Assembly (NCBI GenBank): GCA_037443035.1
Contig: JBBIPC010000007.1
Location: 64,001-128,000 of the forward strand
Direction: 5' to 3'
DNA: 64,000 bases
From: Chthonomonadales bacterium
GTDB taxonomy: Bacteria > Armatimonadota > Chthonomonadetes > Chthonomonadales > CAJBBX01
This document shows positions 1-64,000 of this stretch, piece after piece. The position numbers and the translations under genes were made by a program. Under the pieces are notes generated by a model. That model saw nothing but the letters and a program-made list of their open reading frames with translations. It had not been told where the DNA came from and ran no database searches. The stretch's first letter is position 1; each line of letters begins with the position of its first letter.

Positions 1-1019
1 GCGTCCACTGAGCCGCCATGAAACACCCAACCGGCATAGGCCAGCGCTGCGCCGACCCACCCGCATACGGCCCAGTTCGCCTGCACCTTCGCCTTGAGAC
101 TGAGGAGCACGAACAGAAGCAGCACCGGCACACTGAACCAGAAGCCGATCTGCGTGCCCTTGTCTGCGAGCCTCCGTCCTGGCCTGCCGATGCTCCACAG
201 CGCCGTCGACATCCCGCCGAACAACAGAGGCGTGACAAGGCCGATCTGGGAGCCGATGAAATCGCCAAGCCGTCGCAAAGGACCATGCGTATCCGCCTTG
301 GCTGTCAGGCCGGAGACGTGCAGAACACTCACCCACTCGTGCCGGGCCTGCCATACAAGATTCGGCATCACCAGGGCTACTGCAATGGCGAGGGCTACGT
401 ACGGGTGCGGCCGCCGGAGCCACGGGCGGAGGTCCGGCTGGGTATACAGATAGAGCACCGCGCACGGTACTGCCAGGACCATGGTGTACTTGCTCGAGAC
501 GCCCAACCCGCCAGCGATCCCGAGGAGAACCCACGGCAGCCACCCGCGAGCCACGCATACGTTGATCCTGCCTGCGTGCAGCGCTTCGTTCCCCTCCGTG
601 GCCCACACCAGACAACAGATGGCCATGGTCCAGAACAGGACCAGAGGCACATCGTAAGTCGCAACGAATCCGCCCACCGTACCCATGGGGGTCACGGCAG
701 CACATAGCATCGCCAGCAAGCCCGCCCACGCCCCTGAGAGTCGCCGACCCGCCCAGTACACCAGAGCCAGCGTGAGCGTTGCGGTAAGGACGATACCCCC
801 CCTTACGCCGAGCTCCGTGCTGCCGAACAGCTCGGTAGATGCGCGAATGAGCCAGGCGATGACCGGCCCCTGATCGTAGTAGCCCCAGTCGAGCTGCCGG
901 CTCCACTCCCAGTAGTACGTCTCGTCAGGCGCCAAGGGGAACCGGAGCGCTAGCAGCACGTGGAGAGCGGTGATTCCGACCAGCAGACCGAGCGCGAGTC
1001 TATCTGCGGGATGACGCAT
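1..1019 (-). CDS. Glycosyltransferase family 39 (ArnT/PMT-like) membrane protein, partial (3' end runs off the window)
   Basis: Not in the ORF track. Manual translation from ATG 1019 gives MRHPADRLALGLLVGITALHVLLALRFPLAPDETYYWEWSRQLDWGYYDQGPVIAWLIRA, the DE.YY..W...LD.GY.D.P motif of GT39/PMT_2. An alternative in-frame ATG lies at 1040. Confidence 0.85.
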   Translation of the reverse strand, partial: MRHPADRLALGLLVGITALHVLLALRFPLAPDETYYWEWSRQLDWGYYDQGPVIAWLIRASTELFGSTELGVRGGIVLTATLTLALVYWAGRRLSGAWAGLLAMLCAAVTPMGTVGGFVATYDVPLVLFWTMAICCLVWATEGNEALHAGRINVCVARGWLPWVLLGIAGGLGVSSKYTMVLAVPCAVLYLYTQPDLRPWLRRPHPYVALAIAVALVMPNLVWQARHEWVSVLHVSGLTAKADTHGPLRRLGDFIGSQIGLVTPLLFGGMSTALWSIGRPGRRLADKGTQIGFWFSVPVLLLFVLLSLKAKVQANWAVCGWVGAALAYAGWVFHGGSVD

Positions 1020-1067
1020 GGCACACGCATTGTACAGCATGCCTAGGCACAGCGTCTGCCGAGCCGA

Positions 1068-1829
1068 CTACCTTCCGAGAACGCGCACGCTCCAGTAGGC
1101 GATGTCCACGCCCGGGTCCTGGTCGGTCGGGTACACGTCGTGGAGCGGTTCGTAGCCAGGGTAGCCCGGACTAGAGCTACTTTCATACAGGCGGTTCTGA
1201 AGGGTATCTATCGTGAGGAACGTGTTGAAAGACCCCGAGCCTAGGCGCTGATCGCCCATGGCGTCCACGTACTTGTCAGGATCTGGCACGAGGGGGTCTG
1301 TGGGTGTGGTGGTGGTGGCGATGACGTTGATCTGCAGATAGCGCGGCAGCTCCCCGTTGTTGGGGTCAGGCTCGCCCGCAGCCGGTTGTATGCGGCTCAG
1401 ATCTAGCTCGAACTGGAGCATGGCACTTCCCGACGGAGGTGCGGTGTACTCCGGCTCGCCTCTCGCAGCGAAGACGTTCCGGTTCGGATCGCCGTTCATG
1501 CCATCCGGAAGATGGTAGAGACCATAACCCGATGCAGTGGGCTGGCGCTGGCCCCGGCTATACTCCACAAAGTCCGTGAAGCCTGGCGTTGCGGCGTTCT
1601 GGCCCGTCGCGAATCCGTTCAGATACGGAGGAAGAATGACTGCGATGGGACCATTCTGTCCGGAGGGATCGCCTGCGTTTCGGATAAGAAAGTAATAGTG
1701 ATAGAAGTCGTTCACGGGCCCGTTCATACGCAGGGTAACCGCTAGGCGCACGCCAGTTGTGGCCGTCGTTGGCGCACGCGCGCAGCCCGATGCGATCAGC
1801 AGGACAAAATGGGCTACCAGTAGAATCAT
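1068..1829 (-). CDS. Hypothetical lipoprotein
   Basis: ORF 1068..1919. The likely start MILLVAHFVLLIASG-C has a hydrophobic stretch and a lipobox-like IASGC. The start could be as far upstream as 1919. Confidence 0.65.
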   Translation of the reverse strand: MILLVAHFVLLIASGCARAPTTATTGVRLAVTLRMNGPVNDFYHYYFLIRNAGDPSGQNGPIAVILPPYLNGFATGQNAATPGFTDFVEYSRGQRQPTASGYGLYHLPDGMNGDPNRNVFAARGEPEYTAPPSGSAMLQFELDLSRIQPAAGEPDPNNGELPRYLQINVIATTTTPTDPLVPDPDKYVDAMGDQRLGSGSFNTFLTIDTLQNRLYESSSSPGYPGYEPLHDVYPTDQDPGVDIAYWSVRVLGR

Positions 1830-1917
1830 GACAACGGTGCTCGGACTAGGGTCTCTGAGGTGGCGCGCCGCTTGTCCACTCCTCGAGAAGTTGGACATCG
1901 AATGGAGAAATCGTTTC

Positions 1918-3570
1918 ATGAGTCAGGTCCAGCAGACGCAGGCCGCTGATGCGGCGGCCACTCCTAGTGAGCTAGCTGGGGCCAGTATAGCCGACCGTAA
2001 GCCTCCAAGGCAACGCTGGGGTCCGTGGGTGGCCGTGCTGGTGGCAGCTGCGCTCGTTACTCTGGCGTTCCCGCCCACGGATCTCGGCTGGCTTGCCTGG
2101 ATCGGCTACGCTCCGCTCCTCTGGGCGATTCGCCAGGCCAACCGTCCGCGTTCAGCGGTGCTACTCGCCTACGTGTTCGGTGTCGTACACTTCGGTTGGT
2201 TGACACCGTGGATCGGGAAAACGGTCAGCGCCTGGTCGGGCACGAGTCTCGGCTGGTTGGCATGGATAGGTCTGGCAGCCATACAGGGCCTGTGGTACGC
2301 CCTTTTCGGATTCCTGGCGTGGTGGATCGTACGACGGACGCGCGGCGATGCCCAGCTTCTTCTCCTGGCCTGCGCCTGGGTCGTCATCGAGCACTTCCGA
2401 ACGCTCGGTGGCCTTGCCATGCCATGGGGCCTTGCGGCGTACACCCAATATCGGGCCCTCACCCTCATCCAGATCTGCGATATCACGGGTGCACTGGGCA
2501 TCAGTTTCATCATCGCTCTCGTGAACAGCGCCCTCAGCGCGTTTCTGATACCCGCCTCGCCAAGCAATGCATCCGACGGGCGCCTGTCGCGGATGACCCT
2601 TCGCCTGAAGAACTATGTGGCGGATCTCGGCGTTCTCGTGCTGCCTTGCCTGCTCTACGCCGGCACGCTCTCTTACGGAATGCTCACGGCTGGCCTACCG
2701 TGGAATGGACGACCGGTGATGGTCTCGCTGATTCAGCCCAACTTCTCGAGCGTCGGTCCTCAGCTTCCTCGCGACAGACTCATGGGGAGGCTAGCCGCGG
2801 CCGTCAACTCGGTGGCGGCTAGCGCCCCTTCCTTAACGGTGTGGCCCGAGAGCACGACCCCGGAAGACGCCGTCCATGACCTCGACATGCGTACGGTATT
2901 CGACTCCTTCGCCGACATGACTGGCGGCTTCCATCTTGTCGGTACAGGATACACGGACGACCAGGGAAGGAGTCGCAACTCCGCCGCACTCTTTGGACCG
3001 GAGACCGGCCTCATAGGACGCTATGACAAGCAACAGCTTGTCCCGTTCGGCGAGTGGTTTCCGGCGCGACTGCTCCTGAAGCCTGTGGCAAGCATCTTTC
3101 GCATTCCGGAGGACGACGTTGTGGCAGGCGGTCCTCAGGACCCACTGAAGGCCCGTGAGATGAGAATCGGTGTGCTCATCTGCTATGAGTCCATATTCCC
3201 CGCGCTCGCAAGGGATAGGGTGCGACGTGGGGCCAATGTCCTCGTGTCCATCACCAATGACAGTTGGGCCGGGCGATCTGCGTCGCCGCGACAGCACTTC
3301 GCCATGAGCATCTTCCGCGCCATCGAGACGCGCCGGACTCTGTGCGCAGCCGCGCTAACGGGCGTGACGGGCATTGTCGCTCCCAACGGCCAGGCCACGT
3401 ATTCCGAGGAGAACTGTCCAGCCATCGCCACGGATCTCATTGACCTGCGCGAGGGTCTCACTCCTTACGCACGATGGGGCGACTGGTTCCCGTACCTCTG
3501 CTTTGTCCTCGTCGTCTACGGTCTCTGGAAAACGAGTACGTCTCCGGCCGTCCAGCCCCACGCTGAGTAG
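1918..3570 (+). CDS. lnt: Apolipoprotein N-acyltransferase
   Basis: N-terminal TM helices (LAFPP..LGWLAW) and nitrilase-fold motifs WPES, YDKQQLVPFGE, ICYESIFP, ITNDSW, QHF. Start uncertain (ATG 1918 or later). Confidence 0.93.
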   Translation: MSQVQQTQAADAAATPSELAGASIADRKPPRQRWGPWVAVLVAAALVTLAFPPTDLGWLAWIGYAPLLWAIRQANRPRSAVLLAYVFGVVHFGWLTPWIGKTVSAWSGTSLGWLAWIGLAAIQGLWYALFGFLAWWIVRRTRGDAQLLLLACAWVVIEHFRTLGGLAMPWGLAAYTQYRALTLIQICDITGALGISFIIALVNSALSAFLIPASPSNASDGRLSRMTLRLKNYVADLGVLVLPCLLYAGTLSYGMLTAGLPWNGRPVMVSLIQPNFSSVGPQLPRDRLMGRLAAAVNSVAASAPSLTVWPESTTPEDAVHDLDMRTVFDSFADMTGGFHLVGTGYTDDQGRSRNSAALFGPETGLIGRYDKQQLVPFGEWFPARLLLKPVASIFRIPEDDVVAGGPQDPLKAREMRIGVLICYESIFPALARDRVRRGANVLVSITNDSWAGRSASPRQHFAMSIFRAIETRRTLCAAALTGVTGIVAPNGQATYSEENCPAIATDLIDLREGLTPYARWGDWFPYLCFVLVVYGLWKTSTSPAVQPHAE

Positions 3571-3682
3571 CAGGTCCCGGCTGGCCTGGCATGCAGACAG
3601 AGGTATACTTTGCATAGACCGCTGGCGCGCGTGGTCTGTGTGGAGTGTGCGCCTCGGCGTGCCAGGACAAGGGGACCCGTTC

Positions 3683-4942
3683 GTGACGTCTAGCAAGATT
3701 ATCGTGCGAGGCGGCGAGCCGTTGCACGGTACAGTGCCAACAAGCGGCAGCAAGAATGCCGCACTCGCCGTAATGGCTGCAGCCATATTAGCGACCGAGC
3801 CAGTCACGTTGCGTAATGTGCCGCGCATCGGTGACATCCACACAATGGTGGAACTGCTCAACGAGCTCGGAGCCACCGCTCAGTTCGTCGAGCCTACCAC
3901 GGTCCGCATCGATCCTTCCTCCATCTTGACACTGGAGGCGCCCTACGAGCTAGTTCGCAAGATGCGGGCATCCTTCAACGTTCTGGGTCCGCTGCTAGCT
4001 CGCTTCGGCTTCGCGAGGGTTCCCGTACCAGGCGGTTGCGATATCGGGACACGGCCCGTCAACTTTCATGTGGACGGACTCCGGAGGCTCGGGGCCAAGC
4101 TGCATTCCGAGCACGGTGTCTACACTGCTGAGGCGAAGAAGCTCGTCGGCGGCACCATCTACATGGATTTCCCCAGCGCCGGTGCCACGCAGCACCTGAT
4201 GACGGCTGCCTCTCTTGCGCAGGGAGTCACCACCATAGAAAACTGCGCCACCGAGCCGGAGGTTCTCAGTCTGGCAGAGTTTCTCAACTCCCTGGGAGCG
4301 CAGGTACACGGCGCCGGTACGACGACCATCCGTGTCACTGGCGTCGAGTGCCTTCGTGGTGGCGAGTTCACCATCATCCCGGACCGCATGGAGGCGGGCA
4401 CGTTCGCGGTGGCGGCTGCCATCACCGCAGGAGATGTGGTCATCGAGAACGCAGTCGTCGAGCACATGAGTCCGGTCCTGAACAAGCTCATGGAGACTGG
4501 GGCCGAAGTCACGCCTGTCACGAATGGCGTCCGGATTCGAGGTCCGAAACGCCCCAAGCCCGCGGATATCAAGACCAACCCGCATCCAGCGTTTCCCACG
4601 GACATGCAGCAACCTTTCGGTGCCCTCCTCTCCATCGCCGATGGAACCTCCGTGATCACGGAGAACGTCTACGAAAGCCGTTTCCGGTACGTCAACGAAC
4701 TCAATCGCATGGGAGCGGACATCCGAGTAAGTGCCAGAACGGCGGTCATCACAGGGGTGCCGCGGCTCACAGGCTGTCCGGTTACCGCGTCGGATCTGCG
4801 GGCTGCTGCCGCGCTCGTGTGCGCTGGCCTGGCAGCAGAGGGAGCCACGGAGTTGACCGGTGTGGAGCACCTCGAGCGTGGCTATGAAGATCTGCCCTCC
4901 AAACTTCGCTCCCTTGGCGCAAGTGTCGAGTGCTGTGACTAG
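3683..4942 (+). CDS. murA: UDP-N-acetylglucosamine 1-carboxyvinyltransferase
   Basis: GSKNAAL, KMRAS, PGGCDIG (active-site Cys), [32 protein letters not shown] start at 3683 after an AAGGGG RBS. Confidence 0.97.
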
Positions 4943-4959
4943 CCGCGAGGTTCCCTGAC

Positions 4960-5979
4960 ATGTGGTCGCTGACACCCGAACTTGGCATAGACCTCGGAAC
5001 CGCTAACATCCTCGTGTATCAGAGAGGCAAGGGCATCATCGTCCGAGAACCCTCCGTCGTCGCTGTCTCCCTCACCACGAAGAAGGTACTCGCGGTCGGA
5101 GAAGAAGCTTGCCTGATGATCGGGCGTACTCCCGGGAACATCGTGGCCATACGCCCTATGTCCGACGGCGTTATCGCTGATTACACCACAACTCTCAAGA
5201 TGCTCGAGCATCTGATCCGGCGAGCCGTGGGTCGCAAGCGGATCCTCAAGCCTCGCGTACTCGTATGCGTTCCGTCAGGAGTGACCGGCGTCGAGAAGCG
5301 GGCCGTGCTTCAGGCCGCACGGGAGGCCGGAGCGGGGGAGGCCTATACGATCGAAGAGCCCATGGCCGCCGCTATCGGAGCCGGTTTGCCTATCTCCACG
5401 CCTGGCGGCAACATGGTCGTGGACATCGGGGGAGGCACCACCGACATTGCCGTCATCTCCCTCGAGGGTATCGTCATCTCGCGCAGCCTTCGCGTGGGCG
5501 GGGCGAAGATGGACGATGTCATCGTGCGTCACCTCCGCACAGCGCACAACCTGATGATCGGCGAACGGACGGCTGAGGAGATCAAGATCAAGATTGGCTC
5601 GGCCTATCCCTTGAAGGAAGAGATGACAACAGAGGTCCGTGGGCGGAACATCGTCGCAGGACTGCCACGTACAGTCACTGTTACTTCGGAAGAGATCCGG
5701 CAGGCGCTCAGCGAACCCGTCATGCAGATCGTCGAGAAGGTCCGCGCCGTTCTGGAGGAGACGCCACCCGAGCTGTCGGCAGATATCATCGAGCGCGGCA
5801 TCTGGCTCACGGGTGGCGGTGCCTTGCTTCGTGGTATGGACGACCTCCTTTCGGCAGCTACGGACATACCTGTCTACGTTGCCGACGATCCGCTCTCATG
5901 CGTGGCTCTGGGCACTGGCCGCGCGCTAGAAGAGCTTCCCGCCATCCGCCGCAGCGGTCACCGCGGCATTCTCAGTTAG
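4960..5979 (+). CDS. mreB: Rod shape-determining protein MreB/Mbl
   Basis: [41 protein letters not shown]. Confidence 0.96.
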
Positions 5980-5997
5980 TCGGCTCGGCGAAAGGAG

Positions 5998-6654
5998 TTG
6001 GATATGGAGCGATTCGGACGGCCAATCGGGTTTCTGCTGACCTTAGCGTGGGCCTGCACTGCCCAGACGCAGGTACCTCTGCCAAGGGATGTGCCAGCGA
6101 ACCATTGGGCGGCGACGGCTGTGCGTACGGTCCTCGATACCGGCGTCATGTCTGCCCCGAATGGCGTCTTCGCTGGAGAACGGAGGATAACCCGCGCCGA
6201 GCTGGTCGCCGTCCTGGCGCGCTTTGCCAGACTCCTCGAAGCGAGGAAATGGCCATCCGAATCACCGAAAGCACTCCCGGAGAAGCAGTCCAAGACCACA
6301 TGGAAAACCAGGCAAGTTACCCGCTACGAGGTTGCTGCAGTTATCGCTCGGCTCGGTGCCTTCGCCATGGCCGGTCTGCCGTCGCAGCCTTCCAAGACTC
6401 CATATGATAGCGAAGCCATACCGCCGGTGCCCACGTACGACCGCTCCAAGGTCCTGCCCGCTGCCCGTTCGGACCTCCAGTACCTCACCTCGCGGCGACT
6501 TCTCTGGCCGCGCTCCCCACTGCTCGAGGCTGGCCGGCAACCCGTCACCGGTCAGCAGTTGGCCGATGCCGTGGCTCAGGTCATCTCTGGCGTAGCCAGC
6601 CGCATGACCGACGAACCAGAAGAGCGCGAGGATCTCGTGTGGCCCCCGCGATAG
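5998..6654 (+). CDS. S-layer homology (SLH) domain protein, secreted
   Basis: Signal peptide followed by SLH-like motifs DVPANHWA...F.GERRITRAE and VTRYEVA. Confidence 0.75.
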   Translation: MDMERFGRPIGFLLTLAWACTAQTQVPLPRDVPANHWAATAVRTVLDTGVMSAPNGVFAGERRITRAELVAVLARFARLLEARKWPSESPKALPEKQSKTTWKTRQVTRYEVAAVIARLGAFAMAGLPSQPSKTPYDSEAIPPVPTYDRSKVLPAARSDLQYLTSRRLLWPRSPLLEAGRQPVTGQQLADAVAQVISGVASRMTDEPEEREDLVWPPR

Positions 6655-6661
6655 GACCCTC

Positions 6662-7861
6662 CTACAACTTGCGCATGCGCTCCACGGCGTCCCAGATGGC
6701 CGCGCAGATGTAGCGGTTATCGTCCTCGGACATGCCTGGATGGATGGGAGGACAGAATAGCCTGGCCCCTACCTCCTCCGAAACGGGCAAGTGCACGTTG
6801 CCTGTTAGCCGTCGTAAGTATGGTACGGTGCTATGCACAGGGGGATTGGCGATGATGGTGTTGACGCTGTAATCTTCTCGCAACATGGCGCACAACCGGT
6901 CGCGCCGCTCGCCAGCCCATTCCGGAGGCACTAGAATCGTGTACAAGTAGTAGCTGTGGTAGCAGTCCGGCGGTTCCACCGGGAGAGTCAGTTCTGGCAA
7001 GTCCTGCAGCATGGCAGTCCGATCGGCCGCGACCTTCCGACGCATGGCAACGTGCGTGTCTAGCTTCCTGAGCTGCACCCTCCCCACGGCTGCCTGGACG
7101 CTCGTCATGAGATAGCTGCTTCCCCACGAGTCGTCGCCCCCGAAGAACCGCAACTTCCGGAGCCGGACGGCTAGGTCGGGATCGTCCGTGGTGATGGCGC
7201 CCCCTTCACCCAGCGTGCACATGTTCTTCTGGGTGTGGAAGCTGAAGACGGTCATCCAACCCCGTTTGCCGATCTTCGTGCCTTTGTAGCCGCCACCTGC
7301 AGCCCTGGCCGCATCACCGATGACCTCGAGGGGTCCATGCTTGGGATGAGGATGCTTCTCGGCGATCTCCAGTAGTTCGTCCATGGGCGCCGATAGACCG
7401 TTCATGTGCACCGGGAAGATGGCGCGCGTCCTCGGCGTGATACGACGCACCACGTCATCCGGATCGGTCTGGAGAGTGCGTGGGTTCACCTCGCACGGCA
7501 CCCAGGTTCCTCCCTGGCCCACGATGGCCATGGGTGCAGCCTTGAAATTGATGGACGGGCAGATGACCTCGTCGCCTGGCTCTAGATCCAGAGACATCAT
7601 GGCCATATCCAGCCCCACGCCAGCGCTGTTCACCGTCACAGCGTGCTCTGTACCAACGTAAGCCGCGATCTCTGCCTCGAACGGTGCGCCCTCGGACTCG
7701 CCGGTCCTGAAGCCCCGCTCCGGATGCGAAGCCTGACGGATGGCCCGCACTGCAGCCTCCACCTCTTCTTCCCCGTAGATACTGCCGAGAGCAGGCTCGC
7801 CTGCGTAGTTGATGGAGGGACGGCCTGCCCGAAGCGCTTCCTTACGTTCCGACGCGTTCAT
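6662..7861 (-). CDS. DegT/DnrJ/EryC1/StrS family PLP-dependent aminotransferase
   Basis: FE..IAAYVG, PGDEVICP, PVHMNG, DAA, FSFHTQKNM (PLP Lys), GEGGAITTDD, PIHP. Confidence 0.9.
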   Translation of the reverse strand: MNASERKEALRAGRPSINYAGEPALGSIYGEEEVEAAVRAIRQASHPERGFRTGESEGAPFEAEIAAYVGTEHAVTVNSAGVGLDMAMMSLDLEPGDEVICPSINFKAAPMAIVGQGGTWVPCEVNPRTLQTDPDDVVRRITPRTRAIFPVHMNGLSAPMDELLEIAEKHPHPKHGPLEVIGDAARAAGGGYKGTKIGKRGWMTVFSFHTQKNMCTLGEGGAITTDDPDLAVRLRKLRFFGGDDSWGSSYLMTSVQAAVGRVQLRKLDTHVAMRRKVAADRTAMLQDLPELTLPVEPPDCYHSYYLYTILVPPEWAGERRDRLCAMLREDYSVNTIIANPPVHSTVPYLRRLTGNVHLPVSEEVGARLFCPPIHPGMSEDDNRYICAAIWDAVERMRKL

Positions 7862-7978
7862 GATTCCACCTCCGCCAACTCTCCTTCGGCGCCTGGAGGG
7901 CCGAAACCTGCACGTCTAAGTGTCGGTCGTCGCACGAGACCATGCGGTGGAAACCATGATGCCCATATTGTAAGTATA

Positions 7979-7999
7979 TATGAGTGATAGTGACTAAGG
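7979..7999. promoter_or_regulatory. HAIR-like (HspR) operator upstream of hsp20
   Basis: TATGAGT-gatagtg-ACTAAGG versus the HAIR consensus CTTGAGT-N7-ACTCAAG. The core TGAGT-N7-ACTAA matches 9/10 and sits in an AT-rich patch about 45 nt before the hsp20 start. Confidence 0.55.
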
Positions 8000-8043
8000 T
8001 GCCGTCGCATGACGGACCATGACCCTGAGCAAAGGAGGAGACT

Positions 8044-8550
8044 ATGCTGAAGCGGAACGTTCCTGGCACAGCGGTGGTGCGTCGTGGGGAGACCAGCCCA
8101 ACGGTCCTCAGCCCTTGGAGCCTCTTCGACGAGATGCAGCGGCGCATGGACGAGATCTTCGCCCGGCCGTTCGGTAGCCTCCTGACCGATCGGTGGATCT
8201 ACGACCGCATGGAGCCGGCGGTGGACGTGTACGAAACCGACGAGAGCGTGGTGGCCTTCGCTGCATTGCCGGGGTATTCGCCTGATTCCATTCGCGTGGA
8301 AGCCACGACAGATACACTCTCCATCCAGGGCGAGCGCGGCGAGCTGTTCAGCACCGACAAGGCTACGGCTCATCGGGTCACTGGCCTGACAGGCGCGAGC
8401 CAGTTCAGCGTCAGCTACACGCTCCCCGTCGAGATCCAGCCGGACAAGGTAAAGGCGTCATTCAATCACGGCATCCTGCGGGTCGAGATGCCCAAGGCCG
8501 AGCATGCGAAGCCCAAGGGCGTGAAGGTAACCGTCGAGAAGGGCTCCTAA
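8044..8550 (+). CDS. Small heat shock protein (Hsp20/alpha-crystallin)
   Basis: Strong RBS AAGGAGGAG; PAVDVYET, LPG, A.F.HGIL.VEMPK. Confidence 0.93.
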   Translation: MLKRNVPGTAVVRRGETSPTVLSPWSLFDEMQRRMDEIFARPFGSLLTDRWIYDRMEPAVDVYETDESVVAFAALPGYSPDSIRVEATTDTLSIQGERGELFSTDKATAHRVTGLTGASQFSVSYTLPVEIQPDKVKASFNHGILRVEMPKAEHAKPKGVKVTVEKGS

Positions 8551-8576
8551 GACAGACTCACGACGCGAATCTCCAC

Positions 8577-8602
8577 GGAGCGCCCCCCAAGCGGGGCGCT
8601 CC
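8577..8602. terminator. Hairpin, probable terminator between convergent genes
   Basis: GGAGCGCCCC-ccaagc-GGGGCGCTCC, a perfect 10-bp stem followed by a T-rich TTGCTTT, between the hsp20 and glycoside hydrolase stop codons. Confidence 0.65.
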
Positions 8603-8643
8603 CGTTGCTTTGCTGCCTCGGGCACCTCTGTCGCGCGCGCATC

Positions 8644-10989
8644 TCAGTAGCTCACCCATCGAAGATCGCTGATGCGAAACCGCACACGCCCACCAGAGCT
8701 GTTGCATCCGACCTTCACGGTCACGACCTCCTGGATATCGAGCTTGCCGTTCGGATCCGGCTGAGACCATCCTTGGCCGTGGACCGCACCGGATAGGAGA
8801 GCCACTGTCGGAACGCCTTCTCCGGTTCTCGGCTGTGACACGAAGTCCGCAACATAGCTGCTACCGTTCCGCTCGTCGAAAATGGCGCGGAATATGCCGT
8901 TACCTTCCAACAGCGTGATGGTGCAGGCCAGCCCCGCAGCCCGACGCGGAATAGCCTTGGCGCCTGATACACGGACCCGCGGATAGAACCAGGGATCGCC
9001 TGTTGGCGTCGCCTCGAAAACAATGCCGCCATTCTCCCGAACCGCTGTGGGTTGTCGACCGCCCGATACCAGAAGCTCCCATGAGGCAGGATCTTCGGCT
9101 CCCGCCAGAGGGGTCCCGCGCTTGACCGCAAGAGCACTCGAGTCCGGAGCGACCCGAACGGACGCCACCGGCCTTCCTGCCGTGCCAAAATCACCTCGGA
9201 ACTGAATGCTTTCGACGGTTCGTCCGCCTGCGCCGAGGGGGATCAGTCGGAAGGTCAGTTCCAGCCGCTCCATGGGTTCCAGGCGAACTCTGTCCTGCAT
9301 CTCCACCTTCCATCCTCGCGGAGGCCGCACCTGGATCCGGCCTTCCGCCGGCTGCGCACCGAAGTTGTACACCGCCAGCTTCCCCTCCGTGGGCTGCGAA
9401 CCGGAGACGCGGTAGGCTGACGCCCACAGAAGCGTCTGCTGCTCGGTGAAGAGCGGCTGGAACACGATGGATGACGGCTTCCCTACGGCGCGTCGAGGTC
9501 TCGGTGGTGGTGCATCGAGGTGAAGAAGCTGACCCGCTTCGCTCGGCAGCACTACGAACACCGGCGCAGTCGTAAGGCTGAGGCGTGACGCCACGTTCAG
9601 CGACCTGCCGAGATGGTCGGCCACGGCGAGGGGTGCGACCGGGACTTCCAGCGTGGCCGTGCCACTCTTGGCCCACGCCACGACGACAACCCGTTCCTTT
9701 CCGTCGGGCCTGGCCCGAAAGGCATAGGCGTAGGCGTTGTCATCGGTCCGCAGACGGCCAAGAGCTTGCGCATCAGCCAAGAACCGCCCCACTGCTGCAA
9801 GCGCCACGTACGCCGGTCTCGGCGTCAGGTCCCGGCGGATGATTCCGAACTGGGTCTGCCCCTCAACGTAATGTCCGAGTATGAAGTAGAACGTCGCTGC
9901 AGCACCTTCGTGGAGCGAGCCAGCGAACACTTTGGCTATGCGACGAGACTGTTCTCGCAGATCTTCATCCGACAGCTCCTGGAGCTTCGGATCGCCGGAC
10001 CATCGCACGGGCATCGCACATTCGGTGACCCACAGAGGACGTCCCGCTGAGATGGACCGGTGGTCCGCATACACCTGCGGATAGCCTTCGAACGCCACGT
10101 AATGGTGCAGGTTGTACGTGTCGAAGTAGGGCCATGCTTCATTGTCGCGCAGATCATCGAGCTGCGCGCGAGCGTGCCCTGCGAACACGTTCAGGCATGC
10201 CGTGACGCCGGGATTGCCGGCCTTCAGACCGAGATAGGAGGCCTTCTGCATGGCGGCCATCTCGGCACCTGTGTGCCCGCCGAAGACCTGAATATCCGCT
10301 TCGTTCCACGGCTCGAATGCCCCTACCTGGCCCCTCCAGCGCCGCGCCATCTCCCGATAGAATCGGTAGGCATCCCGCAGATCGGGAGGGAAGCGCCGTC
10401 CGTCCTGTCCTGCCCACGCCGGTGTCGAGTGGTTCACTTGCAGTACTCGCAGGTGGGCACCGGCCTGGGCTGCCGCGGAAGCATCGTACTTGTTCCGATC
10501 CGCGAACTTGCCTCGTTCCGGCTCCATCTGGCCCCACGCCAGCCTGTCCCGCACATGGTTCACCCCAGCCAGCGCCGCCAGCGAAGCCACGCTCGCCATC
10601 ATCTCCTCCGGATAGAACCAGGCCATGGCCACGTCCACCCCGATGGGAGACGTCCAGGGCGTTGGCGCCGCCAAGCGCTGCAGAACCGCCAACGAGATCC
10701 ACTCCTCCGAGCCTTCCCTGCGCAAGCGGTACCATCCCACTGGCAGTTGCCCCAGGTCTGCGGATGCTGTTCCAGGGGGTATGTTGGCGATCGTTCGATC
10801 GTCGTAGTCCACCGCACGCCAGGCGCTTCGGGAGTCCGGCAGGCCAACGATCACCCTTTCCCCCGCGAGAAACACGTTACCCGGGTGCCCAGGAAGAGGC
10901 TCAGGAATAGGACGAGGCGCTTCTGCGAGCGCCCCCATACTCGTCATGGCCAATGCTGCAACTGCCAGAGCAGGAAGTAACTCATGCAT
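8644..10989 (-). CDS. Secreted clan GH-A glycoside hydrolase (GH39/GH5-like) with C-terminal beta-sandwich domains
   Basis: Signal peptide; VRDRLAW, EPWNEAD (acid/base), NLHHY, LWVTEC (nucleophile), FGIIRRDLTPRPAY. Confidence 0.7.
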   Translation of the reverse strand: MHELLPALAVAALAMTSMGALAEAPRPIPEPLPGHPGNVFLAGERVIVGLPDSRSAWRAVDYDDRTIANIPPGTASADLGQLPVGWYRLRREGSEEWISLAVLQRLAAPTPWTSPIGVDVAMAWFYPEEMMASVASLAALAGVNHVRDRLAWGQMEPERGKFADRNKYDASAAAQAGAHLRVLQVNHSTPAWAGQDGRRFPPDLRDAYRFYREMARRWRGQVGAFEPWNEADIQVFGGHTGAEMAAMQKASYLGLKAGNPGVTACLNVFAGHARAQLDDLRDNEAWPYFDTYNLHHYVAFEGYPQVYADHRSISAGRPLWVTECAMPVRWSGDPKLQELSDEDLREQSRRIAKVFAGSLHEGAAATFYFILGHYVEGQTQFGIIRRDLTPRPAYVALAAVGRFLADAQALGRLRTDDNAYAYAFRARPDGKERVVVVAWAKSGTATLEVPVAPLAVADHLGRSLNVASRLSLTTAPVFVVLPSEAGQLLHLDAPPPRPRRAVGKPSSIVFQPLFTEQQTLLWASAYRVSGSQPTEGKLAVYNFGAQPAEGRIQVRPPRGWKVEMQDRVRLEPMERLELTFRLIPLGAGGRTVESIQFRGDFGTAGRPVASVRVAPDSSALAVKRGTPLAGAEDPASWELLVSGGRQPTAVRENGGIVFEATPTGDPWFYPRVRVSGAKAIPRRAAGLACTITLLEGNGIFRAIFDERNGSSYVADFVSQPRTGEGVPTVALLSGAVHGQGWSQPDPNGKLDIQEVVTVKVGCNSSGGRVRFRISDLRWVSY

Positions 10990-11131
10990 AGCTCACCTCA
11001 GCGCTCGATCATGATGTCCTGACATCCTTCCATGCACGTTCAGCCAGCTCCTGCTCCTGGGGGTATGGCGGATCCGTGCGACAGGAATCTCCATGTGCGG
11101 TACGGAAAAGCTGGTGAACCGTACCTCGCTC

Positions 11132-13099
11132 ATGGAGATTGCCATGGCACTGCTTCTCGTCCCACTCGCGCTTGCAGCTGCGACTGCCACCGACCGACCT
11201 GCGCCACGCATCACCATGTACGTCTCGAAGCTCGGCGACAACACGACCGGTCGTACTTGGGCTACGGCGTTCCGAACCATCCAAGCCGCCCTGGATGCGG
11301 TGCCTTCCGGCGGAGGATGCCGCATCGTCGTCCGGCCCGACACCTACATGGAGGCGAACTTGGCGCCAGCCCACCCTGGCATTGAAGGCGCCTACAACGA
11401 AATCATCGGCGATACGGAAGGTACGTTCGGTGGCGGCCGGGCTGGCCACGTCGTCATCGACTCCAGCGACCCGGCCAGGGGCTTCAAGAGCTATGACTGG
11501 TGGGGCACCATCCGAGCCACGACCAAAGGTTGGTCCCCTGAACACACGGAGGAGACCTTCTCCGCCATCGGCTGGGACCGGTGGATCCTCCGCAATCTCT
11601 ACGCAACCGGCGGAGACGGTGGCCTCATGTTCGATTGCACCAACCGCGTGGAACCGTTCAGTGTCGTCGTCGAAGATTGCACGAGCATCGGTCGCGCTTT
11701 CGGAGGTGGTGTGGCGAGCTGTCTCTCGCGGCCGACCGAGCCCATCGTCTTTCGGCGATGCAAGCTGTGGGCAATGGACTGGTGGGGCGATACTGCTGCA
11801 GCCTACGTGCGCGTGGAAAACCCCGCCATGCCTTCCTCACCGGATGTTGTGTTCGAAGACTGCACCATGGTGAGTCCGCAATGCGCCCTCAAGGCCGGCA
11901 ACTACGGCTTCCACACGTACTCGCGCGTAAGCGTGCGCCGGTGCAAGCTCATCGCTCTCAACTTCTCCCAACCGGCTGGTACGCCGACCGACGGCATCAT
12001 CCAGAGCGTCCAGCATGGCAGGTATCTGCATGTCGAGCTGGAGGACAGCACGCTCATGGGCTACAAGGTTTTCGGCTCGGCAGTGGCCAAGGACTCCTCA
12101 GGCGACATCGGCTACACGGTGCGGGGGTCTGTCCGCGCCTATGTCCAGTTCCAGCAGGACGTGCCGGCAGGTATGCACCGGCTCGGTCACTGGCCAACGG
12201 AGATCTTCACCGATCTGACACCCCCATCCAAGCGAAGCTTCCCTGAGGCATCCTCCCGGGTTCCTCGTCCCTTGCGGGTCTCTCTGGTCCGCAAGGACAT
12301 GTGTGAGGTTTCGCCTTTCATCTGGAAAGGCAAGCTCTGCCTACTGGAGTGTCACCGCCCAGCGGCAGGGGGAAAGAGGGAGAACTACTACCTAGTGATA
12401 CGAGACGTGGACAGCGGCACGGAACTAGCCCGCTTCGGCGAGGGGTACAGCCTGGCTTCGGCCTTCGTGTGGCGAGGCAAGCTGCGGGTGTTCGCATCTC
12501 GGCTCGAGAACGACACCTGGAACGACGTGACCATGTTCACCACAGGCGACCTGCGCACCTGGACCCATCGAGTCGTCATACGCCAAGATCCCTCGGAGCA
12601 TCTCTTCAACAGCTCCGTGTGCCGTGGCGTAGACGGGTTTGTCATGGCCTACGAAAGCAACAACCCGCGATGGCCGCCATTCACCGTGCGGTTCGCACGC
12701 TCCCGGGACCTCGAAACATGGGAGACGATACCCGACGCTTTGCTCGGCACCGACCGATACGCCGCGTGCCCCTGCATCCGCCATGCAGACGGCTGGTACT
12801 ACGTTCTCTACCTGGAACATCGGACGCCACGCTGGTACTTCGAAACCTATATCGCCCGTTCCAGAGACCTCGTACACTGGGAGTCGAGTGCCGGTAACCC
12901 CGTACTGGAACCGCTGGAACTGGAGGACGGCATCAACGCCTCGGACCCGGACATCGTTGAGTTCCGCGGTCAGACGCTGTTGTATTACGCCATAGGAGAC
13001 CAACTTACGTGGATAAATATCGAACGGGCGGACTATCGCATGCCGCTAAGACGATGGCTCGCAAGCTGGTTCCGGCAAGGTGGCATCGCCACCAAGTAG
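11132..13099 (+). CDS. Secreted two-domain protein: pectin-lyase-like beta-helix plus GH43/32-like five-bladed beta-propeller
   Basis: Signal peptide; YVSKLGDN..G.TWATAFRTIQAALD (beta-helix N-cap); C-terminal repeats FARSRDLETWE, IARSRDLVHWE, NPVL, NASDPD. Confidence 0.6.
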   Translation: MEIAMALLLVPLALAAATATDRPAPRITMYVSKLGDNTTGRTWATAFRTIQAALDAVPSGGGCRIVVRPDTYMEANLAPAHPGIEGAYNEIIGDTEGTFGGGRAGHVVIDSSDPARGFKSYDWWGTIRATTKGWSPEHTEETFSAIGWDRWILRNLYATGGDGGLMFDCTNRVEPFSVVVEDCTSIGRAFGGGVASCLSRPTEPIVFRRCKLWAMDWWGDTAAAYVRVENPAMPSSPDVVFEDCTMVSPQCALKAGNYGFHTYSRVSVRRCKLIALNFSQPAGTPTDGIIQSVQHGRYLHVELEDSTLMGYKVFGSAVAKDSSGDIGYTVRGSVRAYVQFQQDVPAGMHRLGHWPTEIFTDLTPPSKRSFPEASSRVPRPLRVSLVRKDMCEVSPFIWKGKLCLLECHRPAAGGKRENYYLVIRDVDSGTELARFGEGYSLASAFVWRGKLRVFASRLENDTWNDVTMFTTGDLRTWTHRVVIRQDPSEHLFNSSVCRGVDGFVMAYESNNPRWPPFTVRFARSRDLETWETIPDALLGTDRYAACPCIRHADGWYYVLYLEHRTPRWYFETYIARSRDLVHWESSAGNPVLEPLELEDGINASDPDIVEFRGQTLLYYAIGDQLTWINIERADYRMPLRRWLASWFRQGGIATK

Positions 13100-13150
13100 G
13101 TCCGTCGGCCTTCTCCGGCGACAGATTCACGCTCCGGCCGCCTCTGGTGG

Positions 13151-13693
13151 TCAGAGTGTCTGCATCTTGCGATAGACGACCAGGGGCGGTTCTCCCTCCA
13201 GGTCCTCCGGATGGTAGCGCGGGAAGGGATACTCGAGTTGGCGCACTTCGACGGGAGACACCTTGGGGTCAACTAGTCCAAGGGCCACAGCGACGCCGTA
13301 GATGATGGCCTCCGGGCGCGGTGGACATCCCGGTATGTAGAAGTCCACCGGCACCACCTTCTCCACGGGTCCCAGCACGTTGTAGGTGTCGAACCAGACC
13401 CCGCCTCCGCATGCACATGAACCGATGGCGAAGACGAGCTTGGGCGCGGGCATGGCCTCGTACGCTCGGCGTAAGGCCTTGCTCGTGGATCTCATGGCCG
13501 GTCCTTGGCAGAGCATGACATCCGCATGGCGCGGCGATGCCACGAGCCGTATCCCGAAGCGCTCCGCATCGTAGTAGGGCGTCAAGACGTCGAGGACCTC
13601 GATATCGCAGCCGTTGCAACCGCCGCTGTTCGCATGGTAGACCCAGAGGGACCGCCCGAACAGTTTCTTGCAGAGCCCCGCCAGTACGCTCAT
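13151..13693 (-). CDS. hycG: Group 4 [NiFe]-hydrogenase small subunit (HycG/NuoB family)
   Basis: SGGCNGCDIE, SPRHADV, GSCACGGG, IPGCPPRPEAI. Start MSVLAG at 13693. Confidence 0.9.
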   Translation of the reverse strand: MSVLAGLCKKLFGRSLWVYHANSGGCNGCDIEVLDVLTPYYDAERFGIRLVASPRHADVMLCQGPAMRSTSKALRRAYEAMPAPKLVFAIGSCACGGGVWFDTYNVLGPVEKVVPVDFYIPGCPPRPEAIIYGVAVALGLVDPKVSPVEVRQLEYPFPRYHPEDLEGEPPLVVYRKMQTL

Positions 13694-13701
13694 CCTTGCC
13701 C

Positions 13702-14226
13702 TCAGTCCAACTCGATGGGTATATCCTCGACCGGTGGAAAGCCCGGTAGGAACGTCTCGGCCCGGAAGATCCACCGCTCGCTGGCTACGTCGTCGAAGCG
13801 ATACCCCTTCAGCTTCAGCGCCTCCAACGGTGATGGTTCGGGGAAACAACGGCCACAACGCTGGCATGCACCCATGAACAGCTCCAGCCTTTGCCTCAAG
13901 TCACCGATACGCGGCGTCGCCGTCTCGAAGTCCCGGCTCATGGTGATGGCCTTCTCCGGGCACACTTCGGCGCACCGACCGCAGTAAGTACATCTCCGAC
14001 CCAGGTATTGCAGTATCCGGATCTCCTGGCAAACGTCTACCACGAGAATCTCCCGGGCCGGGCAGTTGTTCGCACAGCCTGCACAACCGATGCAGCGGTT
14101 GGCATCGAAGATGGGGCGTCCCCGGAAACCCTCCGGCGTCGGTCGAGGAACGGCCGGATAGGGAAGCGTCACACGTCCCGCTTGCAGACAGATCACCGCT
14201 TCACGCACTTTGGAAAGTAGCGACAT
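13702..14226 (-). CDS. hycF: 4Fe-4S dicluster subunit (HycF/NuoI family)
   Basis: T..YP...FRGRP, CIGCAGCANNCP, CTYCGRCAEVCP, C-terminal CQRCG. Confidence 0.9.
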   Translation of the reverse strand: MSLLSKVREAVICLQAGRVTLPYPAVPRPTPEGFRGRPIFDANRCIGCAGCANNCPAREILVVDVCQEIRILQYLGRRCTYCGRCAEVCPEKAITMSRDFETATPRIGDLRQRLELFMGACQRCGRCFPEPSPLEALKLKGYRFDDVASERWIFRAETFLPGFPPVEDIPIELD

Positions 14227-14236
14227 TACCCGATCC

Positions 14237-15151
14237 TCAGTACCCCGCCACCGCCAGCACGAGCGCTGCCAGCGACGCCGCCAATAGCGCCGAATAGCGC
14301 CCGAGAGCCTGGTCAATCCGGATGCGGGCGTGCACGGTTGCCAGGAGCGCCACACCCAGGACAACAGCCAGCACTTTCAGCCAGTGGATGGGCCACGCGT
14401 ACACTGCAGCCAGGTCCGCCCCCCACGGCGCGAACAGCCCGATGAACAGGCTCGCATACACCACCAGCTTGGCCATGGCAGCGTAACGCAGGAGCGCCAG
14501 CTTCGGACCGGAGTACTCCGCCAGGGGACCTTCCATGATCTCTGTCTCAGCCTCGGTTGTGTCGAACGGCTGCTTCTGAGCGTAAGCCTGCAAGCCCAGC
14601 ACCATGACAATGAGCAACAGAATGCCGGACACCGTCACGCCTCCGCCCCCGTAGACGGACCCGTCCAGGAGTACCTGCAGACGGAGCGTGTGCGACTGGA
14701 CGGCACCTACAAGAACAGCAAACGCGAACAACGGCTCCAGCACAACGACAGCCATCATCTCGCGGCTGACTCCCACCATGGAGTACGGTGATCCCGCCGC
14801 GAGCCCTGCGAAGGCCGTGGTGGCTGCACAGAGCGTCAGAACGTAGAGCAGCAGGATGCCGTCGGCGTAGCGAGCCAGCGGCACTCCGAGACCCATGGGG
14901 GTCAAGCAGGCGGCTGTCAGGACGGACGCCAACGCAAGGATGGCCGAAGCTCGCTGCGCGGCCGGCACTTCGCCGCTCTCGATGTCCTCCTTCCCCAATA
15001 GCTTCAGGAGATCTACGTAGCTCTGCGTTATGGGCGGCCCCTGCCGCGAGTGGATGCGGGCGACCAACTTCCGCATGAGGCCGTCCAGCAGGGGGGCCAA
15101 CGCCATGACGGCCAGCACGTTGGCGAGGCTTCGTACGACCGCGTCTATCAT
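14237..15151 (-). CDS. hycD: Membrane subunit HycD/NuoH family
   Basis: RKLVARIHSRQGPP, D.LKLL.KE, PFD..EAETEIMEGPLAEYSG; multiple TM helices. Confidence 0.92.
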   Translation of the reverse strand: MIDAVVRSLANVLAVMALAPLLDGLMRKLVARIHSRQGPPITQSYVDLLKLLGKEDIESGEVPAAQRASAILALASVLTAACLTPMGLGVPLARYADGILLLYVLTLCAATTAFAGLAAGSPYSMVGVSREMMAVVVLEPLFAFAVLVGAVQSHTLRLQVLLDGSVYGGGGVTVSGILLLIVMVLGLQAYAQKQPFDTTEAETEIMEGPLAEYSGPKLALLRYAAMAKLVVYASLFIGLFAPWGADLAAVYAWPIHWLKVLAVVLGVALLATVHARIRIDQALGRYSALLAASLAALVLAVAGY

Positions 15152-16827
15152 CTTCGCCTCCCGCTGTCCCCAGCCGTCGCCAGTTCCTCAGGCGTCCAGA
15201 TACTCACATGGCCCGTTCGAAGATCTAGCGTCTCCATGCGGTCCGTACACGAGAAGCACGGGTCAATGCTCCCCAGCGAAATAGTCATGTCAGCCAGGCG
15301 CTGGTCCTTGATCATGGCAGGGACGCCCTGTAGATTCTGGTACGTGGGCGCACGTACGCGCCACCGCCGCGGCCGGTTGTTCTCGCCTGTGATGAGGAAG
15401 TGATGGCTCTCGCCTCGAGGCGCTTCCACCGACGAAAGGCCGAGGCGCCCTACTGGCAGCTCATCCGAGATAGGCGTCTGCAGCGGGCCAGGTTCTAGCC
15501 TGTCCAGACACTGCCGGATAATTCGGATGGACTGGAAGACCTCCTCTGTGCGCACGAGCACTCGGGACCAGACATCGCACCCATCGTGGGTTACCACCTC
15601 CATCGCGACCCGGTCGTAGGCCGCATACGGATGGTCACGCCGCACATCCCGCGGAACACCTGCCGCCCGGGCCACAGGTCCCACCAAGCCCATCTCCTTG
15701 ACCAACTGCCTATCGGCGATTCCCACACCGCGCGTGCGCGCCATGAGGTTCCTATCGCCCGACACCGCTCGGGCGGCAGCCGTCCATTCCTTCTCGAGGG
15801 TATCCAGCACTCCGCGCAGATCCTCGGCCACTTCCGCCGTAATGTCGTGGCGCACACCACCGACTAGACACAGACCGTAGGTCTTGCGGTTGCCGCAGAT
15901 CCGTTCAGCTATCCACATGATCGGTTCGCGGATCCGGAAGCTCTGCATGAACAGCGTGTCGAACCCGACGATGTGGCACGCCAATCCGACCCACAGCAGG
16001 TGGCTGTGGAGGCGCTCGATCTCCAACATGACCGTACGGATGTACTCAGCGCGCTCAGGTGGCCGAATGCCCGTTGCGCTCTCCACGGCCTGGCAGTACG
16101 CTACGCTGTGAACGCATCCACAGATCCCGCAGATCCGCTCGGCCAAGAACGGGATGTCGTCGTAGCCCATGACCGATTCGGCTAGTTTTTCGATTCCCCT
16201 ATGGACCATGAACCCCCGATATTCGCACCCCCGCACCACTTCGCCGTCCACATAGAGACGGAAGTGGGCTGGCTCGTCCAGCGTGGGATGGAACGGACCG
16301 AACGGTATGACCGTGCAGCCCTCAGGCGGATCTCCGAAGGGGTAGACGGCGTCTTCGTCGTAGTCGTCGGGCATGTGATTCCATGGGACATCCTTCCGCA
16401 AGGGGTGGACGCCCTCTGGCCATCCGTCCGGCAAGATCAGCCGTTTGGGATACGAGTGGCCGACTGGTTCGATGCCCACCAGATCCCTGAACTCCCGCTC
16501 CGCCCAACCCGCTGCCGGTACCACGGGCGTGATGCTGGGCACCGTAGGATCCGCCTCCGGCACAGCAGCGAGCACGCTGCACAGAATGTGATCGTCGTCG
16601 TAGGCGAAGTCATGGGCAACGAGAAACATGCCGGAATACGGCCGGTCATCGGCGCCGATGCTGATCACATAGCGAGCGTCCTGGTCGCGGAAGATGAACC
16701 GGCACACGTCACGCAGCAGCTCCCTGGGAACGTGAACGTAGAGGCGGTTGTCCGATGGAAGCTCGGCTCTAAGCGTGGCGGTGGGAAATCGCTCCCGCAA
16801 GGCGGCCAGACGTTCACGCGCTACCAT
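15148..16827 (-). CDS. hycE: Group 4a [NiFe]-hydrogenase large subunit (HycE, fused NuoC+NuoD-like)
   Basis: N-terminal NuoC-like ERE..DL.G and HPLRKD; Ni-binding ERICGICGCVH and DPCFSCTDR followed by a cleavable C-terminal tail. Confidence 0.93.
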   Translation of the reverse strand: MVARERLAALRERFPTATLRAELPSDNRLYVHVPRELLRDVCRFIFRDQDARYVISIGADDRPYSGMFLVAHDFAYDDDHILCSVLAAVPEADPTVPSITPVVPAAGWAEREFRDLVGIEPVGHSYPKRLILPDGWPEGVHPLRKDVPWNHMPDDYDEDAVYPFGDPPEGCTVIPFGPFHPTLDEPAHFRLYVDGEVVRGCEYRGFMVHRGIEKLAESVMGYDDIPFLAERICGICGCVHSVAYCQAVESATGIRPPERAEYIRTVMLEIERLHSHLLWVGLACHIVGFDTLFMQSFRIREPIMWIAERICGNRKTYGLCLVGGVRHDITAEVAEDLRGVLDTLEKEWTAAARAVSGDRNLMARTRGVGIADRQLVKEMGLVGPVARAAGVPRDVRRDHPYAAYDRVAMEVVTHDGCDVWSRVLVRTEEVFQSIRIIRQCLDRLEPGPLQTPISDELPVGRLGLSSVEAPRGESHHFLITGENNRPRRWRVRAPTYQNLQGVPAMIKDQRLADMTISLGSIDPCFSCTDRMETLDLRTGHVSIWTPEELATAGDSGRRR

Positions 16828-18736
16828 GGCGCTTCCCTTCTTTCGCGTCTCCCCACGTCCGCTTCAGCTCCGAGTAGAAGCCGTGAGCCGTGTAGCGAAT
16901 CTCGTCGCCTCCTGTCGCGTAGCCACACAACCAGGGCGCGTCGCGTCGTCGGTGCGCTCCGCCCAATCGGGAAACGAACCACGCCATTAGGGCCATCGCC
17001 GCCAGTACCCCAAGAATCGCCAGCGGTGCGTAGCCGGCGCCGTCGGCGGCCAGGCGGACGCCGAAGCCGGGGCCGCGGCGTATGGCTGTCACTGTGGCCA
17101 AGAGTCCTCCGACTCCCTGATGGGTAGCTGCGACGGCGTTGCCCGCCAGCCACACCAAGAGCGCTGGGAAGATCCCCGTGATGACGCACAGCGCCGCCAG
17201 AGCAAGTTGCGGAACCCGCATGAGCCACCCCACCTCGATCTTGCCACGCTCCCTGACTTGCGCTTCGACGACAGCGCTGCTCTGCCCAAGGAAACTTGTA
17301 CCGAAGAACTTGACGAACGATGCCAGGGTGAGAGCACTCGTCATGAGCGCCAGGGCCGCGCAAATGGCCATGTAGGGTGCTGCAGGACTTGCGCGGAGGG
17401 CCGCCACGTAGACCATCCACTTGCTGACGAAGCCGTTGAGCAACGGAAAGCCCGCAATGGCCATGCTGGCTGTCAGGGCGGTCCAGGCGGTCAATGGCAT
17501 GTGCCGCCACAATCCGCCCATGCGGTTGAGGTCCTGTGTACCGGTCGCGTCTAGCATGGATCCCGCATTGAGGAAAAGCAACGCTTTGAATACGCCGTGG
17601 TTGAACGAATGGAGCAGGGCAGCCATGAGCGCCAGGGCTGCGATCTGCCAAAGCTCCGGGTTGTCAGTCGCCACGAGCACCATGCACGTGCCGCAGGCCA
17701 ACAGAATGTAGCCGGCTTGGCCGATGCTGTGGAATGCCAGTAAGCGCTTCGTGTAGTCCTGCCGCAGGGCGGCGGTGGTGCCAGTTACCATGGTCACCGT
17801 GCCAATGACCGCGATGATTCCGCCCCATGTGCCGAAGCCGAAGTCGGTCCGAGCGCTCGACGGCACGAGGCACAGGAAGTAGCGAAGCAGACCGTACACA
17901 CCGGTCTTGATCATCACGCCTGAAAGCACCGCGCTGACCGGCGAAGGGGCCGCTGGATGGGCTTCCGGCAACCAGATGGCGCCGAATGGCCACATACCCG
18001 TCTTCACTCCGAAACCGACCAGGAACAGACCGAACGCCAGCGCCGCTAGCGCCGGTCGCTCGTTCAGCAGCATGGGTATGCCGGCGGTTACTGCGTCGAA
18101 ACTGTACTTCAGCTCGCCTGTGGAAGCGTGGCGGGCGGCAGCCTGCGCCAGTATCTCACCGCCGATCATCGTCGCGGCGCACCCTAGCTGCATCATGAGC
18201 AGGAAGCGGTTCGCGGCTCGGACGTTTTCTGGGCGACGGTACTCGAAGCGGATGAGGAGATACCCAGGGATGGTCATCATCTGCCAGAAGATGAAGAGGA
18301 ACCACATCATGTCCGTCGTGCTGACCAGCCCGTACATGGCCGCAACGAAGAACAACAGGTGGGGGTAATAGTGACCCACGCCGTAGGACGCGAACCGACC
18401 CATGTGGGCGATGGAATGGAGTGCCGCAGGTACGGCAATGACAACGGCGAGCACAAGGAAGATGGCGGTCAACCCGTCCACGCTCACGAAGAGGGAGAAT
18501 CCGAGCCGGGGGGCAGCTAGCAATCGCTCCGGCTTGCCAGATGGACCGTGGGCCAGGACTTCCATGGCGGCTGTCATCACCAGCGCGGCTGTTGCCAGCA
18601 CAATGAGGAACGCGAACCACCCCGCCACGACACGCCACCGGCTCAACGGAACGGAAATCAGCGATCCAACCACGGCGGCAACAATGGCGATGAGCACGAG
18701 ACGCTCAGGAGTCATGCCCCGCTCCTCCGCCGTCAC
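16814..18736 (-). CDS. hycC: Proton-conducting antiporter-like membrane subunit (HycC/HyfB, NuoL/MrpA family)
   Basis: K.G.WP...WLPEAHPAAPSPVSAVLSGVMIK, KRLLAFHSI, NHGVFKALLFL, GFPLLNGFVSKW, W.CGY. Start 18736 or 18715. Confidence 0.9.
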   Translation of the reverse strand: MTAEERGMTPERLVLIAIVAAVVGSLISVPLSRWRVVAGWFAFLIVLATAALVMTAAMEVLAHGPSGKPERLLAAPRLGFSLFVSVDGLTAIFLVLAVVIAVPAALHSIAHMGRFASYGVGHYYPHLLFFVAAMYGLVSTTDMMWFLFIFWQMMTIPGYLLIRFEYRRPENVRAANRFLLMMQLGCAATMIGGEILAQAAARHASTGELKYSFDAVTAGIPMLLNERPALAALAFGLFLVGFGVKTGMWPFGAIWLPEAHPAAPSPVSAVLSGVMIKTGVYGLLRYFLCLVPSSARTDFGFGTWGGIIAVIGTVTMVTGTTAALRQDYTKRLLAFHSIGQAGYILLACGTCMVLVATDNPELWQIAALALMAALLHSFNHGVFKALLFLNAGSMLDATGTQDLNRMGGLWRHMPLTAWTALTASMAIAGFPLLNGFVSKWMVYVAALRASPAAPYMAICAALALMTSALTLASFVKFFGTSFLGQSSAVVEAQVRERGKIEVGWLMRVPQLALAALCVITGIFPALLVWLAGNAVAATHQGVGGLLATVTAIRRGPGFGVRLAADGAGYAPLAILGVLAAMALMAWFVSRLGGAHRRRDAPWLCGYATGGDEIRYTAHGFYSELKRTWGDAKEGKRHGSA

Positions 18737-19205
18737 CTCGTCCCAAGAGCTGGATCAGGACTGGCGCCAAATGCTCCAGGGCAGTCTGCACTTCCTCGCT
18801 CAGGCAAGCTCCAGGCAGTGTCTCCGCAGGCTGGACGCCTAGAAGCCACACGCGGGACGTGGAGTATCGTTCCAGAGCCTCTGCCAGCACCCCTAACGCC
18901 ATGCGGTGCGTGGAGACTTGCGGGAAGCGAGATCGCATGCCCGCCGAATCGAATAGCATGACCGTTCCGGGCGCCTGGCCGGCCTCCACTGCATCCAGGA
19001 GGATCACGCTGTCCATTTCCCGAGCGCACATCAGGCAGCGCTCTGGCCAGAGTCCTCCGACCACCACGCGCGGCACGCCTGCATGTTTCAGCGTCTCCGC
19101 GAGCACGACGCCGAAGCCGTCATCGCCGAAGAGGGGATTGCCAAGCCCCAGGACAGCCGTCCGTCCTCTGCAGCAATCCGCCAGCGACGCCGCCAGCCCG
19201 TCCAT
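18705..19205 (-). CDS. hycI: Hydrogenase maturation protease (HycI family)
   Basis: VLGLGNPLFGDDGFG, LLDAV, STH, LLGVQP. Confidence 0.9.
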   Translation of the reverse strand: MDGLAASLADCCRGRTAVLGLGNPLFGDDGFGVVLAETLKHAGVPRVVVGGLWPERCLMCAREMDSVILLDAVEAGQAPGTVMLFDSAGMRSRFPQVSTHRMALGVLAEALERYSTSRVWLLGVQPAETLPGACLSEEVQTALEHLAPVLIQLLGRGDGGGAGHDS

Positions 19206-20068
19206 CAGATATCCTCTCCCAACATGCGCAACTGCTCGTAGGTGAAGACGGGGCCGTCCACACAGACATAGGCAACGCCGATGCAGCAGTGGCCGCACTT
19301 GCCTACGCCGCACTTCATGTACCGCTCCATGGTGGAGACGATCCTATCCTCCCGGTACCCCATGGCGAGCAGATCCTTGATGACGAACCGGAACATGACA
19401 GGCGGACCGCAAACGAAGGCAATGCTGTTGTCCACAGCCACTCGAACATCCGGCCGCTTGAACAGGCTTCCAACGACACCCACCGGACCGCTCCAACTCT
19501 CATCGCCCCGGTCCACGGTCAGGTGGCACTCGACCCCTCCCTGCTCGGCCCAACCGCGCATCTCCGTTTGGTACATGAGTTCCGCTGGCGTTCGTGCGCC
19601 GTAGAACACCTGAATCGTGCCGTACTGCTCGCGCCGATGCATGGCGTAGACAATGCACGATCGGAGCGGGATCATGCCGATGCCGCCCGCCACGAAAACG
19701 AGATTCATGCCGGCGTATTCGTCCATGGGAAAACCGTTGCCATAGGGACCACGAACGCCGAAGCAATCGCCGGGCTGGAGGCTGTGCAGAGCCGATGTAC
19801 AGCTGCCCACGCGCCTGACCGTGAAGAAGCGCTCCTTCTCCGTAGGGCTGGGTGGGAGCGATAGCGGGAACTCGCCCGCGCCGATGATCGAGACCTGGGC
19901 GAACTGCCCTGGCCGGAACCGGGAGAAAGCAACATCATCCGCCGGGTCCACGAAACGCCAGTAGAAACTGCGCACCTCGCGGATCTCGTCCTGAACCCGC
20001 TCGAGAACCGCCACACGGGGGATGTAGATGTTCGTCTCGTCAGGCTGCTGCATGAGCCTCTTCCCCAA
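19205..20068 (-). CDS. FAD/NAD(P)-binding oxidoreductase with 2Fe-2S cluster (AsrB / sulfhydrogenase gamma / PyrK family)
   Basis: PGQF, RGPYGNGF, AGGIGMIP, CGPPVM, ERYMKCGVGKCGHC...CVDGPVF. Start TTG 20068 or ATG 20053. Confidence 0.9.
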   Translation of the reverse strand: MGKRLMQQPDETNIYIPRVAVLERVQDEIREVRSFYWRFVDPADDVAFSRFRPGQFAQVSIIGAGEFPLSLPPSPTEKERFFTVRRVGSCTSALHSLQPGDCFGVRGPYGNGFPMDEYAGMNLVFVAGGIGMIPLRSCIVYAMHRREQYGTIQVFYGARTPAELMYQTEMRGWAEQGGVECHLTVDRGDESWSGPVGVVGSLFKRPDVRVAVDNSIAFVCGPPVMFRFVIKDLLAMGYREDRIVSTMERYMKCGVGKCGHCCIGVAYVCVDGPVFTYEQLRMLGEDI

Positions 20069-21122
20069 CGGAGCCTCGCCGGATCATCTCCACGACCGTC
20101 GGCATGCCAATCTCGCCATGACAGACAGCTGCGCACCGTCCGCATCCCACGCATGCAACGCTCAGCTCCCGTTGCACGAAGTAGTGGGAGAGCTTGCGGA
20201 AGAAACGCCTGTTGCGCCGATCATGGACAGCTTTCCTGGGATTGAACCCGCCTGCCATCCGCGTGAACCCCGCCAGTGCGCAGGAGTCCCACACTCGGAC
20301 ACGTTCGTAGGTGTCTGGTCCTGTTAGACGGTCCGTTACCGTGAAGCACGTGCATGCGGGACAGACGAACGTGCATCCACCGCATTCCAGACACCGATTG
20401 CCGATCTCCTCCCACGTCTCCTCGCTTACCTTTCCCGCCGAAACGCCCCGCACAGCGCCAGCGAACCAGCTTGTTCGGTGGAAGAAGCTCCTCCGCGCAT
20501 TGGCAAGCGCGAGCCGGCGCGCAGCTACGTCCTCCGGCGTAGCCTTGCGGAAGATCGTCGAAGCGAAGAGAGCTTCGCCTGCCGGAGTACCTGCGACTGC
20601 CAGGTACCGGTCGCCAAGAGCGACCAGTTGCAGATCGAAACCACTTCTTGCCGCAGGTCCCGTGTCCGTACAGACGCAGAAGCAGTCTGGCCCGATGTCC
20701 ACGCCGGGCACGGTACAGGCGACGTTCACAAGGAACAGCCCCTGCCGCAGACGGTGGTAGTAGATGTCCCGATACTCCCGATCCAGATAGAACCTATCGA
20801 GGTGTCCGATGCCAGCCACGTCACACGATCGAATGCCAAACACCGCCAGTCGCTGCTCGGCCACCGTCGGTTCGATGCGCATGCCCTCCGACGTTCGTTG
20901 CAATGTCATGATCCGCTGGATGTGAGGTAGGACGAACCGCTTGGGCGGATAGAGCGGGTTGGGCAGGTGGAGTGTCGCCGCATGGCGGTTGGCCTCGTTG
21001 ACGACATCGAAGCATGTATCCGATCCGTGGATGCGGAACGGCGCCACCACCGCGTACCCCTTCTCGCGGAGCAGATCGATGATGCAGAGCACGTCTTCGG
21101 CCGCAATGATGCGCGCTTTCAC
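20040..21122 (-). CDS. 4Fe-4S protein (AsrA / sulfhydrogenase beta family)
   Basis: PPKRF, GIRSCD, CFC, CLECGGCTFVCPACTCF, RVWDSC, CVGCGRCAAVC. The GTG start overlaps the upstream stop (GTGA). Confidence 0.9.
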   Translation of the reverse strand: MKARIIAAEDVLCIIDLLREKGYAVVAPFRIHGSDTCFDVVNEANRHAATLHLPNPLYPPKRFVLPHIQRIMTLQRTSEGMRIEPTVAEQRLAVFGIRSCDVAGIGHLDRFYLDREYRDIYYHRLRQGLFLVNVACTVPGVDIGPDCFCVCTDTGPAARSGFDLQLVALGDRYLAVAGTPAGEALFASTIFRKATPEDVAARRLALANARRSFFHRTSWFAGAVRGVSAGKVSEETWEEIGNRCLECGGCTFVCPACTCFTVTDRLTGPDTYERVRVWDSCALAGFTRMAGGFNPRKAVHDRRNRRFFRKLSHYFVQRELSVACVGCGRCAAVCHGEIGMPTVVEMIRRGSVGEEAHAAA

Positions 21123-23146
21123 GGGCGAATCCTCTCGATCCGCACAGGCACATACGGGGACCCGTTCGCTGCATGGCCCCGGATGGCCTGATCCACGTTC
21201 TTGACGAAGAAGGGAGCGAACACTGCACCCCGTCGCACCTCGTCCGTCACACGAGCCGCGATCTCCACACAACCTCCCGCCGAGCAGACACGAATAGTTT
21301 CGCCGTCCCGCACCGACAGTTCTCGCGCGTCCTCCGTGTTCACCTCCACGAACCCCTCGGGATAGTCGAGCAGGAGGATGCGGTACTCACGCTTCAGCGT
21401 CTCGCTGTGCTGGATCAGCACGTTCTTGTGCCAGTAGTAGTTGGAATAGCCGAACACCAGGGTCAGCGGGAACTCGGCGCTGCGTGGCACAGGGACGGGA
21501 GGCCGCACAGGCTGCAGACGGAATGGATGTTGCTCGCCAGAACCGTCTGCGAACAGCCTGGGCGTTCCGACGGGCCGCTGCCAGGTGCACGGCCATTGCA
21601 CCCCGAAGTCCCTCCGGAGATTGTCGTAGCTGGCCGCTTCGTAGAACGGAACAGCTTGGCCGATCTCTGCCATGACATCCGCCGGACCATCGTATTCCCA
21701 CTCTGCGCCGAGGGCGCGTGCCACTCGGACAATGTGCCTCCAGGCTGGCTCCGTCGCACCAGGCGCCGCTGCAACCTTCTCTGCAACCTGGATGCGCCGG
21801 TCCGTGCTGGTGAAGGTGACGGTCTCCTCACCGAAGGCAGTGGTGGGCAGGATGACGTCAGCGAAGGCGGCTGTTTCCGTCATGAACAGGTGCTGGACCA
21901 CGATGAACTCGCATTGCTGGAGAGCCCAGGCCGCGTCGCCGAAGAAGGCCGTGCTGGCGGGATCGTAACGACCCAGCCACAGTCCCCGAATCGCACCGTT
22001 GCCCAGACCGCCCAGTACTTCGCGCGCCGACAGCCCGACCTCCCGCGGAAGCTCCGCCTGCCATAGACTGCCCAGCCGGGCCGACGCCTCTTCATCGGTG
22101 ACGCGCCTATAGCCCGGCAGCATGTCGGGCAGCATGCCCATGTCGCAGACGCCTTGGAGGTTGTTATGTTCGGTCAGCGCATAGACACCCGCGCCTGGAC
22201 GGCCGATCTGCCCGGTCAGCAGAGCGAGGTTGACAGCGGCCCGAATGGTTTCCTCGTGGCGCGCCTCCAATCCCGTCGAATAGACCAGGGAGGCTGCCTG
22301 CGCCTCGGCGTACAGCGTAGCCGCTTCCTCCAGCGCTTCTGGCGGTACGCCACATTCCTCGGCAGCCGTCAATAAGTCGAAGTGCTCGGTGGCGGAGAGG
22401 AATGCGTCGAACCCACCGCACCGGCTCTTCAGGAAGCTGCGGTCCTCCAGCCCACGGTCGATAATGACCCTGGCCATGGCACCGTACAGCGTGGCTTCCG
22501 TCCCAGGGCGGATCTGGAGGAAAACGTCGGCGTGGCCCGCCAGACGATGCCGGCGAGAATCCACCACAATGAGTCGTGCACCGTCCAGCTTGGCGCGTAG
22601 GACAATGCCTGCCACCGTCGGCAACTGCCGCGCCAGGTCCACCCCGTCCACGAGAATCACGTCGCTCAGACTCAAGTCGCCAATCGGGTTCGTCGTGGCT
22701 GGTACGCCGAGCATGTCCAGGAGCACGTTGATGGAGTTGTGGACATACACTCCGGTCCCGTGGTCCACATTGTTGGTGCCCACCACGGCGCGCGCCAGCT
22801 TCTGGAGCAGATATGCTTCCTCGTTGGAACATCGGGGCGAGTCGAGGAATGCCACCGCCTGCGGACCATGCTGCATCACGATCGCTCGAAGCCGCTCGGC
22901 GATCAGCTCCACCGCCTCGTCCCACGTCGCTTCCTCGAAGCCCCTCGAACGCCGGATGAGAGGGTGGAGCAACCTGTCGGGCGAACCGGAGACCTCGTGA
23001 ACATGCCAGCCACGCAGGCAGATCCTTCCCCGGTTCGTGGGATGGGACAAGCTGGGATAGGCACCGCTTACGCGCCCTTCGGCGGTCTCGAGATACAGAC
23101 CGCATCCCACCCCGCAGAAGGTGCATGTGGTAAGTTGGTGCGGCAT
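21119..23146 (-). CDS. FdhF-like molybdopterin oxidoreductase family protein, apparently catalytically degenerate
   Basis: Collinear with the formate dehydrogenase alpha subunit (CTFCGVGC...C 4Fe-4S site, NEEAYLLQKLARAVVGTNNVD, NNLQGVCDMG, ADVILP, QWPC), but the Cys/Sec-His and Arg active-site motifs are replaced. Confidence 0.85.
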   Translation of the reverse strand: MPHQLTTCTFCGVGCGLYLETAEGRVSGAYPSLSHPTNRGRICLRGWHVHEVSGSPDRLLHPLIRRSRGFEEATWDEAVELIAERLRAIVMQHGPQAVAFLDSPRCSNEEAYLLQKLARAVVGTNNVDHGTGVYVHNSINVLLDMLGVPATTNPIGDLSLSDVILVDGVDLARQLPTVAGIVLRAKLDGARLIVVDSRRHRLAGHADVFLQIRPGTEATLYGAMARVIIDRGLEDRSFLKSRCGGFDAFLSATEHFDLLTAAEECGVPPEALEEAATLYAEAQAASLVYSTGLEARHEETIRAAVNLALLTGQIGRPGAGVYALTEHNNLQGVCDMGMLPDMLPGYRRVTDEEASARLGSLWQAELPREVGLSAREVLGGLGNGAIRGLWLGRYDPASTAFFGDAAWALQQCEFIVVQHLFMTETAAFADVILPTTAFGEETVTFTSTDRRIQVAEKVAAAPGATEPAWRHIVRVARALGAEWEYDGPADVMAEIGQAVPFYEAASYDNLRRDFGVQWPCTWQRPVGTPRLFADGSGEQHPFRLQPVRPPVPVPRSAEFPLTLVFGYSNYYWHKNVLIQHSETLKREYRILLLDYPEGFVEVNTEDARELSVRDGETIRVCSAGGCVEIAARVTDEVRRGAVFAPFFVKNVDQAIRGHAANGSPYVPVRIERIRP

Positions 23147-23182
23147 GGCGCCCGCCTTCGCGATCGTGGCCCCGAAGCCTCT

Positions 23183-23668
23183 CTACCAGGAGCGCACGTG
23201 CCGCTCGACAAGCTTCTGACGGACCGCCTGGAGCCGTTGCTCCAACAGTGTCGCGAACCGCTGCAGGAGCATGTAGCCTAGGCTTGGGTCCTTCTCGCAC
23301 CGCTCCCGCAGAGCAGGACCGTCGAGGACCAATAGGCGTGTCCTGCGCGCCGCCCGAGCGTCCAGACGCCAACGGTACGGCGGCACGAGCACCGACCAAC
23401 CGAAGGCATCGCCATCCTCTAGTTCCTGCACGGTCGTGGGCCCGTACTGCAGGTTGAAAGCCTCCAGTACAACTGCGCCTTCGAGGATCAGGTAGAACCT
23501 GTCCGCCTGCTCCCCCTCCCGAAAGATCACTTGACCTGCGTCCAGCGTCGTTTCGGTCGACAGCGACAATAGCGCCTGAGCACAGTCCGCTGGCAGATCG
23601 GCGAATAGCGGGTGGCCAGCCAGGACTTCGCCAGAAGACCGCGTCGCAGGTGTGTGTTGCACTGCCAT
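23183..23668 (-). CDS. Stand-alone cyclic nucleotide-binding domain protein (no HTH)
   Basis: HPLF..L, GQVIFREGEQADRFYLILEG.V, GD.FGWS; 161 aa. RBS AGGAGG before ATG 23668. Confidence 0.88.
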   Translation of the reverse strand: MAVQHTPATRSSGEVLAGHPLFADLPADCAQALLSLSTETTLDAGQVIFREGEQADRFYLILEGAVVLEAFNLQYGPTTVQELEDGDAFGWSVLVPPYRWRLDARAARRTRLLVLDGPALRERCEKDPSLGYMLLQRFATLLEQRLQAVRQKLVERHVRSW

Positions 23669-23756
23669 TGCACAACCTCCTACTGCTCGGCCAGTCTTGC
23701 ACCGTGCCCTTATGTTATCACGCTGCAGCCGAGAATACAAGAGGTTCGACGGCAGA

Positions 23757-23774
23757 TTGTGGGTTTTTTCTCAG
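23757..23774. promoter_or_regulatory. CRP/FNR- or Rex-like palindrome (proximal) upstream of the hydrogenase operon
   Basis: TTGTGGG-TTTT-TTCTCAG (TGTGG-N6-TCTCA). Centred about 40 nt upstream of a putative start site inferred from a minus-strand -10-like TATTCT at 23732-23737. Confidence 0.35.
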
Positions 23775-23831
23775 AATGTTGCCGCATGAGATGAGCCGAG
23801 ACGCATGTATCGAAGCGGTCGGACACATTAC

Positions 23832-23849
23832 TCGTGAACATAGTCACAG
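23832..23849. promoter_or_regulatory. CRP- or Rex-like palindrome (distal) upstream of the hydrogenase operon
   Basis: TCGTGAA-CATA-GTCACAG: 9/10 match to TGTGA-N6-TCACA and 11/14 to Rex TTGTGAA-N4-TTCACAA. Confidence 0.5.
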
Positions 23850-23901
23850 ATAGCAGCGACAGCAGTTCGCCACCCACTTACTGCTGGGACGCTCGCGAAA
23901 G

Positions 23902-24747
23902 CTACACGGCTGATGGCTTGGCAAGATGCTGACGTGTGGCAGCGCGGGACCCCTCTTCGCGGGTCGTCCACCACTCCTCGTCCTGCACGGACCGCACAAT
24001 GATGTCCCGTACTGCCTCGGGTGAGTCGCTAACCGCCATCAGGTCCATGTCGTGCGGCGAGATCTTTCCCTCGGCTGCCAGAGTGGCGCGCATCCAGTCC
24101 AGCATGCCCTGCCAGTAAGCCGAGCTGAAGAGCACGACGGGGAAGTTGCGTATCTTGCCTGTCTGAATAAGCACCAGCGCCTCCAGCAGCTCATCGAGCG
24201 TGCCGAAGCCTCCGGGGAAGATGACGAACGCACAGGCGTACTTCACGAACATCATCTTCCGCACGAAGAAGTAGCGGAACTCCACTGCCGTGTCGGTGTA
24301 GGGATTCAGGTGCTGCTCGAACGGCAGCTCGATATTCAGACCGACCGATCGCGCGCCGGCAAGGTGGGCTCCTTTGTTTCCAGCCTCCATGATGCCCGGG
24401 CCGCCTCCCGTGATGATGCTGAAGCCTGCCTCCCCCAACAGCCTGGCGGTCTCGACTGCCGCGCCGTACATGGGATCCGTCTCGCTTACCCTTGCGCTGC
24501 CAAAGATCGTCACGGCCATGCCGAGATCCGCTAGCGCGTCGAAGCCGGCGACGAACTCCCCCATGATGCGCAGGACCCGCCAGGGGTCCGATTGCGTGAA
24601 CAGCTCCGGAGTATGGCGCCGGACATTGATGAGCCGCTCATCCTCGGTGACGCTGGTAGTACGGGGACGACGGGTGACAGGCGGGCGAATGGCAGCCGAA
24701 TGGTTCGCGCCGGAGATGACGTGCTTTTCAGACACGGGCTTCCTCAC
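23902..24747 (-). CDS. LOG family protein (TIGR00730 Rossmann-fold nucleotide phosphoribohydrolase)
   Basis: FGSAR, TGGGPGIMEA, YFFVRKMMF, PGGFGTLDEL. Confidence 0.92.
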   Translation of the reverse strand: MRKPVSEKHVISGANHSAAIRPPVTRRPRTTSVTEDERLINVRRHTPELFTQSDPWRVLRIMGEFVAGFDALADLGMAVTIFGSARVSETDPMYGAAVETARLLGEAGFSIITGGGPGIMEAGNKGAHLAGARSVGLNIELPFEQHLNPYTDTAVEFRYFFVRKMMFVKYACAFVIFPGGFGTLDELLEALVLIQTGKIRNFPVVLFSSAYWQGMLDWMRATLAAEGKISPHDMDLMAVSDSPEAVRDIIVRSVQDEEWWTTREEGSRAATRQHLAKPSAV

Positions 24748-26681
24748 GGTTCCGGAAAGCGTCCGGAGAGTGTGCGATCGAAGAGATATACATCCAGTAC
24801 TGCTTCGATCCTAGGCTCCCGTTCCCACGCGGTTCTGGACGCCTGCTGCCAGAACGCATAGGCGGCCGCTCGGTCGCCCTTCTCGCGTGCATCGTATGCG
24901 CGCGCCAGCGGCTCGACGATGGCAGCATGGTGCAGCAGGTACCGCCACGAGGCTGACCACACAGGTTGCGCATCGGCAGCGTGGCGTTCCATCACTGGCC
25001 GAAAGCTCTGGATGACTTCCGGCACGCGCCCGAAGGCCGGCCCACGATCGCACCGGACGTTCACCGACTCTGCGGTCTTCTCTCGGTCCCCGCGGAGGTA
25101 AGGAGGATCGAACATCTCGGAAAGCTCGTAGAGATAGCCTCGTACAGCTCGCCAATCGGGACCGAAAGCTGCCTGGAAGTACTCTTCCTCGATTGCGCCA
25201 AAGGAGCGACCAGGATCCCAGAGGCCAGCAGCCATGGCATACATGCCTAGCCCCGTTGGCAAGAATGCGCGTTGGGTCTGGCAACTCATGAAACCGTTCA
25301 GTCCGATGGCGGCCAGTCTTCGAACGTCTTCGTGCAGAATTGAAGCGATACTGCAGTAGCCCGGATCGTTGTAGTGGTCCCACATGAAGTGGTAGTCGAA
25401 ATCGAAGCCGTCCCCCTTGAAAGCGCGCTCCCAGGCTCGCAGAAACGCTACATTGGCGGTCACGGAACGGGGGAACTGGAGCCGATTGCGCTCGAATGGG
25501 GGCAGATCCGGCAGGTGCTCCATATCCGCCTCGAACGGCCGACTGTAGGAACGCGTGATGGGCGCGAACATGAGCACGAAACGTTCCGGGTGGGCGATCA
25601 CCTCTCGTTCCGGAGGCCAGAGGAGGTCCACGTAGATGAGGAAGACGATTTTCGTGTCGAGCCCCTGCCTGGTGAGTGCAGCGTCGAGCTCGTTCAGTAG
25701 CATCACGTAGAAGTCCGACGGCCTCGCCTGCACGCAGTTCTCGCACTCGCAGTTGTTGTTGGCGCCATCCGCCAGCCAGACGTGCAAGAGATCTACCGCC
25801 GGATGCTCCTGCACATACCGCACCATGTCCTCGACCATGATGCGCCGAACCTCGGGGTTGGAGTAGCAGAGGTTCGTGTTGAGTGGTATGCCCTCCCAGA
25901 CATCTCGTTTCCCATTCACCATGGCAAGATAGGGCACGGCTTCGGGAGGCGCCTGGACGGGTTCGAACTCCCATCCCAGACCTGCCATACCGAATGGTTC
26001 GCATGTCCAGCCATGCCCAACCGCGTGATACAGAAGGTCACGCCGCTCGATCTCGGCGACGATACGCTCGAGGATGCCCCTCGCTTGCTCGATCGAGAAC
26101 GGTTCCGCCTCTCGGTAAGGATTGTACTGATGGGAGTACCACCGGTTGAAGAACGTGAAACTCTCCCGGAACTGGGTGAAATAGGCGTTCATCCCGACGC
26201 GTGGGAGCCACTCCACGATGCCCCGCACATGTTCTTCGCTGACAGCGCCTTCGATGCAGATTCCCCTGTGACGGTAAGCCGGCTTCTCCCTGAGCTGGCA
26301 GCTCAGTTCCGGCAGGTGGTCGGGCACGTACTCGCCGTCGCTACCAGGACGGACCCAACGACAGCCCAGCTCCCTCAAGAATCGATAGACTGCCAGAAGC
26401 ACGCTGCGCGGGTTCGTACCGGTGAGCACACCGGTCCCCTGCTGAACGCTCACGAAGATCGCATCGTCCAAGCGCCGGTCCGGGACGGGAGGAAGATCCA
26501 CCGCGGGCAGATCTCCGGCCGACGCCACCCATAGCCCTGGCACGTCGGCATCGTACGTCTCGGCTGAGATGCTGGGGACCGGTGCACCACACATAGCTCC
26601 GAGACAGCGTGACAGCTCCTCGGCGGCGTACTGCACTGTTGGATGGGACCCGATGGTCCTGACAATAGGGGCTTCTGGCAT
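24744..26681 (-). CDS. DUF4838-like protein (putative glycoside hydrolase, GH20/GH67-like N-terminal domain)
   Basis: AAEEL..., R.VL.AVY.FLRELGCRW..PG.DGE..P, P.YRHRG, LCYSNPEV, ADG.NN.CECENC. RBS GAGGTG before ATG 26681. Confidence 0.7.
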   Translation of the reverse strand: MPEAPIVRTIGSHPTVQYAAEELSRCLGAMCGAPVPSISAETYDADVPGLWVASAGDLPAVDLPPVPDRRLDDAIFVSVQQGTGVLTGTNPRSVLLAVYRFLRELGCRWVRPGSDGEYVPDHLPELSCQLREKPAYRHRGICIEGAVSEEHVRGIVEWLPRVGMNAYFTQFRESFTFFNRWYSHQYNPYREAEPFSIEQARGILERIVAEIERRDLLYHAVGHGWTCEPFGMAGLGWEFEPVQAPPEAVPYLAMVNGKRDVWEGIPLNTNLCYSNPEVRRIMVEDMVRYVQEHPAVDLLHVWLADGANNNCECENCVQARPSDFYVMLLNELDAALTRQGLDTKIVFLIYVDLLWPPEREVIAHPERFVLMFAPITRSYSRPFEADMEHLPDLPPFERNRLQFPRSVTANVAFLRAWERAFKGDGFDFDYHFMWDHYNDPGYCSIASILHEDVRRLAAIGLNGFMSCQTQRAFLPTGLGMYAMAAGLWDPGRSFGAIEEEYFQAAFGPDWRAVRGYLYELSEMFDPPYLRGDREKTAESVNVRCDRGPAFGRVPEVIQSFRPVMERHAADAQPVWSASWRYLLHHAAIVEPLARAYDAREKGDRAAAYAFWQQASRTAWEREPRIEAVLDVYLFDRTLSGRFPEP

Positions 26682-26710
26682 GTGTATCACCTCTCTCTTC
26701 CGGCGCGACG

Positions 26711-28570
26711 CTAGCCGATTCGCAGAACGCTGAGAAACGCTTCCTGTGGTATCTCCACGCTGCCGATCTGCTTCATCCGCTTTTTCCCTTCCTTCTGCTT
26801 CTCGAGCAGCTTCCGCTTTCTCGTGATGTCGCCGCCATAGCACTTGGCGGTTACGTTCTTCCGAAATGGTCGCACCGACTCGGCGGCGATGATCTTGCCA
26901 CCTATGGCCGCCTGTATACGTACTTCGAACTGCTGGCGCGGCACGACCTCCTTCATTTTCTCCACGAGGGCCCTCGCACGCTGATACGCCTTGTCGCGAT
27001 GAGTGATCAGCGACAGCGCATCCACCATCTCGCCGTTCACCAACACGTCCAGCTTGATGAGCTTTCCTTCGCGGTAGCCTATCGGTTCATAGTCGAAGGA
27101 TGCGTAGCCCCGCGTACGGCTCTTGAGCTGATCATAGAAATCCAACAGAATCTCCGCCAACGGGAGCCTGTAGTGCAGCAGCACCCTGTCGCGGTACTGC
27201 TCGGCCTCGTTGGCGGGTGGACCGGTAGCAGTGCCCACTCTGGCGTGGGTGATATGCTCCATGCGCACGAACTCGCCACGTCTCTCCCTGGCCAGCTCCA
27301 TGATGGCCCCAACGAATGCCGACGGTACGAAGATCGTCGCGTCCACGTACGGCTCTTCGATGGAATGAATGCGGGCAGGGTCCGGAAATCGAGCCGGATT
27401 GTCCACTTCCACAGTCGTGCCATCGGTAAGGTGAACCCGAAACACCACCGACGGCGATGTGGCGATGAGCCGAAGACCGAACTCCCGTTCGAGTCGTTCT
27501 TGGATGATCTCCATGTGGAGTAGGCCCAGGAATCCACACCGGTAGCCGAATCCTAGGGCGGCGGATGTTTCCGGTTCGAAGGAAAGGGCCGCATCGTTGA
27601 GTTGGAGCTTCTCCAGAGCCTCTCGAAGGTCAGGGTAGTCCTTGCTGTCTATCGGATAGAGGCCGCAGAACACCATGGGTTTGGCCTTCCGATAGCCAGG
27701 CAGCGGCTGCGACGCGGGATGCTGGGCTGTCGTGATCGTGTCTCCGACGTTCGCATCGCCGATGGTCTTGATCCCGGCAGTGAGAAAGCCCACTTCTCCC
27801 GTGCGGAGGACTTCCGTCTGCTCCATGCGCGGTCTGAAGATCCCGACGGTACTGACTTCGAAATCCCGCCCGGTGGACATGAAACGGATGCGCATGCCGG
27901 GCTTAACGTAGCCGTCTACCACACGGATGTAGCACACGACGCCGAGATAGCTGTCGAAGTGGCTATCGAAAACAAGCGCCCGTAGCGGGCCTGTGGGATC
28001 GCCCGATGGCGGCGGTATTCTCTGGACGACCTGCTCGAGGACCTCTCGGGTGCCGATGCCCTGCTTGGCACTGGCAAGCACGGCATCGTGAGCCTCGACG
28101 GCAAGGATATTCTCGATATCCTCACGCACTCGCTCTGGATCGGCCGCCGGCAGGTCCACCTTGTTGATGACAGGAATGATGGTCAACCCATTGTTGTAGG
28201 CAAGGTTGACATTGGCAACGGTCTGAGCTTCGACGCCCTGAGCTGCATCCACCACCAGCACGGCTCCCTCGCAAGCCGCCAGCGATCGGGACACTTCGTA
28301 GGTGAAGTCCACGTGGCCAGGGGTGTCAATGAGGTTCAGCTCGTACTCCTGACCATCCAGCGCCGTGTAGTTGAGTCGTACGGCCGTCATCTTGATCGTG
28401 ATGCCACGCTCCCGCTCGATGTCCATGGTATCCAGGAGCTGGTCCTGCATCTCCCGCTCGTCGATGGCGCCCGTCAGTTCGAGGATACGGTCGGCGAGCG
28501 TGGACTTGCCATGGTCCACGTGGGCAATGATGCAGAAGTTCCGTATATGGGACTGCGAACGGGCTTCCAT
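26711..28570 (-). CDS. lepA: Translation elongation factor 4
   Basis: [72 protein letters not shown]. Confidence 0.98.
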
Positions 28571-28609
28571 GTTGGGCGTATGTCCTGCGCTGCCGGGTCG
28601 TACGGCGTG

Positions 28610-28618
28610 ATTATAGCA
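28610..28618 (-). promoter_or_regulatory. Extended -10 element for lepA
   Basis: Minus-strand TGCTATAAT 40 nt upstream of the lepA ATG. A plus-strand TATAAT at 28667-28672 could serve the divergent gene. Confidence 0.55.
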
Positions 28619-28731
28619 TTCGCTCAGTCGCGACGCCGGGGCAGCACACCGACGGGAGTAGAGGTGTATAATGACGCCGAATGCGTCGGCAAACGGTGTG
28701 GGCTCGGCCTGCACCTGGAAAGGCAGAGGAG

Positions 28732-29061
28732 ATGCTACGCAAAGAAATCAGTCCTATCACTGCCATTCTTGTCATCGTAATACTCGCTGCTGTAGCCGCC
28801 GGAGTGTACTTCATCGCGACCAAGCGGTCTGCGCCGCGCTACGATCCTAAGAAGGCTGCCGAGCTCAATGCAGCCAGGGGTCAGGCCGCCTTCCGATCCA
28901 TGATGAGCGGGAGCGGCGGCATGATGTCACCAGGTGCTGCGGGCTATCGTGGTTCGGGCGGTTACGGCGGTGGTATGTCCGGAGGCTACCGCGGAGGTAT
29001 GTCGGGCGGCTATGGTGGCGGCATGTCCGGAGGCTATGGCGGGATGAGCGGGGGGCGCTAG
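28732..29061 (+). CDS. Small single-TM protein with Gly/Met/Tyr-rich tail
   Basis: [17 protein letters not shown] followed by a hydrophobic helix; C-terminal (GYGGGMSG)n repeats. Confidence 0.75.
28960..29055 (+). repeat. Degenerate 24-bp tandem repeat (about 4 copies) encoding GY(G/R)GGMSG
   Basis: GGTTACGGCGGTGGTATGTCCGGA / GGCTACCGCGGAGGTATGTCGGGC / GGCTATGGTGGCGGCATGTCCGGA / a shorter fourth copy. Variation is mostly synonymous. Confidence 0.8.
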
Positions 29062-29199
29062 AAAGCACCTGCCAATCCTCGCCAGCCTCGGTGGTTCCAC
29101 GCTCGGCGTCGGTGACCTCCCTCTCGATCCGCGCCGTCTAGGGCATCATCGTGAGCCCGACGGGAGTGCAGTGCGAGGGACGGCCCCACGCAGGAGGCA

Positions 29200-29619
29200 T
29201 CAGGCTTCACCGATGACCGTTACGATGAGAACTCGCCGCCGCGGTCGGATGTCGCATTCCACTAGGAACACCTGCTGCCACGTTCCCAGTGCGGGCGCGC
29301 CGTCCGTCACCGGGAACGTCACCGATTGCCCGAGCAGTGTCGCCTGAAGATGGGAGTGGCCGTTGCCGTCGTGCCAAGTCTGCTCGTGGGCGTAATCTGG
29401 GCTCGGCGGAGCCAGTGAGTCGAGCAGCCGCGGCAGGTCCTGCTTCAGACCTCGCTCACACTCCATCAAGCCGATGCCACCAGTGCTGCCCTGCACGAAA
29501 ACGTGCGCGATACCCGTCTTGATGCCTGACGCCCTGACCACTGCGGTCACTTGTGGCGTGATGTCCTGCACCTCACGATGCCCACTTGTCGGTACTTCGA
29601 ATGTCTCTTGTCTTACCAT
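29200..29619 (-). CDS. yjbQ: YjbQ/UPF0047 family protein (secondary thiamine-phosphate synthase family)
   Basis: DIT..V, NGHSHL.A.LLG.S, LGTWQQVFLVECD. Confidence 0.9.
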   Translation of the reverse strand: MVRQETFEVPTSGHREVQDITPQVTAVVRASGIKTGIAHVFVQGSTGGIGLMECERGLKQDLPRLLDSLAPPSPDYAHEQTWHDGNGHSHLQATLLGQSVTFPVTDGAPALGTWQQVFLVECDIRPRRRVLIVTVIGEA

Positions 29620-29662
29620 TGCGCTGTCCCCAATCGTACACAGGCCGGCCGCAGCCATCTTC

Positions 29663-31591
29663 CTAAGGCCAGAAATCGTAGGCCCTGATTCCCAGAGCGA
29701 TGCCGTACAGCGACCAGAAGCATCCGACGAGCATCTCGCCCAGGATCATACCGAGGAAGAACGGCACTGCGGTTCGATAAAGCCGGAGGCCGCCGTATCG
29801 CATGGTGACGGCCTTGAGTATGCATCCGATCGTCACAGGTAACCAGATCTGCGCCATGCCCCATGAGTTCGCCACAGCGTAGCCCAGAGGGTGGAAGGGA
29901 AACCACGCGAACCGTACCCGCATGGCAGCCATACCCAATGACAGCACGAACGAGATGCCGGCGGCTATGAGACTGCCGTAGTTGGCAGTCCCGGGGGTCA
30001 GGAACCACTCGTGCAGCCGTCCGAAGTTCTCTCCAGGGAACTCACGCGGCCACCTCTCGACCCTTGCGGTACCGGCACCCAGCTCGTAGGCTCGGCTGAG
30101 GTATGCCCAGAAGACGCCAACTCCTCCCACACAGGCGGCCAGCATGATACCCCTTACAACGGCCTTCTGACTCGCACCGGTGGCATCTGCTAGTTTCATG
30201 CCTTCGAGAGCGTGCGGAGCAGGGTTGGCGAAGTAGGTCCTGTTGAACCAATAGGTCAGCGCGAAGCCCACGAGATTGCGAGGACCCAATCGCGTAGGCC
30301 CCACCGAAGCCAGGAGGGGATTCAGCGGCCCCATGAAATGCATGTCATGGATAGGGAACCCGAACTCGGCGCGGATCCTCGTGATGACCACAACCAGCAC
30401 AAAGTAGAGCGCGAAGAATGCCACGGCTACCCATGCGGACATGCCCATGGCCACGCAGAACGCGCTGAGCGCCGCCACGCCCAGAATCATGCCTATCAGA
30501 GCATGCCGGTAGCGTATGGGCTCGTCCGCATCGCTCGCCGTTGACGCGCCGCTGACGGCTTGCTTGAGGATATCTGCAAGATCGCGCCTGGCCGCCCACA
30601 GCGCTGTGGCAGCCACCGCCATGTAGGCCCCGAACGCTTGGCCGTGCTCGTAAGGTGGGTAGTTGTTGAAGCCAGCCCCACTCGTGAAGCTCTGCTCGAT
30701 GCCCAGGGCTGTCACAGCCACAAGCTCCAGCTTGTAGAGAACATAGAAGACCGACAACGAGAACGAGAGATCCAAGGGCATGATGAAGGCCAAACCAATG
30801 GCGAAGAAATAGAAGGAGATCTTGACGTTGCCCATACCCTTCCACGGCATGGCCGTGATGTAGGGGTCAATGTCCTGGCGCTTGATCGGGATCATGGGCA
30901 CAACTGGCCAGAAGTACGCGATGCCGTTGAGCAGCGTCACACCACCCGCCAGCGCGAACCCGGCCCACAGCACGCGGCTCCGCCAGAACACGGATCCGGT
31001 CGTCATCTCCAGCGGCAGGTATACCGATGGATAGGTCAGTCTCTCGGCTACCATCCAACGGCGCCTCAAGAACGTGTTCACGCAGAGCATGGTGTAGATC
31101 AACACAACGATGAAACCGGACCACAGCAAGACGGGCACCAGCCAGGGCATCCAGTTCTCGGCTAGATACAGCGAGCTGTTGCCGGAGTAGAAGCGGCGGA
31201 CGGCTCCCGGGTCATCCACCATGAACCGTCGGGGCAAGTACGGCATGAACGTCGTCTGCCACCTGTTGCCGATACCAGCGTAGGCGAATGGAAATGGGAG
31301 AAAAGAAACGAGGAGCTGGCCCATCTGCTGGGCGCCAAGGGCCGAACCGATGCACATCATCGTGAAGACGCAGAGCAGTTCTGCCCGTGTCAGGGTCAAG
31401 CATCTCGTGGCTTGCCAACGGCTGCAAAGGCCGTTGACTCCTATCAGCGCCGCCAGGAGCGCGATCGTATTGCAGAAAGGAACGGCGTTGGTAAACAGCG
31501 ACCAGCGTACGAGTTCGGCCTCGATGAGCCAACGCTGATTCAGAAGGACCAGAAGCACACCGATAACATACGTGCGTGCGCGTATGGACAA
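29663..31591 (-). CDS. DUF6785/DUF6784-like polytopic membrane protein (putative transporter)
   Basis: Many TM helices; W..W..P...W, W...ERLTYP...LPLEM, RIRAEFG.P, WFPFHPLGY, RYGGL.LY....PFFLG. TTG start. Confidence 0.7.
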   Translation of the reverse strand: MSIRARTYVIGVLLVLLNQRWLIEAELVRWSLFTNAVPFCNTIALLAALIGVNGLCSRWQATRCLTLTRAELLCVFTMMCIGSALGAQQMGQLLVSFLPFPFAYAGIGNRWQTTFMPYLPRRFMVDDPGAVRRFYSGNSSLYLAENWMPWLVPVLLWSGFIVVLIYTMLCVNTFLRRRWMVAERLTYPSVYLPLEMTTGSVFWRSRVLWAGFALAGGVTLLNGIAYFWPVVPMIPIKRQDIDPYITAMPWKGMGNVKISFYFFAIGLAFIMPLDLSFSLSVFYVLYKLELVAVTALGIEQSFTSGAGFNNYPPYEHGQAFGAYMAVAATALWAARRDLADILKQAVSGASTASDADEPIRYRHALIGMILGVAALSAFCVAMGMSAWVAVAFFALYFVLVVVITRIRAEFGFPIHDMHFMGPLNPLLASVGPTRLGPRNLVGFALTYWFNRTYFANPAPHALEGMKLADATGASQKAVVRGIMLAACVGGVGVFWAYLSRAYELGAGTARVERWPREFPGENFGRLHEWFLTPGTANYGSLIAAGISFVLSLGMAAMRVRFAWFPFHPLGYAVANSWGMAQIWLPVTIGCILKAVTMRYGGLRLYRTAVPFFLGMILGEMLVGCFWSLYGIALGIRAYDFWP

Positions 31592-31650
31592 GCTCCCGCC
31601 CTCAGTTGTCAGGCCTGACCCAAGGCCTACCGGATCCTACGGCCTCGCAT

Positions 31651-32091
31651 TCAACACGACCGTGCCCCGTGACCGTTGGATCCTCCGCGCCGCCTAGCGT
31701 CCGCCACCGCTCTCAGGGCTGCCATTCTGGCGGCCAGTAGCTTGCGACGTATCTCGCGGACATCCAGCCACGCCAGTACGAGCAGTACGCCCGTCAGCCC
31801 GAAACAGAGCGTCCAGTAGGCGCCGATCGTTGCGATGCGCACCGCTACAGCCCGCCTTGCGCGCTCTGCCTCGGGCGATGGTTCCACGCCAGCACGCCTC
31901 GCTTGCACCGCCTGCCGCGCCAGGTCACGCACCATCGCATTGCCAACGCTTCGGAAGAAGGGATGGATCGTACCGTTCGCAAGCAGCGCGATGATGGCCA
32001 CCAGAATGACAACAGACAGCACGCGCAGCCGCCGTTGCCGCTGCGTCAGGCGGAAGTCGAATCTGCTCGGAGACGAGGTTGGCTCAGCCAT
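31651..32091 (-). CDS. Hypothetical two-TM membrane protein
   Basis: Starts 6 nt after the rpe stop (MAEPTSS); two hydrophobic helices; YW..C...AWLDVRE. Confidence 0.6.
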   Translation of the reverse strand: MAEPTSSPSRFDFRLTQRQRRLRVLSVVILVAIIALLANGTIHPFFRSVGNAMVRDLARQAVQARRAGVEPSPEAERARRAVAVRIATIGAYWTLCFGLTGVLLVLAWLDVREIRRKLLAARMAALRAVADARRRGGSNGHGARSC

Positions 32092-32096
32092 CGCAG

Positions 32097-32765
32097 CTAA
32101 CACGAGGCGCACGCATGGCGCAGTGCACGGATGCCGGCGGCAAGCCCTTGGGGATGTCCGAACACGCTGGACCCTGCCACCAGGACCGTAGCTCCGGCCC
32201 GAACCACCGTGGGCGCTGTTTCGACTCCAATGCCGCCGTCCACTTCGAGGAGGACTTCCCTGCCGGTCTTGTCCAGAATCTCCCTTGCACGGGCGACCTT
32301 GGCCGTCATCGCGGGTATGTAGCTCTGACCACCGAACCCGGGGTTGACAGTCATGACCAGCAGCAAGTCTATATCGTCCACCACGTAATCGAGAACGTCT
32401 AGAGGAGTCGCAGGATTCAGCGCCAAGCCAGCCTTCATACCCGCATCGCGTATCTTGGCCAGGGCCCGCTGGAGATGCACGCACGCCTCCGCCTGGAGCG
32501 TCAGGATATTCGCGCCAGCGGCGGCGAATGCTTCGATCCAGCGGTCGGGATGCTCGATCATGAGATGGACATCGAACACAGCCCGGGAACGGCTGCGGAG
32601 CGCCTGCACGACACCCGGCCCGAACGTGATATTGGGCACGAACGCTCCATCCATGATGTCGAAGTGCAAGTACTCAGCGCCGGCCCTCTCGCACGCTTCG
32701 GCAGCTTCGCGCAGTGCGCCGAAGTCCGCCGAAAGGAGCGATGGAGAGAGAACGACGGTGCTCAC
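32097..32765 (-). CDS. rpe: Ribulose-phosphate 3-epimerase
   Basis: SPSLLSADF, HFDIMDG.FVPNITFG, DVHLMI, MTVNPGFGGQ, EVDGG, VAGS. GTG start overlaps the kinase stop. Confidence 0.96.
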   Translation of the reverse strand: MSTVVLSPSLLSADFGALREAAEACERAGAEYLHFDIMDGAFVPNITFGPGVVQALRSRSRAVFDVHLMIEHPDRWIEAFAAAGANILTLQAEACVHLQRALAKIRDAGMKAGLALNPATPLDVLDYVVDDIDLLLVMTVNPGFGGQSYIPAMTAKVARAREILDKTGREVLLEVDGGIGVETAPTVVRAGATVLVAGSSVFGHPQGLAAGIRALRHACASC

Positions 32766-34558
32766 CGAGGGGACCTCCATGGCACGACTTGCTCGGTGAT
32801 GGGATCCAGATTGTCGTCGTAGTAGACCCGCACCCTCAGTTCCGCTCCTGTGGCCCGGACTTGGAGGTCCACCTCGTCGCCTTCGTTCCGTGCTTCATCG
32901 AATACAGTCCGCGTGCCACCATCATCCTCGATCTCGATACGTACCTGACGCATGCCACGGCCGTCCCGTCGTACTCGGTGCCGCACCTGCCACACATGCT
33001 CTCCGCCGGCCTCCTCCGCGCCAGCACCGCTCGCGTTCAGCGATCCCTCCGGTGGTCCATCACTGAGAACCACATTCACCGGCGTGCCTCGTTCTACACG
33101 TTTCCCACTCCGCGGGTTCTGGGAGATTACAGTCCCAAAAGCCACAGTCTCGCTTGTCTGGCGATCCACCTGACCGAGGCCCAATCCTGCTTCCTTCAGC
33201 TTCGATTCCGCCTCCGCTGCGGCCAGACCCGTTACGTCGGGTACCCAGACAAGTCGCGAGCCTTTGCTGACCCAGGTCAACACGGCGCGGCCAGGTCTGA
33301 TGAGTCTGCCGGGCTCGTAGTCCACACGGAACACGATCCCAGGATCGTACTGATCGTTGTACTCTTCCCGTTCTACGAGGCGTATCTTGAGCTTGGTCGC
33401 CTCCGTCCGCGCATCTTCGATTCTCTTGCCCACAAGGTCAGGGAAGGAGGCGACCTCGGGCTTGGTGAACGCCGCCATCCACAGGCCGATCCCCAGAAAG
33501 ATGAGCAGCAGCACCACTGACCCCATGAGCATCAGGAGTACCCGCAGCACCGGTGACAGCCGGCTACCGTCATCGCGTCTTGGCATGGTGACCTCCGGTG
33601 CGCGTGCTGTAGCGCGCGTTCCAGCACGCCGGGTGGACGGTTCCGGAGGCGGTTCCGCCGCTACGGCCTCGGCCGGTGGTGGGGCCTCCGGTTCCTTTCC
33701 ATCCATGGGGGACCACGCAATGGGTCGGCCGAACCGAAGGGCATCCCGCACATGCTTCAGGTCCGCTAGCATATCTCCCGCCGACGCGTAGCGATCCTCC
33801 GGTCGCTTCTGCATGGCTTTCCGCACAACGCCATCCAGCGCCCGCGGAACTCCCGCGTTGTGATCGCGAGGAGAAGGCACCGGATCGTTCTGATGCCGTA
33901 ACGCCACCCGGATGGGGGTGTCCGCAGGATACGGAGGCGCGCCCGTTAGCATCTCGAAGAGCATGACACCCAATGCGTAGAGATCCGTGGCCGCGAAGCT
34001 GACACCTTGGAGCGATCGCTCCGGCCCCTGATAGTGCACCGCGGCACTCAGGTTTCGAGAGCCCGCGTTCGATGATGCTGCGATAGCTTGCGCCAGGCCG
34101 AAATCGGTGACTTTGGCCACACCGTCAGGAGTCACCATGACGTTCTGAGGCCGCAGATCACCGTGCACCTTGCCGGCGCTGTGCGCGTACTGAAGCGCCT
34201 CGCAGATGGCCACCGCGAAGTCGACTGCCACGCTCACGGTGAAGGGCGCAATGCGCCGAATACGCTCCTTGAGGTTGATGCCGCGCACGAACTCCGTGAC
34301 AATGACCGGCACGCCGTCCTCTTCGACAACTTCGAGCGTCCGGGCTATGTTCGGATGATCCAGGTCGAGGGAGCCCCTCGCGCTCTCGCGGAGAGCATGG
34401 CAGAACGCTGCGTCCTCCATTAGATCCGGTTGCACGATCTTCACAGCTACCGAGAGCCCCGTCGTACGTTCACGTCCTCGGAAGACCTGGAAGAAAGCGC
34501 CGGTGCCTAGACGCTCCACCAGCTCGTATCGGCCCGCAATGACGCGCCCAATGCTCAT
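32762..34558 (-). CDS. pknB: PASTA-domain Ser/Thr protein kinase (PknB/PrkC-like) with atypical catalytic loop
   Basis: VAVK, HPNI, HGDLRPQN, DFGLA, DLYALG, one TM helix and two PASTA repeats (FPDLVGK, VPDVTGL...VISQNP). Confidence 0.85.
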   Translation of the reverse strand: MSIGRVIAGRYELVERLGTGAFFQVFRGRERTTGLSVAVKIVQPDLMEDAAFCHALRESARGSLDLDHPNIARTLEVVEEDGVPVIVTEFVRGINLKERIRRIAPFTVSVAVDFAVAICEALQYAHSAGKVHGDLRPQNVMVTPDGVAKVTDFGLAQAIAASSNAGSRNLSAAVHYQGPERSLQGVSFAATDLYALGVMLFEMLTGAPPYPADTPIRVALRHQNDPVPSPRDHNAGVPRALDGVVRKAMQKRPEDRYASAGDMLADLKHVRDALRFGRPIAWSPMDGKEPEAPPPAEAVAAEPPPEPSTRRAGTRATARAPEVTMPRRDDGSRLSPVLRVLLMLMGSVVLLLIFLGIGLWMAAFTKPEVASFPDLVGKRIEDARTEATKLKIRLVEREEYNDQYDPGIVFRVDYEPGRLIRPGRAVLTWVSKGSRLVWVPDVTGLAAAEAESKLKEAGLGLGQVDRQTSETVAFGTVISQNPRSGKRVERGTPVNVVLSDGPPEGSLNASGAGAEEAGGEHVWQVRHRVRRDGRGMRQVRIEIEDDGGTRTVFDEARNEGDEVDLQVRATGAELRVRVYYDDNLDPITEQVVPWRSPR

Positions 34559-34845
34559 CGTCGAGAGCGTTCCTCACGTTTCCGCAACATGCGCAGCGCC
34601 ACATGGAGTATGGTGACAACCACGAGAACACCGTAAAGGGGCGTCAAGTCCCAAAGCGCGATTCGCTCGAGCGGCGCCGGCTGTCCCGTGATGATCAGCA
34701 TGCGCTGATGCGCGGCGAGGTACTGAACGGCCGGAAGGACAATCCACGCAGCAGCGAGGGCGGCCTGCGCCACGTGCCCGACCGTCACCGACGCCGGTGG
34801 GTCCGACACATCACCAGGTGCTATGTTACGAGACCTCTTGCGCAT
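34555..34845 (-). CDS. Small hypothetical membrane protein
   Basis: Fills the gap between aroB and pknB with an ATGA overlap at the pknB start; two hydrophobic segments. Confidence 0.5.
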   Translation of the reverse strand: MRKRSRNIAPGDVSDPPASVTVGHVAQAALAAAWIVLPAVQYLAAHQRMLIITGQPAPLERIALWDLTPLYGVLVVVTILHVALRMLRKREERSRR

Positions 34846-34899
34846 CAGCTTCTTGTTACCACTTCGCTCTGCGGAAAGGCACCGATCTTGGCCGCCGGT

Positions 34900-36015
34900 T
34901 CATGCTATGGAGCCGCGGCATCGCTGCAGAGCCCTGATGACCGCCTCTTCTGGAACTTCGAAGCCCGGCTCGGCCCTCCCGACCTCTCTGAGCAAGACGA
35001 ACCTGAGCCTGCGTGACAGCGTCTTCTTGTCCGCCATCATCCGTTCGAGAGCCGCTTCAGGCTCCATCCATGAAGGTGCCTCTGCAGGCAGACCCACATC
35101 GGCAAGCGCCTCTATGACCCTAGCCGTTACATTCTGCGAGGTGACGCCGATCTCCTCTCCCACGCGACATGCCGCCACCATCCCTATAGATACGGCCTCA
35201 CCGTGGGTCAGGTGTCGATAGCCGGCAAGCGCCTCGAGTGCGTGGCCGACCGTGTGCCCGAAATTCAGGACGGCGCGTAAGCCCTGCTCGGTTTCATCCT
35301 TCGATACCACGTCGGCCTTGATCCGACAGGACCAGTGCACGGCTTCCGCCAACCGATTGGCGTCTCGGTTCGAGATTGCGAATGCGCACGCCGTGAGCCA
35401 GTCGAGGAAACGGCCATCTCGAATGAAGGCATGCTTCAGGATTTCGGCCAGGCCAGACCGGAAATCACGGGCATTCAGAGTTTGCAGGGTCGTTGTATCC
35501 ATCACAACAACTCGCGGCTGGTGGAAGACGCCCACGAGGTTCTTGCCCTGCGGTAGGTTCACGCCAGTCTTGCCCCCGATCCCCGCATCGGCCTGAGCCA
35601 GGAGCGTGGTGGGTGCCTGGACGAAAGCGATGCCGCGCATGTACGTACCCGCAGCGAACCCCGCAATGTCCCCGACAACGCCACCGCCAACCGCCACAAC
35701 GGCGCTTCGCCGATCAAGCCCCTGGCGGATCATGGCCTCGTAAAGGCGCGCCACTGCCGACAGGGTCTTGTATCGCTCGCCACTGCGCAGGCGGACAAGC
35801 GTGGATGGCACCCCTGCGGCATCCAGGCTCCGCAACACCGATCGCCCGTAAGCCTCTACTCGACCCGTACCCGTGACGACTAGAACCCGCGAGGGTTCCA
35901 GAACGTTCAACATGATGCTGGCAATCCGGTCGAGACACCCCGGCGCAACATGCACCTCGTAGCTCCGGTCGCCCAGCGCGACTTTCAGGGGTTCGAGGCG
36001 TACCGCTTCGCTCAT
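34900..36015 (-). CDS. aroB: 3-dehydroquinate synthase
   Basis: GE..KT, GGGVVGD.AGF.A.TYMRG, PTTLLAQ.D..IGGKTG, KNLVG.FHQP, LNFGHTVGHA. Confidence 0.97.
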   Translation of the reverse strand: MSEAVRLEPLKVALGDRSYEVHVAPGCLDRIASIMLNVLEPSRVLVVTGTGRVEAYGRSVLRSLDAAGVPSTLVRLRSGERYKTLSAVARLYEAMIRQGLDRRSAVVAVGGGVVGDIAGFAAGTYMRGIAFVQAPTTLLAQADAGIGGKTGVNLPQGKNLVGVFHQPRVVVMDTTTLQTLNARDFRSGLAEILKHAFIRDGRFLDWLTACAFAISNRDANRLAEAVHWSCRIKADVVSKDETEQGLRAVLNFGHTVGHALEALAGYRHLTHGEAVSIGMVAACRVGEEIGVTSQNVTARVIEALADVGLPAEAPSWMEPEAALERMMADKKTLSRRLRFVLLREVGRAEPGFEVPEEAVIRALQRCRGSIA

Positions 36016-36578
36016 GCTTCCCGATCCCGTCTCAGTCCGATCCATCGCGATGCCAGTTCCCTGTACGCCGCGAGAACTTTGGCGGCGGCGTCCTCATGGC
36101 GAAGACCGGTGGTATCCACCGTCGCATCGGCGGCTGCTGCGTATAGCGGACTGCGCAGATCCAGCATCTCACGGATACGACCCAGTGGATCCTCGACCCC
36201 CGCTAGCAGAGGACGCGAGGAACGATCGCCGCACCGTCGCAGGATCTCCTCTGGCTCCACACGAAGCCAGACCAGCACACCCGATTTGCGCAGGATTACG
36301 ACGTTGGCAGGATCGAGGACAGCCCCTCCGCCGGTTCCGATGACAACATGGACCCGCATGGCGGCCTCGGCCACCGCCTCCCGCTCCAGACGCCGGAATG
36401 CGGCTTCACCCTCGCTAGCGAAGATCTGTGGCACGGGCCGAGCGGTCGCTCTTTCCACCAACTGGTCCGTGTCCACAAATCGGAATCGGAGCGCCCGGGC
36501 ACACCGCCGACCGATGGTCGTCTTCCCTGTCCCCATATACCCGATGAGGACAAGATTGGGGTTCAGCGTTTGGACCAT
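36012..36578 (-). CDS. aroK: Shikimate kinase
   Basis: LIGYMGTGKTT, DTD, GEAAFR..E, TGGG, RPLL. Confidence 0.96.
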   Translation of the reverse strand: MVQTLNPNLVLIGYMGTGKTTIGRRCARALRFRFVDTDQLVERATARPVPQIFASEGEAAFRRLEREAVAEAAMRVHVVIGTGGGAVLDPANVVILRKSGVLVWLRVEPEEILRRCGDRSSRPLLAGVEDPLGRIREMLDLRSPLYAAAADATVDTTGLRHEDAAAKVLAAYRELASRWIGLRRDREA

Positions 36579-37753
36579 CGTGCGCCAGTATAGCCTCTGG
36601 CCGCTAACGCTTCTCGATCCGCCTGCCAGTGAGCCAGGAATGCGCCGATGGAATCTCCACCGAACCTCTCCAACGCCGCATCGGCCAGAACGTAGGCGAC
36701 CATGGCCTCAGCGATGACCGCCGCTGCGGGCACGGCACAGATGTCGGAGCGCTCGAAATGGGCTGGTACCGGCTCCCGAGTAGCGAGATCCACCGAGGCC
36801 AGCCGCTGGCGCAGAGTGGGCAGCGGTTTCATCGCACACCGCACGACGATGGGTTCCCCGTTGCTGATACCGCCTTCCACTCCGCCAGCGTTGTTGCTCA
36901 GCCGTACGTACCCGTCCCCTGGATCGTGGATGATCTCGTCATGGACTTCGGACCCTTTTCGGACCGCACCTCCGAAGCCAGCCCCGATTTCCACACCCTT
37001 CACCGCCTGAATGCTCATGAGCGCAGCCGCCAGACGCGCGTCCAGCCGCCTATCCCACTGGACCGGAGAGCCCAGGCCGAGCGGACATCCTAGAGCGATG
37101 ACCTCGAAGATGCCGCCCAACGTATCGCCCTCCTCCGTGGCTTGGTCAATGGCGGCCTGCATGGCTGCCGAGAGATCCGGATCCGCGCACCGAACAGGCG
37201 ACGCTTCGACATCGTCGGCAAGGTCGCGGATTCTGGCCGGATCCACGGGAGGCCCAGAGACCTCGCCGATCGCGCACACGTGGCTGTAGATCTCGACGCC
37301 CACCAACCCCAAGAGTTGCCGGCATAGCGCACCTGCCGCGACGAGAGCCGCCGTCGTACGCGCGCTGGAGCGCTCCAGGATATCCCGGATGTCCGCCAGA
37401 TCGTATTTCAACGCGCCAGCGAAGTCCGCATGACCCGGTCTCGGCCGCGTGACTGGGGTACCGGGCGACTCGGGCTCGCTGGAGCTCATTCGGGCTTGCC
37501 AGTTGGCGTAGTCCTTGTTCCGGATCTGTAGCGTAACAGGACCTGGCATCGTGCGACCGTGCCTGACGCCCGACAATACCTCCACTCGGTCCTGCTCGAT
37601 CTGCTGGCGTTTGCCGCGGCCGTATCCGCGCTGACGTCGTGCCAGTTCCTCGTTCACCGACTCGATATTGACTGCCATCCCAGCCGGCAGACCATCGAGA
37701 ATGACAGTGAGAACGGGTCCGTGGGACTCGCCAGAGGTCAACATGCGTAGCAT
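36563..37753 (-). CDS. aroC: Chorismate synthase
   Basis: GESHG, RRQ.GYGRG.R, PRPGHAD, ERSSAR, NNAGG.EGG.SNG, MKP.PT, ERSD.CAVP. Confidence 0.97.
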   Translation of the reverse strand: MLRMLTSGESHGPVLTVILDGLPAGMAVNIESVNEELARRQRGYGRGKRQQIEQDRVEVLSGVRHGRTMPGPVTLQIRNKDYANWQARMSSSEPESPGTPVTRPRPGHADFAGALKYDLADIRDILERSSARTTAALVAAGALCRQLLGLVGVEIYSHVCAIGEVSGPPVDPARIRDLADDVEASPVRCADPDLSAAMQAAIDQATEEGDTLGGIFEVIALGCPLGLGSPVQWDRRLDARLAAALMSIQAVKGVEIGAGFGGAVRKGSEVHDEIIHDPGDGYVRLSNNAGGVEGGISNGEPIVVRCAMKPLPTLRQRLASVDLATREPVPAHFERSDICAVPAAAVIAEAMVAYVLADAALERFGGDSIGAFLAHWQADREALAARGYTGARWSKR

Positions 37754-37800
37754 GAGAGGTGTTTCAGCTCCATACACACGTAGCGCGTGCTAGAGACGCG

Positions 37801-37837
37801 AAAACGGGAGCGGCCTTCGAAGGGAAAGCCGCTCCCG
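37801..37837 (-). terminator. Intrinsic terminator after the secretin gene
   Basis: CGGGAGCGGC...GCCGCTCCCG 10-bp stem followed by TTTT on the minus strand. Confidence 0.75.
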
Positions 37838-37855
37838 CCATTGCTCAGCCCTATG

Positions 37856-39646
37856 CTAGGGAGTGATGCCTGCCGAGACCACACCTTCCGAACCCGACGG
37901 ATCGGGAAGGATGGACGGTGTCACGAACACCAGCAGCTCGCTGTCCGACACACGGTATTCGCGCGACTGGAAGAGCTGCCCAATCAACGGCAGGTCTCCG
38001 AAGAGCGGGACTTTCTTGATGCTTGTACCGTCGTTCTTCCGCACCAGACCCGCGATGGCGATGGAGTCGCCGTTGCGCACACGACGCGTGATGGGCCCTA
38101 TGTACTGGTAGCTGATGATCGGGGCCGTGGTGCCATCGGGGCCGGTAACCTGGCCGGAGACGTCCGAAACGTAAGGCGAGATCGTCAGGGAGATGGTGTC
38201 ATCGCCGTTGATTCTCGCCAGCACATCCATACCAGACTGAGCCTGGACGGTGGAGATATTCGTCTGCAAGATAACCACACCGTTGCCGCCCGCTGTTGGA
38301 CTGGTGTAGAAGATCGGTATCTCCCGGCCGACGTTGAGGCTCACTGGCAGGTTGTTCAGCGTGGTCACCATGGGCGAGCTGACGAGACGGCCCTTGCCCT
38401 CGGTCAGTGTAGCCCGGAGCTGGGCGGCCACGTTGCCTGTAGCGTAGTTCATGAACACTTGGCCTGCTGCGAAGCCGGGGTTGCCTGCGACCAGGTTGCC
38501 TCGTGCAATCTGCCAGTCAATGCCGAACTGCTTAAGGTCGTCCTGGGTCACTTCGACGAACTCTGCCTTGATCATGAGCTGCTTGGGAGCGATATCGAGG
38601 AGCCGGATGATCTCTTTCAGCTCGCGCAGCGCGTCTTCATCGCTGGTTCGGACGATGATCGTGTTGTCTATGTCATAGGCGAGCATGGACTGAATCCCCT
38701 CCGGCACCAGTCCACCACCGCCGCCGCCAATACCGCCCTGGCCGCCGAAGCCACCCTGGCCGCCGAAGCCCCCATAGCCTCCACGGCCGCCGAACTGACC
38801 GCCTCCGCAACCGCCATAGCCGCCGCCATAGCCGCCGTAGCCGCCATAGCCGCCGCCATAGCCGCCATAGCCGCCGCCGATACCGCCACCGCCCGGCCGC
38901 ATGCCACCACCGAACTGGTTGGCCTCAGCGTCGTTCCCGCCAGGCTTGGGCCCGCTCGGCACTACCGACGGAAGCGGCGTCTCTCCCGTGCCCTGGCTGC
39001 TCTGCGGTGCTGGCGGATTGACCTGAACGCCACCGTTCGTGGGTTGGCCTATGTTGCGGCCACTCGCGTAGGGCGTGCGCCGCTCGCCAAGGGATTCGAA
39101 CATCAGTTGCCGTAGGTAGTCGCCTCTACCACTCAGTTCGGGTCGCGTCAGGAACGCCACGATCTCCGAGGGCCGGGAATTCTGAACGCGGATCCGCTCG
39201 GTGATCAGCCGCTTGGGCGGCTCGGGAACCAGAGGCGCCTGGCTCTGGCTCGTCGCTGCCGGCTTGTCCACCTTCGGTGTCTCGGCTGCCGCGTCAGCCC
39301 CCTTAGGACCGATGATGTAGATACCGCCGTCCACCCGCAACGAAGCTCCGGCTGCGCGGCAGATCATCTGCAACACTGTCTCGAGCGGCTTCTTCTCGAG
39401 CATCAGGTTGACCCGCCCGTAGGGCTTGTCACTAGCTTCGATGACAATCTCCGCACCTGTCTGCGCCATGAGCATTCTCACGGCAGCCTGGAGATCGGCG
39501 TCGACAAGGTCCACACGTTGCACGATCATCTGGCCTGCGCCGCTCTCCTGAGCGCGTGCGGTCACGGATGCCGCGCCGGATATGGCGAAGGCTAACGTCG
39601 CCGCTAGCGCCCACCTCCAGCTAGCTGAACGACTTCGAAGGCCCAT
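37856..39646 (-). CDS. pilQ: Secretin (PilQ/GspD family) with long Gly-rich insertion
   Basis: Signal peptide, N0/STN domain, N3 (NTIIVR...LD..PKQLMIKAEFVEV), secretin domain (SP.VTTLNN, G.SIAIAGL, KVPLFGDLPLIGQLF, ELLVFVTP.I). Confidence 0.9.
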   Translation of the reverse strand: MGLRSRSASWRWALAATLAFAISGAASVTARAQESGAGQMIVQRVDLVDADLQAAVRMLMAQTGAEIVIEASDKPYGRVNLMLEKKPLETVLQMICRAAGASLRVDGGIYIIGPKGADAAAETPKVDKPAATSQSQAPLVPEPPKRLITERIRVQNSRPSEIVAFLTRPELSGRGDYLRQLMFESLGERRTPYASGRNIGQPTNGGVQVNPPAPQSSQGTGETPLPSVVPSGPKPGGNDAEANQFGGGMRPGGGGIGGGYGGYGGGYGGYGGYGGGYGGCGGGQFGGRGGYGGFGGQGGFGGQGGIGGGGGGLVPEGIQSMLAYDIDNTIIVRTSDEDALRELKEIIRLLDIAPKQLMIKAEFVEVTQDDLKQFGIDWQIARGNLVAGNPGFAAGQVFMNYATGNVAAQLRATLTEGKGRLVSSPMVTTLNNLPVSLNVGREIPIFYTSPTAGGNGVVILQTNISTVQAQSGMDVLARINGDDTISLTISPYVSDVSGQVTGPDGTTAPIISYQYIGPITRRVRNGDSIAIAGLVRKNDGTSIKKVPLFGDLPLIGQLFQSREYRVSDSELLVFVTPSILPDPSGSEGVVSAGITP

Positions 39647-39784
39647 ATGTTCGTCCTCCTCCCGACCCTTTGCTATCTTGCATCTCGACGCGACAAGCAA
39701 CTCCAGCCTTCAGAACATGCTCGCCGCGGACGGTCGGCCTGCAGACCACCAGATTACCACAGGCCGACCATCAATCGTTCTGGC

Positions 39785-40522
39785 CTAACGGCCCCAGCCG
39801 CCTATGCCGCCGCCGCCGCCGCGGAAGCCACCGCCATAGCCACCACCGAAACCGCCGCCGCGGAAGCCGCCACCGCCGAAGCCGCCGTAGCCGCCACCGC
39901 CCCAGCCGCCACCACCTGAGCCCCTGCCTCGTTAGCAACCGATTAAGCCACCCCCTATACCTCACCCTCTGAAGCACCCCCCGATGCCGCCGCCGTAGCC
40001 GCCGTAGCCACCGTAGCCACCGCCATAGCCCATACGCTGGTTGGAGATGATCGCCCCACCACCCAGGTTATAGGACAGATCCACGGCGTCTGCGTAGTTG
40101 ACCACGATTTTTACGGTCCGGGTTTTCTTCTCCGGCTGCGTCTCCTCTGTGGTGGTCGTCGTCGTCTCCTGCGTGATCTCTTCCTGTTTCAGCGAGACCG
40201 TGTAGACGCCATCCTGAACGCGGTACGTCAGAGGAAGCTGCGTACCCTTCAGAATGTTCTCCAGGGCGACTCGGAACGTCACATTGTTCAAGGACGCCGT
40301 CACCGTGCCCTGGACGTTCTCGTCCAACAGGTAGTTCACACCAACCATGTTGAACAGCATTTTCAGAGCGTACCGGATGTCGGCGTTCTCGAAGTTCAGC
40401 GTCACTTTCTTGTTGGATACGTCTCCTTCGTCCTGGGCGTGCACAGGCACCGCGGCTGCCACCGCCAACGCCATGATTGTGACCAGCACACCCGTTCGAG
40501 CCCATCGCATCGCAGGACCCAT
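39785..40522 (-). CDS. Stand-alone secretin N0/STN-domain protein with Gly-rich tail; reading frame interrupted by TGA (39962) and TAA (39932)
   Basis: RBS AGGAGG; signal peptide; VTLNFENADIR.AL, V.GTVTASL.NV.F..AL. The Gly-rich frame continues past two stops to TAG at 39785. As sequenced, the ORF ends at 39962. Confidence 0.7.
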
Positions 40523-40613
40523 ACCTTTCAACCTCCTCATGGGCCAATACTTCTGCCCAAAGGCTTATTCTCGACCTTCCCGTTATGAATCTACGCCGCT
40601 TGCCATCGTACGG

Positions 40614-41507
40614 TTACTGCTCGCTCTCGGCCCCGATGGGCCCACCTGAGCCACCACCGCCCGGAGGCGCGTAGCCACCACCGCCACCGCGGAACATCAT
40701 ACCGGCTCCGCCGGGCCCACCGCGTAGTCCACCCACGTAGGACGTCCGCGGCTGACTACCCACATCGGTCAACGGTACTTCCTGAGTATACGTCACATTC
40801 CCCACTTTTCGCTTGAGCACGACCGAGCGAGAGCGTATGGCTTCGACGCGGTAGTCACCCAGCATGTCGCCAGGACGGACCACGTTCTGTCCCTCGGGCC
40901 CCTCGATAAGCGCATATACGCCCTGTCCTGTGGCGATTCCCGCCACCCGACGGTTCGGAACTTCCTCGACTTCGATCTTCTCCTCCGGCGGACGGATGAC
41001 CGATTCGCGGGTAGCGATGCGGTACGGTTCGACCAGCGTGATCGCCGGTGGAGGTGGCGGAGTTGTGTTCCACCACGGTGCGAACGGATCCGGTCGTGCA
41101 TTCGGCGGCTTGCTTGTCACTTTCGGTCCTTGTGCGGCCGCTTCCTGCTGAGGAGCGCCACCCATGGGACCACCCCCCATGCCGGACATACCTCCCGCGA
41201 ACGGCGCACCTGAGCCCATCCCACCCATCATCGGCGGAGCGCCGCCGCTCGTCTGCATCTGCATCGCAGGACCGCCCATGACGATGCCCGGTGATGCTGC
41301 GCCACCGTCGCGTTCTGTGCTGTCGTCCTCCGAAGGGGCTCCGCCTGATGGCGCCTGCGCCGTGGTGCCGCCAGTGGTGCCCTGGTCACCGCCGCCGCAT
41401 CCGCCGACGAGTACCGCAGCCAGTGCCATCGCCACCAGTAGCATCCATCTATGGTCAGTTATTCGAGGTATCCGCAACTCAGGTTTCCTCACTTCCGCGA
41501 ATCGCAT
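40614..41507 (-). CDS. PilP-like lipoprotein
   Basis: Lipobox LVGG-C; R.DPF motif; beta domain RRVAGI...ALIE....VVRPGD....RVEAI; located between pilO-like and secretin genes. Confidence 0.6.
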   Translation of the reverse strand: MRFAEVRKPELRIPRITDHRWMLLVAMALAAVLVGGCGGGDQGTTGGTTAQAPSGGAPSEDDSTERDGGAASPGIVMGGPAMQMQTSGGAPPMMGGMGSGAPFAGGMSGMGGGPMGGAPQQEAAAQGPKVTSKPPNARPDPFAPWWNTTPPPPPAITLVEPYRIATRESVIRPPEEKIEVEEVPNRRVAGIATGQGVYALIEGPEGQNVVRPGDMLGDYRVEAIRSRSVVLKRKVGNVTYTQEVPLTDVGSQPRTSYVGGLRGGPGGAGMMFRGGGGGYAPPGGGGSGGPIGAESEQ

Positions 41508-41513
41508 CGCCTG

Positions 41514-42497
41514 TCAATTGGCTGCTTCCATGGTAGATCCGCCCCGCGTCCCGGCGCCGCCACCGCTGGCCCGGGGACCGCCCATCATGGGCGGACCCAT
41601 GGGTGGACCACCCATCGGCGGACCACCGCTGCCAATACCTCCTGGCCGCGCCATTCCCATGGAACTCGCGCCAGGTCCACTGACCGTACCAGGCATACCG
41701 CCGGGCCCACCGACTCTACCTGGAGGTCCGCCCATGCCCATGGGACCGCCCATGCCCATAGGGCCGCCCATACCCATAGGGCCGCCGCCACCGCCGCCCG
41801 AACCGCTGATACGCGGTATCTGGACGGGCAGGTTATCCCGCACGATGATCGTGAAGGTCACTATGTACGTAGCAGAAAGGTTCGGACTGTTGCCGCTAAT
41901 CTGGAGTCCATCCACCACCGGCACACCCGCTTGCGACAGCGACGACCACGACTTGATGTGCTGCATAAGCTTGTCGAGGTTCTTGGCTCGCACGGCCATC
42001 TGGTAAGAGTAATGCAAAACAGGCCCGTAGCCTTCGCCCGGCTGTCCCACATCGATCGTGTTCGGATCGGGACCGTAGGAGGGCAGAACGAGCGTACCCG
42101 GGTTCTCCCAGATGATCCCGTTCAGCTTCCTTTCACGCTCCATGTGGTTGCGTACGGTCCGTATGAACCGCTCTGGCCATGAACGACCGCGGTTGGGTAG
42201 GAACGTGCGCAGCCACGTCGTCAACGTATCCTTGGAGTAGCCAATGACGGGCATGTACTGCTTCTCGTAGACGCTCCATTCCGCCTCGGCGAGCGCTTTG
42301 TCCTTGTTCGCCTGCTCCAGCGCCCGCGTTGCCATGGGCAGTTTGTCGGCGCGCGCCTGAACTGCCGACAGGTCCTGCTCGGCCTTCTTCTTGGCATCCA
42401 GGGCGCCTGTTATCACCGTGAAGTAGAGGCCAGCGCCAACGAGAAGCGCAACCACCAGTCCGATGATATTGATGTGGAGAATGGTCAGCTTCGACAT
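41514..42497 (-). CDS. PilO-like protein with Gly/Pro/Met-rich tail
   Basis: N-terminal TM, coiled coil and ferredoxin-like C-domain; follows pilN. Confidence 0.55.
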   Translation of the reverse strand: MSKLTILHINIIGLVVALLVGAGLYFTVITGALDAKKKAEQDLSAVQARADKLPMATRALEQANKDKALAEAEWSVYEKQYMPVIGYSKDTLTTWLRTFLPNRGRSWPERFIRTVRNHMERERKLNGIIWENPGTLVLPSYGPDPNTIDVGQPGEGYGPVLHYSYQMAVRAKNLDKLMQHIKSWSSLSQAGVPVVDGLQISGNSPNLSATYIVTFTIIVRDNLPVQIPRISGSGGGGGGPMGMGGPMGMGGPMGMGGPPGRVGGPGGMPGTVSGPGASSMGMARPGGIGSGGPPMGGPPMGPPMMGGPRASGGGAGTRGGSTMEAAN

Positions 42498-42513
42498 GTC
42501 ACATGCGCTCCCT

Positions 42514-43329
42514 CTACTTACCGCCCACGCCGCCCGGTGCCTGCATCCCTGCGGCCATCGGTACGTTCGGCGCACCACCGCTACCCATCATGGAAGCCCC
42601 CATGCCCATGCTCATGCCGCCAGACCCACCCGGCGCCGTGAATCCGCCGCCCATACCGGGCATGCCAGGCATACCGCCTGCTGCACCTCCTGCGGCAGCT
42701 CCGCCTCCGGCGCCTCCGTATGCCGGCGCTCCAGCGATGGGTTTGACCAGCGTCAGGGTCACCGTGAAGTCGTAGCCTCCAGCGTTAGGTGGACGGATGC
42801 CCGACCCTTGCGGCTGACCATTGAAGCCAGGCGGCACAGGGAACGTCGGCAGTCCTGTCAACTGAATGTTCACGTGGCTCACGTTGGGGTTGTGTTCCAT
42901 CCACATCAGGTAGTGTCCTACCTGAGCAAGGCTCGGAGCATAGGCAGTGAGGGTTACCGTTTGCCCAGCGGGCTGCAGGGAATAGTAAAGCACGCCCTTC
43001 ATCGTGTAATCCCGGATGTTATAGACGACCGGCTGATAGGTCGTGCTGTTATGGAGCCTGGCGTTCTTCACGAAGTCACGCTTGGCCCGGATAGCGCTAG
43101 ACTGCTCGTTGATCTGATTGGCCTGGGCCTGGAGCCTGTCTGCCTTGTCTGCGTCCGGCGTCAGGCGCTGGGTCTCGGCGACAAGAGCAGCCGTCTGTCC
43201 ATCTATCTGCACCTTGCCGAAGATGAAACCGCCGATCACAACCAGCAAGATGATGACCCAGAGGACCATCACGTTCCGGCGCTTGGCACCTTCGTAGATG
43301 TAGGGGGGCAGGAGGTTGATTCGTAGCAT
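42514..43329 (-). CDS. pilN: Type IV pilus assembly protein PilN-like
   Basis: MLRINLLP PilM-binding motif, TM helix, coiled coil; directly after pilM. Confidence 0.8.
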   Translation of the reverse strand: MLRINLLPPYIYEGAKRRNVMVLWVIILLVVIGGFIFGKVQIDGQTAALVAETQRLTPDADKADRLQAQANQINEQSSAIRAKRDFVKNARLHNSTTYQPVVYNIRDYTMKGVLYYSLQPAGQTVTLTAYAPSLAQVGHYLMWMEHNPNVSHVNIQLTGLPTFPVPPGFNGQPQGSGIRPPNAGGYDFTVTLTLVKPIAGAPAYGGAGGGAAAGGAAGGMPGMPGMGGGFTAPGGSGGMSMGMGASMMGSGGAPNVPMAAGMQAPGGVGGK

Positions 43330-43347
43330 CGTGCTGGTTCCCCGTCC

Positions 43348-44622
43348 TTACTTCTTCCCGCGCTTGGCCGGTTTGGCCTTAGCAGGTGTCGGTACGGCCA
43401 CCATGTCGCGTGCAGCCAGGCCCGTGGCCACGGCGAAGATCGGTGACAGCTCGCGGATGTGGTCGGCAGAGTAACTGCGCGCCGCCACGCTCGCATATTT
43501 GAAAGCATCCGCCACTAGCGTGGGAATGCCCAGTTCGATGCTCAGGAACTGATCGAGGTTCTTCAGACCTGCGGTTCCCCCGCAGAGGAGGATTTCGTCC
43601 ACGTGACCGTCGGCGGTTCGCCCTGTGTAGTACTCGATGGAACGGCGGAACTCGGCCACCAGCTCACCCAGTGTCGGTGCGATAGCCATGAAAACCTGCT
43701 GGGTCGTGGGATCGGCTGTGGACGCCGCCACTGGCATCGTCTCTGTAGGCTGCGCAGTCTCGCCCAGGTCGAAGTCGGTGGCGCCAGTGCTAACCCCGGC
43801 GGTGGGCTGTTCGGCTGACAGATCGTAGAAACCCTCCCCCACGGTCGGCGCTTGTACTGCGGGTGCTTCCGTCAGGATGACCTCGCCGTGCCGCCGTTTC
43901 AGTTCTTCCGCCTGTTCCTCGTCGACTCCGAGGTGCTGTGCGATGGCTGCCGTCATCGTATCTCCTGCGAGCGGGAGCGTGCGCGGGAACGCCAGGATGC
44001 CATCGCGGAAGATACCGATATCCGTCGTGGCTGCGCCGATGTTGATGATGGCCACGGTCTTCCTGCCGTAAGGATCTGGCCCCAGCTCGATGAGGCATCT
44101 GGCTGCCGCCAGCGGCTCCACATCGATGGCAGCCGGGCTAAGACCTGCGGCGAACAGCATATTCACATGACGATCCACCATCTCCTGTTGGGCGACCGCC
44201 ATGAGGACTTCCATGTTCTCTGCGTCGGCGTCCGCATCGGCACGAATAACCGGCTGGAAGTCCATGATGACTTCATCGGCGGCGAAAGGAACATGCCTCT
44301 CCACTTCCCATTTCATGGCCTCTGCCAGCTCGGAGTCCGACATCTTCGGCACTTCGATCACGCGTACAACGAGTGCGCCCTGACCAGCCACGGAGCTCAC
44401 TGTCCGCTTCGTGGAGATGCCAGCTTCCTTGAGCATCTTCTTGACGGCATCCCCGAGCGTCTTCGGATCTACGATCACGCCGCTGTCCATGACCTCCGGT
44501 GGTGTCGGCGCCATGCCCATGGCCTTTACCGTGACGCCATTGCGACCCGGCACGAGCTCCACGGCCTTCATGAACTTCGAGCCGATATCTAGTCCGACCG
44601 TCGGTCCTCCCGAACCGCCCAT
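43348..44622 (-). CDS. pilM: Type IV pilus assembly protein PilM
   Basis: VGLDIGS..MKAVEL, WE.E.HVPF, AGL....IDVEPLA, INIGA.TTD, LCGG.A.L.NL, A.GLA.R. Confidence 0.92.
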   Translation of the reverse strand: MGGSGGPTVGLDIGSKFMKAVELVPGRNGVTVKAMGMAPTPPEVMDSGVIVDPKTLGDAVKKMLKEAGISTKRTVSSVAGQGALVVRVIEVPKMSDSELAEAMKWEVERHVPFAADEVIMDFQPVIRADADADAENMEVLMAVAQQEMVDRHVNMLFAAGLSPAAIDVEPLAAARCLIELGPDPYGRKTVAIINIGAATTDIGIFRDGILAFPRTLPLAGDTMTAAIAQHLGVDEEQAEELKRRHGEVILTEAPAVQAPTVGEGFYDLSAEQPTAGVSTGATDFDLGETAQPTETMPVAASTADPTTQQVFMAIAPTLGELVAEFRRSIEYYTGRTADGHVDEILLCGGTAGLKNLDQFLSIELGIPTLVADAFKYASVAARSYSADHIRELSPIFAVATGLAARDMVAVPTPAKAKPAKRGKK

Positions 44623-44692
44623 ACTGGGACCCCCCGATTGAATCGTAAGACGACACAGGCACCTGCCCGCACGGGGCAAGCTCGCCCGCTAG

Positions 44693-44721
44693 ATTGTAGC
44701 AACTTTCCCTGCGAGTGTCAA
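44693..44721 (-). promoter_or_regulatory. Sigma70-type promoter for the pilM operon
   Basis: TTGACA-17 nt-TACAAT with extended -10 TGn (TTGACActcgcagggaaagtTGcTACAAT), about 70 nt upstream of pilM. Confidence 0.8.
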
Positions 44722-44884
44722 GCGTGCGGCATCCTTTCGTGCTTACGCCGTGCCGCTGCCGCTCTTTCGACGCCCACAGCCGCAGCAGGGTTACCCTTCG
44801 CCACCGCTTCCGCCGGTTCCTGCAATGCCTGCAGGGCGCCCAGCTGGTTCCTGCACGTGCGCCCGGACGCCACAGTCCCCCGGC

Positions 44885-47800
44885 TCACGGATACGTCTGC
44901 GGATAGAACGAAGGACTCACCGTCATATAGTAAAGGTCTGTTGTACCCGACCGGGTGCTTGCCCAGAACACCCACACACGGTCAACGAATGGATCTTTCA
45001 CTGCCGTGACCTGCCCTTCGTTCACGGCCGCGTCGGTAGGCAACGAGGCTTCGCCCGTCGTCTGATCCCCGGGTGTTGCTGCAACCGTCAGCTCGTCGCC
45101 CCAGCTTACCCTGTAATCAGCCTCTACAGCGCCACCGCCGCTCAGCGCCTGCACAACATGGATCGTGGCGCCCTCGTCAATCTCCGTGAAATACAACCGG
45201 CCTCGCAGCCAATCGATCTCCACCGGTCCGCGGTTGCCGCTGACTTGGATGTTGGATCCGATGGTCCCGTCCGCGTTGCGCACGACGGGCCGCGGTAGGC
45301 GAACCATGAGCCGCATGGTCTTGAAGTAGAGACCGCCGGAACTGGCGACATTGCTGCCTGTCTTCCGGTAGATGAGCCACAGGCGGGAGACCGTCGTCGG
45401 CCGTACGCTCTGCGCCCCGGGTCGGACTGCGTCGGGCTGGGTGATCCTTCGCGGATTGTCCGAGAGATCCAGGAGCGCCACTGCGCCCGTGTTGGCGCCA
45501 GGCGCCTGAACTGCGGGCTGGGGCGCGAATCCAGCATCGGACTGCCAGCCCGCCGGAACGCTAATGACGCCTGTATCGGACCTCGTTACGTTCAGGCGAA
45601 TCGTCTGCGGCGTATACGACACCGTCACCGCGTCGTTGATCTTGGGAGCTACATCCGGGAACGTGATCGTACCCGACTGCGGATCCACCACCACGCGGCC
45701 TCCTAGCGTCGAGTTGAAGTAGAGCTTGCCAGTGGGCGCATCGAAGACCGGTGCGCCGACATTCACCCGCGTACCATTGACCCGAATGACAATCCACGGA
45801 CTGTTGCCAGTACCATCCACGAACGCTCCCGTGTTGGGATCCCGGTAGATCCACGCAACGTCCCGAGCGATCCAGGACTGGGACGCTCCGTACCGAGCTA
45901 CGAGCTCGTTCTCCACCCGCGGGAACGGAGTCACTGCTTGCTGCGCCTGGCCAACTGCCAGCCGCTGTAGCTCGTACCGTGTCATGAACGTTTCCGGCTG
46001 ACCCCGATCGGCAAAGGCAGCGGTATAGACCACGTCCACGTGGGTTATCGTGCTGGCTGCACGCTGATCCGGATGGAGACGACGCGGAACGGGAATGGGA
46101 TTCGAAAGCCCCTGCAGGCCACCCGGTGTGGGCAGCGCGATATCGGCCGACCATCCCGAGGCATTGCGCATACCGTCCGGATTCCGGTTGGGATCGTAGG
46201 CATTGACGTTGTAGTACAAGCGCGTCCTGCCCGAAGTGCCGCCGTACCAGAATACGAAGCCGGTACCGCCGACGACGAGCGGCCTTACTCCCTGTTTCTG
46301 AAGGGTCGGGTCGTTGGGGAAGGAATAGGGTATGCCACCAGGAGCCGAGCTCAGATCTGGCGCGTATACGCCGTTGCCGGACCTGGCAATGGGCACGTAG
46401 AACGTCCTGGCGTCCAACGAAGCGCCACCGGCACCACCAGCGGTCTTGTTCACGGCTCCTTGCCAGAACAGCCACAAGTCCGGACTCCGTCCGGTTGGAG
46501 ACTGGTCCAGAACGAGGGACGGCGCACCATGCACCACCATGGGTTGGCCAAGCTGGTTGACGGGTATCACGCCTGGTACGACCTGCGTCCGTGCACCAGC
46601 CACGACATCCGACGACTGAGATGGGAACAGAGCCTGGGTTGCACCCAATGGCGGGAACGGAGTTGCCAGGCCTGTGGGGCTCCACCATCGTGCTGGCGTG
46701 CCGACAGCTACCTCGAACCGCCAACCGAAGAGGAGCGGCGCAGAGCTGCCCCAGCCGCCAGCAGGGTCGAACGCCGACGCGGCCCCATTCAACTGTGCGT
46801 AGAAGATGCCCCATGGAACATCCTGCATGGTGGGGCCGGCAGCGAAGTTCTCCGGTCGGTTACTGGTCCACGCCAGCAAGATGGCCGTAGACGGCGCGTT
46901 CCCCGAGCCTGTGGTGTGGAAGACCACCGACGGCATGAGGTTCGCCCCGAAGGCTGCTCCCGAGGGGTTCTGAGCCGTCGGAGCTCTCAGGTCCACCTGC
47001 GGCAAGGTGCCGTCCTGCTGCATGTACGGCCCGGTGGGCCATGGCCGCACGGCCGGCGCATTCGTCAGACGCGCCTCCGTGACCTGGATCTTCAGTCGGA
47101 ACGGGTTCTGCACCATCGACTCGACAGGCGCACTGACTGAACTCTGGCGGTCATTGGGATCCACATACGACCGGAAGTCGGGCACACCGTTATCATCTAT
47201 TGCAGCAGCAAGCGGGTTGTCGGCGGCATTGTAGATGGACAGCCATGCCCGCCACTGAGCCGGGTAGTTATCCTCGAAGACATAGACAGGCGCCGAGTAG
47301 GTCCCAGCAGGGGTACCGAGCGGTGGCGCAATGCCGATTCTTGGTCGTACATCCACGCCGATGCGCCGGAGCTCTGGCAGCAACCCGAAGGGATCACCAT
47401 GGGCGACGTCCGGAATGGACAGCACGGTGGGCCCACTGTCGCCCGGCAACGGCTTGTGCAGTGTTGGCCGCACGTTGAGACCCACCCCCCAGCCAAGTGG
47501 GTTGCCGGGACGAACGTAGGGGTTCCCAGGCACGAGGTCGGGTCGCAGTTTGCTGAAACCCGGCACCATGCGAAGGTCGAAGGGCCAGAACAAGAACGGC
47601 TCGATGGGGAGACCCGCGCTGTTGTCATGGTCCAGCGACGAGATGATGCCATAGTTGCTGCCTGGCGTGAGATCCACGTTGAACGGCATGGGCAGGGACT
47701 TGCCCAGTAGCGGAGAGTTCAGTTGCCATGCCAGCGGCATGTCGAACGGATGCCCAGGCGCAGTACCGGTGACCAGCCTCCCCTGGCCGTCGTAGACCGG

Positions 47801-50800
47801 CAGGAAGGGGCTTACCTGGTCGCTCTGCAGGCGTGCCCATGAGCCAGGATAGGCCCATGCGTCCGGCGAATCACCGGCAAGCTTAGCCACCCGTAGGTTC
47901 ACCAGGTTAACGTTGCCGGTGTTCTTGATCGTAAAGGGCGCGAACATCCTCAAGCCGTAAGGGTCGTCGAACGGCGATGTCGAGCCCAGGTACAGGCCCA
48001 CACCGTTCGGCGAGAACGGCATTCCTGGCGCGTACCCGGCGGAATGTGGCACCTTGCCAAGGTCGATGGTCTCTTCCTCGGCGCGCAGACTCAGATCCGG
48101 CGGCACTGCCACGCCGGTGCTGAACTGCCGGAAGACTTCCTCTCGGGCCGTCTGTGTGACCTGGGCGGCCTGCGTCTGGATCGCCGTGCCCTGGTAGCGT
48201 CCATCCCCATTGCTGTCGATATACACGACGATGTCGCCGTAGTAACCCGCGCTCGGCGCCAGCGTGCCCGCCGGGGCTTCCGACGGGGTCTGCGGTGGCC
48301 TGCCAAGTTGGATCAGCATCGGCGCTGCCAGGCCAGGAACGGCGCCCGTGGGATTGTACGGGTTGTTGTTGATGTCGAAATAGGTCAAGTTGACATTGGC
48401 CGGTTGATACTTGGGCACGCTTACCGTCAGCTCCAGGGGTACGTACCTCAGCTCGCCGTTCAGCGACTTGTTCGGCAAGGTCGCAGGCTTGCCAGCAAGG
48501 TCCACCCCGCCCATGCGCACTCTTGCGGCCGTTCTGTCGATGTCGGGATAGTCCGGCGATGTGTTGGGCAGATTGGCGGGGAAGACCTCCCACGGCAACG
48601 GGTTCATGACATTGCCGGTCGCGCGAATGAAGGGATCGCTGGCGTTCGGATCCCAGCCCCACCGCAGACCCCGCCGTTCCACGCGAACATTGTTCAAGCG
48701 CTGATTCAGCTTGTAGAGGTTGGAGCGGTCTGCGATGAACAGAGCATCATGCCTACGGCCCTGACTGTCTGCGCCCAGGTACGTTGCCGAACTGCCATGC
48801 GTGATGAATCCCAGCGGCGCCACAACGCTCTTCAGCGGAGGCTGCCCCGCAGGCGGATTGTAGCGGTTGTTGCCGTTCGCCAGGACTTCCTGTGCAGCGA
48901 CCGCATTGGGTACAGCCGACACCCAGCCGATAATGTTGAGAGCGCTGGGGCCGATCTGCGCACCGGTTGGCACCGCCCTGGTTGTCAGAGCCAGCGGATG
49001 AGCGATGGAGATCTCTTTGCGCGTCGTTACCTTCAGTGTCGTCGCGAGCGAACCATCCAGTCCGTAGGGATCGCTGGTGTTCTTGTCAATAGTGGCCTGC
49101 CCTGCGGCGAGTTGCAGCGACGACACCTGGACACCCGTCTCCGTCGCCAACTGTGCCTGGGCCAGAATCGTGTAGCGGCGCCCTGGCGTCTGGGCATCGG
49201 CCTGGGAACCGCGTCCAAGCGGTATGGCAACCTTGGCCACCCAAGCGTAGAACTGGGATCCGGCCGGATAAGGCGGGCTTGGCGGCACAGGTGGAGTTGG
49301 CGCTGCGTAGTCGCGCACGGCGCCAACTGTCAGCGGCGGCCGTGTCTGACCTGCGCCGAACAGACGGAACGTCACCGTCGGTAGGGGCGGATTCGCTGAT
49401 GTGCTAACGACGACACCCCACGCGGCGGCGTAGATGGTATCACCCCACTCGTACACGATGAGCTTGTCGGGACTTGTCAGCGTGTACTGGCGCTCATGTC
49501 CCGAGTTCCATTCCGTGAGCGGCGAGAGCTTGTCCGCATTATCCTCGGGCAAGCCGAAGAAGTCGTAAGCGAGCGGAACGCCTTTGGGCGGCGTGTCGCC
49601 CTTGCCGTACCAAAGCTCGACAAGCTTCATCGTCATGCTCGTCTCGTCCGGCTCGTCACTGTAGTACGGCTCGTCGGGCGTAACCATGCCCAGCCCGGCT
49701 CCGTCGGCGGCGGTCTTTGCGCGCCAGTAGGCACGCATTTGTCCGTTCACCTCGCCCGTATCCCTGTTGCCTTCGTCAGCACAGAACATCCACGAGTTCG
49801 GCGTAACCGCGTCGGCTCCGCGCTGTCCGACGGCTGTGGGGTAGATCACCGGGTCCGTGAGAGGGCCGTTGGCGCCCATGGCAGTAAGAGGCACCCGGCC
49901 GATCATGGCATCGGTGTAGCTCCACATGAGATCGCCTGCCGTGAGCCGCCCTTGGCCAAGCGCCGAGAGTCCGATGATGGCGCCAGTATCCAACGGCAGC
50001 AAGATCGCCGGGAACTTGTCGCCGGTGAACGTGTCCTGATACCAGGGCTGCGGCAGGAGATGATCCAGATAGACCGCAGACGCCCGCGTCGAGCCGCGTG
50101 ACCAGCTCTCCCACAGGAGTCCTCCCGACGTCGGATTGCCGGTGCGCGACGCATCCAAAGCGAACACACGACCGTCTCGGTTGGCTACGAAGACGACCTC
50201 CTTGCCTCCATTCAGCTCCACCCCGGCTCCGTTGTTCACCTGAGGAACCCAGACTGGAGCCGTGAAGGCCGTCTGCTCCGCCGCAACATCGCCCGACTTG
50301 GCAGGGTTGGCAGGCGAGTTGGCGTACGGATAGGTCCACTCCGGCTGCAGGAACCCGCCGGCGTCCTTGGGCTGTCCGCTGGCGTTCGCGGGAGCCTTGA
50401 TGCAGTACACACGGCCGCCAGCCGAGAAGACGTACTTGCCACTATCCGTGAGTGCACCAGGAAGGACGATGGGATCCAGCCGCGTTGTGGCCTCGGGCCA
50501 TTGCCAGATTGCCTTGCCGTCGTTGGCGGGGTTGGAGATGCGTACTCTCGGATCCAGCGTCTGCAGGTCCACACAGTAGACGTGACCATCACCGGCACCG
50601 ACAATAACGCGATCCGTCCGGAACTGAGCATCCAGCTTCGGTGCACTGGGCGAAGCCGCGAAGCTTGTTTTCGCTGGATCGTCCGTGTAACCACCGAAGC
50701 TCCCGTCGGGCAGCAGCGTACCGCCCTTGTCGAGCCACTTATCTCGTGCCAGGGTCGGCCATGTCATCAGCCGGCGTGTGGTGCCTGGGATACCTGGCGT

Positions 50801-53242
50801 ATCGGGCTGCCCAGGGGTACCCGGGCCCGTCGCGATGGTTGCGGGGAAGGGCTCTCCAGCCGCGTTCGTTCGGCCCGCTGGATCGAACGCATAGATGCGT
50901 CCGTTCTGATTCCCGATAACGATCATGGGAATCCGGACGACGTTGGGTGGGGTCCCCTTCTCCACCTCCACATATAGAGGCGACGACAGGAAGCTGCCAA
51001 GCTCGGGCACCTTGTTGATGACGGCATACGGACCGTCCGCGTGACCCGTGCTGCGATCCGGCTTCAGATCGCCATCGATCCCTTGCGACGTTCTGTTGTT
51101 CTGAGGATCCGCGAAGTAGTTGGGGTCATCCTGCGGAAAGTCGAAAACGCCGTTGCCATTCAGGTCATCGTCCGGGTTCGGGTTGCTGATGGACGGATAG
51201 ACCCAGTACGCCGTCGTTAGCGTGCTTCGCGGAGCACTGCCGATGGGGTCCACACCGACGGCGTCCAGCGCCCAGAGATGACCGTCCGTGGTGGCAAAGT
51301 AGACCACATCGCGGACGGTCCCGGATGGCCAGCGCACTCGCGCCAGGAGCGGCGAAGCTACAACACTGTTGGCCGACTGGGACTCCGGCACGAAACGCAC
51401 GGCGTCGGCCACCAGCACGCGGCTGGCATCCTCGGCCATGTCTCTCGACGATTCATTGGTCAGCACTACTTCGCAGTGCTGAGTCGTGCCGTCGTTGCTC
51501 AGCTTGAAGCGTATGCCCGTAGCCAGCAGCCGCCACATGCCCGTTACCGGACTGCCCGAGGCGGTGTTCCGCTGATCCAGGCGCACCTCCACGGAACCGT
51601 CCTCCGTAGGAAGGCGGTACGTGGCGTACCTGGCGAAGTTCGTCGTTCCCGAACCTGCCGGAATATACACGTAGACCGAGAACGTCTGCGGCGTTGGCCC
51701 CTTCACAGGCACATCGGCGGCCCAATGCGCCTCCAGGGTGTTCGTCGCGGAGACAGGAGTCCAGCGGTACTGAGTTCCATAGGGCTGGTGGTTCGCATCC
51801 GTCTCGATGGTCCAGGACGGAGGCGACGGCACAGGCGATGTCACCGTGAAACCGCTTCCGGGGGCGTCAATGTCGTCAATCGTCACGGGCACGATGGGCA
51901 CAGATCGAGTCGGGTAGCGCCAGCGCAATCGCCCATAGGTTCCATTGGCAGGTGCGACCGGATCCACGCGGTCCTCTAAGCAATAGAAAACGGCGGAACG
52001 GATGCTCGTGGTCACGTCGGCCACTACGGGATTCGTGGACGCATTCCCCGTTGTGGCCGGTTTCGTGGGATCCAGCGGGATACCCACAAAGCCGATGGGA
52101 TTGGTGTAGTGTGCGGCAGTCGGGAACAAGATCTGAGGGCCCGTCGTCTCGTCGCGCCCGAAGAACGTGAGTTGCGTATAAGGCTGAGAGGTATCTGCCC
52201 CAGGCGGGAATGCGGCGCTGATGGCCGGCGCGTGGACATCGCCACGCATGGACTCCGGCACGAGCCGGACTGCGTCCGCCGTCACCAAAGGCTTGTAGGG
52301 ATACGCGTCGCTATCATCCACATTGTCCGGTACGTCTGCGTACAACGTTACGCGAATAGGGTTCGTGCCGTCATATGGGAAGTACCGATCATCGCCTGCT
52401 CCCGAGCGTACGCGAAGCCAAAACCCTCCGGTCTGGCCGAAATCCAGCATGAAGATGCGGCTCGTTACGGGATCGTTCACGTCAGCGCCCCAGCTCACAC
52501 GCACGAAGACATGATCCGCGTTGGGATGAGCCCGAGGTGCTCCATCGTGATCGATGAGCGTGCCGCTGGCGGGGAACCGAATGTACACCGCGTACCGAAC
52601 CCCTGGAGCGAGCGGTGTGGCGTTGGCTGCGTCGGGTGATACATTGACGGTGCCCTGGTAGGTATTCACCGGATACTTCGTGCCGAACGACCAGCGTGCA
52701 TAGTGACTGCTATTCCGCAGCTCCTTCTCTACGATGCCGTAGAGTGTCGTCGTCTGGGTGGGGTTGTCGGGGTCCGGTATTGGCGCGTAATCCAGGTTCG
52801 GCAATCCCTTCAGAACATCCGTACCGATGGCCTGCAGACGTGCGTTCGCGATGGCTTCCAAGTAGACGTAGTCACCGATCTTGTCGCGGTCGGCGTCGGA
52901 CGGCGGCCAGGCTCCGGATGCCCGGGAGGCTGCCGCAGGCCACACCCACGATCCGCTCGTCTCGAAGCCCTGACCGGTAGCGTTGGGAGCGGGTGGCGGC
53001 AGCTTGCTGTTATCCACGACGATCTCGGCGGGCATGTCCCGAGAGGGCGGCCATACCCAGACCGGTCCCAGGCTCCTATTCAGAGTATGATCGAGACCTG
53101 GATCCGCGTTGTGTCCTTGCCGTGTCGTTGTGCCGCGGTGCTGGAGCCAGTCCTTGTCCGTGAACTGCGCTCCAGCGCTGGCAGCCAAGCACGCAGCGGC
53201 CATGGCCGCAACGAGGTGCAGCGCCGAGTATCTTCTGAGCAT
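44885..53242 (-). CDS. Giant secreted multidomain protein (about 2785 aa): PQQ-like beta-propeller repeats, two golvesin/Xly-CBD-like modules; candidate PilY1-like tip adhesin
   Basis: Signal peptide ending AGA-Q; DWLQHRG...RQG (PQQ-repeat-like start); YFATTDGHLWALDA, IGNQNGRIYAFD, VGAGDGHVYCVD, VANRDGRVFALDA; two ADAVR(L/F)VP modules; DxNxNG motifs. Confidence 0.75.
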   Translation of the reverse strand: MLRRYSALHLVAAMAAACLAASAGAQFTDKDWLQHRGTTTRQGHNADPGLDHTLNRSLGPVWVWPPSRDMPAEIVVDNSKLPPPAPNATGQGFETSGSWVWPAAASRASGAWPPSDADRDKIGDYVYLEAIANARLQAIGTDVLKGLPNLDYAPIPDPDNPTQTTTLYGIVEKELRNSSHYARWSFGTKYPVNTYQGTVNVSPDAANATPLAPGVRYAVYIRFPASGTLIDHDGAPRAHPNADHVFVRVSWGADVNDPVTSRIFMLDFGQTGGFWLRVRSGAGDDRYFPYDGTNPIRVTLYADVPDNVDDSDAYPYKPLVTADAVRLVPESMRGDVHAPAISAAFPPGADTSQPYTQLTFFGRDETTGPQILFPTAAHYTNPIGFVGIPLDPTKPATTGNASTNPVVADVTTSIRSAVFYCLEDRVDPVAPANGTYGRLRWRYPTRSVPIVPVTIDDIDAPGSGFTVTSPVPSPPSWTIETDANHQPYGTQYRWTPVSATNTLEAHWAADVPVKGPTPQTFSVYVYIPAGSGTTNFARYATYRLPTEDGSVEVRLDQRNTASGSPVTGMWRLLATGIRFKLSNDGTTQHCEVVLTNESSRDMAEDASRVLVADAVRFVPESQSANSVVASPLLARVRWPSGTVRDVVYFATTDGHLWALDAVGVDPIGSAPRSTLTTAYWVYPSISNPNPDDDLNGNGVFDFPQDDPNYFADPQNNRTSQGIDGDLKPDRSTGHADGPYAVINKVPELGSFLSSPLYVEVEKGTPPNVVRIPMIVIGNQNGRIYAFDPAGRTNAAGEPFPATIATGPGTPGQPDTPGIPGTTRRLMTWPTLARDKWLDKGGTLLPDGSFGGYTDDPAKTSFAASPSAPKLDAQFRTDRVIVGAGDGHVYCVDLQTLDPRVRISNPANDGKAIWQWPEATTRLDPIVLPGALTDSGKYVFSAGGRVYCIKAPANASGQPKDAGGFLQPEWTYPYANSPANPAKSGDVAAEQTAFTAPVWVPQVNNGAGVELNGGKEVVFVANRDGRVFALDASRTGNPTSGGLLWESWSRGSTRASAVYLDHLLPQPWYQDTFTGDKFPAILLPLDTGAIIGLSALGQGRLTAGDLMWSYTDAMIGRVPLTAMGANGPLTDPVIYPTAVGQRGADAVTPNSWMFCADEGNRDTGEVNGQMRAYWRAKTAADGAGLGMVTPDEPYYSDEPDETSMTMKLVELWYGKGDTPPKGVPLAYDFFGLPEDNADKLSPLTEWNSGHERQYTLTSPDKLIVYEWGDTIYAAAWGVVVSTSANPPLPTVTFRLFGAGQTRPPLTVGAVRDYAAPTPPVPPSPPYPAGSQFYAWVAKVAIPLGRGSQADAQTPGRRYTILAQAQLATETGVQVSSLQLAAGQATIDKNTSDPYGLDGSLATTLKVTTRKEISIAHPLALTTRAVPTGAQIGPSALNIIGWVSAVPNAVAAQEVLANGNNRYNPPAGQPPLKSVVAPLGFITHGSSATYLGADSQGRRHDALFIADRSNLYKLNQRLNNVRVERRGLRWGWDPNASDPFIRATGNVMNPLPWEVFPANLPNTSPDYPDIDRTAARVRMGGVDLAGKPATLPNKSLNGELRYVPLELTVSVPKYQPANVNLTYFDINNNPYNPTGAVPGLAAPMLIQLGRPPQTPSEAPAGTLAPSAGYYGDIVVYIDSNGDGRYQGTAIQTQAAQVTQTAREEVFRQFSTGVAVPPDLSLRAEEETIDLGKVPHSAGYAPGMPFSPNGVGLYLGSTSPFDDPYGLRMFAPFTIKNTGNVNLVNLRVAKLAGDSPDAWAYPGSWARLQSDQVSPFLPVYDGQGRLVTGTAPGHPFDMPLAWQLNSPLLGKSLPMPFNVDLTPGSNYGIISSLDHDNSAGLPIEPFLFWPFDLRMVPGFSKLRPDLVPGNPYVRPGNPLGWGVGLNVRPTLHKPLPGDSGPTVLSIPDVAHGDPFGLLPELRRIGVDVRPRIGIAPPLGTPAGTYSAPVYVFEDNYPAQWRAWLSIYNAADNPLAAAIDDNGVPDFRSYVDPNDRQSSVSAPVESMVQNPFRLKIQVTEARLTNAPAVRPWPTGPYMQQDGTLPQVDLRAPTAQNPSGAAFGANLMPSVVFHTTGSGNAPSTAILLAWTSNRPENFAAGPTMQDVPWGIFYAQLNGAASAFDPAGGWGSSAPLLFGWRFEVAVGTPARWWSPTGLATPFPPLGATQALFPSQSSDVVAGARTQVVPGVIPVNQLGQPMVVHGAPSLVLDQSPTGRSPDLWLFWQGAVNKTAGGAGGASLDARTFYVPIARSGNGVYAPDLSSAPGGIPYSFPNDPTLQKQGVRPLVVGGTGFVFWYGGTSGRTRLYYNVNAYDPNRNPDGMRNASGWSADIALPTPGGLQGLSNPIPVPRRLHPDQRAASTITHVDVVYTAAFADRGQPETFMTRYELQRLAVGQAQQAVTPFPRVENELVARYGASQSWIARDVAWIYRDPNTGAFVDGTGNSPWIVIRVNGTRVNVGAPVFDAPTGKLYFNSTLGGRVVVDPQSGTITFPDVAPKINDAVTVSYTPQTIRLNVTRSDTGVISVPAGWQSDAGFAPQPAVQAPGANTGAVALLDLSDNPRRITQPDAVRPGAQSVRPTTVSRLWLIYRKTGSNVASSGGLYFKTMRLMVRLPRPVVRNADGTIGSNIQVSGNRGPVEIDWLRGRLYFTEIDEGATIHVVQALSGGGAVEADYRVSWGDELTVAATPGDQTTGEASLPTDAAVNEGQVTAVKDPFVDRVWVFWASTRSGTTDLYYMTVSPSFYPQTYP

Positions 53243-53387
53243 GAAGCTTTCACCTGATTTCATGTGCCACGACCTCACCGAACCACCTGCCGATCCCTTT
53301 CACCGCCTTGCGCCACGGCTTCCAGCGTATCCGTGTCGCCCGCTTCGCCGACCGAGGTATCGCTTGGTCCTCTGCCAGCCGCGCCAA

Positions 53388-56300
53388 TCAGTACGGCCTA
53401 TCCGCGAACGCCGGCTGCTCCAGGATGGACGTCCACGTACCGCGGTCCTTGTCACCCACGGTGCGCCGAATGCCACCAGGCGGATCGCCACCGAACGTCG
53501 TATTCGTGTCGCCGGGCCTGTGGATGACCGCGTAAGGAGGCCTTGGAACCGACTCGCTGGGCACCCTACGAATGATGCTTGCCTGCGGCACTTGCTGGGT
53601 CACACCGTTGATGATGTATGTGCCTCCATCGTTCGGCCACAGGAAGTTGCCTAGCGGACTGCTGATGACACCGTAGTCCGGCACGTAGCCATGCCCGGAT
53701 CCGAAGTGGAAGGTGGATGGCTTGACCACGAATACTTCCCCATGGAACGCGCTGCTGCTGATGACGTTCACGGTGGTGCCGAAGACGCCCGGATAGTCTT
53801 CGCCGCTGAACCGATTGGCGATAAGATACTGCCGAAGCGTGGGGAACGTCGGGTTCTCCGCCGATGCTGTCAGCCTCACCACGCAGGACGCCTGGAGCCT
53901 CTTGCCTGTCATGGCGAAGTAGTCCTCCGCTGTGAGCAGCCATTCCACATCGAACACCGGCTCGATGTAAGGCGGGCTGTTGTCCGGGTGGTCCACAAAG
54001 TTGAGCCTCACCTGGTACACGCCATTGGCATCAGCGAGAAGGAACTTCGTGACGAGGTTGCCGCCCTCCATCTCCTTGAACGAGGAGAGCCATGTGGGGT
54101 TCAGGATGGGCTGGATGCGCACCGAGGGCGTCCCGCCGCTGTCCACCGGTATTCGCAGATTCGTCACCACGGCCAGGGGATCGCCCGTCTCCTTCAGAAT
54201 GGCCACCGAGCCACCGCCCGATTCGAGGGCTTCGCCGCTTCCCACAGTCGCCGTCAGCGGCACGTTCCGGTCCACCATGCGCGCATTGGACACCGTAGCC
54301 ACGGTCAGGTACCGCAGGTCGAGAGGCATGGCGTTGGGATCGTATGGATTCTCGCGCCAGTAGCTCGGCAACGCGGGCAGTTCGGAGTTCCGCATGACGA
54401 TGCGCTGCACAGCGCGGTATCGGTACCGCTTCCCCTGTCGCGCCAGAGTGCTGCTGACGTAATTGAGCTGGCGCACCATGAGGGGTTCACCACTCGCCTT
54501 GACGACGTCTATGATCTCGACCACACGATAGTTGCCCGAGTCCGCGATTAGATAGTGCATGACGTACCCAGGACCGGTATAGCTATAGGGACCACCCTGA
54601 ATGGCCAGGTTAGGCTGGAACTCCACCCAGTACGAACAGTCGGTCGGCTCGTTCAACACCATCGGGTCGCCAGGCCGCAGCAGTCCTTTGTAATCGTCCT
54701 GGAACCTGCTGACCTCCCAGCGAGCATAACCACCTCGGTCAATGGCCACGACACGATTGTTGCCCGTATCCACCACAAGGATGTCGTTGTTGCCGATACG
54801 CCTGGCGACGGACGGCCGTCGGAAGGGCACGCGCTGGCCAGCCGGTATCCCTGTGCCGATGATGGGGTTCGTCGGATCTGTGTAGTCGGTGAGCGGCCCA
54901 TTGGCTATGTCGAACGTACGCGTACCGTCGCAGGCCCAGACCGCCTCGCCCGCCGCATTCACCTCCAGGAGCCTTCCGGAGTCCGCGATGAGCGTAACCG
55001 TATCCTCCATGGCGAAGACGCCTGCACCGGTGGCCATCGCCATCACGCCGCCCGACACCGCGGGCGCTGCGATGGCAGGTTGCGCCGGCACGACGTCGCC
55101 CCGTACAGCTAACGGAGCCGTCACCCATCGGTACGGGACTTCACTACCGGTCGCCTGGAACTCCGGATTGCTCGCGGCAGGATCGGCATCCACAGACACA
55201 ACAGACCCATCCGCAAGCCCGACCCAGACGATATCTCCCAACACCGTCGGCGATGAAGCTGCCGGAGCGGGCAGAACGCTGAACCACAGTAGGTTATCCA
55301 CGTTGTCCGGTCCGCCGCGTCGCCAGCCATCACTATCGGCCCGCGTGGGGATGCTGACGACCTCTGGTCCGTTGCCTACCTGGACGACAAACGGCACGGA
55401 TGCACTGATATAGGCAGCCGCAATGGCTCCAGGAGGCGCCATGGCCGTTATGTGGATCGTGCCACTCTCGTAGTCCACGGTATACTGGCCCGCTGCCAGT
55501 TCGATCCACGGTTCCTGCTGCCCGCCACGGTCCACGAAAAGGTTCGGTTGCCGAACGCGCACTCGGGTACCCGGATCGATGCGCGTATTGAGCCTGAGAA
55601 CGAACTCCGGATCCGCCTTGAACGCACATAGCACCGATACCGGTTGGCCACCCTGTGCGACGCCAGATGCGACGGCGTAGACCGTCTCACCGTGTACCGC
55701 AGGAGTACCGAAGAATCGCATGTGGGTGAGAAACACACCGTTCGACCGGCGCATGCGTGCCGGGATGCTGACCCGGTTTCCGTTCACGGTCATGTCGAAA
55801 GCGTCGTAGAGCGAGTACGTCCAGCGTACACGGCTCTGGTTGGAACCCTGTTCGTGAACCGCGATCAGGGCGCTGCGTCCCGGGTACGTATCTGAATCGT
55901 TGGATGCGCGACCCGTGAAGTAGAGCAGATCGTTCCTGGCCAGGGCCGGTGCGCCACCGATACTGTTGTTGCTGTCTGTGGGATCCGGCGCCACGAAGAC
56001 CGAGCGTGCGTTCACCTTCGGGTACGTGCTGCCCACTGGCGGTGCCCAGTCGTAGGTGTAATCCGCCAATATCGTAACAGCCTCGTCAACCGGAGACACC
56101 GAGCGTAGTCCCACACGCGTTCCGTCGGGCAGCTCGATGTTCGTGAACTCGACCACCGGCCCGGTTTTGACGCGAGCCTCACCCATGTCGAACAGTTCAT
56201 GCCATTGGTTGTTGCCCGGGTTGCCCGAAGTTGTGTACTCCAACTCGCGGAACCCGTAGGCGCCATCGGCGGCGCTCCTGTAGACGGCCACCACGCGCGG

Positions 56301-58376
56301 CCGCAAGGCAGGGTTACTGCCAACTCCGAGGTAGATGTACCACGGAACACGGGCCCGGCTCCGGAAGATCCGATCGGGAGCAGTTACCAGGTTCAGAGGC
56401 TCCCCCTTCACGCTGAAGGGGATTGCGCGCACGGACGCTGGCTGGCCCGTGCGAGGGCTCACGTTCACGTAGATCATCTTGTCCGTGGCGCCGGTCAGGT
56501 CATCCCGCACGTATCCCACCGTCGGAGCACTGCGGAGCGGCTCGGTGCCAGGTGCGTCCGGCACCAGCCCCTCGCCGGTTCCCGCGGGGCTGCCAATGTG
56601 GAAGGGGCTTCCGCCGGTCGCCGGGTCTATGGCCAGTACTCGCCCACCTGCGCTCGTGCTCAGCGCGGCAAAGATGACACCCTCCGAGAAGGCGACCGCG
56701 GGCACGGGATCCGTCGGCCCGAGCCCATAGTCTGTTGCGCCCGTCTGAGCAGGCAGAACCGCCCAGTCAGCGACCGTGTAATCCGCGAGACCTGCGTACT
56801 GAACCCCGTTCACCGTTCTCAATGCCACTGGCAATGCACGCACCGCCACCACCGTGCCGTTGGAGAGCACGACGACGACCAGCTCGCGGTTCGGCGACGT
56901 CAGCAGCCCGGGCGCCGCTGGTGGATTGGTGTCGAAGAACTCGATCACGGTTGGAGTGGACGCGCCACTGATGGGTCCGTACTGCTTTAGGTCGAACGCC
57001 CAGACGCAGTCGAAGGACGCGCCCGCGTTCAGATCCACCAGACCGTCATCCGGATTGCCGTCTCCGTCCAGATCCTCTCCTGGATTCGTATCGAAGCAGC
57101 GCAAGACGAGGTCGCCACCTACGGCGAAGACGCATCTTCGCAGGAACGCGGCTCCGCCTACTCTGGACGTTCCTCCTCCAGGAGCCGACCACTTCTCATC
57201 GAGCTGGGCAGGCACTCCCTCGATAGCCGAGCCACTTCGCCGCGGATCCACGAAGGCAGTGCGATGCGCCACCGCCCAAAGCGCCAGGTTGTAGGCGAAT
57301 TTCAGGTCCTGGGGCTTGGCCGCCAAGAGGTTCTGGCCGCTGATGGCTCCACAGTTGCCGCCGAATCCCACCTGCACTCCGCCCACATAGTCGTTGATTG
57401 CGCACCCTGTGTCTTGCGAGCTGACGACTAGCTTGCCTGCGCCCACTGCACCGGCGATTACGTAGGGGCGCCAGTTGGCGTTGGCCGTTCCGCCGGGGCC
57501 TTCCGGGTATCCGCGCGTGTTCCATACGACGGGCACGAGTGTCTCCCGTCCCGGAGGGTTCAGGGCGTTCTTGCCAGCAGACGGATCATAGTAGGTGGGG
57601 TCCGATGGATCGTAGGGATTGAAGACGTACCACCCACCGACGTTCTTGTCACCCAGCGTCCGCACCTCCTGAGGGCTCAGGACGTAGGGGTAGTTCAATA
57701 AGGGATGGTTCGGGGTGGCGATGACGGCTCCCGGCTGTCCAGGACCACCGGCCGATCCGCCGCTATGGAACTGGATGTCGAATAGGAACGGAGCGTAACG
57801 GTTGAAGGTGAAGCCCCCGCACTGCTCCACCCACAGGGTGCCGCCACTCTCCACATAGCTCCGTAACTTCTCGCGGGTGTCAGCCGGCAGGGCCACGTCT
57901 GGCTTGTGCGAGTGCATGTACAGCAGGTCGAACTGCTGGAGATCCGAGGATTCCAGCGCGTCAATGTTGACCTCCCAGTAGGCACCCATGTTCTTGGTCA
58001 CACGTGCACCCACACGGAAGAGCTCGTACATCGGGTTCCCCGGCGTGAACGCGGGATCGTTCCCTCGGCTCCGCCGCCGCCATCGCTCGTGGATGTCGCC
58101 CGTGATAACGGCAGGAGCCAGCGGATTCACGAACTCCACGCCGGTTGGCTTCAGATCCGTCCGCGAGTCCAGCACATAGAACACGTGTGGATCGGGGTTC
58201 TCGGAGCCCTGGTTGCCTGGCAGGTCGAGTGCCCGCGTCGCGATGATGCCCACGCGTATCTGGCGCCTCTGCGAGGAGTACGTCTGGGCGTCAGCGAGGG
58301 CAGACCCCGCCGCCAGGACCAGCAGCGCCCCAACCAGCGTGATACGCACACTCAAGCCATATTGCATCGGTCTCAT
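53388..58376 (-). CDS. Large secreted protein (about 1660 aa): DUF4159-like N-domain plus PQQ/NHL-like beta-propeller repeats
   Basis: Signal peptide ending ALA-D; FDLLYM...LRSYVESGGTLWVE...HPLL; DLDGDGNPDDG; LIADSGRL, VVDTGNNRVV, IADSGNYRVVE. Start 58376 or 58391. Confidence 0.72.
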   Translation of the reverse strand: MRPMQYGLSVRITLVGALLVLAAGSALADAQTYSSQRRQIRVGIIATRALDLPGNQGSENPDPHVFYVLDSRTDLKPTGVEFVNPLAPAVITGDIHERWRRRSRGNDPAFTPGNPMYELFRVGARVTKNMGAYWEVNIDALESSDLQQFDLLYMHSHKPDVALPADTREKLRSYVESGGTLWVEQCGGFTFNRYAPFLFDIQFHSGGSAGGPGQPGAVIATPNHPLLNYPYVLSPQEVRTLGDKNVGGWYVFNPYDPSDPTYYDPSAGKNALNPPGRETLVPVVWNTRGYPEGPGGTANANWRPYVIAGAVGAGKLVVSSQDTGCAINDYVGGVQVGFGGNCGAISGQNLLAAKPQDLKFAYNLALWAVAHRTAFVDPRRSGSAIEGVPAQLDEKWSAPGGGTSRVGGAAFLRRCVFAVGGDLVLRCFDTNPGEDLDGDGNPDDGLVDLNAGASFDCVWAFDLKQYGPISGASTPTVIEFFDTNPPAAPGLLTSPNRELVVVVLSNGTVVAVRALPVALRTVNGVQYAGLADYTVADWAVLPAQTGATDYGLGPTDPVPAVAFSEGVIFAALSTSAGGRVLAIDPATGGSPFHIGSPAGTGEGLVPDAPGTEPLRSAPTVGYVRDDLTGATDKMIYVNVSPRTGQPASVRAIPFSVKGEPLNLVTAPDRIFRSRARVPWYIYLGVGSNPALRPRVVAVYRSAADGAYGFRELEYTTSGNPGNNQWHELFDMGEARVKTGPVVEFTNIELPDGTRVGLRSVSPVDEAVTILADYTYDWAPPVGSTYPKVNARSVFVAPDPTDSNNSIGGAPALARNDLLYFTGRASNDSDTYPGRSALIAVHEQGSNQSRVRWTYSLYDAFDMTVNGNRVSIPARMRRSNGVFLTHMRFFGTPAVHGETVYAVASGVAQGGQPVSVLCAFKADPEFVLRLNTRIDPGTRVRVRQPNLFVDRGGQQEPWIELAAGQYTVDYESGTIHITAMAPPGAIAAAYISASVPFVVQVGNGPEVVSIPTRADSDGWRRGGPDNVDNLLWFSVLPAPAASSPTVLGDIVWVGLADGSVVSVDADPAASNPEFQATGSEVPYRWVTAPLAVRGDVVPAQPAIAAPAVSGGVMAMATGAGVFAMEDTVTLIADSGRLLEVNAAGEAVWACDGTRTFDIANGPLTDYTDPTNPIIGTGIPAGQRVPFRRPSVARRIGNNDILVVDTGNNRVVAIDRGGYARWEVSRFQDDYKGLLRPGDPMVLNEPTDCSYWVEFQPNLAIQGGPYSYTGPGYVMHYLIADSGNYRVVEIIDVVKASGEPLMVRQLNYVSSTLARQGKRYRYRAVQRIVMRNSELPALPSYWRENPYDPNAMPLDLRYLTVATVSNARMVDRNVPLTATVGSGEALESGGGSVAILKETGDPLAVVTNLRIPVDSGGTPSVRIQPILNPTWLSSFKEMEGGNLVTKFLLADANGVYQVRLNFVDHPDNSPPYIEPVFDVEWLLTAEDYFAMTGKRLQASCVVRLTASAENPTFPTLRQYLIANRFSGEDYPGVFGTTVNVISSSAFHGEVFVVKPSTFHFGSGHGYVPDYGVISSPLGNFLWPNDGGTYIINGVTQQVPQASIIRRVPSESVPRPPYAVIHRPGDTNTTFGGDPPGGIRRTVGDKDRGTWTSILEQPAFADRPY

Positions 58377-58417
58377 CGCCGTATATCCCATCGCCACCGG
58401 CCGTTCTGTGCGCACCG

Positions 58418-61400
58418 CTACCGATCCTCGCCGAAGTACACGAATCCAGGACACACTGGCAAGCGCGGCAGCGGTGGAAGCGTCCGGCCGTAATCATCTT
58501 GTCGGAAACTTCCGCGCGCGACGTGCGCCCAACCGTTGCGCCGGTAGAAACTCCCGCCAGTCGGGCTGTAGTTGGAGTAGGGTGCGCCAAGCGCCGGATC
58601 ATAGAGAATGCGCAGGCCACGGGTGATGCCCGCCGTCCGCTCGATCTGCGCACGAAAGTCGTTCGTTGCGGGGTTGCCTGTCGGCATACCCACGTCCGTG
58701 ACGAAGAGATGCTCGCGAGGCACTTCTGCGGCAGTTGTCGAGCTCGGGCTTTCGCCCGTCGAACCGTAGCGCTGGGGGATGTAGCCCCAGAGCTGCATCC
58801 ACGCCGCCTGATCCGCCACAGACGCCGTTCGGTTCTCGGCGATGGCCCCGACGATGGTGATTCGGCAGTCAATCGGCTCGCCGTAGAACGGGAACTCGTC
58901 GGCAACTCCGGCTGGCCGTAGCATGGTTCCCTGCTGAGCACCCGAGGCAGCATGACGCCGCCGAGCGGCATCCCGCGTGTCAGACGGATCCACATTCAGC
59001 GGATAACCGGGGATCACGAAGAACGATCCCTCCTGCGCATAGAGCACTGCCTCGATCCGAACATCCATGGGCACGATGGCAGCACGCGAGAAGAGATAGT
59101 CCTGCGTACCGGCCCCCGAAGTGAAGTTCGGGTCCACGGCCGGACGGATCGTGTTCTTCACGCCGGGCTGCGTGAATAGCGTATAGCTCGTACCGCCGAA
59201 CGGGAACGAAAACCGCTGCTGTTCGAAGAGGTCCACGCCTGGCTGCGTGCCGTTGTACATGGGATAGACCCATGCGGGCACCGGCGGATTAGCGCTCACG
59301 TTGAACCTGTAGAAAGGATCGCCGGGCGACGGTGGCGGATATGCCTCGTTGATCGCCAGGTTGAGATACGTGATGCCGGGTGGTGCGCCGTGTCGCATGA
59401 GCAGGAACGGTCCGCCAGCAAGTGTGTACTGGGTCGGGTCGTCGCCGAACGCGAACTCCAGCGCGAATGGTGGCGTCCGTGCGGCCTCACCCAGATCGAT
59501 GTTGGTATGGTAGGGCGGAAGCTCGTTCTGGTTGCTCGAAGCGAAGGTCATGGGCTTGTTGGGCGCCACGAACATCGTCGTATTGACAACCACGTTCTCG
59601 CGAGCCAGCAACGCGATCATGGACCCTGCGCTCCGGTCGGCATTGGGCCCGCCGGTGTTCTCGCGTACCAGGCTTCCCTCTATATAGATGTTCCTTCCGG
59701 AAACCAACGTGATGGAGGGCGGGTTCACGGCATCGCGGATGGCGTCGGCCGTCAGGCCATCCGTGTCACCGGCCTCCTGCCGAATAGGAATGTTGGCAAC
59801 GGCAGGCAGAAGCCCTTTGACTCTCACGTTGCCTTCGGCGTAGATGACACCGTTGAACTCCGGCAAGAACCTGTTGATCTCGGCATCCGTCATGCCCTGG
59901 TCATTGGCCAAGAAGTCCCTGTACAGCGCGTTGTCCAGCTTGAGTACGGGGCGGCGTCCCGCTGCTTTGTAGATGAAAAAGGTGAACACCTGCTCCCGCG
60001 TTCGAATGAGGCCGCTGGGGTCCACCCACATGGCGTCGCTGACGTCTCGAACGATGCGAAAGCCAGGCGTACGGACGTAGCTGCCAGGTATGGGGGCTCC
60101 GTTGACGTCCCGCTCTTGCACGATCGGATACCCGAACTCGATCATGGCAGCCGGCGGAATGTAGTAGGGCCCGTTCCAATAGGGGCTGGAACCCGGTCGG
60201 AGCCATACGGAGCGGAGGGACTGTCCGCCTGCGACGCCTGTCGTCTCCAGTTCGCGGCTTCGCGTGTTGTTGATGTAGATGCCTGCGCCAAGGCCGATGC
60301 GGCCGGTATTCACCCATCCGCCACGCGTTCTCCGGCGCAGGGTCCACCCTGAATCCCTCGTCAACAGCACGTACCGCCCAACACCCGAAGAGGGATCCGA
60401 GGCGTCTATGCTCGGCGGTTCCAGCCGGCTGATGCTCCGCGCGTAGCCGTTGATGTCCGGGGTCGGCGCGGCATCTCGGATGAGGCCACCGTACGTGCGA
60501 TACGCTGGCGCGTCGCTGGGCAGGATCACAGGCAGGCCCGTGCCGGTACCCAGCGGCGGCGGCAGGGGATCCACGTTACCCGCATTGACCGACAGGTCGT
60601 TGATACGCGGCAGTTGTCTCGTGGGATCGTTGGGATCGGCGGGTTCCACCTTCACATTGCCAGCCACGTAGACAGCCTCGCTGTTCCGTGGATTCAGTGC
60701 GATGGTCACGTTATGGAGCAGCCGCAGGTCCCCGTTGATGTACATAGGTGCGCCGGGCAGGGGATAGCTAGCCGGTGGCGCGTTCAGACCGACCGGACGC
60801 ACTGGTAGGCCACCTAGCTGCATCCACGCCGGCACACCGATGGGAGGCATTCCGATGGCAGCCTCGAACTTGCTTTCCTTGTCCCGGTTGGTGACGAACC
60901 GCAGGTAATCGGTGATACCGATGGCCTTGTGGGCGATCCGACGCCGCATGAGCCTCGGTGCAGGCGCCGCGGTGAAGGTGGTCGGGTCCTGGGGATCCAC
61001 GAAACCAGGCCGGCCGATGGACTCGATCCGCAGGTACTTCCCGAGCGGCTTCTGAGGATCGGGTTCCATGCTGACCCGTACCAGGGCTCGGCCGCGGCTC
61101 AAAGGTATGCGTGTGTAGAGACCCGTCTCCAGCCAGCGTCGGTCCGGATCACGGGCGTCGGTCAGAGGCGTGGGCGTTGGTCGCCAGTCGGCTCCCTCTG
61201 GGCTGTTCTCCAGGAAGTCGCTGACATACCTGATGCCTGCATCGGCCAGGGCCGCTGCCGAGACAGTCTCGCGGGCCCGACCAGCGTTGAGGAGGTTTCG
61301 AGCGACGAGACCCACGAACAGCCCACCGATGAAAAGCATGACGAACAGCGCAATGACGGCCACGATGAGGGATTGGCCGCGTTCGTGGCGCCGGTCGCGT

Positions 61401-61441
61401 CTGACGTCCAGTTGGTACCTCATGTCGCTTCTGGTCCTCAT
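58418..61441 (-). CDS. Very large PilX/GspK-like minor pilin
   Basis: RRHERG|QSLIVAVIALFVMLFIGG (class III signal without E5), A..LADAGI.Y, IESIGR, later NGVIYAEGNVRVKG. Confidence 0.72.
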   Translation of the reverse strand: MRTRSDMRYQLDVRRDRRHERGQSLIVAVIALFVMLFIGGLFVGLVARNLLNAGRARETVSAAALADAGIRYVSDFLENSPEGADWRPTPTPLTDARDPDRRWLETGLYTRIPLSRGRALVRVSMEPDPQKPLGKYLRIESIGRPGFVDPQDPTTFTAAPAPRLMRRRIAHKAIGITDYLRFVTNRDKESKFEAAIGMPPIGVPAWMQLGGLPVRPVGLNAPPASYPLPGAPMYINGDLRLLHNVTIALNPRNSEAVYVAGNVKVEPADPNDPTRQLPRINDLSVNAGNVDPLPPPLGTGTGLPVILPSDAPAYRTYGGLIRDAAPTPDINGYARSISRLEPPSIDASDPSSGVGRYVLLTRDSGWTLRRRTRGGWVNTGRIGLGAGIYINNTRSRELETTGVAGGQSLRSVWLRPGSSPYWNGPYYIPPAAMIEFGYPIVQERDVNGAPIPGSYVRTPGFRIVRDVSDAMWVDPSGLIRTREQVFTFFIYKAAGRRPVLKLDNALYRDFLANDQGMTDAEINRFLPEFNGVIYAEGNVRVKGLLPAVANIPIRQEAGDTDGLTADAIRDAVNPPSITLVSGRNIYIEGSLVRENTGGPNADRSAGSMIALLARENVVVNTTMFVAPNKPMTFASSNQNELPPYHTNIDLGEAARTPPFALEFAFGDDPTQYTLAGGPFLLMRHGAPPGITYLNLAINEAYPPPSPGDPFYRFNVSANPPVPAWVYPMYNGTQPGVDLFEQQRFSFPFGGTSYTLFTQPGVKNTIRPAVDPNFTSGAGTQDYLFSRAAIVPMDVRIEAVLYAQEGSFFVIPGYPLNVDPSDTRDAARRRHAASGAQQGTMLRPAGVADEFPFYGEPIDCRITIVGAIAENRTASVADQAAWMQLWGYIPQRYGSTGESPSSTTAAEVPREHLFVTDVGMPTGNPATNDFRAQIERTAGITRGLRILYDPALGAPYSNYSPTGGSFYRRNGWAHVARGSFRQDDYGRTLPPLPRLPVCPGFVYFGEDR

Positions 61442-61453
61442 GTCGCGCCGCTC

Positions 61454-63517
61454 CTACCGCTGCAAGTTCCGCACGCGTATCTTCTGCGTGAGCGTGGCCG
61501 ACTGCGGCTGACCGGAGTTGAAATCGTACAGCTTGACACTCACCGCCGCGGTCATGAGTTGGCGGGTCAGGTAGCTAGCCTTCACTACATCGGAGCTGCG
61601 GTTGTTCTGGATCTGGTACGTCACTTCGATGAAGACAGGGTTGCCACTGCCATCTAGGCTCTCCGGCAGTGAATTCGGAGTTCCGGCCGCGTCGTCTGCA
61701 CTGTTGAAGATGATGGTCCCAGCACGCTGAATCGTGCGCAACATAGCCTGCACCCGCGGGTCCGGATCCGTGATGGATAGGTTCGCGTTGGCGATGTTGG
61801 CATAGTTGATCAGATACTCGTTGGGTCCAAGGCGCTTAGGATCCGTGTACCGAGGTGCCCGCGTGTACGTGATCGGCTGACCATAGTGTGGCCCCGGCCG
61901 CATGTCCGGTCCTACCACTGTTTCGGATCCCGGCACGATGCGCACGTCGGGGATGCGCGCCAACGCAGGCTGAGGATCCGCCGGATTGTCTGCAGGCAAC
62001 ATGCCGGTGGGGTTCTCGGTCGCGTCGTACGGCAGGAGCGACACGGTACGGTATGCGTTCAGCGCGTTACCAGCCGTGGTACGAACATAGTTGAACTCAG
62101 CGTTTGCCTGCGACGGCCGGATCCTGGTCGGCTCGCTTGCTCCACTCTGAGTGATGCTATGCGGGAAGGCGAAGTTGATAACTCCGCGCCTCTCGTCCAC
62201 GGTGAACATGAGGAACCGCCCCGGCACCATGGTTGCCGGCAGCGCCCACGGCCGCTTCGGATCGAAGCCCGTGTCTTGGGCGCTCATGATGGTGCCCGAG
62301 GTCGTGTCGAAAGTCACGTATTGCACGTTATGGCCGGTCACACCATCCCAGAAGAAGTACTCCAGCGGTTGAGCTGCCAGGTCGCTCCGATAGACGTAGG
62401 TCGCGAACGGAATGGCCCAGTGGCCGTAAGACTGTATCTCGGCGCTCGGCGGTACGCTGGGTGCCTCCGAGCTTGTGTCATCCGTGGAGCTAGGCACGCC
62501 CGGATCGTTGCCGATATAGGACGGCTGGAAGCGCACCTCCGGCGATATCCGCATGCGAGGCAGTCCGGCAACCGTGTCGTACACCGGATCGCCGTTGATG
62601 TCCCTCGTAGCCGTCACCATGTCGGCACGATCTACCGGCACGAGGGAGCGAGCAATGGCCTTCCAGTTCTCGCTGTAGTTCACCTGCCCGTCTCCGTTCA
62701 GGTCCTTCCAGCCAGGCATGGCAGGCGACGTGATGGAGGGATCGGACGGCTGCTGCACGACATCGTTGTCGTAGAAGAAGTTGGCATCGGCCAGTGCGCG
62801 GTCCACTGTACCGTGCCGTCCCAGGTTGATGAGCCTCGTGTCCACGCTGCCGTTGCGCGTGTACACGGAAAACACGGCGCGGTACAGCAGGAACGTGTTA
62901 TGGTCGTCATCGAGCAGAGTGGGGTTGCGCTTGCTCTCGTAGATATTGACATAGGGCTTGATGGGACGTCCGCTGGTGCCATACGTCCCGTCCGCCATAG
63001 TCGCGTTGTCGCGCAGGCCGATCCAATAGCGGTGGATCACACGCCCTGGCGCCACCGGCAGGGCAAGGTCGCCTCGTGCTTCCTCCACAGGCAGCCCGGT
63101 CGTCGGATCGATTGGAATGGTCGGGTCCAACGTCGGGTTCTGGTCGTTCACCCTCGCAGGTGGCACCAGGTCCATTCTCGCAAATGGTACGCCCATGGGC
63201 ACTGCAGGCATGGCGCCCGTCCCACGTGGTGAACGAGGATCCGGCACCCAGAAGTTCACATCCTGTCCGCTATTGTCGAACACGAACACACCGTCGGCGA
63301 TGTCCCGTTCGATCTGTTCCATGACCTGACGAGCCGCATCCTGGGCCAGCACCTGCACGCGCGCCCGGTTGGTCAGGTTGAACCCCTGGATCATGGGTCC
63401 GAAGAGAAGCCCTAGCAGGATGACGGTGATCGCCATGACCACCAGCATCTCCACGAGGGTGAAACCCCTCTGGCGGTTTGCTTGGACGCTATGCCTAAAG
63501 GCGAAGCCAGGTGTCAT
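61454..63517 (-). CDS. Large prepilin-type N-terminal cleavage/methylation protein (PilW/GspJ-like)
   Basis: RQRG|FTLVEMLVVMAITVILLGLL, then Q..AR..MEQIERDI. Confidence 0.85.
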   Translation of the reverse strand: MTPGFAFRHSVQANRQRGFTLVEMLVVMAITVILLGLLFGPMIQGFNLTNRARVQVLAQDAARQVMEQIERDIADGVFVFDNSGQDVNFWVPDPRSPRGTGAMPAVPMGVPFARMDLVPPARVNDQNPTLDPTIPIDPTTGLPVEEARGDLALPVAPGRVIHRYWIGLRDNATMADGTYGTSGRPIKPYVNIYESKRNPTLLDDDHNTFLLYRAVFSVYTRNGSVDTRLINLGRHGTVDRALADANFFYDNDVVQQPSDPSITSPAMPGWKDLNGDGQVNYSENWKAIARSLVPVDRADMVTATRDINGDPVYDTVAGLPRMRISPEVRFQPSYIGNDPGVPSSTDDTSSEAPSVPPSAEIQSYGHWAIPFATYVYRSDLAAQPLEYFFWDGVTGHNVQYVTFDTTSGTIMSAQDTGFDPKRPWALPATMVPGRFLMFTVDERRGVINFAFPHSITQSGASEPTRIRPSQANAEFNYVRTTAGNALNAYRTVSLLPYDATENPTGMLPADNPADPQPALARIPDVRIVPGSETVVGPDMRPGPHYGQPITYTRAPRYTDPKRLGPNEYLINYANIANANLSITDPDPRVQAMLRTIQRAGTIIFNSADDAAGTPNSLPESLDGSGNPVFIEVTYQIQNNRSSDVVKASYLTRQLMTAAVSVKLYDFNSGQPQSATLTQKIRVRNLQR

Positions 63518-63530
63518 CGTCGTGCCTGCC

Positions 63531-64000
63531 TCAGTTCGAACCTCTGGTCAGGAATGTGTCCAGGTCGTTGCGTCGCCAACGAAGCGTCGTCACGTTGGAG
63601 CCACCGGCGGTCCGTGTCACAGTGGCGCCGCCGTTCCACACCACACGAACCTTGAACGAGATGCCTTCTACACCCTGTGCGACGACGACCGGCTGGTCCA
63701 GCGCCCACCCAACGGCCTGATCCGTCGGCGAGTTGTGGTTGTCCAGCAGGTCGATCCAGGTCAAGAAGCCGAAGCCCATGCTCTGGAACAGGAGGGGATC
63801 GGCGTTGATCCGATAGGTCTCGTTGGTACCGCGTCGCAACGTGATGGTATTCGTCAGGGTATTCAGCGAGTAGTACCAGAACTCGCGGATGTTGATGGTC
63901 TTCCCCGCTTCCATGAGCGAGAAATACATGCGGGTAGGCTCGCCTTTGTAGCGGCCACCGCCAAGGTAGAACTCTCCATAGCCTAGGTTGGACGTGTTTG
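63531..64000 (-). CDS. Partial CDS (C-terminus), probably another minor pilin-locus protein
   Basis: The frame stays open to the window edge (NTSNLGYGEFYLGGGRYKGEPTRMYF...); stop lies 13 nt before the prepilin gene. N-terminus not visible. Confidence 0.6.
   Translation of the reverse strand, partial: NTSNLGYGEFYLGGGRYKGEPTRMYFSLMEAGKTINIREFWYYSLNTLTNTITLRRGTNETYRINADPLLFQSMGFGFLTWIDLLDNHNSPTDQAVGWALDQPVVVAQGVEGISFKVRVVWNGGATVTRTAGGSNVTTLRWRRNDLDTFLTRGSN

What the first reader, a model, noticed from the sequence alone, without database searches (positions are those of the whole stretch)
13151..23668. Candidate new energy-converting complex: group 4a hydrogenase wired to an AsrAB-type NAD(P)H module through a pseudo-FDH
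Seen: ten tightly coupled genes, several with overlapping start/stop codons: cNMP protein, FdhF-like, AsrA-like, AsrB-like, hycI, hycC, hycE, hycD, hycF, hycG. HycE has intact Ni-binding CxxC pairs and a cleavable tail. There is no HycB, fdhD, formate channel, Moco gene, AsrC or group 3b large/small subunit in the window. Known: formate hydrogenlyase uses FdhF and HycB as electron input; AsrA/B homologues are the beta/gamma NAD(P)H module of group 3b hydrogenases; complex I NuoG is a cofactor-less FDH-like scaffold linking a flavoprotein to the core. Inference: a membrane-bound NAD(P)H:H+ (or H2:NAD(P)+) oxidoreductase coupled to ion translocation that independently arrived at a complex-I-like input module, and not a formate hydrogenlyase as automated annotation would probably call it. 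I cannot confirm from the sequence alone that it is undescribed.
Basis: partly seen in the sequence, partly recalled or inferred. Interest (0 to 1): 0.88.

Follow-up and report, generated by a model that had tools for sequence, protein, structure and literature searches.

The report
NAD(P)H-linked membrane hydrogenase, dead formate dehydrogenase
A conserved nine-gene operon encodes a membrane-bound nickel-iron hydrogenase whose formate-dehydrogenase-like subunit has lost its catalytic residues, in a genome with no molybdenum-cofactor genes, so it likely trades electrons with NAD(P)H rather than formate and is probably mislabelled as formate hydrogenlyase.

Summary
Ten translationally coupled minus-strand genes lie at 23668-13151. 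Nine of them (FdhF-like, sulfhydrogenase beta-like, gamma-like, HycI, HycC, HycE, HycD, HycF, HycG) recur in this order in 38 fully covered loci from at least six phyla. The cNMP gene is not conserved.

HycE keeps both nickel-binding CxxC pairs. The FdhF-like subunit keeps its [4Fe-4S] cysteines and the FDH fold. It has Tyr/Phe for Sec/Cys, no His and no Arg, and its pterin-binding motifs are replaced.

New here: the window's 100%-complete genome lacks MoaA, MoaC, MoeA and FdhD. So do three related carriers, and 11 of 40 other carriers lack both MoaC and MoeA. The subunit is therefore very probably cofactor-free. FocA, pyruvate formate-lyase and a close HycB were not found either.

The best reading is a reversible, likely ion-coupled NAD(P)H:H+ oxidoreductase. 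This is inferred, not shown.

It is not undescribed. Related clusters were noted in print in 2019 and 2026, with no biochemistry, and this scan flagged the same operon three times on other DNA.

Whether electrons pass through the pseudo-FDH is open, because the complex predictor was unavailable. HycF carries a family-specific cysteine quartet that may replace HycB.

The parts
23183..23668 (-). cNMP-binding-domain protein (161 aa from ATG 23668, preceded by a GGAGG Shine-Dalgarno motif). It is adjacent to the conserved operon but not part of it.
   Evidence: Pfam PF00027, 1.5e-13. Start chosen. No homologue in any of 80 related loci. A 46% identical paralogue lies at G000:C7:21830-22321.
21119..23146 (-). 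FdhF-like pseudo-formate dehydrogenase (675 aa). The [4Fe-4S] cysteines C8, C11, C15 and C43 are kept. Tyr134 replaces Sec/Cys, Val135 replaces His, Thr325 replaces Arg, and the pterin-binding motifs are replaced.
   Evidence: Pfam PF04879, PF00384 and PF01568. TIGR01591 scores 546 bits against a cut-off of 666. PDB alignments to 7qv7_S and 9t1s_L. Family columns. AF2 model pLDDT 75.7; best fold match 1fdi, E 2.3e-51.
20040..21122 (-). Sulfhydrogenase-beta/AsrA-like FeS subunit (360 aa) with 16 invariant cysteines, predicted to hold at least three FeS clusters.
   Evidence: PF17179, 1.1e-27. P. furiosus SHI beta 9nez_B, 6.9e-39. Invariant cysteines C100, C136, C147, C149, C151, C244, C247, C250, C254, C257, C259, C281, C324, C327, C330 and C334 in 37 sequences (A2). 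Single copy in the genome.
19205..20053 (-). Sulfhydrogenase-gamma/AsrB-like flavoprotein (282 aa) with FAD, an NAD(P)-binding GGIGxxP loop and a [2Fe-2S] site.
   Evidence: PF00175 and PF10418. SHI gamma 9nez_C, 2.3e-60. Invariant C248, C253, C256, C257, C264 and G124; G123, G126 and P129 at 90% or more (A4, 37 sequences).
18705..19205 (-). HycI-type maturation endopeptidase (166 aa).
   Evidence: PF01750. TIGR00072 scores 97.5 bits against a cut-off of 47.45.
16814..18715 (-). HycC/HyfB-like antiporter-type membrane subunit (633 aa), the only one in the operon.
   Evidence: PF00361, 1.2e-47. Best NCBIfam match is hydrogenase 4 subunit B, 378 bits, below the cut-off of 667.
15148..16827 (-). 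HycE-type [NiFe] large subunit, a NuoC-NuoD fusion of 559 aa, with intact nickel-ligand cysteines and a cleavable C-terminal tail.
   Evidence: PF00329, PF00374 and PF00346. 7z0s_E, 1.7e-135. 41.7% identity to E. coli HycE over 554 aa. C233, C236, C524 and C527 invariant in 36 of 36.
14237..15151 (-). HycD/NuoH-like membrane subunit (304 aa).
   Evidence: PF00146, 2.2e-49.
13702..14226 (-). HycF/NuoI-like subunit (174 aa) with two [4Fe-4S] motifs and a family-specific cysteine quartet (C66 plus C121xxC124xxC127).
   Evidence: Fer4 families. 7z0s_F, 8.2e-20, with alignment. Invariant and nearly invariant cysteines in 37 sequences (A1).
13151..13693 (-). HycG/NuoB-like small subunit (180 aa).
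   Evidence: PF01058, 1.1e-31. PRK06411 scores 138 bits against a cut-off of 116. 49% identity to E. coli HycG.

Best explanation
The nine conserved genes encode a membrane-bound HycE-type [NiFe]-hydrogenase that likely exchanges electrons with NAD(P)(H) rather than formate, through a sulfhydrogenase beta/gamma-like flavin/FeS module, while its formate-dehydrogenase-like subunit is very probably a cofactor-free relic that keeps only a [4Fe-4S] cluster.

Shown directly:
- The gene set and its strict conservation.
- Intact NiFe ligands together with HycI.
- Loss of the FDH catalytic residues and pterin motifs across the family.
- Absence of Moco-biosynthesis genes, FdhD, a canonical FDH, FocA and PFL from this genome.

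Inferred path: NAD(P)H, then FAD and [2Fe-2S] in gamma, then the FeS clusters of beta, then HycF (two clusters, perhaps entered through a third site formed by C66 and C121xxC124xxC127), then HycG, then NiFe in HycE. There protons would be reduced to H2. HycD and HycC would couple turnover to ion movement, as in formate hydrogenlyase and complex I.

I take beta to sit where HycB sits in E. coli FHL. The pseudo-FDH would keep FdhF's place as a scaffold, with its cluster either on a side branch or in line.

The reaction should be reversible. I favour H2 evolution from NAD(P)H during anoxic fermentation at low H2 partial pressure (about 60:40 over H2 uptake).
For: Conservation:
- The beta gene follows the FdhF-like gene in 61 of 61 loci that have downstream DNA. 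All nine genes are in order in 38 loci from Verrucomicrobiota, Acidobacteriota, Nitrospirota, Methylomirabilota, Omnitrophota and Vulcanimicrobiota, plus the window's own phylum.
- In a sample of 301 genomes of the window's phylum, the FdhF-like orthologue (57-100% identity) and the beta orthologue (64-100%) occur in exactly the same 4 genomes and lie adjacent. The next-best hits are at most 39% and 43%.
- No gene outside the nine recurs in more than 6 of 61 loci.

Real hydrogenase:
- HycE matches E. coli HycE at 1.7e-135.
- The nickel-ligand cysteines are invariant in 36 of 36.
- HycI is in the operon, and HypD lies elsewhere in the genome.

NAD(P)H module:
- Beta matches SHI beta at 6.9e-39 and gamma matches SHI gamma at 2.3e-60.
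- The NAD(P) loop, the [2Fe-2S] cysteines and the beta cysteines are conserved.
- Beta is single-copy in the genome, so it is not borrowed from a group 3b enzyme.

Dead FDH:
- Position 134 is Tyr in 35 and Phe in 2 of 37. Position 135 is never His. Position 325 is never Arg.
- Of 197 columns invariant in 12 true FDHs, 103 are changed. These include GSNT to GVDL, GENP to RYDP, EKDGT to EEtVT, the TTGR..H.HT motif, and MGITQH to TGLEAR.
- The family is separated from true FDHs by a branch of 0.99 + 1.17 substitutions per site, with 100% SH-aLRT on a quick tree.
- G000 (100% complete) has no MoaC, MoeA_N, MoaA C-domain or FdhD. The same holds for MoaA C-domain, MoaC and MoeA_N in G154, G255 and G298, which are 96-100% complete.
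- In those four genomes the only PF00384 proteins are this subunit and, in three of them, one other protein. In G000 that other protein lies in the nuo cluster and is NuoG-like.
- 11 of 40 other carrier genomes lack both MoaC and MoeA_N.

No formate route in G000:
- One FdhF-like gene only.
- No FocA.
- Three glycyl-radical enzymes, none near the PFL cut-off. The best is hydroxyproline dehydratase at 1278 bits.
- E. coli HycB finds only 48.5- and 39.7-bit matches.
- No ORF has four CxxCxxCxxxC motifs.

HycF remodelling: C121xxC124xxC127 aligns with E. coli C117xxC120. In E. coli that site binds a metal ion facing FdhF and HycB (PMC9474812, passages). C66 is at least 90% conserved and the other three cysteines are invariant.
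Against: - No activity, expression or binding data exist. No RNA run held the sequence.
- NAD(P)H to H2 is uphill under standard conditions, so it needs low H2 or energy input.
- 28 of 40 other carrier genomes do have MoaC and MoeA, so a pterin cofactor cannot be excluded in those from gene content alone. Completeness of the genomes reached through loci is unknown, so some of the 11 absences could be assembly gaps.
- The former active-site region is strongly conserved (GxGVY, LxE[HQ]NNLQG). That fits a retained function as well as a structural role.
- The subunit is as conserved (55-65% identity) as the beta subunit.
- NADH versus NADPH was not resolved.
- All NCBIfam equivalog scores for beta and gamma are far below their cut-offs, so these are homologues, not members, of the characterised subunits.
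- A distantly related ferredoxin encoded elsewhere could still join the complex (weak HycB-like hits).
Confidence: 0.6

Rival explanations
1. A three-armed electron-bifurcating or confurcating enzyme. The FeS network would branch to HycE (H+/H2), to gamma (NADP+/NADPH) and to the Fdh-like subunit. The Fdh-like subunit would still turn over an as-yet-unidentified third substrate. This was proposed for related group 4b clusters.
For: PMC13582414, section 16 (read whole): about half of the Fdh subunits in group 4b clusters lack Cys/Sec and co-occur with SHI-beta/gamma homologues. AlphaFold models there give three branches. The former active-site segment is highly conserved in this family. A third couple would also solve the uphill step from NAD(P)H to H2.
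Against: The pterin-binding motifs are replaced family-wide. Four carriers at 96-100% completeness have no MoaA, MoaC or MoeA, and their only other PF00384 protein is NuoG-like where it was examined. 11 of 40 further carriers lack both MoaC and MoeA. Without Mo/W-bisPGD no known chemistry of this fold remains. The window's cluster also lacks the separate ferredoxin subunits that form the hub in the published models.
Confidence: 0.1
2. A ferredoxin-assisted confurcating hydrogenase. Reduced ferredoxin would dock on HycF or on the pseudo-FDH, and together with NAD(P)H would drive H2 formation. The pseudo-FDH would act as docking platform, and the membrane arm would add or recover energy.
For: Other group 4 enzymes (Ech, Mbh) take ferredoxin at the NuoI-like subunit; this is established knowledge, recalled. 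HycF has an extra conserved cysteine quartet at its periphery. A low-potential co-donor would remove the thermodynamic problem.
Against: No ferredoxin gene is conserved beside the operon. Nothing in the sequences points to a ferredoxin site. The flavoprotein is of the plain FNR/PyrK type with one FAD, as in the non-bifurcating sulfhydrogenase I.
Confidence: 0.12
3. The same complex working physiologically as an uptake enzyme. H2 would reduce NAD(P)+, and the roughly 18 kJ/mol released would drive ion export. That would give soil and peat bacteria an energy-conserving route from H2 to NAD(P)H.
For: The reaction is exergonic in this direction under standard conditions (textbook potentials, recalled). 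Many carriers are Acidobacteriota, Verrucomicrobiota, Nitrospirota and NC10 from soils, bogs and groundwater (record titles). The genome has other hydrogenases that could evolve H2.
Against: Characterised HycE-type enzymes are biased towards H2 production (PMC9474812 abstract and passages). At environmental H2 levels of a few Pa the driving force vanishes.
Confidence: 0.15
4. A genuine formate hydrogenlyase, as routine annotation calls it. The FdhF-like subunit would oxidise formate and pass electrons to HycE.
For: The overall fold and best matches are FDHs. Sources label relatives 'formate dehydrogenase'. An acidobacterial MAG study names an 'fdhF, hyf operon' formate hydrogenlyase (PMC6018796, passage).
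Against: Sec/Cys, His and Arg are all absent in 37 of 37 sequences. TIGR01591 scores below its cut-off. G000 has no Moco genes, FdhD, FocA, PFL or HycB.
Confidence: 0.03

Closest known systems
E. coli formate hydrogenlyase-1 (FdhF-HycBCDEFG, group 4a [NiFe]-hydrogenase; PDB 7Z0S/7Z0T)
   Same: The HycC, D, E, F, G and I homologues match. HycE is 41.7% identical over its full length with the same NiFe motifs and cleavable tail. It is the same NuoC-NuoD fusion. There is one antiporter-like subunit. An FdhF-fold subunit with one [4Fe-4S] is present.
   Different: There is no HycB and no HycH. The gene order is C-E-D-F-G, not C-D-E-F-G. The FdhF-like subunit lacks Sec/Cys, His, Arg and the pterin motifs. 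A beta/gamma flavin/FeS module is added. The HycF metal site is CxxCxxC plus a remote Cys, instead of CxxC...CPxC.
Group 4b clusters with Cys/Sec-less Fdh plus SHI-beta/gamma homologues (PMC13582414, 2026, in silico only)
   Same: These show the same idea: an Fdh-like protein without the Mo ligand, co-occurring with sulfhydrogenase beta/gamma homologues beside a group 4 hydrogenase. I found such long-form relatives in the window's own phylum (L100-L102). They run FdhF-like (35-36% identity), beta, gamma, HycI, two or three antiporter-like genes, HycE (49-55%), HycD, HycF, HycG. Their FDH residues are also lost.
   Different: The window's family has a single antiporter-like subunit and no separate ferredoxin or HyfE-like subunits. 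Its pseudo-FDH is only about 35% identical to those of the long form. The paper proposes a third substrate, whereas the Moco-gene absences found here argue against one. I saw section 16 and passages, not that paper's supplementary figures.
'Enigmatic' Mrp-Mbh-type group 4 hydrogenase region of Saganbacteria RX5A (PMC6349859, 2019)
   Same: It has an unclassifiable molybdopterin oxidoreductase with a single FeS domain, next to asrA-like and asrB-like genes and a membrane hydrogenase. The authors proposed it as an 'oxidoreductase module' (main-text passage and Supplementary Note passages).
   Different: That region has a cooF-like ferredoxin and Mrp antiporter-like subunits. Its function was left open. 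No analysis of catalytic residues or Moco genes appears in the passages I saw.
Pyrococcus furiosus soluble sulfhydrogenase I (group 3b, alpha-beta-gamma-delta; PDB 9NEZ/9NF0)
   Same: Beta and gamma are clear homologues (6.9e-39, 2.3e-60). The cysteine patterns, FAD fold and NAD(P) loop are shared.
   Different: There are no group 3b alpha or delta subunits here. The module is attached to a membrane-bound group 4 enzyme. NCBIfam equivalog scores are far below their cut-offs (149 vs 690, 214 vs 650).
Complex I N-module with NuoG (NDUFS1)
   Same: It works alike. A flavoprotein feeds NAD(P)H electrons through FeS clusters to NuoI/NuoB/NuoD homologues, and an FDH-fold domain without pterin serves as scaffold with an off- or near-pathway [4Fe-4S] (PMC9474812 passages).
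   Different: The flavoprotein is of the FNR/PyrK type (FAD), not NuoF (FMN). There are no NuoE/NuoF homologues. The acceptor is H+ at a NiFe site, not quinone. The genome has its own separate complex I with NuoG. The origin is independent.

Membership tests
Formate hydrogenlyase (FHL-1/FHL-2, Hyc/Hyf) | HycE/HyfG-type large subunit with both NiFe CxxC pairs and a HycI-cleaved tail | tested here: met
   7z0s_E at 1.7e-135. C233, C236, C524 and C527 invariant in 36 of 36. HycI is in the operon.
Formate hydrogenlyase (FHL-1/FHL-2, Hyc/Hyf) | Catalytic FdhF with Sec/Cys140, His141, Arg333 and Mo-bisPGD | tested here: not met
   Tyr/Phe, non-His and non-Arg in 37 of 37. Pterin motifs replaced. No MoaA, MoaC, MoeA or FdhD in G000.
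Formate hydrogenlyase (FHL-1/FHL-2, Hyc/Hyf) | HycB/HyfA four-cluster ferredoxin linking FdhF to HycF | tested here: not met
   No such gene among the nine genes recovered in order in 38 loci. E. coli HycB finds only 48.5- and 39.7-bit hits in G000. No ORF has four CxxCxxCxxxC motifs.
Formate hydrogenlyase (FHL-1/FHL-2, Hyc/Hyf) | Membrane arm of HycD (NuoH-like) plus at least one antiporter-like subunit | tested here: met
   PF00146 and PF00361.
Metal-dependent formate dehydrogenase alpha (TIGR01591) | Score above the curated cut-off | tested here: not met
   546.1 bits against a cut-off of 666.25. The same result in the genome search.
Metal-dependent formate dehydrogenase alpha (TIGR01591) | N-terminal [4Fe-4S] cysteines and the four-domain fold | tested here: met
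   C8, C11, C15 and C43 in 37 of 37. Foldseek match to 1fdi, E 2.3e-51, TM 0.77.
Group 3b sulfhydrogenase (SHI/SHII) | Beta and gamma subunits at equivalog level, together with group 3b alpha and delta subunits | tested here: not met
   ShyB 149.5 vs 690, HydB 148.4 vs 750, ShyC 213.7 vs 600, HydG 213.5 vs 650. The neighbours are Hyc genes, not 3b alpha/delta.
Anaerobic sulfite reductase AsrABC | AsrA and AsrB above cut-off, with the siroheme subunit AsrC | tested here: not met
   AsrA 129.8 vs 323.15 and AsrB 187.4 vs 288.6. No third asr-like gene among the nine genes recovered in 38 loci. AsrC was not searched genome-wide.
Published group 4b Fdh-like/SHI-beta-gamma clusters (PMC13582414) | Fdh without the Cys/Sec ligand, co-occurring with SHI-beta/gamma homologues | tested here: met
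Published group 4b Fdh-like/SHI-beta-gamma clusters (PMC13582414) | Multiple antiporter subunits, HyfE-like subunit and separate ferredoxin subunits | tested here: not met
   Only one PF00361 gene and no extra ferredoxin gene among the nine. The long-form relatives L101 and L102 do have 3-4 antiporter-like genes.
HydDB group 4a | Classifier assignment of the large subunit | not testable with these tools
   HydDB is not on hand. HycE is 41.7% identical to E. coli HycE but 49-55% identical to the long-form relatives, so 4a versus 4b is open.

The most novel reading that the evidence does not exclude
A second, independent invention of a complex-I-like NAD(P)H input. A formate hydrogenlyase ancestor swapped HycB for a sulfhydrogenase beta/gamma module and gave HycF a new FeS entry site. 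It fossilised its formate dehydrogenase into a cofactor-free scaffold, the same fate as NuoG. The result would be the first NAD(P)H-coupled, ion-translocating group 4 hydrogenase. It is spread through soil, peat and groundwater phyla, where it is counted today as formate hydrogenlyase.
Probability: 0.45. Interest if true: 0.8.

Novelty: new variant of a known kind. Interest (0 to 1): 0.62.

Why it matters
If the reading holds, no characterised group 4 hydrogenase uses NAD(P)(H) (my knowledge, and no such report turned up in the searches named below). The complex would link the main cellular redox carrier directly to H2 and to the membrane potential.

It occurs in abundant soil, peat and groundwater lineages: Verrucomicrobiota, Acidobacteriota, Nitrospirota and NC10. 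There, genome surveys book it as formate hydrogenlyase, so H2 and formate budgets inferred from metagenomes may be wrong.

It also offers a natural parallel to how complex I may have acquired NuoG: an FDH that lost its cofactor and stayed on as a scaffold. The Moco-free genomes found here make that point testable.

Tried and rejected
- Complex prediction of beta (A2) with HycF (A1). The tool's queue was full, and two early retries were not sent on (76, 82). Nothing was folded, so which subunit docks on HycF is untested.
- Expression. The look-up of sequencing runs listed no RNA holder.
- Promoter and terminator scan of 12900-24100. It found 2 and 6 sites, at the level expected from shuffles.
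- Natural fusions as evidence of contacts. An apparent FdhF-like/beta fusion in L026 was a script artefact; a TGA stop is present. The 'longer' search with beta gave 19 proteins: ten beta fusions with histidine-kinase/receiver domains, seven beta-gamma fusions, one beta-gamma-small-subunit fusion, and P0124. P0124 (914 aa, beta plus PF00384) reads as a frameshifted read-through of a family member, so it is not a true fusion.
- Conserved neighbours such as hyp genes, regulators or ferredoxins. None recurs in more than 6 of 61 loci.
- The PFL-like hits in G000 looked like a formate source. None reaches the PFL cut-off, and the best is hydroxyproline dehydratase.
- Group 4f/Ehf was considered and dropped. 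The papers read describe 4f/Ehr with NuoE/F-like partners or without NiFe ligands, unlike this cluster.
- Searches for a biochemical report found only genomic mentions. The Structure 2025 paper on SHI is not held.
- The careful tree search did not finish, so the quick tree is reported.

Full report
**What is there**

They are:
- a cNMP-binding protein;
- an FdhF-like protein with the Fe4S4, Molybdopterin and Molydop_binding domains;
- a Fer4_22 protein (AsrA/sulfhydrogenase-beta type);
- an FAD/NAD/[2Fe-2S] protein (AsrB/sulfhydrogenase-gamma type);
- HycI;
- an antiporter-like HycC;
- a NuoC-NuoD fused HycE;
- HycD, HycF and HycG.

With the most plausible starts, six of the eight junctions within the conserved operon overlap by 1 to about 14 nt. 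The other two are gaps of about 10 and 8 nt. This fits translational coupling. The flanks are housekeeping genes. No hyp, focA, hycB, fdhD or Moco gene is in the window.

**Conservation**

The FdhF-like protein belongs to a large family. The 120 best 90%-identity clusters are 61-99% identical and 672-698 aa long. Their sources label them 'YjgC', 'formate dehydrogenase' or 'molybdopterin-dependent oxidoreductase'.

In one-genome-per-species contigs, 65 loci hold a 55-65% identical copy and 15 hold true FDHs at 36-41%. In 61 of the 65 the beta gene follows directly. In the other four the contig ends. All nine genes appear in the same order in 38 loci. None of the 15 true-FDH loci has any partner gene.

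The exceptions are:
- L019 and L061: no HycD/F/G found after HycE.
- L049: an insertion before HycC.
- L067: no HycC hit.
- L047: no HycI hit.

The cNMP gene is never conserved, and no other neighbour recurs in more than 6 of 61 loci. In 301 genomes sampled from the window's phylum, the FdhF-like and beta orthologues occur in the same four genomes, adjacent to each other. A clean gap separates them from the next-best hits (57% vs 39%, and 64% vs 43%). The carriers named in record titles are Verrucomicrobiota, Acidobacteriota, Nitrospirota, NC10/Methylomirabilota, Omnitrophota and Vulcanimicrobiota. The truncated loci add a Geobacteraceae and a Planctomycetaceae MAG.

**The hydrogenase is real**

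HycE aligns end to end with E. coli HycE (7z0s_E, 1.7e-135; 41.7% identity). RICGICGCVH and DPCFSCTDR are present, and the four cysteines are invariant in 36 of 36 orthologues. A tail follows the Arg where HycI cleaves in E. coli. That cleavage site is recalled, not tested here. HypD is present elsewhere in the genome.

**The formate dehydrogenase is dead**

In PDB alignments and in family alignments, four changes stand out:
- The Sec/Cys position is Tyr in 35 and Phe in 2 of 37.
- The His position is Cys, Ser, Arg, Ala or Val.
- The Arg of LRGQNN is Thr, Ser, Ala, Asn or Cys.
- The Lys next to the fourth cluster cysteine is Arg in 37 of 37.

The four [4Fe-4S] cysteines are invariant. Of 197 columns invariant in 12 true FDHs, 103 are changed in the family. 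The changes include GSNT, GENP, EKDGT, TTGR..H.HT and MGITQH. I recognise these segments as pterin-binding from memory of the enzyme family; their role was not tested here. That outgroup is narrow (mostly Thermodesulfobacteriota), so the count of 197 is generous. The overall fold is kept: AF2 pLDDT 75.7, best match E. coli FdhF 1fdi at E 2.3e-51. A quick tree separates the family from true FDHs with 100% SH-aLRT and a long stem.

**New evidence: no cofactor to bind**

The window's genome is 100% complete by marker genes, at 3.76 Mb in 61 contigs. It has no MoaC, MoeA_N, MoaA C-domain or FdhD. In each search the controls rang in 8-11 of 14 reference genomes.

The three other carriers in the same phylum (96-100% complete) also lack MoaA, MoaC and MoeA. 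In these four genomes the only proteins with the Molybdopterin domain are the FdhF-like subunit and, in three of them, one other. In G000 that other protein sits in the nuo cluster.

Among 40 other carriers, 12 lack MoaC, 12 lack MoeA_N and 11 lack both. The remaining 28 have them, and the completeness of the 37 genomes reached through loci is unknown. A subunit kept under purifying selection in organisms that cannot make Moco must work without it.

**No formate route**

G000 has a single FdhF-like gene and no FocA. Its three glycyl-radical enzymes score 92-132 bits against a PFL cut-off of 994, and the best is a hydroxyproline dehydratase. There is no close HycB and no four-motif ferredoxin ORF.

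**The NAD(P)H module**

Beta and gamma match P. furiosus sulfhydrogenase I beta and gamma (9nez_B at 6.9e-39, 9nez_C at 2.3e-60). The cysteine patterns, the GGIGxxP loop and the [2Fe-2S] motif are conserved across 37 sequences. Beta is single-copy in the genome, and gamma has only a 30% identical paralogue. The module therefore belongs to this operon. NADH versus NADPH was not resolved.

**How it likely works (inferred)**

Electrons would pass from NAD(P)H through FAD and [2Fe-2S] in gamma and the clusters of beta to HycF, then HycG, then the NiFe site. HycD and HycC would couple turnover to ion movement.

In E. coli FHL, HycB docks on HycF and HycE. FdhF touches both HycB and a basic patch of HycF next to a mononuclear Cys4 site, C117xxC120...C155PxC158 (PMC9474812, passages). 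Here the aligned segment is C121xxC124xxC127. All three cysteines are invariant, C66 is at least 90% conserved, and the second E. coli pair is absent.

A CxxCxxC motif plus a remote Cys is the usual signature of a cubane cluster. I therefore propose, as a hypothesis, a third HycF cluster that takes over the link HycB used to provide. The simplest model puts beta in HycB's place and leaves the pseudo-FDH where FdhF sat. Whether its cluster lies in line or on a side branch is open, because the complex predictor never ran.

**Relatives and print**

The window's phylum also holds a long form of the cluster (L100-L102). It has the same order, but with two to four antiporter-like genes and a differently decayed pseudo-FDH. 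Its HycF keeps CxxCxxC but not C66. This matches the group 4b clusters of PMC13582414 (2026, section 16 read whole). Those authors noted Cys/Sec-less Fdh with SHI-beta/gamma homologues and proposed bifurcation with an unknown third substrate.

PMC6349859 (2019; passages of the main text and supplementary file 11) described an 'enigmatic' Saganbacteria region with the same ingredients plus cooF. PMC6018796 (passage) calls an acidobacterial 'fdhF, hyf operon' a formate hydrogenlyase. I could not check whether that is this same cluster.

None of the eight literature searches turned up a purification or an assay. The scan itself flagged the same operon on three other genomes with the same reading. 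Those notes agree with mine but are not independent evidence.

**Verdict**

The pseudo-FDH and non-FHL readings are well supported, and are strengthened here by the Moco-gene absences. NAD(P)H coupling and ion translocation remain inferences. The wiring through the pseudo-FDH is untested. The arrangement is a new variant of a known kind: it has been noticed in print but never characterised.

Noticed in passing
window 23183-23668 (-); G000:C7:21830-22321: The cNMP-binding protein upstream of the operon has no DNA-binding domain. It has a 46% identical paralogue about 42 kb before the window's start on the same contig (roughly 65 kb from this gene). It is absent from all related loci, so it may be a lineage-specific regulator.
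   Followed up: partly
L100 (G031:C133), L101 (G133:C1), L102 (G097:C110): This is a long-form cluster in the window's phylum. It has a different pseudo-FDH (35-36% identity, Cys/His also lost), then beta, gamma, HycI, 2-4 antiporter-like genes, HycE, HycD, HycF and HycG. Its HycF keeps CxxCxxC but lacks C66.
   Followed up: partly
proteins P0121-P0123 and P0125-P0131: Sulfhydrogenase-beta-like FeS domains (PF17179) are fused to histidine-kinase and receiver domains in proteins of 744-863 aa. These may be FeS-based redox sensor kinases.
   Followed up: no
G000:C2:~214000-219100; C2:~39800-52000; C4:125354-126619; C9:11443-12669: The same genome holds a small Ech/Mbh-like group 4 hydrogenase (377-aa large subunit), a second nuo-like gene set besides complex I on C1, and two further NiFe large subunits. 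One of these lies near HypD.
   Followed up: no
G000:C13:3363-5882 (L103:1333-3852): A glycyl-radical enzyme scores above the cut-off for trans-4-hydroxy-L-proline dehydratase (1278 vs 1100 bits). Two more unassigned glycyl-radical enzymes lie on C29 and C24.
   Followed up: partly
window 44885-63517 (-): Four consecutive very large ORFs (2797, 1688, 1007 and 687 aa) lie downstream of a pilM/secretin gene group. They were not examined.
   Followed up: no
window 29663-31591 (-): A 642-aa protein made up entirely of DUF6785 plus DUF6784 (E 1e-140).
   Followed up: no
G255:C25:70335-71405: The beta orthologue lies in an open frame of 650 aa. That is about the summed length of beta and gamma, so it may be a natural beta-gamma fusion in this carrier.
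   Followed up: no
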